Translations under genes and position numbers: made by a program
In this document: piece after piece, positions 1 to 39,200 of the stretch
Layout: each line of letters opens with the position of its first letter
Numbering within the stretch: the first letter of the stretch is position 1
The notes under the pieces: generated by a model
Told to the model about the DNA's origin: nothing
The model's database searches: none
Seen by the model: the letters and a program-made list of their open reading frames with translations, nothing else
Assembly: GCA_016839815.1 (NCBI GenBank)
Contig: JAEOTM010000084.1
Coordinates: forward strand, 1 to 39,200
Reading direction: 5' to 3'
Origin: Candidatus Hodarchaeota archaeon
GTDB taxonomy: Archaea > Asgardarchaeota > Heimdallarchaeia > Hodarchaeales > Hodarchaeaceae
Length of the DNA: 39,200 nucleotides

Positions 1-2
1 CC

Positions 3-917
3 ATGCTGGTTAACGCTACATTAACAGATGTATCTACTACTAATTATGCTGCATCAATCACTTATTTCCTGTCATCAGACAATGGTGATCATTGGGAACA
101 GGTTTTTCCCAATTTTGAACATTCATTCGTGCATTTGGGTACACAACTGAAATGGAAAGCGGTACTTTCTACCACCCGCTGGCACCCCAAGGTGACTGCT
201 GAAATTTCGATGGTTTCAATTGACTTTGTATACCTTTTAAACTCCCCAACATTAACTTCACCAAGTTCTGGTTCTTCTACATCAGATAGTACTCCCATTT
301 TTACATGGGGAGCTATTCCTGCTGCTGCTGGTTACCGGATTCAGCTGGACACTGTTCCACATTTCAACTCCAGTGACTTTTTTTCTGATGAAGAAGGTTC
401 AACTTCGTATGCACCTTCAATTGCTCTAGCTGATGGAGTTTGGTACTGGCGAGTAGCAGCAATCGATTCTTATGGGGATGAAGGATTCTTTTCAGACTCC
501 TTGAGTGTAATAGTTGATACACAAGCTCCTACGCTTAATAATCCCTCCGATATTACTTACGAAGAAGGTAATTCTGGTAATACTATCATATGGTCTCCTT
601 CGGATAGCAATCCAACTAGCTACACCATTATTCGGAATGGTGTTCAAGTACAAACCGATAGTTGGGATGGGGGCGATATCTCTATAGATGTTGATGGCCT
701 TTCTGCTGGAACATACAATTACGTTTGCACAGTCACTGACGTAAACAACTTGAGTACGACTGATACAGTCGTTGTTACAGTAACTGCACCTATAACCTCT
801 ACTTCAGTAGATACTACTCCTAGTACAACTCCTGCCTTTGGATTATTTATGGTTCTAATCAGCTTATTATTTTTACAAGCTAAAGTTATAGGAAGACGGA
901 GGAAAGAAGACTGGTAG
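3..917 (+). CDS. C-terminal part of a cell-surface protein with Ig/FN3-like beta-sandwich domains, Thr-rich linker and C-terminal membrane anchor (PGF-CTERM-like sorting signal); probably 5'-truncated by the window edge
   Basis: Beta-rich repeats (PTLTSP..TPIFTW..YRIQLD..WYWRVAAID; DTQAP..GTYNYVCTVTD), then TTPSTTPAF + hydrophobic segment + RRRK. No signal peptide at the visible start. Confidence 0.8.
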   Translation: MLVNATLTDVSTTNYAASITYFLSSDNGDHWEQVFPNFEHSFVHLGTQLKWKAVLSTTRWHPKVTAEISMVSIDFVYLLNSPTLTSPSSGSSTSDSTPIFTWGAIPAAAGYRIQLDTVPHFNSSDFFSDEEGSTSYAPSIALADGVWYWRVAAIDSYGDEGFFSDSLSVIVDTQAPTLNNPSDITYEEGNSGNTIIWSPSDSNPTSYTIIRNGVQVQTDSWDGGDISIDVDGLSAGTYNYVCTVTDVNNLSTTDTVVVTVTAPITSTSVDTTPSTTPAFGLFMVLISLLFLQAKVIGRRRKEDW

Positions 918-1124
918 GGAGTTAAACCCCTATATTATCAATTACTATATTTTCAATTGATTCGACATGGAATTGAGTAGTTTTAGGAGAGATTTCCATA
1001 TGTTGAACATAAATTAATAATTCTCCATCCAGAATAATACTCAAGATATAGAATTTTTATTCTGTTGTATATTTTTAGGAAAAAAGCTATTCGATGCTGC
1101 AACGTATGATTTTTACATTTTTAC

Positions 1125-1427
1125 TTAATTTTCCCATTTTCTCAGCTTGATAGCTCTTTTGGGGCAGATCTTTACACACGCTCCACATGCTACACAGTTT
1201 TCTGGATAAATTACAAACGCTTGTCTCCCTCTATGGAGAAAAACTAAGAATTTTCTACCTATTGAAAGAGTTTTTTTTCTTTTTTTTGTTAATTTACGTA
1301 GTTCAATGATATTTTCAGGACATTCCTCAATGCAGTCTACCTTTCCAAAAGGAGAGGGAAGACATCTGTCGTGATCTATCACAGGTCTTACTTTTGATTT
1401 TCTGAGAATGCTCATTGGTTTTTCCAC
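1125..1427 (-). CDS. 4Fe-4S dicluster-type ferredoxin
   Basis: Canonical CVACGACVKICP plus an N-terminal degenerate motif (DHDRC...GKVDCIEECP). Alternative ATG start at 1415. Confidence 0.85.
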   Translation of the reverse strand: MEKPMSILRKSKVRPVIDHDRCLPSPFGKVDCIEECPENIIELRKLTKKRKKTLSIGRKFLVFLHRGRQAFVIYPENCVACGACVKICPKRAIKLRKWEN

Positions 1428-1695
1428 TTTTTATATTCTGGATTATTGTTATTAAATATTCACCTATGTAGGCGTAAAATAAATAGCTATTGTGAATTTT
1501 GACAGTAATCCTTACCATTTTTATGAAGAAAAAAGCTTTGAATAAGAGAATGGGGTTGATTTTACTAAAGAAGAAGGTAATCAATCACCAAGGTTAGGGG
1601 GATAGTAACAAAATCTTTAAAGGTCACTATTCTCATTTTTTTCCCCTAATACAAACATCAATCAAGAATAGGGGGTTCCAGAAAGGATGTCTTGG

Positions 1696-1741
1696 TATAT
1701 ATCTAGGTATATACTTTTCCTATCTAAATGTGCGATGGACG
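1696..1741. repeat. 46-bp imperfect direct repeat, copy A (palindromic TATATA-N6-TATATA core)
   Basis: TATATATCTAGGTATATACTTTTCCTATCTAAATGTGCGATGGACG matches 3287-3332 at 38/46 positions, ungapped. Confidence 0.8.
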
Positions 1742-1796
1742 GAGTTCTTGGTAGTATTAAAAACAATTTTTCACTTTTAACTAAATGAATAGACTG

Positions 1797-1836
1797 TATA
1801 AAAACTCGTTCTACAAGTTGAACACCTACTGTTCAA
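1797..1836 (+). promoter_or_regulatory. Putative TATA box (TATAAAAA, 1797-1804) followed by palindromic operator TTGAACA-CCTAC-TGTTCAA (1818-1836)
   Basis: Perfect 7-5-7 inverted repeat at the expected transcription start, upstream of the 1876/2737 gene pair that encodes a wHTH protein. Confidence 0.55.
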
Positions 1837-1875
1837 AGTATAGGATTATATTCAAAAATATATTAGGAATTTTCG

Positions 1876-2703
1876 GTGCATAAAGTGGAAAAGATGAATC
1901 TGAATATTGTCTTAGGATTTGGTTTAACGTCTATATTAACATTTAGCGGTATATTTATCACTCCATTATTACTCACAGATTACTTTTTTCCTGCAGAACA
2001 AGAAAATGAATTCTTGAACCGCAAATACGATTTTAGTTTTGATTTTCATAATCTTTCAACATTTCCTCTTCCAATCAATTCATTACAAGTTGCTTATAGA
2101 GAATTTAATAGTAGCTATCTAAATCATTCCGATCCTTATCTAGTGGCAGTTTGGTTTTTACGTGATTCCCAAGCACATCCAGAAAAAGAGGATTACCATG
2201 ATAATTGCTCCACATGGAAAGTAATTGCACATCCAGGATTAGAATATAATGAATGGAATGTAAGCACATGGCATGGGACAAATAATCCTCCAATATATAT
2301 CCATAACACCTATATTGCTTACGAGGTTATGTTTTTCACTCAATTAGTACTTGACGCCACAAAGACTATGCCAACACTCAATTTTTCAACCCTAGGATAT
2401 CCTCGTCTCTCAAATAATACTGTAGGTCAACATATGAATGATTATATTGTTCCAGAACACTGGATTCTATCCCTTACGATTACTTTTGAGAATGCAACAT
2501 CGATAAACATTGATGTGCATAAAGATGGTTGGTTACAACACACCAAGCATGAACCAATAGACTGGACACCATACGGTGAGAGTTTTACAATTTATAGCTC
2601 AGGTGAATCAATCTATATGGATTATGGAGTTCACCTAGAAGACTTTCATCGTGCTTTTAGTGACTATGCTAAAACTCATATATGGCATATTAACAAAGAT
2701 TAG
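1876..2703 (+). CDS. Hypothetical exported/membrane-anchored protein
   Basis: N-terminal hydrophobic segment (IVLGFGLTSILTFSGIFITPLLL) and several N-x-S/T sequons; no recognised family. Alternative ATG at 1894. Confidence 0.7.
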   Translation: MHKVEKMNLNIVLGFGLTSILTFSGIFITPLLLTDYFFPAEQENEFLNRKYDFSFDFHNLSTFPLPINSLQVAYREFNSSYLNHSDPYLVAVWFLRDSQAHPEKEDYHDNCSTWKVIAHPGLEYNEWNVSTWHGTNNPPIYIHNTYIAYEVMFFTQLVLDATKTMPTLNFSTLGYPRLSNNTVGQHMNDYIVPEHWILSLTITFENATSINIDVHKDGWLQHTKHEPIDWTPYGESFTIYSSGESIYMDYGVHLEDFHRAFSDYAKTHIWHINKD

Positions 2704-2736
2704 AGCGTTTGTCAACCATTAAGCAAGTTGATCTAA

Positions 2737-3246
2737 GTGGAAGAAAACACAGATATCTTCGATTCAGAAATCACTGGTTCATCACTAGGAAGAACGGAAA
2801 TCGAGAGGATTAGAAAAGAAGTTAAAGGAAAAACTCTCCGAGTATACTTATTACTTGCACGAGCAGCTGATAGTGATTTTGGAGTACGGGAGGTTTTTCA
2901 TAACCTGAACTTTAGTAGTGTTTCATTAGCTGCTTATCATCTAAATAAGCTCGAATCTCTAAATCTGGTGAGAAAAACCAGTAATAATCGATATAAAGCA
3001 AGTAAACTATTGCCTTTAGGTGCTTATGAAGATTTTTTTGTTTTAAAGGGAAAGTATTTGCCTAAAGAAGCTTTTTTTCTTGCATTTTTCACATCATCAC
3101 TTTTTCTTGCTATTCTCTTTTTTTTCCTAAAAATATGGGAACCGATGTTAACACTTCTCCTAGCAAATGCAATTTTAGGAACTACTTATTCTTGGATGCG
3201 CTTTATTTCACTTTATAAACGTAAAGACGAAGAAGAACTAAAATAG
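2737..3246 (+). CDS. Membrane-tethered winged-helix transcription regulator
   Basis: GKTLRVYLLL...GVREV...LNFSSVSLAAYHLNKLESLNLV wHTH followed by two C-terminal hydrophobic helices and a charged tail. Confidence 0.8.
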   Translation: MEENTDIFDSEITGSSLGRTEIERIRKEVKGKTLRVYLLLARAADSDFGVREVFHNLNFSSVSLAAYHLNKLESLNLVRKTSNNRYKASKLLPLGAYEDFFVLKGKYLPKEAFFLAFFTSSLFLAILFFFLKIWEPMLTLLLANAILGTTYSWMRFISLYKRKDEEELK

Positions 3247-3286
3247 AATTCATTAAATAAAAAGGAAGTTTGTTTAGATTTCAAGC

Positions 3287-3332
3287 TATATACCGATGTA
3301 TATACTTTTCTTGTCTAAATGTGTGTTTGACG
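3287..3332. repeat. 46-bp imperfect direct repeat, copy B
   Basis: TATATACCGATGTATATACTTTTCTTGTCTAAATGTGTGTTTGACG; 38/46 identical to 1696-1741. Confidence 0.8.
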
Positions 3333-3416
3333 ATGCTTAATCAAATATGTAACAACCGAATATCACCCCATGACTTTCTCTTATAGAAAGTTCTTGGAAT
3401 AATTTGTTTTTCTTCT

Positions 3417-4808
3417 TCATTCAACTCTATTCACTTTTTTCCGATATCCAAGAACAAATATCATCCCTCTCTGACCTACATCTCGTCCCATATCATTGTC
3501 GTCCACGAATGAACATGATACATTCCAACCAACTGAATCAAAGAATGATGGTACATCCTGTTTCTTTATCCCCCAGAGAAAATGTCTAGCAAATGGACCG
3601 AACTCCATCATGGCCAACATAGGAACGCAAACATCTACAAAGAGTTTACTTTCTTCCCCACTTATTTTTGCCATCTCATTCAAGAGTGAAATAATTAAAT
3701 CCTTTTCTAAGTAATAGACAAGTCCTTCTAATATCCAAAATGTAGGAATGTTTGATAAGAATCCGGCCTCGCGTAATTTTGACATTAAATTATTAACCAT
3801 TGAGATATCTGCTGATATCCGAACCATATGACATAGTGGTTCTTCTTCTTGTAGAATTTCTTCTTTATATCTGTTTACTGTTTCAAAATCAACTTCAAAT
3901 ATTGTATGCTTATTAATAAGTAAAGGTTTGAACCTATAAGCGCGTGTATCCAACCCAGCACCCAAAAGAACGATTTGAGATTCCCTGATAGTATTACACC
4001 AATGAGTTAGAAGTTTTTTCTCGATAAAATATGGACGTACTATTGTATAATCACTCTTTGATTGATGTCTGTGTTTTTGAAGATAACTTTGAAGATCACC
4101 TGCTAAACGTTCTGCAAATGGATCAATTATTAGTGGGGATTCATTATTCATTTCCTGAGCACGATAATAAGCGATTAATCGAGCAGTAAATGGTACTCCC
4201 GTTTTCCTACCATTAGAAGGGATTTCCAGTTGTAAGTTGGTATCTTTTACTTTGAATTGGATTGGATCAATGATTATCTCGGTTTGTAGAAAGTTAATCT
4301 GGGATTCTAGAAAATTTGGATTGTCTTCTATAAAGACTCTAATCTGCTCAGATGTCTTTATCTCGTTGATCTCATCCCTTATATATTTTAAATAATTAAA
4401 AATATCTTGAAAACTGTTTATATTCTGTGATAGCTTTTCTGAGGTCAGGTTTTGCGGTCGTGAAAATTGATCCACTTCCAAACCAGAAGCTCTACAATAT
4501 ACTAGTTCTAATATTGCCTTAAGGTATCCTGATACATAAGCTACCTCTTCTTCGAAAGGAATTTCTTCTGTTATTAGCTTAGTTGAGAAAGGATCACGTA
4601 ACAATCTGGGGGAAATTATTCCTATTTCTCTAGGATCGCGTAAATCCATCGCAATCTTTTCTAAGTAGATTTTCACTCTTTTCATGAAATCAAGATAAGT
4701 GGATAATCCAACTCTTGGATCTTTATTATAATCTTCAATGATCTTCGTAATTTCGGGAAGAATTATCCTTGTAACCTCTATTGCAAAAACTTGCCTCTCA
4801 AGCTCCAT
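3417..4808 (-). CDS. SAM-dependent methyltransferase (leucine carboxyl methyltransferase-like family) with a ~200-aa N-terminal extension
   Basis: TARLIAYYRAQE, DPFAERLAG, QIVLLGAGLDTRAYR, FEVD and WILEGLVYYL motifs in the C-terminal ~260 aa. Confidence 0.85.
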   Translation of the reverse strand: MELERQVFAIEVTRIILPEITKIIEDYNKDPRVGLSTYLDFMKRVKIYLEKIAMDLRDPREIGIISPRLLRDPFSTKLITEEIPFEEEVAYVSGYLKAILELVYCRASGLEVDQFSRPQNLTSEKLSQNINSFQDIFNYLKYIRDEINEIKTSEQIRVFIEDNPNFLESQINFLQTEIIIDPIQFKVKDTNLQLEIPSNGRKTGVPFTARLIAYYRAQEMNNESPLIIDPFAERLAGDLQSYLQKHRHQSKSDYTIVRPYFIEKKLLTHWCNTIRESQIVLLGAGLDTRAYRFKPLLINKHTIFEVDFETVNRYKEEILQEEEPLCHMVRISADISMVNNLMSKLREAGFLSNIPTFWILEGLVYYLEKDLIISLLNEMAKISGEESKLFVDVCVPMLAMMEFGPFARHFLWGIKKQDVPSFFDSVGWNVSCSFVDDNDMGRDVGQRGMIFVLGYRKKVNRVE

Positions 4809-4972
4809 GAAAATTCCCAGATTCGTCTAATTTTCTCTTTTTTTGATATATATTACTTAATTGTGCTTATTCAAAAAAGAATCAAATAAATTAGTATGCA
4901 ATATATTACTTGTTTAATATTTTTTGAGTACAATATGCGTTTGAGGACATTGACGATTTTGATGATATCGAA

Positions 4973-5665
4973 TTATCGGTAGTTTTTTATGAAGTCCTCC
5001 ATCTGGAATGGGTTACCATGACCAGGATACACTGTTTTTAATATGAAAGTTCTCAGTTTATCTATACTAGCATTAAGTTCCACAGTATTATCGATCAAAG
5101 AGCACTTAACTGGTCCTCGTTTTTTATTATTTTCAAGTAAGTCACCAATAAACAGATTTCCCTCCCTTGTAAGAAATCCAATAGATCCATTAGAGTGTCC
5201 AGGGAGATGAACAACTTTAGCGTTAAATCCATACTCAGAAAGATCATCCCCTTCCTCGAGATATATATCTGGAGTAAAATGGTCATCTTTCTTCAAGTTC
5301 ATTCTTAACAATGGTAACAATATTTTTACTAGCATTCTAATGATTATATTACGACTCTTTCTGGAATAGAAGAGATCTCCATATTCAACCATCCCTAGAT
5401 CGTCTTTATGCATCGCTATTTTACTTTGATATTTTTCACGGAAATATGCACCATTACCTGTATGGTCAAAATCTCCGTGAGTCAACAAGATCAATGTTAA
5501 ATCCCCAAGTTGGACACCCATCTCATCAAGTGCTTTTTCAATATTGACACGTTGATTAGAATACCCAGTGTCAACCAAGATATAACTGTCTTTAGTTTTT
5601 ATAAGGTAACAATTAACATTTCTAAAAGTAATGGTTCTAATTAAGCCAAAAGTAGTTTCATTCAA
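4973..5665 (-). CDS. MBL-fold metallo-hydrolase
   Basis: VNCYLI, LVDTG, THGDFDHTG (HxDxDH variant of HxHxDH), PGHS, GD and PGHG motifs; TTG start with GAGGT RBS. Confidence 0.9.
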   Translation of the reverse strand: MNETTFGLIRTITFRNVNCYLIKTKDSYILVDTGYSNQRVNIEKALDEMGVQLGDLTLILLTHGDFDHTGNGAYFREKYQSKIAMHKDDLGMVEYGDLFYSRKSRNIIIRMLVKILLPLLRMNLKKDDHFTPDIYLEEGDDLSEYGFNAKVVHLPGHSNGSIGFLTREGNLFIGDLLENNKKRGPVKCSLIDNTVELNASIDKLRTFILKTVYPGHGNPFQMEDFIKNYR

Positions 5666-5686
5666 TATTCTTTACCTCTAAGTTGA

Positions 5687-6295
5687 TTATTTTACTAGAT
5701 CATTTGAAACCTCAAAATTTAATCTCGTAGATATTGAGGGAATCTTGTTTAAAACGAATGAGACGATCAACCAGCCTATAGTTAGATACATAAAAATGAA
5801 TTTGAGAAGTGCAAATGTCGAATGTGCCATAGCAAACCAATTTGGGAAACCCACGGGATTAACAGTCATCGAAAGGAGGAATACATTTTCTACTGCATCA
5901 CAGATAGCACTTATTACGCCAATCCATGCAACTATCTTATTAGCATTCAGAACTAAACTTCCTTGTCGATAGTTCCAGGAAAGATATCTAGCACTACAAT
6001 AGAAAAAACAACCGTAAGAGATCAAAAAAGCATAATCCATGAGATTTCCTAGAATGAAGAGTGAGAGATCTTCAGATTTCATCATAGCAAAATGTGTTTT
6101 AATAATTTCAGCACTAAATCCTAACTGGGTGTCATCCATTGTACCAGGATATCCAGATAGTTCCAATAGTAGTATTACAAGAGTGGCTGAGATTACCATT
6201 ACTGGTAGGCAAATATATATCAGTTGTTTAATCAGTGGTTTTCTTAAGGCTTTTAAACTTTCATAAGTATCTTTCTCAGATTTTTTCCAGTTCAT
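5687..6295 (-). CDS. Hypothetical integral membrane protein (about 4 TM)
   Basis: Four hydrophobic segments, DYAFLISYG and CDAVEN motifs. Start moved from 6328 to ATG 6295 because a GGTGA RBS precedes it and the 6328 ATG lies inside an operator. Confidence 0.75.
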   Translation of the reverse strand: MNWKKSEKDTYESLKALRKPLIKQLIYICLPVMVISATLVILLLELSGYPGTMDDTQLGFSAEIIKTHFAMMKSEDLSLFILGNLMDYAFLISYGCFFYCSARYLSWNYRQGSLVLNANKIVAWIGVISAICDAVENVFLLSMTVNPVGFPNWFAMAHSTFALLKFIFMYLTIGWLIVSFVLNKIPSISTRLNFEVSNDLVK

Positions 6296-6310
6296 TTCTT
6301 TCACCCTTTT

Positions 6311-6330
6311 AATTGAATGATCGTTCATTT
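6311..6330. promoter_or_regulatory. TetR-type operator, copy 1
   Basis: AATTGAATGATCGTTCATTT near-palindrome; 19 bp (6314-6332) identical to 6356-6374. Confidence 0.8.
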
Positions 6331-6352
6331 ATGGAAGTACAAATACGTTTTT

Positions 6353-6378
6353 AAGTGAATGATCGTTCATTTATATAA
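6353..6378. promoter_or_regulatory. TetR-type operator, copy 2, overlapping TATA box TTATATAA (6371-6378)
   Basis: AAGTGAATGATCGTTCATTT near-palindrome 42 bp from copy 1, in the divergent region in front of tetR. Confidence 0.8.
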
Positions 6379-6425
6379 GTTTCGATTTCCCACAATTCTT
6401 AATGAATTTGAATTAAAGGAGATTT

Positions 6426-7013
6426 TTGCATCGAATGAGGCCTAAAGATCAAACCAAATATAATTCCATTATTAAAACTTCAATTGAACTGGTGAAAGAT
6501 CTAGGATTTACTGGTATTTCGATTTCTAAGATTGCTAAGCAAGCTAACATCTCTCCAGCTACAATTTACATCCATTTCAAGAACAGAGAAGACCTCTTCA
6601 CTAAGCTATATACAAAAATAAGAACTGACATGAGTAACGGAGCATTACAAGGCATCCAAGAAGAGATGGACATTGAAGAAGCTTTCAAATCTATCTGGAT
6701 TAATTACTTCTCATTTAGTCTTAGCCACCCTGATTATCTCATTTACCGTGAAAAATACGAACAGACCCCAATGATGGCAAATATCAAACTTGAAGATTTT
6801 AGATTGTATAATTATATTATAAATCTTTTTCAACGGGGAATAAAAGAACACATTATCAAAGATCTTCCAATTCCACTTCTGACATCTTTTGCTTTTGTCC
6901 CAATCATCACTTTACTAAACTTCCATCTTGAGGGGATGATTTACATGGATGAGAAGAATATTACTCAAGCCTATGAACTAGCATGGAATACAATTAAGAT
7001 TAGTGACCATTAA
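6426..7013 (+). CDS. TetR/AcrR family transcriptional regulator
   Basis: N-terminal HTH GFTGISISKIAKQANISPATIYIHFKNREDL. Alternative ATG at 6435. Confidence 0.95.
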   Translation: MHRMRPKDQTKYNSIIKTSIELVKDLGFTGISISKIAKQANISPATIYIHFKNREDLFTKLYTKIRTDMSNGALQGIQEEMDIEEAFKSIWINYFSFSLSHPDYLIYREKYEQTPMMANIKLEDFRLYNYIINLFQRGIKEHIIKDLPIPLLTSFAFVPIITLLNFHLEGMIYMDEKNITQAYELAWNTIKISDH

Positions 7014-7043
7014 CTCAATTCCATGTCAAAAAAAAGGAGGAAG

Positions 7044-8378
7044 TTAGTTCTTCTTCCTTTGATAGATTGTAAACGTTGTGAATGTCAGAATAATTAGAAA
7101 ACTTGTCAAATTAGTTGATTGTTGAGTCGTTGTAGTTGTACTTTCTGGTTTATCTGAAAGAGTTACAGAGGGTAGATCTGAAGTAGTAGTTGTAGTAGTC
7201 CTAGTAGTTGTTGTTGTAGGAAAAGTAATGTCTGCAATAATTGAGCTAAGAATAAAACCTTCAAAAACTGCTTGAATATTTCCATAATGGGGATATTCAC
7301 TCGCTGTAATGGTAGTCACCAGAGAATCATCCGGAACTACATATATGTTTTGTCCTCCGTGACCTATTGCATGGTAGTAATTATCCTTAATCCACCATTG
7401 ATACCCATAACCATTTCCAGGATTATAGTCTTGTATAGATTCGGAAACCCATGATGACGGAACAACCTGAACATTATTCCATTGTCCTTCATTCAAATAC
7501 AGATACCCAATTTTTGTCATATCGAAAGGTTGTAACCATAATCCTAGGCCTCCATTACTGATCCCTTGGGAATCATTATACCAGACATAATTTGTTATAC
7601 CTAAGTGATTAAACAAATATTGTTCAGCAAAAGATACGGTATTCATTCCCGTTTTGTTTTGAATGACTGCAGAAAGTAGATGTGATGGAGCAGTGGAATA
7701 AAAAAATTCAGTTCCTGGATTACTAACCATTGGTTTGTCTAGGATATATTGTACCCAATCAGAACTATTAAACATTTTTACCGTATCATGATCGGGATTC
7801 ATAGGCCAGCTATTCCAGTTAGGATCTGAACTATTAGTTAATAGTTCATAATCATGCTTGTCTACTGGATCATTCTTCATGACATTGATAGAACTCCACT
7901 CTAAACCGCTTTGCATTTTTAAAAGATGACGAATCGTAATAGCTTCTTTTCTCGAATCAACATTATCAAAAGATCTTTCAGTGAAAATATCTAAAATGGG
8001 TTCATCCAAGCTCGGGATAAACCCCTCTTCATGAGCGATACCAATAAGAATACTGATTACACTCTTTGTCACAGACCACATCAAGTGAATATCAGAATGA
8101 GTATAATAATCATAGTTCATCTCATATCCTAGATAGCCATACCTAATAATATGGATGCTATCGATTCCAATATCTTGAGTAATGATAGTCTGATTCATTG
8201 ATTCTAGCTTTGCTGGGTCTAATCCCAAACTCTCTGGTGTCTCTTTTCTCCATTCCTTATCTGGATAATACATTATCGTTCGAGTAGAATCAGGTTCAGC
8301 AATGATACCATCAAAACAATAAATACCTAATGTTGAACCTAAAAATAGAATTAATATTAGTGATTTGGAATATTTCAA
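7044..8378 (-). CDS. Surface-anchored serine hydrolase, beta-lactamase/AmpC-like family
   Basis: Signal peptide; SxxK (WSVTKS), ITIRHLLKMQSGL, PGTEFFYS, YGYQWW, AIGHGGQ; Thr-rich linker + TM + RKKN tail. Confidence 0.9.
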   Translation of the reverse strand: MKYSKSLILILFLGSTLGIYCFDGIIAEPDSTRTIMYYPDKEWRKETPESLGLDPAKLESMNQTIITQDIGIDSIHIIRYGYLGYEMNYDYYTHSDIHLMWSVTKSVISILIGIAHEEGFIPSLDEPILDIFTERSFDNVDSRKEAITIRHLLKMQSGLEWSSINVMKNDPVDKHDYELLTNSSDPNWNSWPMNPDHDTVKMFNSSDWVQYILDKPMVSNPGTEFFYSTAPSHLLSAVIQNKTGMNTVSFAEQYLFNHLGITNYVWYNDSQGISNGGLGLWLQPFDMTKIGYLYLNEGQWNNVQVVPSSWVSESIQDYNPGNGYGYQWWIKDNYYHAIGHGGQNIYVVPDDSLVTTITASEYPHYGNIQAVFEGFILSSIIADITFPTTTTTRTTTTTTSDLPSVTLSDKPESTTTTTQQSTNLTSFLIILTFTTFTIYQRKKN

Positions 8379-8552
8379 TCAACATCCCTCTTTTTTGAAA
8401 TATTGTTAGAGTATCTTTATCCTATAAAAAGCTTGTTTGGGTACTATTTCTTGATTCCTAACTTTGAAGTATTGTCCTTAAAGGATCTTACCCTGATCAG
8501 AAAATATAAGAATAGAAATTTTGTTCTCAAACTTGGTGTGAAAATGGTCTTC

Positions 8553-8574
8553 CACCTATTGATATGAATAGGTG
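8553..8574. other. Intergenic inverted repeat (8-bp arms, 6-bp spacer)
   Basis: CACCTATT-GATATG-AATAGGTG is a perfect inverted repeat in a ~540-bp divergent intergenic region; function unknown. Confidence 0.45.
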
Positions 8575-8920
8575 CGCTGTTAAGATGCGCGCTCTAATTT
8601 GATTAAATCTAAAGTAGGTTTTGACACAAAGGATTTTTTCTCTAAATCTGTAATTTTTATTCTAATTCCTTTCAGTGTAACAAGTTTACGGCCTAGATCT
8701 CCATTTAGAGTGGGTAGCTTTGTTCTTTTTGGTCATATTTTTCTTTTCAAAGATTAAATGGAAAGCGATCATACTACTCATAATATAGGCAAGATTTTTG
8801 GATTCACCTATCATTTTATCCAACGTGTTCTTTTCCTATTTTCAGCTAATCAGATTAGATCTATTCATCATCAAGTATCGATTATTAATCTAAACAAACT
8901 GAATAAGAAGGACGAGAATT

Positions 8921-9907
8921 ATGAATTGGAATACAAAATTCAAATGGTATAAATTTGGGGTAGTAAGAAAAATACGAAATTTAGAGGGAGATGACCTAGT
9001 TAAGGTCTTAGAAGAGACAATTGAGGATATCTATGCAAAAAAATTGGATAAAAATGGGTTATTCAAGCTCTACATAAACCAATTACAGAATTATATAGCT
9101 GATATAAAAAAGAAACCAAAAAAAGGACGTAAACGACAATACGATCCCTTCTTAATCCCCCGATCAGGAGATGGTAGAGTCGTCTTATTTGGATTATCTA
9201 ATGTCGGTAAAAGCACATTGATGAATGCAATAACCAATACTAATGTGAAAACAGGAAGTTATCTACATACAACACGCGAGGCTTTAGCAGGAACATTAGA
9301 ATTCAGGGGAGTTAAAATCCAGATAATTGATTTACCAGGTTTTCTAGATTTCAAAGAGGATTGGAATATTAGTAAACAGATAGTTAGAGTTGCTAGGACA
9401 AGTGATTCAATTTTATTGGTCATAGATCTTTCAATGGATATTGAGAGACAGTATACCTTTTTATTGACACAACTAGTCAATTCTAAATTACTTGAATCTA
9501 TAGATGATTCAGTAATCTATAACATTGGTATTATCGCTACTAAAGGAGACCTTCCAAGTTCAAAGCAAAATTTCAATATCTTGAAGTCCAAGACTAAAAT
9601 ACCATTAATACCTATCTCAATGAATAATCCAGAATCATTAAATAATCTTAAATCGTATATCTACCAGCTTATGGATGTGATTCAAATATACACCAAACCT
9701 CCAAGGAGAGAACCTGCGAAAATTCCATTTATCATTTCAAATGGGTCTACTGTTAACGATTTAGCCGAAAAAATCCATAATGATCTTGTTACGCATTTTC
9801 GTTATGCGAAAATTTGGGGAAGTTCGGTTGAATTCGAAGGACAACGAGTTACATTGGATCATGCATTAAGTGATGGGGATATTGTCGAAATCACAACATT
9901 CAGATAG
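8921..9907 (+). CDS. Divergent DRG/OBG-family GTPase with C-terminal TGS domain
   Basis: RSGDGRVVLFGLSNVGKST (G1), YLHTT (G2), DLPG (G3), TKGD (G4); TGS: IYTKPP..GSTV.DLAEKIH..FRYAKIWGSSVEFEGQRV..DH.L.DGDIVEI. Confidence 0.9.
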   Translation: MNWNTKFKWYKFGVVRKIRNLEGDDLVKVLEETIEDIYAKKLDKNGLFKLYINQLQNYIADIKKKPKKGRKRQYDPFLIPRSGDGRVVLFGLSNVGKSTLMNAITNTNVKTGSYLHTTREALAGTLEFRGVKIQIIDLPGFLDFKEDWNISKQIVRVARTSDSILLVIDLSMDIERQYTFLLTQLVNSKLLESIDDSVIYNIGIIATKGDLPSSKQNFNILKSKTKIPLIPISMNNPESLNNLKSYIYQLMDVIQIYTKPPRREPAKIPFIISNGSTVNDLAEKIHNDLVTHFRYAKIWGSSVEFEGQRVTLDHALSDGDIVEITTFR

Positions 9908-9971
9908 AGGAATATCTTCCTTATTCACTCATCTTTATGGGTCGTCTCTGGGTTTTCTATTGGCACTCATA

Positions 9972-10259
9972 CTAACTATAAGCCTTTTTAGCTTCATTAA
10001 TAATTGAAACCACTTCTGGAGACCAAGAATCATCTGTAGTGTTTGAAAGGGCAACTCCACAAGGCATTAAGTTCATTGGTACGCGATTTGATCCAAGCTT
10101 TTTACTTAAAATCTTTCTAATACATCGATCTTGTTTGTACCCTTTACAGTACAGTCTTACAAGCCCTCTTATAGCAAGATCCGCAAAATCTGGATCGCAA
10201 CTACGTTGTTTAAACTCATTGAAGAAAGCACATCCCGTTAGATTTTCACAGTCTGTCAT
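9972..10259 (-). CDS. Small Cys-rich hypothetical protein
   Basis: 95 aa with six Cys (CENLTGCAFF, YCKG, RCIR, NLMPCG); purine-rich RBS-like GAGGAAG upstream. Confidence 0.7.
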   Translation of the reverse strand: MTDCENLTGCAFFNEFKQRSCDPDFADLAIRGLVRLYCKGYKQDRCIRKILSKKLGSNRVPMNLMPCGVALSNTTDDSWSPEVVSIINEAKKAYS

Positions 10260-10508
10260 ACTAGTAACTTCCTCTTTAGGAAATGATAATACGAGTTAGT
10301 ACAGATCTTTTTTTTTTAAAACGAAAACTAGATAGATTCTCCTCCTCTCTGAATTAACCGAGGATATGTCTACTTCTAACATCTAGAAATCTTTTTACAA
10401 TATAATGGATAAGGTAAAAAACTCCAGATATACTTCTAGACAACTTTCCGTGAAGTAATAAAATTAAAATCTAATAAACTCCTATCTGAATGAATTGATG
10501 CGTTTGAA

Positions 10509-11501
10509 TTGGTGAGGAATAAAACGATTAAATGGGGAATCTTAGGTTGTGGATTAATAGCACATGCGTTTGCAGACGGATTGAAACAAATACCTGATGC
10601 CAGATTGGAAGCAGTAGCTTCGAAATCTGGGAAAGCTGAATCGTTTGGAAGTAAATTTCATGTGACAAAACGGTACGCTAGTTATGAACAGTTAGTAAAT
10701 GATCCCTCTATCGATATTATTTATGTAGCCACTACCCATAATTTCCATTTTGAAAATATGTTACTTTCCTTGGATCATGGTATACCTGTGCTAAGCGAAA
10801 AACCCTTTACAATAAATGCCTTTCAGGCAGAGCAGCTTATCAAGAAAGCAAGGAAAAATCAGACGTTTTTGATGGAAGGTATGTGGACACGATTTCTTCC
10901 CTGTGTGACAAAACTAAGAGAATTAGTTCATACCGAGAGAATAATTGGCGAAATTCGTCATTTTAAAGGTGATTTTTGTGTCAATCTCCCTTACGGGAAT
11001 GAACACAGAGTATTTAATCCCAAACTAGCTGGAGGGGCTTTACTGGATGTAGGTGTATATCCAATATCCTTTGCAAGCATGATTATGAAACAGATACCAG
11101 ACATTATAACGAGTGGTGTAATCATGGGAGAAACAGGTGTCGATATTTATGCAAATTATCTATTTTCATATAAACACGGAGCTACATCCATGATAGCGTC
11201 TTCTAATAAATATGTACTCCCCCATGATGCGTTTATCTTTGGAACTAAGGGGTATATTAACATTCCAGACTTTAGTCACCCCACAAAAATAAACATCTTC
11301 CTGAATTCACAGGAAAAACAGACTGTTGAAGTACCATATGAATCTACAGGGTTTCAATACGAAGCTATTGAAGCAGGGAATTGTCTCAGAGCAAACAAAA
11401 TCGAAAGTGAATTTCTTCCACTAACCGAGACTTTAGAGATTATGAAAACAATGGATACTTTACGATCTCAATGGGGATTCAAATACCCAGATGAGGACTA
11501 A
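10509..11501 (+). CDS. Gfo/Idh/MocA family oxidoreductase
   Basis: IKWGILGCGLIA Rossmann fold, DIIYVAT, EKP, LMEGMWTRF, GGALLDVGVY. Confidence 0.95.
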   Translation: MVRNKTIKWGILGCGLIAHAFADGLKQIPDARLEAVASKSGKAESFGSKFHVTKRYASYEQLVNDPSIDIIYVATTHNFHFENMLLSLDHGIPVLSEKPFTINAFQAEQLIKKARKNQTFLMEGMWTRFLPCVTKLRELVHTERIIGEIRHFKGDFCVNLPYGNEHRVFNPKLAGGALLDVGVYPISFASMIMKQIPDIITSGVIMGETGVDIYANYLFSYKHGATSMIASSNKYVLPHDAFIFGTKGYINIPDFSHPTKINIFLNSQEKQTVEVPYESTGFQYEAIEAGNCLRANKIESEFLPLTETLEIMKTMDTLRSQWGFKYPDED

Positions 11502-11639
11502 ACTTCTTTGAGTGAAAAGCATTCTGAATTAAGAATTTATAGAGAGAGTTAATGTAGTACTCTTACCAATTGTGATATTCTTAAGAGGGACAAAAGTATA
11601 ACAATCCCAAACCTTGGCTCTTGAATAAACTGTGATTTC

Positions 11640-12518
11640 ATGAAACAAAAAACGATTTATAACTCTCCTGAAGGGAAGAAAAGACTACTAGATATCTATG
11701 ATGATCATTTGAATAGTTTAAACATACCGTTTCGAGATATCTACGTAACTACACGGTTCGGTAAGACTCATATTGTTAATATTGGAAAACAAGATTCTAT
11801 CCCCCTCGTTTGTCTCCATGGAGGAAATTCAAATACTCCTGATATGTTAATAAGTAATATACTAATGATAAAAGAATTTAATTTATATGCAATTGACACA
11901 ATCGGCCATCCAGGAAAAAGTGAGGAGACTCACTTATCATCAGATGATTTGAGCTATGGTTATTGGCTATTAGACGTTTTAAATGAATTACAATTGGAAT
12001 CAGTCAATATCTATTCTGGGTCATTCGGAGCGGGGATTGCAATCCGATTAGCAACAGTTGCTCCAGAGAAAATTGATAAATTGGCTCTATTTGTCCCAGC
12101 AGGAATTGCTAAGGAGTCTATGAAAGATAAAGCAACATTAATGCTCCCTTACATGAAGTATAAGATACGACGTACCTCTAAAAACTTAATAAAATTATGT
12201 AGCACATTAATGACAAGATTTGACAATCAAAGGATAGAATTACTCCAAGCAATATTTCGAGATGTAAAAATCAATCCAAACATGCCTCGTCCAGCAGATT
12301 ATGGAGAATTAGATAATCTACAAGCGCCCACCTTGGTGGTAGCCGCTAAGAATGATATACTATTTCCAGCATCAAGGGTTATTCCTCGTGCAAAAGAAGT
12401 ATTCCCAAATTTGGTTTACACAGAGATAATTGAAGGATTGCATGAGCCAACACAAGAAATGTATAACTATATTCATGAGATTGCCTCAAAGTTCTTTCAT
12501 GATAAATTTACTTCTTAA
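11640..12518 (+). CDS. Alpha/beta-fold hydrolase
   Basis: LVCLHGG, AIDTIGHPGKS, nucleophile elbow SGSFGA, acid (KNDILFP) and C-terminal His (GLHE). Confidence 0.9.
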   Translation: MKQKTIYNSPEGKKRLLDIYDDHLNSLNIPFRDIYVTTRFGKTHIVNIGKQDSIPLVCLHGGNSNTPDMLISNILMIKEFNLYAIDTIGHPGKSEETHLSSDDLSYGYWLLDVLNELQLESVNIYSGSFGAGIAIRLATVAPEKIDKLALFVPAGIAKESMKDKATLMLPYMKYKIRRTSKNLIKLCSTLMTRFDNQRIELLQAIFRDVKINPNMPRPADYGELDNLQAPTLVVAAKNDILFPASRVIPRAKEVFPNLVYTEIIEGLHEPTQEMYNYIHEIASKFFHDKFTS

Positions 12519-12724
12519 TGGGAATAACATCTCAATATAAAGCAATAGACCCAATTGGTGCAATTATCTGGTTTAGTTGGGGTAAGAGGGTGAAATGATG
12601 ACCGTTGACTTCTAATATTGAGGGATCCTATAACTCTTGAAGTTTATAAACGAGTTTTTACAATCTGTGTGATTTTCTTCTCATTAGAATAATCATTGGA
12701 CCAAACTTCATTAATTTCGATCTT

Positions 12725-13366
12725 TTAAGTAGATTTCGACTCATTTAAGAGTGAATCAGCTGCAAACGCAGCGAATATGGATAGTATCATTGTAATAAAG
12801 CTAAACAATGATAAAATGATTACTATTAAGGGATCTTGAAGTTTGATAAACAGTCCAACAATGATCAAACCAGGCCAGAGGGAGAACCAGAAGACTACAG
12901 AACAGGTATAGATATATTTCCACCAGTGACTAAATCTATTTCTCCCATCTAATGAAATATGGTTTTTCCACCAAGTGAACTCTGAATTAATACGTGTACT
13001 TGCTAAGCTAATTGTAATACCGATTAAGAATGGCCCAGCTACCCCTCCTCCAAAAAATAGCATTAAAAATGAGAGGAGTAAGATACCCGTTCCCCCATGA
13101 TCTGTATGAATGAATTTCACAGCCCAAATAATTAAGAGACAGGAGATAACGATTGCCATAATCCCTGTAATAAAAAGATTCGGAATAAGAGTCATCGCAG
13201 GCTCTCCTCTAACAATCTCGTAGAGATCTGAGTCTGGCCAGGATTGGAACATCATAGAGGGAGGTGAAATATTCCCTTGAAGTATTTCTCCAGTTCCATG
13301 CTCAATTCCTGCAATAGCAAGTATTATACTGTAAGTTACAGCAGAAATTTCTGTCCGTTTTCTCAT
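12725..13366 (-). CDS. Hypothetical polytopic membrane protein
   Basis: About six hydrophobic helices; conserved-looking GIEHGTGEILQG and EPAMTLIPN motifs. Confidence 0.75.
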   Translation of the reverse strand: MRKRTEISAVTYSIILAIAGIEHGTGEILQGNISPPSMMFQSWPDSDLYEIVRGEPAMTLIPNLFITGIMAIVISCLLIIWAVKFIHTDHGGTGILLLSFLMLFFGGGVAGPFLIGITISLASTRINSEFTWWKNHISLDGRNRFSHWWKYIYTCSVVFWFSLWPGLIIVGLFIKLQDPLIVIILSLFSFITMILSIFAAFAADSLLNESKST

Positions 13367-13472
13367 TTTATCGCAGTTCTCCGAAAAGAAAGTATAACTA
13401 CTTAAAGAAGCTTACAAAGAACGTAATTAAAGGTTTGAGTCATTTTATAATACATCATAAAATTTGTAATGT

Positions 13473-14849
13473 ATGAAAAAGATTGCATTCATTGGAGCAG
13501 GATCTTTGGTATTTGGTGAAACGCTCCTTACTGATATCCTTAGTTTTCCATCCCTTCAAGAAGATATTGTACTATGCCTAGAAGATTTCAATCCAAAAAG
13601 ATTAGATCTAATGTATAGGTATATGCAGAAATATCGGGAGGATAATTTCTCTACTTTAGAGAATGTGACCCTAGAAAAAACTACCGATCAAAAAGAAGCA
13701 GTGACAAATGCAAAGTATGTAATAAATGCAGTTCTGATTGGGGGGCTAGATGTAGTAAAACGTGACTTAGAAATCCCCTTAAAATATGGAGTTACCCAGT
13801 GTGTAGGGGATACATTAGGACCTGGCGGAGTATTTCGATTTTTACGCACTACATCATTTTTTAAGAGCCTTTTAGATGATATTCACACATATGGGTATAA
13901 TGCGAATAATCTAGCGGGAAAAAAACCTCTTCTTTTGAATTACACAAATCCCATGGCTATGAATACTTGGTATTGTAATTCTCTGTACCCAGATTCAACC
14001 ATTGGGTTGTGTCACGGGGTTTTTGAAACCGCAGCTGTACTGGAATCAGCAGTTCACTATATGGATGTTGATCCTCAAGGTTTTGATTATCTATGTGCTG
14101 GGATTAATCATTTGGCTTGGTTTTTAGAAGTTAAATATCAAGATACAAATGCAGAATGGCATGATGCATATCCTCTAATTCGAGAAGCTAGTAAAACGCA
14201 ATTTTTCCTGACAGATGTCGAGAAATTACGGGTGGATATGATGAATGCAACTGGACTTTTCATGACTGAAACTAGTGGTCACTTAAGCGAGTATCTTCCA
14301 TATTATCGCAAGCGATCTGACTTACTGGAGAAATATAAAGGAGACGGTTTCTTCTCAGAACTGACTCATGCGTTAGATTACAATGAACAGATAGTAGCCC
14401 AGCGGAATCTTGAACAAGAATTTAAAGAAAAGCTGAACCAAGATACATTATCATTAAAGGAAATCCCTTCCTGGGAATATGCTCCTCAAATAATTAATGC
14501 CATGGAAAGTACAGTACCTGTAAGAGTTAATGGTAACGTAATAAACAAAGGAAATATTACTAATTTACCCGCTGAGTGTTGTGTTGAAGTACCAATCTTT
14601 TTTGATAGCTTAGGACCACACCCTCAAGGTGGAATAAAACTACCAACAGTTTGTCAAGCTCTTTGCATTTCTAACATTATGCCTCAAAAAGCTGCGGTTG
14701 AAGGAGCTCTCTCACTCGATCGTGAAAAGATTTACCATGCAGTGCTACTTGATCCCAATACTGCAAGTGTCTGTTCTCCTAATGAGATTCGTGAGATGGT
14801 TGATGAGTTGTTTGAATGCCATAAACAGTGGTTACCGGAGTTTAGCTAA
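13473..14849 (+). CDS. melA: Glycoside hydrolase family 4, alpha-galactosidase (MelA-like)
   Basis: KIAFIGAGS NAD-binding motif, GDTLGPGGVFRFLRT, LLNYTNPMA, GLCHG, AGINH, TETSGHLSEYLPY, NLP..CCVEVP, LLDPNTA. Substrate inferred. Confidence 0.88.
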   Translation: MKKIAFIGAGSLVFGETLLTDILSFPSLQEDIVLCLEDFNPKRLDLMYRYMQKYREDNFSTLENVTLEKTTDQKEAVTNAKYVINAVLIGGLDVVKRDLEIPLKYGVTQCVGDTLGPGGVFRFLRTTSFFKSLLDDIHTYGYNANNLAGKKPLLLNYTNPMAMNTWYCNSLYPDSTIGLCHGVFETAAVLESAVHYMDVDPQGFDYLCAGINHLAWFLEVKYQDTNAEWHDAYPLIREASKTQFFLTDVEKLRVDMMNATGLFMTETSGHLSEYLPYYRKRSDLLEKYKGDGFFSELTHALDYNEQIVAQRNLEQEFKEKLNQDTLSLKEIPSWEYAPQIINAMESTVPVRVNGNVINKGNITNLPAECCVEVPIFFDSLGPHPQGGIKLPTVCQALCISNIMPQKAAVEGALSLDREKIYHAVLLDPNTASVCSPNEIREMVDELFECHKQWLPEFS

Positions 14850-14952
14850 ATCATTTTCATATATTACGAAGATCGCAACAAGAAATTTATGATAAACCCT
14901 AAACTATTGTTAATTCGAAAAGAGTGTTTCTTCAATTACCGCCGTATTGGAA

Positions 14953-14990
14953 GGCTATTAGCATGAAAGGGTGCTAATAGTCCTCTTTTC
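14953..14990. terminator. Stem-loop between convergent genes, putative terminator
   Basis: CTATTAGCA-TGAAAGGG-TGCTAATAG (perfect 9-bp stem, 14955-14980) followed by CTCTTTTC. Confidence 0.5.
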
Positions 14991-15043
14991 ATTCTTTACT
15001 TGGAAAGGGAGAATAAGTACCCTGCTCGATTAATTTTAAATTT

Positions 15044-15937
15044 CTACCATTGAAAGATCCTCTTTTGGTCCGTAAGCCAAGCTTTAATTGGATTCTTGAA
15101 CGGGAGGTTATCCCAAACCTGAATTTCTTCATAGCGTGCAGTAATTAACGCATTAATATCATCAGGTCTGTATTTCTCTATACTTTCGAAGAAAAGGTGA
15201 AGGGGATAATTATAGTCGAAGGATAATTCTCTCAGTTCTTTTTTTTCAAGTGAACTAAGGATAACTGCTGCTAGGATAACTTGATGGATGAAAATTCTAT
15301 AGATTGAGTCTTTTTCATAGTATTCCAGTATCTTTGGATGCTGATATATTTCCTTAAATTTAGTTTGCCATAAATGAAATAAATCCTCTTTAGGATCAAC
15401 AATAAGACAACCAGCATTAAAATATGGACGAAGTATATTCCCGTCTACGTGCGTTCTCATGGGAAAGATATCTTCATCTTTAACACCACATTTCTCATAC
15501 ACTAGCTCCCAAAATGGATCTATTGGTTCATCATATAATGAACCAATCAATGTATGATGAACGGGTCTATAAGCAAATTTTATGTCCTTTTCAAGAATAA
15601 AAGCGCCAGGTTGATTAAGAATCAAAGTATCTGGAGTTAACCATGCTAGAGTATGGTGATTCTCCTTGGCAAAAGATTCCGCTGTTGTAGCAGCTTGAAC
15701 AAATTTTGCAAATGGGAATTTATCTAATTCAGGATCCGAAGTGAATGCAAGTACTTTAGCATCCATGTCTAATAATTGTCGAACATATTGACTTGGAAGT
15801 TTTTCCTTAGATTTTGGGACGACAATATAAATCGGGCAATTTGATAGTGTCCCAGCATATTTTCTAATACTAGCTACTAAAACCAGTGTTTTAATATCCT
15901 TACCGCTTGACATCCATGCAAAAACTAAGTTACTCAT
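15044..15937 (-). CDS. Hypothetical protein, glycosyltransferase family 8 (GT-A)-like
   Basis: LVASIR, AWLTPDTLIL (DxD position), YFNAG, HQ, YNYPLH pattern resembling GT8. Confidence 0.55.
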   Translation of the reverse strand: MSNLVFAWMSSGKDIKTLVLVASIRKYAGTLSNCPIYIVVPKSKEKLPSQYVRQLLDMDAKVLAFTSDPELDKFPFAKFVQAATTAESFAKENHHTLAWLTPDTLILNQPGAFILEKDIKFAYRPVHHTLIGSLYDEPIDPFWELVYEKCGVKDEDIFPMRTHVDGNILRPYFNAGCLIVDPKEDLFHLWQTKFKEIYQHPKILEYYEKDSIYRIFIHQVILAAVILSSLEKKELRELSFDYNYPLHLFFESIEKYRPDDINALITARYEEIQVWDNLPFKNPIKAWLTDQKRIFQW

Positions 15938-16111
15938 AGCATTTCATCCCAATTTCATACTGATTCAAGTAATAATCCCAATCCTCATTTGACTTGATAT
16001 TTTTTTCTTTCTACAGAGGCAATTCTGAGTCAACTTCTCAAAGATTAACAGGAAAATTTCACTTACCAGAGTAATCATCTTTAAGAGTGGCACTTTCTTG
16101 GAAGCTTTAGG

Positions 16112-17356
16112 ATGACAATCTCAGAAATACCCACATTGACTCATAAAGAGTTGAAACATGTTCTTCTAGTAGGGTGTAACTTACATCAGTATTTTGGTTC
16201 AGGTAATGAAGGAATAAGAACCCTAATTAAAGCACATGGATTTGTTCAACTGGATCCTCTGAGTCCTGCTGGTCGATACCATGATTATTTCTTTCATGCA
16301 CGTCTCAATGAGTATTCCATGGGGCAATTTGAACAACTAGCATATCTGAAGGATCGTCTAGTTTTTGAAACTTACTTCCATAATTTGAATGCTATCTTTA
16401 TTGAGCATTTTCCCTTCTTCAATAGTTACACTGGAAAGGAACATTTAGGAAGATATTATTCCCGGCTCTTGAAAAATTTGGAACAAGTAGGAGGTAGTAA
16501 GCTCCTTGATGAGGTATATTCACATGTAAAGGTTCATGGGCCCACAAAGAGTGCAGACTTAGCAAAATTAGGGAAAGCTGATCCTAAGTATGCTTCTTGG
16601 AAATCAAGCAGAAACTCTGGAACTGCCCTTGAGCTTCTATGGTGTCTAGGAAAACTAGCAATAGTCGAACGTGATAACAATTTCAGGAAGAAATATGATT
16701 TAACTGAACAATATTTTACTAAGGAATTATTAAAGAAAAATAAATATTCCGAAGAAGAACGTCAGCTTTATAGATTAAAGCTTAAGCTGAGAGCCTTCCC
16801 CATTATTCCAATCGGAAAATTAACCGTGAATAAGGAAGGAGAAATTCGTTCTAGCAAAAAGCAGGAATTTTCCCTCTCCTCGTTACAAAAAATTAAAAAG
16901 ACTCACAATGGAATTTTCCCAATTTTGACTAAGGATAAAGACGATTTAGGTTATGTTATTTCATCAAATTGGAAAGAACTGAGTAAAGATACATTAGACA
17001 GTGAGATGCGTGTTATTGGTCCTTTAGACCCCGTAATTTGGGAACGTGATTTACTCAAAAGACTTTTTAATTTTGAATATGTTTGGGAAGTTTATAAAAA
17101 AGTTGAGGATAGAGTATGGGGGTATTATGTCTACCCCCTGTTATACAAGGGAGTATTCATCGGAAGGCTAGAGGCAAAATATGTCAAAAAAACCAAAGTT
17201 TTAGAATTATTCAATTTCCAGAAAGAAAAGACCATAAAAATCGATGAAAAAATATTGGATGCCTTTGAGAGAATGATTCAAAGGTGGAAAAACATGGTGG
17301 GAGCTGAAAAACTCGATTATGACTCCACATTACCAAATCAACTAAGTCATGTTTAA
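16112..17356 (+). CDS. YcaQ/AlkZ-family (HTH_42) DNA crosslink-repair glycosylase
   Basis: FVQLDP (QxD), LELLW..GKL, NFRKKYDL, GPLDPVIWER, LFNFEYVWEVY, R.WGYYVYPLL..G.FIGRLE. Confidence 0.9.
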   Translation: MTISEIPTLTHKELKHVLLVGCNLHQYFGSGNEGIRTLIKAHGFVQLDPLSPAGRYHDYFFHARLNEYSMGQFEQLAYLKDRLVFETYFHNLNAIFIEHFPFFNSYTGKEHLGRYYSRLLKNLEQVGGSKLLDEVYSHVKVHGPTKSADLAKLGKADPKYASWKSSRNSGTALELLWCLGKLAIVERDNNFRKKYDLTEQYFTKELLKKNKYSEEERQLYRLKLKLRAFPIIPIGKLTVNKEGEIRSSKKQEFSLSSLQKIKKTHNGIFPILTKDKDDLGYVISSNWKELSKDTLDSEMRVIGPLDPVIWERDLLKRLFNFEYVWEVYKKVEDRVWGYYVYPLLYKGVFIGRLEAKYVKKTKVLELFNFQKEKTIKIDEKILDAFERMIQRWKNMVGAEKLDYDSTLPNQLSHV

Positions 17357-17461
17357 TTCTCTAAGTTGGGGTTAACTTTCGCCCTCCTCCCAAAGAAAAC
17401 TTTTTCACATTCCTAAAAGTCATCTCCTAAATTATCTCAAATAATATTAGAGAGTGAAAAA

Positions 17462-17857
17462 ATGACAAAAGATGCAGATTTATTAGAAGAAGTTCGTAAA
17501 ATACGTGAACTATTAGAACCTGCACCGGCTCCACCTCCCACTCCTCCTAAAAACTTTTTTGAGGAATTCAAGGATTTTCTTAAGAAATATAAGGTAATGG
17601 GACTCGCTGTTGCGTTCATTTTGGGTATTTACTTAGGTGCATTAGTTCAGGCACTTGTCAGTGATTTGGTAATGCCTCTTATTAATCTTGTGCTTCCAGA
17701 TGTACCATGGGACAAGATTGCGCTTTTCCCTACAGAACAAAGCCCAGATGGAATCTTTCTTATAGGCCATTTTACTGGTGAACTCGTTACATTTATTATA
17801 GTAGCGTTTGTTATCTTTTTACTAGTAAAATTTACTGCTAGAATAGGAATTGAATAA
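17462..17857 (+). CDS. mscL: Large-conductance mechanosensitive channel MscL (atypical termini)
   Basis: EEFKDFL S1 helix, VMGLAVAFILG..LVQALVSDLVMPLI TM1, IGHF...LVTFIIVAFVIFLLVK TM2. Confidence 0.92.
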   Translation: MTKDADLLEEVRKIRELLEPAPAPPPTPPKNFFEEFKDFLKKYKVMGLAVAFILGIYLGALVQALVSDLVMPLINLVLPDVPWDKIALFPTEQSPDGIFLIGHFTGELVTFIIVAFVIFLLVKFTARIGIE

Positions 17858-17886
17858 GACCTATTCGCTTCCTTCTCTTTTTCGGT

Positions 17887-18744
17887 TTATTCGTCTAATT
17901 GAGTTATTAAACTTTGTACAAGAAGAGAAAATGTGTGCACTAGGGATGGATGCCTGATGAGAACCCCATAAGGTTCTTTTTCAGCTTCTAAAAGGATTAG
18001 AAATACTATCCGATTATCCACCATAACTCCGTTGAATCCAGTGTTTTTCTCAAAAAAGAATGTTCGTAATGCAGGCATGGCACTTTGAAGATTGATAGAA
18101 AAATTTGGAATATTTAAGGAATCTAGCTCAGTTTTATCTTCTTCTGATACGCTTATCCCCAGGACTGTGCATTCTCTGTTTAAGATCTTACCTAAAGTAT
18201 TTTTTTGCCGTTTTAAGTGTTTGATTGAGAGAGATAGATAGAGAATTTCCTCAGTACTCATGATGGTCTCACGAAGTATTCTTGAAATATTCGATTCTCC
18301 AAAAATGACCTCAATTGGCTCAAGTAGGGGTTCAGGATCGGGTACTATAGTTAATTTCTGTAATTGTTGCATACCATGCAAAATCTTCTGAAGTGCATCA
18401 TCTACTTCTTCCTTAACTTTCTCCTGTTTAGATCTAAGTGCAGGTTCGTATTCATTTGCACGGTATCGATATGGCTTTCCTGTAACCTTAATCCTTTGAA
18501 TGAGCCCTTGCCTTGATAAATTCTTTAATGCGCTATAAACACGTCCCATAGGTACTTGAGCAGTTGTAGCAATTGCTTTAGCTTCTGCTTCTTTTAAAAT
18601 ATAAAGCGAAATAAGTACTTTTGATTCATAGGTATTCAGTCCAAGCTTTATAAACGCATCTTTCAATGTATTCTGGTATTCAGAATCTAATAGTCGAGAA
18701 ATCGTTGTGAGATCCACTGCATTTTCATTACGATGGTTGGTCAC
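17887..18744 (-). CDS. TrmB-family transcriptional regulator
   Basis: LGLNTYESKVLISL..A..IA..AQVPMGRVYSALKNL..GLI wHTH, followed by an effector-binding-like domain. Confidence 0.9.
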   Translation of the reverse strand: MTNHRNENAVDLTTISRLLDSEYQNTLKDAFIKLGLNTYESKVLISLYILKEAEAKAIATTAQVPMGRVYSALKNLSRQGLIQRIKVTGKPYRYRANEYEPALRSKQEKVKEEVDDALQKILHGMQQLQKLTIVPDPEPLLEPIEVIFGESNISRILRETIMSTEEILYLSLSIKHLKRQKNTLGKILNRECTVLGISVSEEDKTELDSLNIPNFSINLQSAMPALRTFFFEKNTGFNGVMVDNRIVFLILLEAEKEPYGVLIRHPSLVHTFSLLVQSLITQLDE

Positions 18745-18909
18745 ACGATCACCGGATTCTTCATAAAGTTAATCAGATATTGGACAAGTAGGATAGAGTA
18801 GAGCTTCTTTGAAGGAGATTACGAACTTTTTGCTAGAGATGAAAATCGGAGTTTATCAAATTTCCCTATTGGGTAGGAAAAATATGAAAAAAGAGGGGGT
18901 TTAAGGTGA

Positions 18910-20277
18910 TTAACCTGAAACAGTGAACCCATCAAAAGCAATAGAAGGGACTTTACCCATAAAAGTCAACTTATTGTCGTTACCAAATGATAAAATTTGG
19001 TTAAATGCGCTATAAAGATTCCCTGCAATGGTAACAGCTTCTAATGGATGTTTAATTTCTCCGTGTTCGATAACAAAGCTGGAAGGAGAAACAACAGAAA
19101 AATCACCAGAAATTAGGTTGGAATGAAGCATTCCCATAAGAAAATCAGTCACAAGAATACCATTCTCGACCTCTGCAATTAATCCATCAAGATCTTTCGA
19201 TCCAGGAGTAAGGGAGATAGTTGTCGGAGAGACAGAGGGCAGTGATTCATAAGATTGAGGTCCACCTCTACTTGCGTTCCCTGTACTTTCAGTACCATAA
19301 GTTTTTGCATAGTAATTGTCAAAAATAAAGGTTTTTAGGACACCATTTTCAATAATAGGAGTAGTAGTACGAGGATAACCTTCTCCATCAATAGCATGGA
19401 CATTAGGATCCTCAAAAATCTGTCCATCGTCATAAATATTCAGATCTGATATTCCTACTTGATCACCAATTCTGTCTGCAAAAGCGCTTCTTCCTTCAAC
19501 AACACTTTTTCCATTCACAGAATTGCTGAGTGCTGTTCTGATTAACTGACCAGCTGCAATAGGATCGAAAACAAACTTAGTTTGTTCTGATTTACCTAAT
19601 GGTGTAGCGTTTAACAATTTTATAGCTTTTTCTGCTCCTTTAGTGCCAATGCCATCAAATGAAGGAACCCCTCTATCCATAATATAGTCAAAACCTGTTT
19701 TGGTTTTTCCATCTTCAACTGCAGTGATATAGGACTGACCAAAAGTACCCGTTGTTGCAGAGGCTTTTACAATCCCATCAGAATTCCCGACTGCGAATGC
19801 ACCATAGCCTACATATACACCTCCAGAAACCGATGTTATTCGGGGATCGTATTTCTTTGCTTCTTGAAAGATTTGATCTGCACCGTGAACGGCTTCCTCA
19901 GAACTGACATCCAAAACAGAAGAATCAAGAATACCTTCTTTACTACTATTGGGATTATGAACAAAAGATTCCCATCTGTCATCAACCTGATTTAGCTTTG
20001 CTCCAGTAATTGCTGACTCAATAGCAAAATCCACTGCCGAATCTGTGATTCCAGAAGCAGAAGCAAATCCAATTTTTTTATCAAGAACACACCGGCAACC
20101 AACACCTATGGTTCCTCCTCTTTGTGCTGTAATGATACCAGCATCCATATTAATGGCTAGTTCATTAGATTTAATCAGGTACAAGTCTAATGATTTAGCA
20201 CCGATTGCAGATCCGTGTTTTAGTCCACGTTCGATACGATTTAGAAGATCTTCTTTCATGTCTGTGAATTCGCTCAT
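18910..20277 (-). CDS. pmbA: TldD/PmbA family protein, PmbA (TldE)-type non-catalytic subunit
   Basis: G.SAFADRIGDQV, DGEG, IIENGVL, STGNASRG, SGDFSV, IAGN; lacks HExxxH; ATGA overlap with tldD. Confidence 0.85.
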   Translation of the reverse strand: MSEFTDMKEDLLNRIERGLKHGSAIGAKSLDLYLIKSNELAINMDAGIITAQRGGTIGVGCRCVLDKKIGFASASGITDSAVDFAIESAITGAKLNQVDDRWESFVHNPNSSKEGILDSSVLDVSSEEAVHGADQIFQEAKKYDPRITSVSGGVYVGYGAFAVGNSDGIVKASATTGTFGQSYITAVEDGKTKTGFDYIMDRGVPSFDGIGTKGAEKAIKLLNATPLGKSEQTKFVFDPIAAGQLIRTALSNSVNGKSVVEGRSAFADRIGDQVGISDLNIYDDGQIFEDPNVHAIDGEGYPRTTTPIIENGVLKTFIFDNYYAKTYGTESTGNASRGGPQSYESLPSVSPTTISLTPGSKDLDGLIAEVENGILVTDFLMGMLHSNLISGDFSVVSPSSFVIEHGEIKHPLEAVTIAGNLYSAFNQILSFGNDNKLTFMGKVPSIAFDGFTVSG

Positions 20278-21701
20278 TTTGATTCGCCTCCAAATCGAAC
20301 TTTAGAAAATAATAACTTAGGACCACCATCTCCAACAGGAAGAGGAAATTGTCCTGATTTGCCACATCCTCCGAAATAACCCGAAGAAAGTTCAAAATCT
20401 TTCGTTGCTCCCTCAACTCTTTTTAATAGATCGAGAATATTACCTGTTAAACTAACATCCTTGAGAGGATACTTTTTGTCACCATTCTCAACCCAATATC
20501 CACGTACAGCCTTGAAAAGAAAGTCACCAGATCCTTCGACTTGACCACCGCTAGTTCTAATGGCATAAATGCCAGTACCTAACTGTTCGAGGGCTTCTTC
20601 TTCAGTTAAGTCTCCAGGTGTAAAATAGGTATTTTTCATTCTGGGAATTGGAGGGAAGGCAAAATTAATTGCTCGTGCATTACCAGAGTATTCAGTGTTT
20701 AGTAATTTGGCAGTAGATCTTGAGGTTAGGAAATTTTTCAGAACACCATCTTCCATTAGTACCGTACGAGTAGTTTTTACACCTTCATCATCATAAGGAA
20801 GGTATAGAGGAGTGGATTTTCCATTAAATTCAGTAACTCCTTCATCAATAATCGTCACTATATCTGCCCCTAGTTTTTCTCCAATCTTATCATGAATTGG
20901 ACTACCTTTTGTTACTATAAAATCTGCCTCAGTTAAGTGTCCAAATGATTCGTGAGCAAGCACACCGACTAAAGTATTCTCACAATACGCTCTAAATTCA
21001 CCCGCTGGAGCTGATTTAGCTTTTAATTGTTCTTTAGCCCATAAGGCAGCATTTCGTCCTAGATCTTCAGGAGTTGAACCATCTCGCTTATAGTATTCTA
21101 ACCCATAGGAACCACCTCGTCCATCACCCGCGCGTACTAAATCCCCTTCTGGTGTTTTACTAACAACTGTAGTCCGAAGGTCAGAGATATAGGGTGACCA
21201 TTGAATTTCGGTTCCATCCGAATTGGTGAACAATTTCTTTCCAGATAATTCTCCATACATGAGAATAAGACTATTGATATCTTTACCATAGTCTTTAGCT
21301 GTTGATTCCATCCGATTGATCAAGTCTAACTTGATCTCAGGTTCAGCTTGCCATGCAGGCTCCCGAAGTTTCGGTTCCAATTTTACTTTGACAGCTGATT
21401 GAGGTTCAATTTCTGCCTTTACGATTACTTTATTGGAGGTTGCTTTCGCTATTCCTAATGCATCCAGAGCTGCTTGTTCCAATGCCTTGGGATTGGAAAT
21501 ATCAGCTGAAAAAGCATACGCTGAAGCCCCCTTATAATAAACATTAAATCCGACTCCAGTCCGATTCATTGTTTTTAATTGAGTAATACGTCCATTTTCT
21601 TTAATGATAGTACGAAGTAAGAGTTCATCATAACGGGCGTCAATGTAATCCGCACCTAATGATTCACCCTTATGTATTATCTTCTGTAGTTCATCGAACA
21701 T
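20274..21701 (-). CDS. tldD: TldD metalloprotease subunit
   Basis: HESFGHLTEAD, YDDEG, GNARA, PIPRMKNTY and GGCGKSGQ..PVGDGGP motifs. Start set at MFDELQ (21701); ORF track extends to 21749. Confidence 0.92.
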   Translation of the reverse strand: MFDELQKIIHKGESLGADYIDARYDELLLRTIIKENGRITQLKTMNRTGVGFNVYYKGASAYAFSADISNPKALEQAALDALGIAKATSNKVIVKAEIEPQSAVKVKLEPKLREPAWQAEPEIKLDLINRMESTAKDYGKDINSLILMYGELSGKKLFTNSDGTEIQWSPYISDLRTTVVSKTPEGDLVRAGDGRGGSYGLEYYKRDGSTPEDLGRNAALWAKEQLKAKSAPAGEFRAYCENTLVGVLAHESFGHLTEADFIVTKGSPIHDKIGEKLGADIVTIIDEGVTEFNGKSTPLYLPYDDEGVKTTRTVLMEDGVLKNFLTSRSTAKLLNTEYSGNARAINFAFPPIPRMKNTYFTPGDLTEEEALEQLGTGIYAIRTSGGQVEGSGDFLFKAVRGYWVENGDKKYPLKDVSLTGNILDLLKRVEGATKDFELSSGYFGGCGKSGQFPLPVGDGGPKLLFSKVRFGGESK

Positions 21702-21805
21702 AAAGTAGCACCTACTAAATACTACTAGATCGAGAACCCATCTTTTCATTAAAAGGGATATGATTGCGGCAGATTGAGTGTTAGGTGGAAAAGAGGAATT
21801 CTTAG

Positions 21806-22540
21806 CTAAGTAAGTTTTTTTAAGAGTTGATTTAACTCTTTTCTCATGATTACTCTTCCTTTCTCATCTGAGGTATCAAATATCGCGATGCAATGAGATT
21901 TTGTGTTGATTGTAAAAATTCTAATTGATTCAAAATTCAATTCACTAGTAGAAAATGCTTGATTTGCATGTTCACTAAAATCTATTATATGTCGAAGGAT
22001 TAAGGTCATTTTTTCCGCGTGTTCATTGACATTAGGATCTGTTATGGATTTGAACACGGGATGAAAAAACTTCGTTTCATAAATAAGATAATTCTTAATT
22101 TTAGAATTTCCCATAATTGCGATGAGATTATTTAAAGATGGTAAATCGATTTCTACCATATCTGTGTACATATTTTTCACAATCTCATGAAAACTATCGA
22201 AGAAATATCGTTCCACCACAGTTTCTTCATGTAAAACTTTCGTAAACATAAGCTCAAATCTTAGCACCACTTCACGAATGAAATCATACTGGTGTGGATC
22301 CTCCTCGGTAGTAGAAAGCACCCCATAGGTTAACACACCCTCATATAACAGAAACACATAATTATCTCTTAACCGAATAGACTTTATAGTCTCTTGCTGA
22401 GTTTCACGTAAAGCACCAAAAATAGCAGACATTAAACCAGCGTTTAGATCTTCATCAATTTCTTCATAATTATATGTACTGGTGAACTCATGGTTGAATA
22501 CTAGAATGCCAGTTTTATTGATGATACTAAGACCTATCAT
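21806..22540 (-). CDS. Longin-domain + roadblock-like domain protein (eukaryotic signature protein type)
   Basis: N-half GLSIINKTGILVF..DEDL.AGLMSAI..A.RE..IKSIRL..FLLYEG..YGVL..FIREVV.RF..F..F.EIV is a longin pattern; C-half shows alpha-beta-beta-alpha-beta-beta-beta-alpha roadblock topology. Confidence 0.7.
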   Translation of the reverse strand: MIGLSIINKTGILVFNHEFTSTYNYEEIDEDLNAGLMSAIFGALRETQQETIKSIRLRDNYVFLLYEGVLTYGVLSTTEEDPHQYDFIREVVLRFELMFTKVLHEETVVERYFFDSFHEIVKNMYTDMVEIDLPSLNNLIAIMGNSKIKNYLIYETKFFHPVFKSITDPNVNEHAEKMTLILRHIIDFSEHANQAFSTSELNFESIRIFTINTKSHCIAIFDTSDEKGRVIMRKELNQLLKKLT

Positions 22541-22747
22541 ATGATAAAAATCTCTTTTAATTCAGATCTATGATATTTTAGAGGAATAGTTGGAAATTCT
22601 TTCCATTGAAAAATAAATATTGATGCACGAATATAAGGGTTTGAGAATAAACTTTTATTATGTATTCTTAAGACTTCATACTTATTATTGTATTTGCTAT
22701 ACTCTAACTTCCCCGATCAGAAAACAAGATACGAAATGGAAATTAGC

Positions 22748-24010
22748 TTAAAACTGTTGAGTTGTAATCGGGGGAAAATCTGTTTCAAAAAGTCTATTTA
22801 CAATATCTAGGTAATCCAGATTCGAGATCTGAGCTACCCCTAAGGAATACAATTTCTTAAATGGAATTACTCCCATGAACATGGAAGAGAAAGCTTTGAT
22901 ATCCATATGAATTTCTACATCAAAGTCATTAGTATCATCCAGAAGAGTACAAATTCCTTTATCAAAATTAAGAAGGAGTTTGTTGTTATTAACTTCTAGG
23001 AAATCGTCTTCTAATGAGAGTAGAAGCTTTACAGTCTGATTACGAAAATTAAATGTCGATAAGTCAGTGAAAAGTTTCTTAACATTGATAATTCGATACA
23101 TTATTCCTAAGCCTTGAAGATTACTCTCTTGAGAGGTGAGAAATAGTTTATTTCCACCAGTACGTGGATCATGTAGAAGATAATGGAAGAAATCATCCTG
23201 AGTGTGAAAATACATCTCACGAACTTGATCAGCTTGAGTACGAAGATAAGCGAGTAATTCATGGAGAGCTGTACTATTTTCATAAATTAACTCTTCAATA
23301 ATGAGATCCTGTAGTATGAAATTGTCAGGGTCAACTCTTTTGAAGCTGAAGGCAAGAAATCCCTGAAGTTCACCGTTTTTCTTATAACCAACAACATCGA
23401 GCTTAGACACTGATCGTTTCATTGATTTTTCATTTGTCAAAATCATCCCATGTGTTTTTGTAACAAAACGGTTGAAGCAGTCAACAATTTCCTTAAGATT
23501 AGAAATCCCAAGTTTCACAATATGACTTTTACTACCTCTGGGTAATGAACTAGGCTTAAATCGATAGCGGTTCATCTTTTTGCCAAGACCATACCCCATA
23601 TCGGCGTAAAAATCAGGCCTAAAAGGATACAGAGCTGTAATTGTTACTCCCCGGTCATAATAATGATCATGAAACGCTTTTACAATATTTTTTGCCGCAT
23701 ACTCTTTCTTATATAGTAAATCCACGCAAACTAAGCCGATCCCTCCGACATCGACAAATCGATCAAATAAAGTCATTCTAAAATCGAAATAGACCATGCC
23801 TCCGACCAAAGTCTCTCCCTTAAAACAGCCAATATAATTGATATGAGGATCTTCCTCATTGGACGTTCTCATCCGATCAAGCCATGATTGTTGCGCCTCT
23901 GAAGAAAAATTATCAGGGAGCATAACAGGGTAGGCTTTCATAACGATTTTTTGGAACTCAGACAACTCATCAGAAGTGAGTTTTTTGAAAGAATATCCTT
24001 CGTATTTCAA
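22748..24010 (-). CDS. Eis-like GNAT acetyltransferase with C-terminal SCP2-like domain
   Basis: GGIGLVCVD, ALYPFRPDFY..MGYG, MYRIINV, L.LEDDFL..NN C-terminal domain; 420 aa, TTG start. Confidence 0.9.
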   Translation of the reverse strand: MKYEGYSFKKLTSDELSEFQKIVMKAYPVMLPDNFSSEAQQSWLDRMRTSNEEDPHINYIGCFKGETLVGGMVYFDFRMTLFDRFVDVGGIGLVCVDLLYKKEYAAKNIVKAFHDHYYDRGVTITALYPFRPDFYADMGYGLGKKMNRYRFKPSSLPRGSKSHIVKLGISNLKEIVDCFNRFVTKTHGMILTNEKSMKRSVSKLDVVGYKKNGELQGFLAFSFKRVDPDNFILQDLIIEELIYENSTALHELLAYLRTQADQVREMYFHTQDDFFHYLLHDPRTGGNKLFLTSQESNLQGLGIMYRIINVKKLFTDLSTFNFRNQTVKLLLSLEDDFLEVNNNKLLLNFDKGICTLLDDTNDFDVEIHMDIKAFSSMFMGVIPFKKLYSLGVAQISNLDYLDIVNRLFETDFPPITTQQF

Positions 24011-24207
24011 AGTAGAATGCCTCTAATATATTCATATTGAACAGTTAATAATGAAAATCGACAATAGAGTTATTTTTTTAAATATTCTTACATAGGCAAG
24101 GGCTAAGTTACTTGTATGTGATTTAATACCTAAAATAAGCCTCTAAAAGATAGGAAATCATGTTATTCTTAAGGAAAAAATGAAAAAAGAGAAAAAGAGG
24201 GAAAAGA

Positions 24208-26961
24208 TTAACCTGGTGGTTTTCGTCTGGATCTCTTTGGATCTGTCGCGTCTTTACCAGTACCTCCGCTATCACCTGAACCACCGAATTTATCTTTAAG
24301 AGCTCCAACACCCTTATCAAGTGCACCAGTCTTTTTGGCAGCATAAATCACTGCTGCTCCACCGCCACCAATGACAGCCCCACCAGCAGCCATCGGTAGT
24401 AAAGTATCGAACAACCCTGGTTTATGAATGGTGGGTGTGTACGGAATGAAGGTTGGGACCGTTTCCCGTGTGATAAGGATATCCTCAGGACCAATAGTGA
24501 TAGTAAGTGCATAAATCGTTGCTTCTCCTTCATCCATGTTTACTCGGAAGTAAATGTCAGTACTATTGAAAACACTTGTATACGTTTGATTCATGGGGAA
24601 AGGACCAACAGTTTCAGCAGTACTAGCTGTAAGCCTGCTGAAATCGATTACACTACCATTTGGATATAGTAGCTCAAGATCCAGATTTTGACCCTGACCG
24701 AAATTAACCTCAACGATAATAGCTAAACCAGCAGGTAAGTTTGTGACATAAAAATCATCATCCTTTACACGCATTTGCAAACTTGACATAACATGTGATA
24801 CGGGTTCATCAGGAAAATTTTGTATGAAATTAACTCTTGTAGCATGAGCTAAATCATCATTATCCTCATAAATATCATCAGTTTCAAGGATATCAATGGA
24901 TAGATTATATTGATTAGAGGTACCATCAATTACGCAAACAATATAGTACCGTCCTGATCGAGATGCAGTAAAACTTAACGTCTCGTTGAATAAAGTGCGA
25001 CTTTGTTCAGCTAAAGATTGATCGTCAAATAAAAGATCGAGGTCAATATCGTTGAGATATTCTTCAACACCCCATGTACCTGCTACATATGTCAGGTTGA
25101 TCTCAATCACATCTGATTCAGCAAGATAGAGGTAATACCAATCATCATCTTTATCACGGAGAATTAAGTCTGAATAATCCCCTTCTGCAATGGGTGCTGC
25201 GGTTTGTGAATTATCATTGGATTCAAAAGCATCATCAAATTCAGCAAGAACGATTGACATATTATACTCTACTCCAATATTCGCATATGAACCAAATTTT
25301 CCCGCAACTCCAATATAATATACGTCACTTCGCCAGGCCATAAATGATACGGTCTCTGTATTAGAGAGAGAAAGTATAGAGGTAGCGATAAGATAACCAT
25401 CTGCAGTGGCCAACGCTAAGTCTAAATCACCTAATGAATTATTGAATTCTATAGTAACTGTCAGATAATCACCTGGAAGGAGAGAAATGACATAAAAGTC
25501 TGGATCACCTTCTTGGGAGAAAAGACCACCAAATGGATCCGCAGGAGTGGGGCGAATCTCTTGAGAGGTCGAAGGTAATAAATATGGATGGAATATGTCA
25601 TCATTATCTTCTGCCCAATCATCAATTTCGTCCATAGCGATGGTGAGGTTGTAATAACGAGGGTCAGAATTATCACCGGAGACGTGAATGAGATAAATTG
25701 CATCCTTGTTAGCTCTATGAGGACCTATTCTTAAACCACCAAATATTGGAATTCCTGCTCCTACTAATCCTGCAGCAGTTTCATTCTCATACAAAGTTAA
25801 TTCTAAATCACCAATGAAGGAGAACCATTTGAGTTCAACCAAAATTCTTTCTGTTGCAGAAACTGCAACTTTATACCAATCATCAGAACTTTCAAAAATA
25901 ACTAATCCTGTATAATGACCTTCATTCAACCCTAAAGCAGTAGCATTGACATCGTTACCACCTGCTTCAACTTCGATCGAGTCTTCAATTGTGATATTTA
26001 ATTGATAGTAATTTGCAGTATTCATATAGCTATTATCGAAAAGGAGATAGTGCCATCCATCGTAGTAAGTTTTAAAATTTATAGAATCTATATCATTCGC
26101 TCCAGATTCATCAAATTTCTCAATGCCAGTTAGAGTTCCCTCAATGGCTTCCTCATCATAAACATAGAAGGAAGGGCCGTCTGGTTCGGGTGATCCTCCA
26201 TCAACAAAGGCTGCAACGGTAATTGTCACATCAGTGTTATTATAAAACCAAATACAATACCAATCTTGCTTATTAAAGTCAGAAAAACCAGTTGTTGTGG
26301 AAAATCGAAGATTATCATACGATCCTGGAGTGATTTCATCATCGCTGGATCCATCACGGGGGTCATCAAGCTCACTAATTTGATCATTAGGAGTTGTTAA
26401 TTCCCATTTGTCTTCCAGTATAACTGACATATTGTAGACAGTCGAATAGTCGTCTTGATAGCCGATGAATGGTTTTTCTGCAATTACAAGAATAAAGAAG
26501 GTCTCGGCTTGGGAAACAAAAATTGGACCAATTCCTTCTTCGTTTCCATTACCATTACTTACCCCAATAAGACTCGCATTCTCCGCTCGAAGTTCAATAT
26601 CAACGTCTGCCACTAATTCAGGGTCGTCGTAGGTGAAATATTGCCCATTTATATCATAGACATTTGTTTGATTGAACTCTAAATAGATAGAGAAGTAGAA
26701 ACCTGGATTAACATCGAATCGGTAGTAATCAGCGTCGGTAGTACTGACATTCAAAGGTGTGTTGGGATTATTCTTAATAGAGTTTGATCCGAGATGGAAA
26801 GCGGTAGACCAATCCTCTGGGCCTTCCCAGATTGTATCAGAGTAAGTCAGAGGACCAGCTGCAACCTCTTGTGGTGTCAAAGGTGAGAATACTAGTAAAA
26901 ACTGCAAGAAAAAGACAACAAGGAGTAATTGTATAAGTCGTGACTTTGGACCGAATATCAT
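24208..26961 (-). CDS. Single-pass surface protein with about six pre-peptidase C-terminal (PPC)/collagen-binding-like beta-sandwich repeats
   Basis: Signal peptide from MIFGPK (ATG 26961, GGAGG RBS, ATGA overlap with upstream stop). Repeats D-x-x-E-x-N-D...D.DWY...D.DL.L...E...YYI.V...Y.L.I, then Gly-rich TM and ~40-aa tail. Confidence 0.85.
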   Translation of the reverse strand: MIFGPKSRLIQLLLVVFFLQFLLVFSPLTPQEVAAGPLTYSDTIWEGPEDWSTAFHLGSNSIKNNPNTPLNVSTTDADYYRFDVNPGFYFSIYLEFNQTNVYDINGQYFTYDDPELVADVDIELRAENASLIGVSNGNGNEEGIGPIFVSQAETFFILVIAEKPFIGYQDDYSTVYNMSVILEDKWELTTPNDQISELDDPRDGSSDDEITPGSYDNLRFSTTTGFSDFNKQDWYCIWFYNNTDVTITVAAFVDGGSPEPDGPSFYVYDEEAIEGTLTGIEKFDESGANDIDSINFKTYYDGWHYLLFDNSYMNTANYYQLNITIEDSIEVEAGGNDVNATALGLNEGHYTGLVIFESSDDWYKVAVSATERILVELKWFSFIGDLELTLYENETAAGLVGAGIPIFGGLRIGPHRANKDAIYLIHVSGDNSDPRYYNLTIAMDEIDDWAEDNDDIFHPYLLPSTSQEIRPTPADPFGGLFSQEGDPDFYVISLLPGDYLTVTIEFNNSLGDLDLALATADGYLIATSILSLSNTETVSFMAWRSDVYYIGVAGKFGSYANIGVEYNMSIVLAEFDDAFESNDNSQTAAPIAEGDYSDLILRDKDDDWYYLYLAESDVIEINLTYVAGTWGVEEYLNDIDLDLLFDDQSLAEQSRTLFNETLSFTASRSGRYYIVCVIDGTSNQYNLSIDILETDDIYEDNDDLAHATRVNFIQNFPDEPVSHVMSSLQMRVKDDDFYVTNLPAGLAIIVEVNFGQGQNLDLELLYPNGSVIDFSRLTASTAETVGPFPMNQTYTSVFNSTDIYFRVNMDEGEATIYALTITIGPEDILITRETVPTFIPYTPTIHKPGLFDTLLPMAAGGAVIGGGGAAVIYAAKKTGALDKGVGALKDKFGGSGDSGGTGKDATDPKRSRRKPPG

Positions 26962-29900
26962 TTGATTAACCTCCTTTGAGTGAAAATAGTGGTGGGAATT
27001 ATTAACAGGCCAAATAGGATAGTTAGGGTCAACGTTAACGGTTCGATGTGCCACTTTTTACTATCGGCTGTGATACGTGGAGCGTCCGATATAACGGAGA
27101 GCGTATTTCCATTAGGAAGGTCATCCACACGTTTACCGCTCATTGGTCCTTCTTGTGGAATAATTATATCGGATTTTCCGTGAAGGACAAATATCCATCC
27201 GTCTGCTGTTCCTACTGCCACATCTTGAATACCATCATCATTGAAATCACCCAAAGTCATAGTAGTAATTACATATGAGGGTACGAAAGATGCCCATACC
27301 ACTTCACCTAGGTTTCCATCAAGAGCAAAGATATTATCATGGTTAAGGGAAAGAATATCTTTTACTCCATCATCATTCATATCTGCTACAAGATACTTCG
27401 GAAGGTAGAAGGTAGACCGATCCTCAAAGAACCATAGGATAGTTGATACTTTGCTGTTTAGGACGTACGTTCCTTCACCAAAGGAGTGAACAATAATCTC
27501 ATCTTCTCCATTATTGTCGAAGTCGGCAATGGTCATGTGAGAAAGACGGAAGGGAATATACAAGTTCATTTTCCCTGCTTGAGTAGGTGCACTAATCCAA
27601 TCATTACTTTGATATGTTGCTACAGTTCCATTACGAACGATTGTAGCGATCATGGGAAGACTCTGATCTTTGTCAAAGAGACCAACGGCAAAGTCTTGGA
27701 CTGGAACTGCGAACGCTCGCAAATATGCACCAGTAACTCCATTATAAAGCCAAATAGAATGTTCATAAGCTGATACAACAATGTCTAGGCTGTTACCAGT
27801 ACCACGGAAGTCGGCAGCTTCAAACTTCGTGAAAGGAGCAAATGGTTGATACCTCTGCCAAATAATTGATCTGCTATTAACGTTGTATAAGTCAAAGCGA
27901 CCCCATAAGTGAGTGAAACGGAAACCAAGAGCCAGACCTAGCTCTTCTACAACGCCATCTTGATTAGTATCCACGAACTTCATACTATTAATAATAACAG
28001 GGCCAAGATAATCTTCCCAAATCGGGCGTCCAGTTTCACCGTTTACAATTACTAAAAGACCACTCTTTAGAGCAATCGCAATATCATCAAAACCATCTTG
28101 CAGATGGAAATCATGAATAGCAATTTGGGAAATGGGTGAACTGACACGATATTTCCAAATCATATCACCAGTCAATCCATCAAGAGAAATTAAATAGCGA
28201 GCACGATCACCAAAGATGATATCCTCAAAACCATCAGCGTTGAAATCGCCCACACCAATTCTTGTAACAATTCCTCTAGTCTGGAAGGAAACAGAATCAT
28301 TCATTTGGACAGCAATATTCCGATAATGAGTGGGTTCATATCTCACGTAAGTAAACATGGCTGAAAAACCACTAGGAGTAAGAACAGCCACATCAGCAAA
28401 CTCACCGAAGTCACCAAGGGAATGATAGGGTACAAAACCACTGAATTCATAGAAGAAGAGAGGAGTCCCCTTACTACCATCTAGAACTTTGAGTTCACCA
28501 GTATGAGGATAGTTATTCCCTTGAAAAATGGTGGAGAAAAGAAGATCGTCATGCTGACCATCATCATCCAAGTCACCTTGGAAGATATGAGCAGCATAGC
28601 TATTCCAAAGATAATACTCCCAAAGTGATTCTTTTAGATCCAAACCTGAAAAAGTCATCAGCTTGGTGGGTCCGAAACTCTCGTAACTAAAGTCATCAAT
28701 AGAAAAGAAACCTTCCCAATTGGGTAAAGTACCAGTAACTTTCACCGTGTGAATACGGCCGAGAGGATCGTTCAATTCCGCAAAGATTTGAGGTTCAGAG
28801 TTTCTAATGGTAGTATTGGTGATTTCAACACCAAATTCATCATATGCTGTCCAGATAAACGTTCCTGAGTAGAAACTCGAATCAGCCGTTCCGAAATATG
28901 CTGAGACTCGATATGCCTTTGAATCGATAGTAATGAAGTTATTTGCTTCACGAGTGATAATCACCATATCACCAGAATGAGGAATAATTTCTGCTGACCC
29001 TGAGGCATTATAGGTTGTCCATCCGTATCGGTAGACGTTATTTAGATTGGAAAAGTTTAACCCATCGATCTTATGAGCTATCCGTTCGTTTTCATAGAAT
29101 TCCTCGAAAGTTGCAGTATAATTGCCGTTAGTACCCATTACTTGAAACATGACATCGTCAAAAGAATCCTCGTTGAAATCATATCTGAGAGTATCCTCGT
29201 AGTTTCCAACAGAGTTTTCTATGGTCATATTCCAAAGTTGTTGAGATCTATTAATTAGACCATCGTATGCAAACATAATTCCATTGTTAAGGATCAAAAT
29301 ATCCTCATGACCATCATCGGTTAAGGGCATTTGAACTGCAGTCAGACCAAAAACAGCCTCACTAACATTATATTCATGGATAATTGATCCATTAATATCA
29401 ATATAGGCTACTATTCCAGCGGAAGTAATCGTATCACGACAGGAGATTAATAAGGTCTGATTGCCAATGGAAATGTGATCAATATTCCAACTATCGTTAA
29501 CTTCGTAAAGTGGAGAAGCAGTATCGTATAAAACATCTCCATCATCTCCGTTAACGACTAATACACGATTTGATAGGCCAATCAGAATATCGAGAGTGGG
29601 GTCCCCATTCATATCAGCAAAGATAAATTCGTTCAACCCATAAGTAGACTGATACCTAAAGGGAACAGGACTAGTCCAGCTTTCAAAGGGACTATTCTCA
29701 TTGATAATTAACCCATATAGTTTTAATGCTCCGTTTTCACCAGCAGCCTGTTTATCATAATCAAAAGCTAAAAAGACTAGGTCATCACGTCCATTCTGAT
29801 CTAAGTCAACAGCTTTCATCCATAGTATAGCCGAGTTCCTTGTGAGAGGATCTACGCTATTAGAAAGATCGTATACCCAAAATTCTTTACCAGTTTGACC

Positions 29901-32900
29901 ATCAAGGGCTTGAATAACTGGATAGCCTCCGTACACGGCAGAATCAGGATCCATCAGTCCAAGGAGAACATCGTCTAAACCATCATTGTTAACATCTACG
30001 TTTACTACCAGGACTTCTGGACTTGGATCTCTCGTCCAGTAATTACTCTCATAGCTATCATTTTCCCAAAGTAGATCAAAATCAAGATACAAAAGATCAG
30101 TTTCAGGTGGATTGGTTTCCATTCCTTCAAAGGAATACACATTCCCTCGGAGGCAGGAAACGATCACCTCATCCATACCATTTCCATTTGCATCATACAT
30201 GGCAATGTCAGTAGTCTCAGTGATGAAGGAATCAGTTTGCCAGGATTGATAATATTCTAATCCTTGATAGTGTTCATTCCAGTGACCACCAGTCTTGGAG
30301 ACTTCGACAAGGTAAGCTTGACTCCCAGAAGCTACAGCAATCTCACGACGATAGTCCTTATCACTATCACCAGTATCAATGGCTCGTGCTTCTTTGAAAT
30401 CAAATTTAGTAAAGTCAGAAGAGGGATTCATCCCGAAAAAGATGTTATTATAGAATCCACGAGTCTTATCCTCTGTATGGAAATCTCTACCAAAAGTAGT
30501 TTCGAAAAGCCTTCCAGTTGAGGCATAACCTGTATTAGTGTCAGCTCCTGGGTTGTCGGAACCAGTTGCATCATCTCCATAGGCTACAAGATTTCCGCCA
30601 TAGGCAACAATACCTTCTTCCTCGGTAACAATGGGAGCATCATAGACGACAATAGGAGTGGGTGAGGATCTACTAACGTAAGTGAGTCCACTTCCACCAC
30701 CTGCAGTGGCATTGAAGAAGCTACCAACAACTTCATCTTGATAACTTAATTCGCCTCCGCCTGTAGTCAGACTGCCACCAACAACTTGGACTAAGCCAGA
30801 ATGAGCGGAAATATCGCCAGTAGAAAGCCGAGAAATACTTCCAGTGACACTAGAGGAATAACCAATATTAGCTGTTTGCCAATTAGTTGTGTATTTAGTC
30901 GCTGAAAAAGCAGCAATACTGAAAAAGTCGTATTGAGACATGAAGGAGTAGGCAAAACCACCTGTGAAGTGAGGAGTAATTGCGGGTCCAACAGAAATTA
31001 GCGATCGAATCACGATATTTGGGTTTTCTTTAAGCACCATTAAACTAAAGCCTAAAAGAGGAAATACTCTATAGGTGGCAAATGGAGGTGTAGTAGTGAC
31101 TGGTTCCGGTTCTCGCCAAGTATTCCCATCGTCTTTGGAATAAGTCACTTGTAGAGCTCCTGAAGGTAGATTTCCATCAGCTTCGAAAATGACCATTAAA
31201 GTTCGATCGGGGGTAATTGTCTGAGTAATTGAAGGATGTAATTCATCGATAGCTTCACTAGTAGCTCTCGAGTACGGATGCACCTCATCCCACATTGTGG
31301 AGGAATTGGATTTGGCAATCCATAAGTCTAAATCTACTTTAGCTTCAGAGAATTTTAATCCAGTAAAGACAATAACCACATCGCCACTAGTGGAACGAAT
31401 CGCATCATGAGAAACCGCACGATACCCTGATCTACCCCAGGTAGCGTTATTATTTACAGCTGAGAAACCAATATTGGGAATCCGTGCTTGATATGGAGTA
31501 AGACCAGTAGTGAACACATTTTGCCAGTAAATTCCACCCGTTATTGCATCCATATAGGAAATGGCAACACCTTGTCCAGTGTTGTCACTATGAGCCCAAA
31601 CACTCGGATTGTAAAGGGTCGCTCCAAGTATCGCAGCAGCTCGTTCCTCACTTAATAATGGATCAAATATCGCATTTTCCCACCACAGAGTTCCTGCATT
31701 TTCTTTAAGTTCAAATAACCAAATACCGACACGAGTATACGTCGAAAAGGTTAACGAACCAGAGAATGCCAGGAAAACACGGCCTTCACGAGTTTGGAAC
31801 AGGGAGGGATGGATTTCAAAGGTAGAATAGCTATATGGGATAGAGGCATATCCACCCATAACAGTAAAAATACGAGAGAGTAGTGTATTGGTGGAAACTT
31901 GACCATGTTGAGACCAAGTGTCACCAAAGTCGTTACTTGTGGCATAATAGAGATTGGAACCACCTTTGAAGATTTGTAACCATTGACCTCGTTGGAAACC
32001 AGTAGTCATATCATACTGTAATTCAATAAAGTCAGTATTACGTAAAGCAAGTTGGACTTTAGTTTCAACATCAAACATCTGCTTTAATTTCATATACGGG
32101 AAGTTGACAAAGCTAGTTAAAATCGAACGTTCAAGATAGTGATTGTCACGTCCATGAGGACCTGTTTGCGAGTTCTCGTAAATCACAATACCCTTGAAAG
32201 TTCCAACAATAAGCTCTTTGTACTCGTCATAATCCTGATTGTCCACCTCAATATCATAAACCGGATTATCCTCCATAAGATGCATGGGTGCCCACCAGGT
32301 GTAGGCATAAGTACCAATTTGATTTTCAAGGATGGCCACAAAGCCGTTATACTGGCCCCACCAGGTCTTATTGACTCCACCAAGGATTATTTCATTGAAT
32401 GTATCATTATCTGTATCAGAGATCACAATGGATTCAATTGAGAGTGTTTTAACAGCTTCAGACGATAATGGATTTCCAGGGATGAAGTACCTGCCTCGAA
32501 CTGGATAGGGATCAACAAGGAAGTTTTCATAGAACTGGTCAGCACCGTTGGATTCAAACACAAAGAGGAAGCTTCCCGCGGCTAAAACAAATTCACCGTA
32601 TCCATTATAATCAAGATCTCCACCATAAGCGGCAGCAGTGAATTGAGTAATACCCAGGTCTTGGAAAAGAGGTGCCCAAGCAGATTGACGAAGATCGGCT
32701 TGCCAGATTAAGGTGTATTCGTCATCTATTGAAACGAATCCATCATTATTTTGTTCCCAGACAAAAATAGATAATCCTGCAGTTGCTACCATTTCCAAGA
32801 AGCCATCGTTATCCATATCGAGACCAACAACGAGTTCCTCAACATGATCCCAGATGGTTCGGTAAAAGGTGCCACTGACGCCTTCTAATTGATCCCACGC

Positions 32901-35900
32901 ATACGGGGACTGCGTAGAAAGTTCAGTGTGTGTGATATCCTGAGAACGATACGCTCGTTTGTACGTATTATTGGTGAGGTGTTCAAAGACATATAAATTA
33001 TTATCAAAATCACCAACAATAACTTCTCCTCTTCCATCTTGATCTAAATCTCCTGTTTCGAGGGTGAGTGTCCATCGTTCAAGTTCTGCTTCACTTGTCC
33101 ACGTCTCGAAGATGTGGTAGCCGTAATTCGAAATTGGAGTGAGATGGCTATCTGTACCAGATTTTAAGTTAATTTCCAGTCGGGCGATAATGGGATTTGT
33201 TCCAATAACATAGGCATTGTGGTTATCGTATTCAGCGTATAATTGAATTAACTGGTGTGTATGGGTGTTATAGGTAGTAATGTGGCTAACTTTGCCTGCC
33301 TGATTATAAGCAAATGCAGCATGGGTGAGATTATTGAAACGTAAACCACCCCATGAATTGGTGTATAGCCATTTGTTTTCTTCCCAGCGAGGAGCCCATT
33401 TATAGCCGACATTTTCGAAGTAAGTAGTAGATACAATGGTTCGTTGACGATTTGACCAACCAACTGTTAAATCAAGATCCCCATCACCATCATAGTCATA
33501 CAATTCGGGAGAATCAAACAATTTGTTTGTGGCCTTCGTGTTCAAATCCTCAAAATAATCAGGATCCAACATGAAGAGTGTATTATGGATGTTTTCAATG
33601 AAATAAACACGTCCATTGGTTAATACAATATCTTGATCACCGTCACCATCTACATCTCCAACAGCTGTTTCAGGCATACGCTGAGATTTTTGAAGAGCTC
33701 GGGTAAGTAAACCTGTAATTTCTACATTTTTCAATTCGAATTTACCAGTATACATACCTAAGGGGCCTACGAGGGGATCATAGGTATATACATCCAATCC
33801 TGCTTTAGCATTTGTCCCAACCATAGGGTCATATAATTCTCCAGGAACGTTACTGCCCCACCCAAGGAGCATAACTTCAGGGAAATAATCCTGATCCCCA
33901 TTGAAGTCCACAAACCTTGGAGAAACTGACTTCTGCTCATAGAATGGATTTAAATTTACTGGGAGGAAGAAGTATTGAGCTAGCTCAGATAGTTCATGGG
34001 TCAGCTCTGGTACCACAATAAGCTTTCCATTATCCGTACCAATGACCATGTCATTTTCGGGTATGTTTAGTTCGAAAATGTCTTGAAAGGGTTGGAAGGC
34101 AGGAACATTTTCAAAGATCGCGTTAAAGAATGCACTGAAAAGGGAGATATGAGTAACTGATGCAAATTCACCGTAAAAACCTGGTGGAAGGGATTGCTGA
34201 ACTTCCAGCTCGAAGATCTTTTCATCAAGAGAAACAGGGACCTCCCAGTTATCCCGGAGAATCTGACTTTTGGTCTCATTAAATAGCCAGGTTGGTATTT
34301 TACCTGGGCTTTTAACTTCAACGATATCCCAAATATTAGTTCCTTGAGTATACGAATCATTGGTGTATGAATTCCATAATAGGTTGTATTGATGGGCACT
34401 GGCATCATATTCAAACATAATGATTTTTCCATCACTAGTACCAAGTACAATTTTCTTTCCTTCAGATTCACCAGAGGTGTAAGCTTTGTAATAATCTAAA
34501 TCGAGACTACCAATGGTAAGAGAAGTGGCTGCATCCATAGGTCGATAAAGAACAGGTGCATATCCACCTTTAATCATGAAATAACCATGATTAGTAACGT
34601 TAATTCGCATATAGCGGAAATACGACCACTTCTTCTCGGAAAGTAGAGGATCAATGTCGATTTGGAGATCATCATCTCCCGGAGCAGAGGAAACTAATGC
34701 TAAAGAAATATCTTCATTAGGCACGAGGGCCCATTCACTGTCACCACGAGAGACTTCAAATGAAATTTTATCTAATCGGGGTAAGGTCCATTCATTAAAA
34801 CGGAGAATGACATCATAACCTAATCCTTCTTCGGGAATAGCAACGAGTCCATCACCCATAACCTCTTGATCTTTACCCCAGTCAACAATCGCACTGGCAA
34901 GTGTATCTCGAGCATTGAATACTGTATAATTTTCAGCAGGATCATGATTAATGTCTCGAATGCCGTTAATCTCAGTATCATCGACTACATTATCCCCATT
35001 CATATCAATGTATACACCATCTTCACCCCAAGGATCCAGCTTACGATGAATGGCCATCGAGGTGTTTTTCGGCCATTGGGGTTCCCACCCATACGCATGA
35101 GGTTCAGGAACCAAGACATCGTCAGTAACGCTGACATAATAGACATGTGCACCTGCAAGCATACTTGAATTAAGGGAGGAGTACGTGTAGGCGTTAAAAG
35201 TATCCACAGAGGGGATTTCGTTATTAGACCATGTCATAAAATCAATATAATGATTCAAGTAATGACCGAGACCTTCGAATCCTCCAAGCTGCCAAGACTC
35301 CAATGGAGCCCATAGTCGATGGGTGAGATAGCGTTCACCAACAATGGGTAAATCTTCATAATTGATCACGATGGTATCTTGACCGACTGCAATATACGCA
35401 ATTTCATCAGGGTCGTCATCATCCAAATTATCCACGATCACTCGAAGAACAGGTTTCCAAGTTGTATTACCACTATCCCAGTGATAACGATATGAGTTAT
35501 CTTGTGTTAAGGGCCAGGGTTTCCCATTGATCTGTAAAATTGTTCCGTTGTTTTCATAGATGTACACACGACCTAATTCAGTCCCAACCACAATTTCAGG
35601 GAGAGCGTTATAATTGGTGTCTCCAGTAGCTAAGGAAAAAATCTTTTCTCCAACAGGAATGGTAGCTTTTTCTGTATATTCAATCCAATGCTCATCGCTG
35701 AAGGGATAACCCGAGTGATTGGTATATTCATAAACGTGAATCTTCTCATCCCAAGAACCTGCAATAACATCAGGAAGATAATCTTTATCGACATCAGCTA
35801 TTGCAACACCCCAGACTTGCTGGATTTTGGGACTAGTCCATACATGAACGAATTGGTTTTCCATATTATCATAAGGATCGTAGATATGTTCTTGTTCAAA

Positions 35901-36437
35901 GACATAGACATGACCATCAGCTGATCCTGCAGCAATCTCCATAAAATCGTTATTATCAGTATCACCAAAGGCAATAGATAACACATCACCTTGAATGATC
36001 TCATCACCACTGTCCCAGACTTTATCATATTCACGAGAGAAGCCATTCCATCGATAAATATGGATCTCGTTATCATAGAGATATCCACCACCAACCGCGA
36101 GAAATTCGTTACTAGGGTCAGTAGCAATACATCTAACGGCTGCTTTGGTGAGCCAAGGCTCCCAGACTTGTTGATAACCCATTTCAGTATTCATGAGATG
36201 TTTGGTAATATCCATGCTGCTGGGAAGGATCTTATCACCTACTCCAAGATCATTAGGATCAAATATTTCCCCTTCATTCGCAACGGATGCTCTCAGAGAG
36301 GGAGCTTCTCTTTCCATATTCAGAAAGAAATCTTCCCAGGAAGGTTCAAGTTGCAGGAGACCTGTCGATACAACAGGACTAAAGACAAAAACACTAAGTA
36401 CGCCAATTGCAATCATTTGATACATTAATTTTTTCAT
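26958..36437 (-). CDS. Giant (~3160 aa) single-pass surface protein with FG-GAP/VCBS-type beta-propeller repeats, an Asp-box (BNR) propeller and jelly-roll inserts
   Basis: Signal peptide; >20 (G)D-x-D/N-x-D-G-x-x-E/D-I-V-V-G repeats; SNDFGDTW and SKDDGNTW Asp-boxes; LDG.TG...W PQQ-like blades; C-terminal TM + RRLIK. Two ATGs (36455, 36437), each with GGAGG RBS. Confidence 0.9.
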   Translation of the reverse strand: MKKLMYQMIAIGVLSVFVFSPVVSTGLLQLEPSWEDFFLNMEREAPSLRASVANEGEIFDPNDLGVGDKILPSSMDITKHLMNTEMGYQQVWEPWLTKAAVRCIATDPSNEFLAVGGGYLYDNEIHIYRWNGFSREYDKVWDSGDEIIQGDVLSIAFGDTDNNDFMEIAAGSADGHVYVFEQEHIYDPYDNMENQFVHVWTSPKIQQVWGVAIADVDKDYLPDVIAGSWDEKIHVYEYTNHSGYPFSDEHWIEYTEKATIPVGEKIFSLATGDTNYNALPEIVVGTELGRVYIYENNGTILQINGKPWPLTQDNSYRYHWDSGNTTWKPVLRVIVDNLDDDDPDEIAYIAVGQDTIVINYEDLPIVGERYLTHRLWAPLESWQLGGFEGLGHYLNHYIDFMTWSNNEIPSVDTFNAYTYSSLNSSMLAGAHVYYVSVTDDVLVPEPHAYGWEPQWPKNTSMAIHRKLDPWGEDGVYIDMNGDNVVDDTEINGIRDINHDPAENYTVFNARDTLASAIVDWGKDQEVMGDGLVAIPEEGLGYDVILRFNEWTLPRLDKISFEVSRGDSEWALVPNEDISLALVSSAPGDDDLQIDIDPLLSEKKWSYFRYMRINVTNHGYFMIKGGYAPVLYRPMDAATSLTIGSLDLDYYKAYTSGESEGKKIVLGTSDGKIIMFEYDASAHQYNLLWNSYTNDSYTQGTNIWDIVEVKSPGKIPTWLFNETKSQILRDNWEVPVSLDEKIFELEVQQSLPPGFYGEFASVTHISLFSAFFNAIFENVPAFQPFQDIFELNIPENDMVIGTDNGKLIVVPELTHELSELAQYFFLPVNLNPFYEQKSVSPRFVDFNGDQDYFPEVMLLGWGSNVPGELYDPMVGTNAKAGLDVYTYDPLVGPLGMYTGKFELKNVEITGLLTRALQKSQRMPETAVGDVDGDGDQDIVLTNGRVYFIENIHNTLFMLDPDYFEDLNTKATNKLFDSPELYDYDGDGDLDLTVGWSNRQRTIVSTTYFENVGYKWAPRWEENKWLYTNSWGGLRFNNLTHAAFAYNQAGKVSHITTYNTHTHQLIQLYAEYDNHNAYVIGTNPIIARLEINLKSGTDSHLTPISNYGYHIFETWTSEAELERWTLTLETGDLDQDGRGEVIVGDFDNNLYVFEHLTNNTYKRAYRSQDITHTELSTQSPYAWDQLEGVSGTFYRTIWDHVEELVVGLDMDNDGFLEMVATAGLSIFVWEQNNDGFVSIDDEYTLIWQADLRQSAWAPLFQDLGITQFTAAAYGGDLDYNGYGEFVLAAGSFLFVFESNGADQFYENFLVDPYPVRGRYFIPGNPLSSEAVKTLSIESIVISDTDNDTFNEIILGGVNKTWWGQYNGFVAILENQIGTYAYTWWAPMHLMEDNPVYDIEVDNQDYDEYKELIVGTFKGIVIYENSQTGPHGRDNHYLERSILTSFVNFPYMKLKQMFDVETKVQLALRNTDFIELQYDMTTGFQRGQWLQIFKGGSNLYYATSNDFGDTWSQHGQVSTNTLLSRIFTVMGGYASIPYSYSTFEIHPSLFQTREGRVFLAFSGSLTFSTYTRVGIWLFELKENAGTLWWENAIFDPLLSEERAAAILGATLYNPSVWAHSDNTGQGVAISYMDAITGGIYWQNVFTTGLTPYQARIPNIGFSAVNNNATWGRSGYRAVSHDAIRSTSGDVVIVFTGLKFSEAKVDLDLWIAKSNSSTMWDEVHPYSRATSEAIDELHPSITQTITPDRTLMVIFEADGNLPSGALQVTYSKDDGNTWREPEPVTTTPPFATYRVFPLLGFSLMVLKENPNIVIRSLISVGPAITPHFTGGFAYSFMSQYDFFSIAAFSATKYTTNWQTANIGYSSSVTGSISRLSTGDISAHSGLVQVVGGSLTTGGGELSYQDEVVGSFFNATAGGGSGLTYVSRSSPTPIVVYDAPIVTEEEGIVAYGGNLVAYGDDATGSDNPGADTNTGYASTGRLFETTFGRDFHTEDKTRGFYNNIFFGMNPSSDFTKFDFKEARAIDTGDSDKDYRREIAVASGSQAYLVEVSKTGGHWNEHYQGLEYYQSWQTDSFITETTDIAMYDANGNGMDEVIVSCLRGNVYSFEGMETNPPETDLLYLDFDLLWENDSYESNYWTRDPSPEVLVVNVDVNNDGLDDVLLGLMDPDSAVYGGYPVIQALDGQTGKEFWVYDLSNSVDPLTRNSAILWMKAVDLDQNGRDDLVFLAFDYDKQAAGENGALKLYGLIINENSPFESWTSPVPFRYQSTYGLNEFIFADMNGDPTLDILIGLSNRVLVVNGDDGDVLYDTASPLYEVNDSWNIDHISIGNQTLLISCRDTITSAGIVAYIDINGSIIHEYNVSEAVFGLTAVQMPLTDDGHEDILILNNGIMFAYDGLINRSQQLWNMTIENSVGNYEDTLRYDFNEDSFDDVMFQVMGTNGNYTATFEEFYENERIAHKIDGLNFSNLNNVYRYGWTTYNASGSAEIIPHSGDMVIITREANNFITIDSKAYRVSAYFGTADSSFYSGTFIWTAYDEFGVEITNTTIRNSEPQIFAELNDPLGRIHTVKVTGTLPNWEGFFSIDDFSYESFGPTKLMTFSGLDLKESLWEYYLWNSYAAHIFQGDLDDDGQHDDLLFSTIFQGNNYPHTGELKVLDGSKGTPLFFYEFSGFVPYHSLGDFGEFADVAVLTPSGFSAMFTYVRYEPTHYRNIAVQMNDSVSFQTRGIVTRIGVGDFNADGFEDIIFGDRARYLISLDGLTGDMIWKYRVSSPISQIAIHDFHLQDGFDDIAIALKSGLLVIVNGETGRPIWEDYLGPVIINSMKFVDTNQDGVVEELGLALGFRFTHLWGRFDLYNVNSRSIIWQRYQPFAPFTKFEAADFRGTGNSLDIVVSAYEHSIWLYNGVTGAYLRAFAVPVQDFAVGLFDKDQSLPMIATIVRNGTVATYQSNDWISAPTQAGKMNLYIPFRLSHMTIADFDNNGEDEIIVHSFGEGTYVLNSKVSTILWFFEDRSTFYLPKYLVADMNDDGVKDILSLNHDNIFALDGNLGEVVWASFVPSYVITTMTLGDFNDDGIQDVAVGTADGWIFVLHGKSDIIIPQEGPMSGKRVDDLPNGNTLSVISDAPRITADSKKWHIEPLTLTLTILFGLLIIPTTIFTQRRLIK

Positions 36438-36456
36438 AGGTATTCCTCCTTGCATT

Positions 36457-39200: not shown

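Follow-up and report, generated by a model that had tools for sequence, protein, structure and literature searches.

Asgard cells in culture lack an S-layer lattice and bear unidentified 'complex surface proteins' (PMC9834061; 10.1101/2025.11.06.686947). A mediating role in the cell-cell contacts that feature in models of the origin of eukaryotes has been proposed for these proteins (PMC9834061). An Asgard protein linked to the cell surface is the 'badge' protein LOKIASV2_13140 of Nerearchaeum marumarumayae, which its authors propose contributes to the irregular surface and for which they report homologues in all Promethearchaeaceae genomes (10.1101/2025.07.22.663070). An experimentally studied prokaryotic surface protein with Ca2+-type repeats is CglD from Myxococcus xanthus, a 1130-residue outer-membrane lipoprotein with a VWA/MIDAS domain, Cys-rich EGF-like repeats and a repeat region of the COMP/thrombospondin DxDxDG type, which is required for Ca2+-dependent gliding on rigid substrata (10.1101/2023.10.19.562135). 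The locus described here shares single features with CglD and with the integrins. A search of the literature returned no paper describing the gene cassette, none combining Hodarchaeales with FG-GAP and none naming NEF87_004127/004126, the corresponding gene pair of a cultured Asgard archaeon; the published Asgard glycoproteomics study has MK-D1 as its subject, not Lokiarchaeum ossiferum.

The window analysed, a stretch of 39,200 nt, is an entire contig from a Hodarchaeales archaeon. It contains three consecutive and tightly coupled giant genes, all on the minus strand: the 3' part of gene A (913 codons and a stop codon; 36457..39198/39200, 5'-open at the contig end), gene B (an ORF of 3165 residues; 26958..36455) and gene C (an ORF of 917 residues counted from its ATG; 24208..26961). 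The original prediction of three consecutive minus-strand genes separated by '1-19 bp' or overlapping at ATGA, with GGAGG ribosome-binding sites at both visible starts, agrees with what is seen at the two junctions. At the A-B junction (36435..36470, minus strand) the TAG stop codon of A (36459-36457) is followed one base beyond by an ATG at 36455, ahead of which lies GGAGGG (36468-36463); a second candidate start of B, an ATG at 36437, has its own GGAGG (36449-36445) at a spacing of 7 nt. The B-C junction (26958..26974, minus strand) has GGAGG at 26974-26970 and an ATGA overlap between the ATG of C (26961-26959) and the TGA of B (26960-26958). Immediately 3' of the C stop codon, a T-rich run read from the sequence (24173..24207, minus strand) likely marks the end of the transcription unit.

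Since the window is a whole contig, gene A is cut by the assembly. Extension of the contig, which had been suggested as a check, located the missing 5' half at the end of contig C162 (L001:16020-20000), which holds 1326 codons encoding the N-terminal 1326 residues. The ends of the two contigs share a 29-nt near-identical overlap with two mismatches, which lies inside a TSP3 repeat. Orthologues of A are single ORFs of 2201-2248 residues that cover both pieces, the pieces overlap by eight residues and the joined protein has ~2231 residues. The flanks of the cassette in Hodarchaeales encode a GNAT protein, TldD and PmbA as a pair, and an epimerase. Its composition is rich in Gly and Asp, with a GC content of 0.405 versus 0.351 and a slightly higher GC3. 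The idea of a recent foreign island is unsupported, as the flanks are syntenic with those of the nearest relative and GC3 is only slightly raised.

The repeat region of A resembles that of thrombospondins. The part of A in the window contains 18 DxDxD motifs in a TSP3-like region (36964..39198, minus strand), and the whole protein contains 22 over ~830 residues, with inserts. Pfam TSP3_bac (PF18884) matches A in three stretches (E = 1.4e-10; 41.3 bits against a cut-off of 25). The 3' part also encodes a C-terminal β-rich module and a C-terminal transmembrane (TM) helix (36499..36570, minus strand; hydropathy of 2.1 over 19 residues), which is followed by a basic tail. The repeat motif, at a score above the Pfam cut-off, is thus common to A and the type-3 'wire' of thrombospondins and COMP. 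However, A has neither EGF domains nor a lectin-like C-terminal domain, is predicted to be membrane-anchored and has repeats that are interrupted by inserts. CglD is the nearest prokaryotic relative of this region with an experimental study; compared with CglD, A has a C-terminal TM helix, almost no cysteine (three in 2231 residues), no VWA domain and a head of 1250 residues without a Pfam match.

Protein B is identified by FG-GAP/VCBS families (PF13517 and PF01839; FG-GAP_3 at 86.3 bits against a cut-off of 26.9). At least four FG-GAP propeller regions are present, at residues ~100-400, 900-1350, 2050-2300 and 2700-3100, and 14 Dx[DN]x[DN]G motifs occur in the loops. The protein has a signal or anchor segment at its N-terminus, a C-terminal TM helix (26982..27038, minus strand; hydropathy of 2.15) and a basic tail. 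Propeller 1 (residues ~78-410; 35226..36224, minus strand) is the most conserved part of B, with ~50% identity to B proteins of the Loki and f31 types and 54 invariant columns across classes (alignment A4). Neither B nor C matched any PDB entry when searched by sequence; the solved sequences closest to propeller 1 are ITFG2 (E = 5.8e-9), followed by BBS2, kaptin and integrin α6. Residues ~1450-1850 form a weak BNR-like region with only two Asp-boxes. The BNR_2 score of B for the sialidase/BNR family (GH33, PF13088) is 19.7 bits, below the cut-off of 31.4; the best PDB match of the region is sialidase L (E = 0.0087 over 64 residues), and neither Arg nor Tyr is invariant at any of its positions in an alignment of 16 sequences.

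The A-B pair invites comparison with integrin α/β. Both are pairs of large type I membrane proteins with short cytoplasmic tails (the topology of A and B being predicted), one partner having an N-terminal FG-GAP propeller with Dx[DN]xDG Ca2+ loops, and the conserved propeller of B is closest by sequence to eukaryotic FG-GAP propellers. The likeness does not extend further: an integrin has a single propeller where B has four or more propeller regions, A is unrelated to integrin β and direct reading of the tails found no GFFKR or NPxY motifs. No VWA family, and hence no VWA/β-I domain with a MIDAS, was detected in the two halves of A, in B or in C (E ≤ 0.01 or 0.001).

Protein C consists of a signal peptide, six PPC-like domains (residues 40-827; 24481..26844, minus strand), a Gly/Ala-rich TM segment and a long basic tail. 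PPC (PF04151) is the only Pfam family found in C, at 37.8 bits against a cut-off of 25.9, and a self-built HMM finds six tandem domains in all 11 sequences (C and ten orthologues), with domain E-values of 1e-25 to 3e-35. PPC domains are usually met in secreted pre-peptidases. In C, by contrast, Pfam finds no peptidase domain, and the PPC domains make up the whole ectodomain of a protein that is predicted to be membrane-anchored. Three of the six sandwiches, which are of the clostridial collagenase CBD type, have an N-terminal acidic ExN[DN] motif. The original prediction had assigned a different Ca2+-binding repeat to each gene; the three types (TSP3 in A, FG-GAP in B and PPC in C) stand, but the DxxExND repeat named for C, here taken as [DE]xxExN[DN], is confined to three of its six domains.

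All three proteins begin with a hydrophobic signal-like segment (by hydropathy) and end in a basic tail. The C-terminal TM helix is clear in the hydropathy profiles of A and B, while that of C, Gly/Ala-rich and weaker, was recognized by reading the sequence itself. Each C-terminus is a plain TM helix plus a basic tail, in which direct reading found no PGF, PEF or PIP motif of the kind that marks archaeal S-layer proteins and other archaeosortase (PGF-CTERM) substrates. With pI values of 4.05-4.33, the proteins rank within the most net-acidic 0.5-4% of ORFs in the genome. The acidic ectodomain, C-terminal TM helix and basic tail predicted for each are therefore present, the helix of C being the weakest. 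N-glycosylation sequons occur in C at 1.85 per 100 residues, 3.6 standard deviations above shuffled sequences, and show no enrichment over shuffles in A and B. Domains of the TSP3, FG-GAP and PPC types are extracellular. Topology was assigned from hydropathy and domain types alone; the signal-like segments, C-terminal helices, basic tails, extracellular domain types, net acidity and the sequons of C together make it likely that A, B and C are located at the cell surface.

The arrangement of the genes is conserved far beyond this genome. Homologues are named Hodarchaeales or Heimdallarchaeota, in line with the suggestion that the DNA came from an Asgard archaeon. The A-B-C order and its tight junctions recur on eight further contigs of the genus and, at 29-42% identity, in another family of Hodarchaeales, and within the genus the three genes are found together in the same 12 of 21 genomes, with none of the three in the other nine. 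In 61 other Asgard genomes of several classes, a B-type propeller lies directly downstream of an A-type head, contig and strand being shared, and at all 11 of the distant loci inspected the B ORF begins at the end of A or a few bases from it. In cultured L. ossiferum the pair corresponds to NEF87_004127/004126. In one genus only (g78), A and B are fused into single ORFs of 4716-4901 residues, which may reflect a single event. The fusion at L038 retains the C-terminal TM helix of A, a 75-residue basic linker and the N-terminal TM segment of B, which would place both ectodomains on the same side of the membrane.

Protein C is confined to the order Hodarchaeales, so that it cannot belong to the conserved core; elsewhere the third position is taken by a NosD/β-helix protein or by nothing. 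The predicted synteny in relatives thus holds, as A-B-C in Hodarchaeales and as A-B elsewhere, and the proposed three-gene operon is a conserved unit across Hodarchaeales, but the wider conserved core is the A-B pair rather than the triple, C being a lineage-specific third gene. In line with the expectation that no such system had been described, the literature search returned no paper on the cassette.

The cassette is restricted to Asgard archaea and is patchy within them. It is present in ~20% of 400 Asgard genomes sampled, so that a pan-Asgard distribution is rejected, and is absent from all 135 genomes of family f20, from all 12 of family f4 and from G142, a closed 4.3-Mb genome of the same family as L. 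ossiferum. Two of the nine cassette-free genomes of the genus are 93-94% complete. Presence in about a fifth of the genomes marks the cassette as an accessory module, and the absences in the genus, in f20 and f4 and in G142 show that it is neither a general Asgard coat nor a general requirement for contact with partners. By its published description, the badge protein differs from A in two respects: homologues are reported throughout its family, of which the closed genome G142 has no A head, and it is described with neither a partner gene nor a repeat stalk.

We consider it reasonably probable that the locus is the Hodarchaeales three-gene form of this patchy Asgard cassette, in which A and B form one surface assembly with a contact or coat role and C is a lineage-specific accessory. 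A single transcript would begin on the neighbouring contig, ahead of A, and end at the T-rich run after C, and coupled translation would yield the three proteins. The N-terminal signal segments would direct export and the C-terminal helices would tether the proteins, leaving the short basic tails inside the cell. Binding of Ca2+ in the DxDxDG-type loops would stiffen the TSP3 region of A and the FG-GAP propellers of B. A would present a membrane-distal head composed of an inactive caspase-like α/β domain, amphipathic helices and a ten-stranded sheet with a greasy face; B would supply a chain of propellers, the N-terminal one highly conserved; and C would add a rod of six PPC β-sandwiches, probably glycosylated. 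Their most likely role would be in contacting partner cells or particles, or in forming part of the irregular surface coat. The parts of this reading differ in strength. The sequences directly show how the genes are built and ordered, their joint occurrence, the fusion, the domain types and the absence of conserved catalytic residues, while export, topology, Ca2+ binding, a physical complex and the function are inferred. That A, B and C act as a functional unit is very likely, a physical complex of A and B is slightly more likely than not, and an adhesion or contact role is less likely than not.

An alternative is that the three proteins are co-regulated without interacting and build an amorphous, protective, glycocalyx-like layer, the operon serving dosage, with no specific complex or ligand. 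Such a layer would suit cells that bear an irregular proteinaceous coat without an S-layer, the strong acidity of all three proteins, the richness of C in sequons and a third gene that is interchangeable across lineages. Against it speak the adjacency of A and B in 61 genomes over deep divergence and their fusion in one genus; propeller 1 of B and the β region of A are conserved far beyond the needs of a filler coat, and a basic coat role sits poorly with presence in ~20% of genomes. We regard this alternative as unlikely.

Another alternative is a platform that captures polymers (polysaccharide, protein or detritus) at the surface for feeding, where the modules that bind carbohydrate or other polymers would be the PPC rod, the BNR-like region and, in other lineages, the NosD/β-helix third gene. 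Secreted proteins that bind or degrade polymers commonly have PPC domains, BNR-like Asp-boxes or a right-handed β-helix, and the Pfam matches to these types are what speaks for it. But no hydrolase domain or conserved catalytic residue occurs in A, B or C, no transporter or glycoside hydrolase gene is linked to the cassette in the Hodarchaeales flanks and the variable third gene lies outside the conserved core, which together leave substrate capture improbable.

The most conserved and least understood part of A is its N-terminal head of 1250 residues, which lies outside the window and matches no Pfam family; searches of its three segments at E ≤ 10 gave nothing credible. With a trimmed alignment, 71 cluster representatives among 1.84 billion match the head at E ≤ 1e-30, and the sole PDB matches of its profile are designed helical repeats and a TSP3-like stretch. 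The head divides into an α/β domain that may be caspase-like, ~640 residues of amphipathic helices and a ten-stranded β-sheet, as seen in models of modest confidence (pLDDT of 60.5 and 73.1). The best VIA match of the N-terminal domain model is the CHAT domain 8tl0_A (Z = 11.0 over 160 residues, 4.1 Å); legumain (5obt_B) scores Z = 9.0, and periplasmic-binding and receiver folds are tied at Z = 9-10. In a 23-sequence alignment conservation within this domain falls on W, H, G, N, D and W, the His-Cys dyad of clan CD (caspase, CHAT and legumain) is not conserved and no Cys is invariant or nearly so anywhere in the head. The near-invariant columns are most concentrated in the β region.

This β region raises the possibility that the head is membrane-active or lipid-handling, its helices and greasy sheet binding lipid or inserting into another membrane, for example that of a partner cell or vesicle, while the TSP3 region and the B propellers position it. 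Across 54 homologues all ten strands are strongly amphipathic, with mean hydropathies of +1.3 to +3.8 on one face and -0.6 to -2.5 on the other. The best 50 VIA matches of the β-region model are all membrane β-barrels (Z = 7.6-10.8, r.m.s.d. of 3-9 Å), among them CymA (4d5b; Z = 10.8 over 204 residues, 5.3 Å), CdiB, EspP/BrkA, TonB-dependent receptors and Sam50. The top Foldseek matches are autotransporter barrels for the β region (E = 2e-3 at best, TM scores of at most 0.39) and the large lipid-transfer proteins MTP, lipovitellin and apoB for the whole head (E = 3e-3 to 2e-2); none of these matches is significant (TM scores of 0.07-0.39).

Neither the whole head nor the β region has a Foldseek match in the PDB at E ≤ 0.001, and the modest model confidence also weighs against this possibility. 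The VIA matches to barrels are also weak, as their Z-scores exceed only by a little the best values that models without a true match usually reach. The sheet fits barrels of 12 to 22 strands equally well, which suggests a generic curved meander sheet, and its greasy face may simply pack on the protein's own helices. The matched barrel types occur in bacterial and mitochondrial outer membranes, and we know of no imaged Hodarchaeales cell of this genus. The Asgard cells imaged so far have a single membrane (PMC9834061). That the A head is an extracellular lipid-handling or membrane-inserting module, held on a Ca2+-stiffened stalk beside the B propellers, is on these models very improbable. The last candidate, an ordinary secreted hydrolase cluster, is rejected, as the sequences contain no catalytic domain and no conserved catalytic residues: with no conserved Cys in the head (the missing part of A included, which has no active-site cysteine), no invariant Arg or Tyr in the BNR-like region of B and no peptidase in C, the cassette is not an enzyme as far as its sequences tell, as the original prediction of no catalytic motif had held.

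What is new here is the join of the two contigs, the genus-wide co-occurrence of the three genes, the uniform matches of the sheet to membrane barrels and the lineage-variable third gene. If the A head does handle lipid, it would let some Asgard archaea make contact with, hold on to or swap lipid with other membranes, be they those of a partner cell or of vesicles of their own, and the closest prokaryotic relatives of eukaryotes would have a dedicated device for membrane contact; the head is worth an experimental structure. The patchy distribution limits any role of the cassette in general scenarios of eukaryogenesis. Its presence in cultured L. ossiferum makes localization, partner binding and Ca2+ dependence testable now. 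Taken together, the cassette provides named candidates for the uncharacterized structures on the surface of the prokaryotes most closely related to eukaryotes: proteins that are Asgard-restricted, very large and predicted to be membrane-anchored, encoded by a gene pair that is conserved as a unit.

The window is the whole of a 39,200-bp contig (C26) in a 4.24-Mb genome bin of 206 contigs, and its interval 24208-39200 was found by ORF calling to be filled by three long minus-strand ORFs, termed A (36457..39198; 913 codons, open at the contig end), B (26958..36455; 3165 residues) and C (24208..26961; 917 residues counted from the ATG). Their domain types (TSP3, FG-GAP and PPC) are well known, and the original prediction of TSP3-like repeats in A, FG-GAP in B and PPC in C agrees with the Pfam matches (TSP3_bac, FG-GAP_3 and PPC, respectively). 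The tight GGAGG-associated junctions described there were also recovered, as a one-base gap between A and B and an ATGA overlap between B and C. The A-B junction reads GGAGGG, TAG, one base and ATG, with a second ATG 18 nt beyond the first that has its own GGAGG 7 nt upstream; at the B/C overlap GGAGG lies 8 nt upstream. A T-rich run directly follows the stop codon of C. The gene upstream of A is divergent, and A is therefore the operon start. The GC content of the interval is 0.405 versus 0.351 for positions 1-24207, and GC3 is just slightly higher (0.29-0.33 versus 0.23-0.28); the raised GC is probably an effect of the Asp/Gly-rich repeat composition rather than of foreign origin. Downstream, positions 18910-24010 encode a GNAT/Eis-like acetyltransferase with an SCP2 domain, a 244-residue ORF without a Pfam match and a TldD/PmbA pair in which stop and start overlap; this gene order is kept in the nearest relative (75-92% identity).

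The 5' part of A, the recovery of which had been proposed as a check, was located at the end of C162, another contig of the same genome, where a 1326-codon ORF is cut by the contig end; its final residues recur at the start of A on C26. The two contig ends (19970-20000 of L001, the stretch covering the end of C162, and 39170-39200 of the window) have 29 nt in common, with two mismatches, inside a TSP3 repeat. The assembly broke within A, in what looks like a repeat-induced break, and C162 adjoins C26 in the genome. Five other species from the genus have both halves in a single ORF, on which the query pieces overlap by 8 residues, and database orthologues are 2201-2248 residues long, which gives a length of about 2231 residues for the whole of A.

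The homologues carry the names Hodarchaeales, Heimdallarchaeota or Promethearchaeota, which identifies the host as an Asgard archaeon, as had been thought probable. The order and tight junctions of A-B-C are kept on eight other contigs from the genus, as well as in a second family of Hodarchaeales (29-42% identity). Of 21 species genomes of the genus, 12 have A, B and C together, and the remaining nine, two of them 93-94% complete, yielded none of the three; the cassette is thus gained or lost as a unit. Within the genus, identity decreases from A (70-76%) through B (56-59%) to C (42-48%). The three-gene operon originally proposed therefore stands as a unit within the Hodarchaeales, but beyond them the order A-B is kept and C was not found (0 of 17 class relatives); the database matches of C have labels that are nearly all Hodarchaeales or another Asgard group. 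Several other families in the phylum sample also have the N-terminal 1250 residues of A (the head) and the first propeller of B. Synteny across Asgard genomes, a further check proposed at the outset, extends to 61 other genomes in which a B match lies directly downstream of an A match on the same contig and strand, and in all 11 distant loci opened B starts at, or a few bases from, the end of A. The carriers include the closed 6,035,313-bp genome of Candidatus Lokiarchaeum ossiferum (NEF87_004127 and NEF87_004126). In the sample of 400 genomes, the pair is present in only about 80 (about 84 for A at E < 1e-100; 79 for B at E <= 1e-40); it was not found in families f20 (0/135) and f4 (0/12) or in a closed 4.3-Mb genome of the L. 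ossiferum family. Among 1.84 billion cluster representatives the head has 71 matches at E <= 1e-30 and no more. Judged by these counts, the cassette is Asgard-restricted, old and accessory.

The third gene differs by lineage. Hodarchaeales have the six-PPC protein; family f5, like a paralogous cluster, has a NosD/right-handed β-helix protein; and in family f31 nothing is adjacent to A-B, with an FtsX-like permease beyond a gap. This genome is among those that hold the paralogous cluster, whose order is B'-A'. One closed genome from the genus has it directly downstream of A-B-C (L043; G009:C1:1636256-1656254), where it comprises B' (about 3100 residues), A' (2231 residues), an 850-residue NosD/β-helix protein and a 912-residue TPR protein. 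The organism's own contig C3 (4554 bp) holds a fragment, the end of a 668-residue ORF followed by the first 853 residues of A'. A 1787-residue ORF with many TSP3-like repeats (contig C78, 42893-48253) weakly matches the end of the β region and the first repeats of A (29% over 326 residues, E 6e-9), and could be a smaller relative of A.

One genus, g78, has A and B fused into single ORFs, of 4716-4901 residues in one tally and 4271-4901 in another (L038:4649-19165 in G347; also in G346, G356, G360 and G364). The join in L038 consists of the C-terminal TM helix of A, a 75-residue basic linker and the N-terminal hydrophobic segment of B as a second TM segment, an arrangement that would place both ectodomains on the same side of the membrane. 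Taken together, the coupled translation signals, the gain or loss of the whole unit, the deep A-B adjacency and the fusion indicate that the three genes function as a single unit. The alternative that they are independent coat proteins is, we think, best ranked below a joint surface assembly.

By hydropathy, each protein has a hydrophobic segment at the N-terminus and a hydrophobic helix at the C-terminus, along with a basic tail; in C, where this helix was identified by eye in the sequence, it is a weaker Gly/Ala-rich segment. The acidic body, C-terminal helix and basic tail originally described thus hold for all three. The bodies have pI values of 4.05-4.33, and the proteins are within the top 0.5-4% most net-acidic ORFs of the genome. 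N-glycosylation sequons in C are 3.6 s.d. above the shuffled expectation, with no enrichment against shuffles in A or B. We infer export and type-I anchoring of all three from their signal and TM segments and basic tails, from domain types that are extracellular, and from the topology that the fusion retains.

B contains at least four FG-GAP propeller regions, of which the first (residues ~78-410; 35226-36224, minus strand) is the most conserved part of the protein, with ~50% identity between classes and 54 invariant columns. Its nearest relatives by sequence are eukaryotic ITFG2 (E 5.8e-9), then BBS2, kaptin and integrin alpha-6. Among proteins of solved structure, its best relatives are FG-GAP propellers from the cytosol of eukaryotes, namely those of BBS2 and of the KICSTOR proteins ITFG2 and kaptin; Pfam BBS7 is also matched by 20 of 20 aligned members. 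Shared repeat motifs may account for these resemblances. Two Asp-boxes of B lie in a BNR-like region that scores under the Pfam cut-off and in whose alignment neither Arg nor Tyr is conserved. C has six PPC-like domains, as does every orthologue. A polymer-capture platform built from these proteins is likewise ranked below joint surface assembly.

From N- to C-terminus, A comprises a signal-like segment, the head, 22 DxDxD motifs (TSP3-type repeats), a β-rich module, a TM helix and a basic tail. The head is without a match to any Pfam family. A first AlphaFold model of it (pLDDT 60.5) shows an α/β domain, ~640 residues of helices and a long-strand region, and is confident just for the N-terminal α/β domain. 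The best structural match of this domain is a caspase-like CHAT domain (8tl0_A; Z 11.0, 160 residues, 4.1 Å), with legumain at Z 9.0 and generic three-layer α/β folds within one Z unit. If caspase-like, the domain is predicted to be inactive, since no conserved cysteine occurs anywhere in the head alignment. It (profile positions ~5-185) is also found alone at the start of other large proteins of 826-2040 residues that differ downstream (P0121, P0125, P0129, P0140, P0143, P0147, P0158 and P0166). A second model, of residues 830-1228, was built with 54 diverse homologues (pLDDT 73.1) and has a helix of 58 residues, after which come ten strands, each 14-19 residues long, plus a shorter one. All strands are amphipathic across the family (mean hydropathy of +1.3 to +3.8 on one face and -0.6 to -2.5 on the other). 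All 50 of the 50 best VIA matches are membrane β-barrels, including CymA (Z 10.8), CdiB, autotransporters, TonB-dependent receptors and Sam50. Foldseek gave nothing significant for this model (E >= 2e-3, TM <= 0.39), the top rows being autotransporter barrels; those for the whole head, likewise not significant, are large lipid-transfer proteins. The region is interpreted as a meander sheet, large and curved, that is greasy on one face; this face could pack on the protein's own helices, bind lipid or meet a membrane. A membrane-active or lipid-handling head is also ranked below joint surface assembly.

A literature search found no paper describing the A-B(-C) cassette. The likeness to integrins is limited to the pairing of a propeller-bearing type-I protein (B) with a second type-I protein (A), and the βI/VWA domain that defines them is lacking. 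Among studied prokaryotic proteins with repeats like those of A, Myxococcus xanthus CglD (10.1101/2023.10.19.562135) comes nearest; its anchor, domains and size differ from those of A. A preprint on another Asgard archaeon reports a giant surface protein called 'badge' (10.1101/2025.07.22.663070); its reported distribution makes kinship to A seem unlikely.

The cassette is real and conserved, joining known extracellular repeat types to a head without a Pfam match, and its sequence would place it among giant Ca2+-repeat surface proteins. The favoured and most likely reading is a joint surface assembly in which Ca2+ would stiffen the repeat regions and the head of A and the first propeller of B would form a conserved distal tip. 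The patchy distribution rules out a universal role; most likely, the assembly would serve in contact with partner cells or particles or as part of a surface coat.
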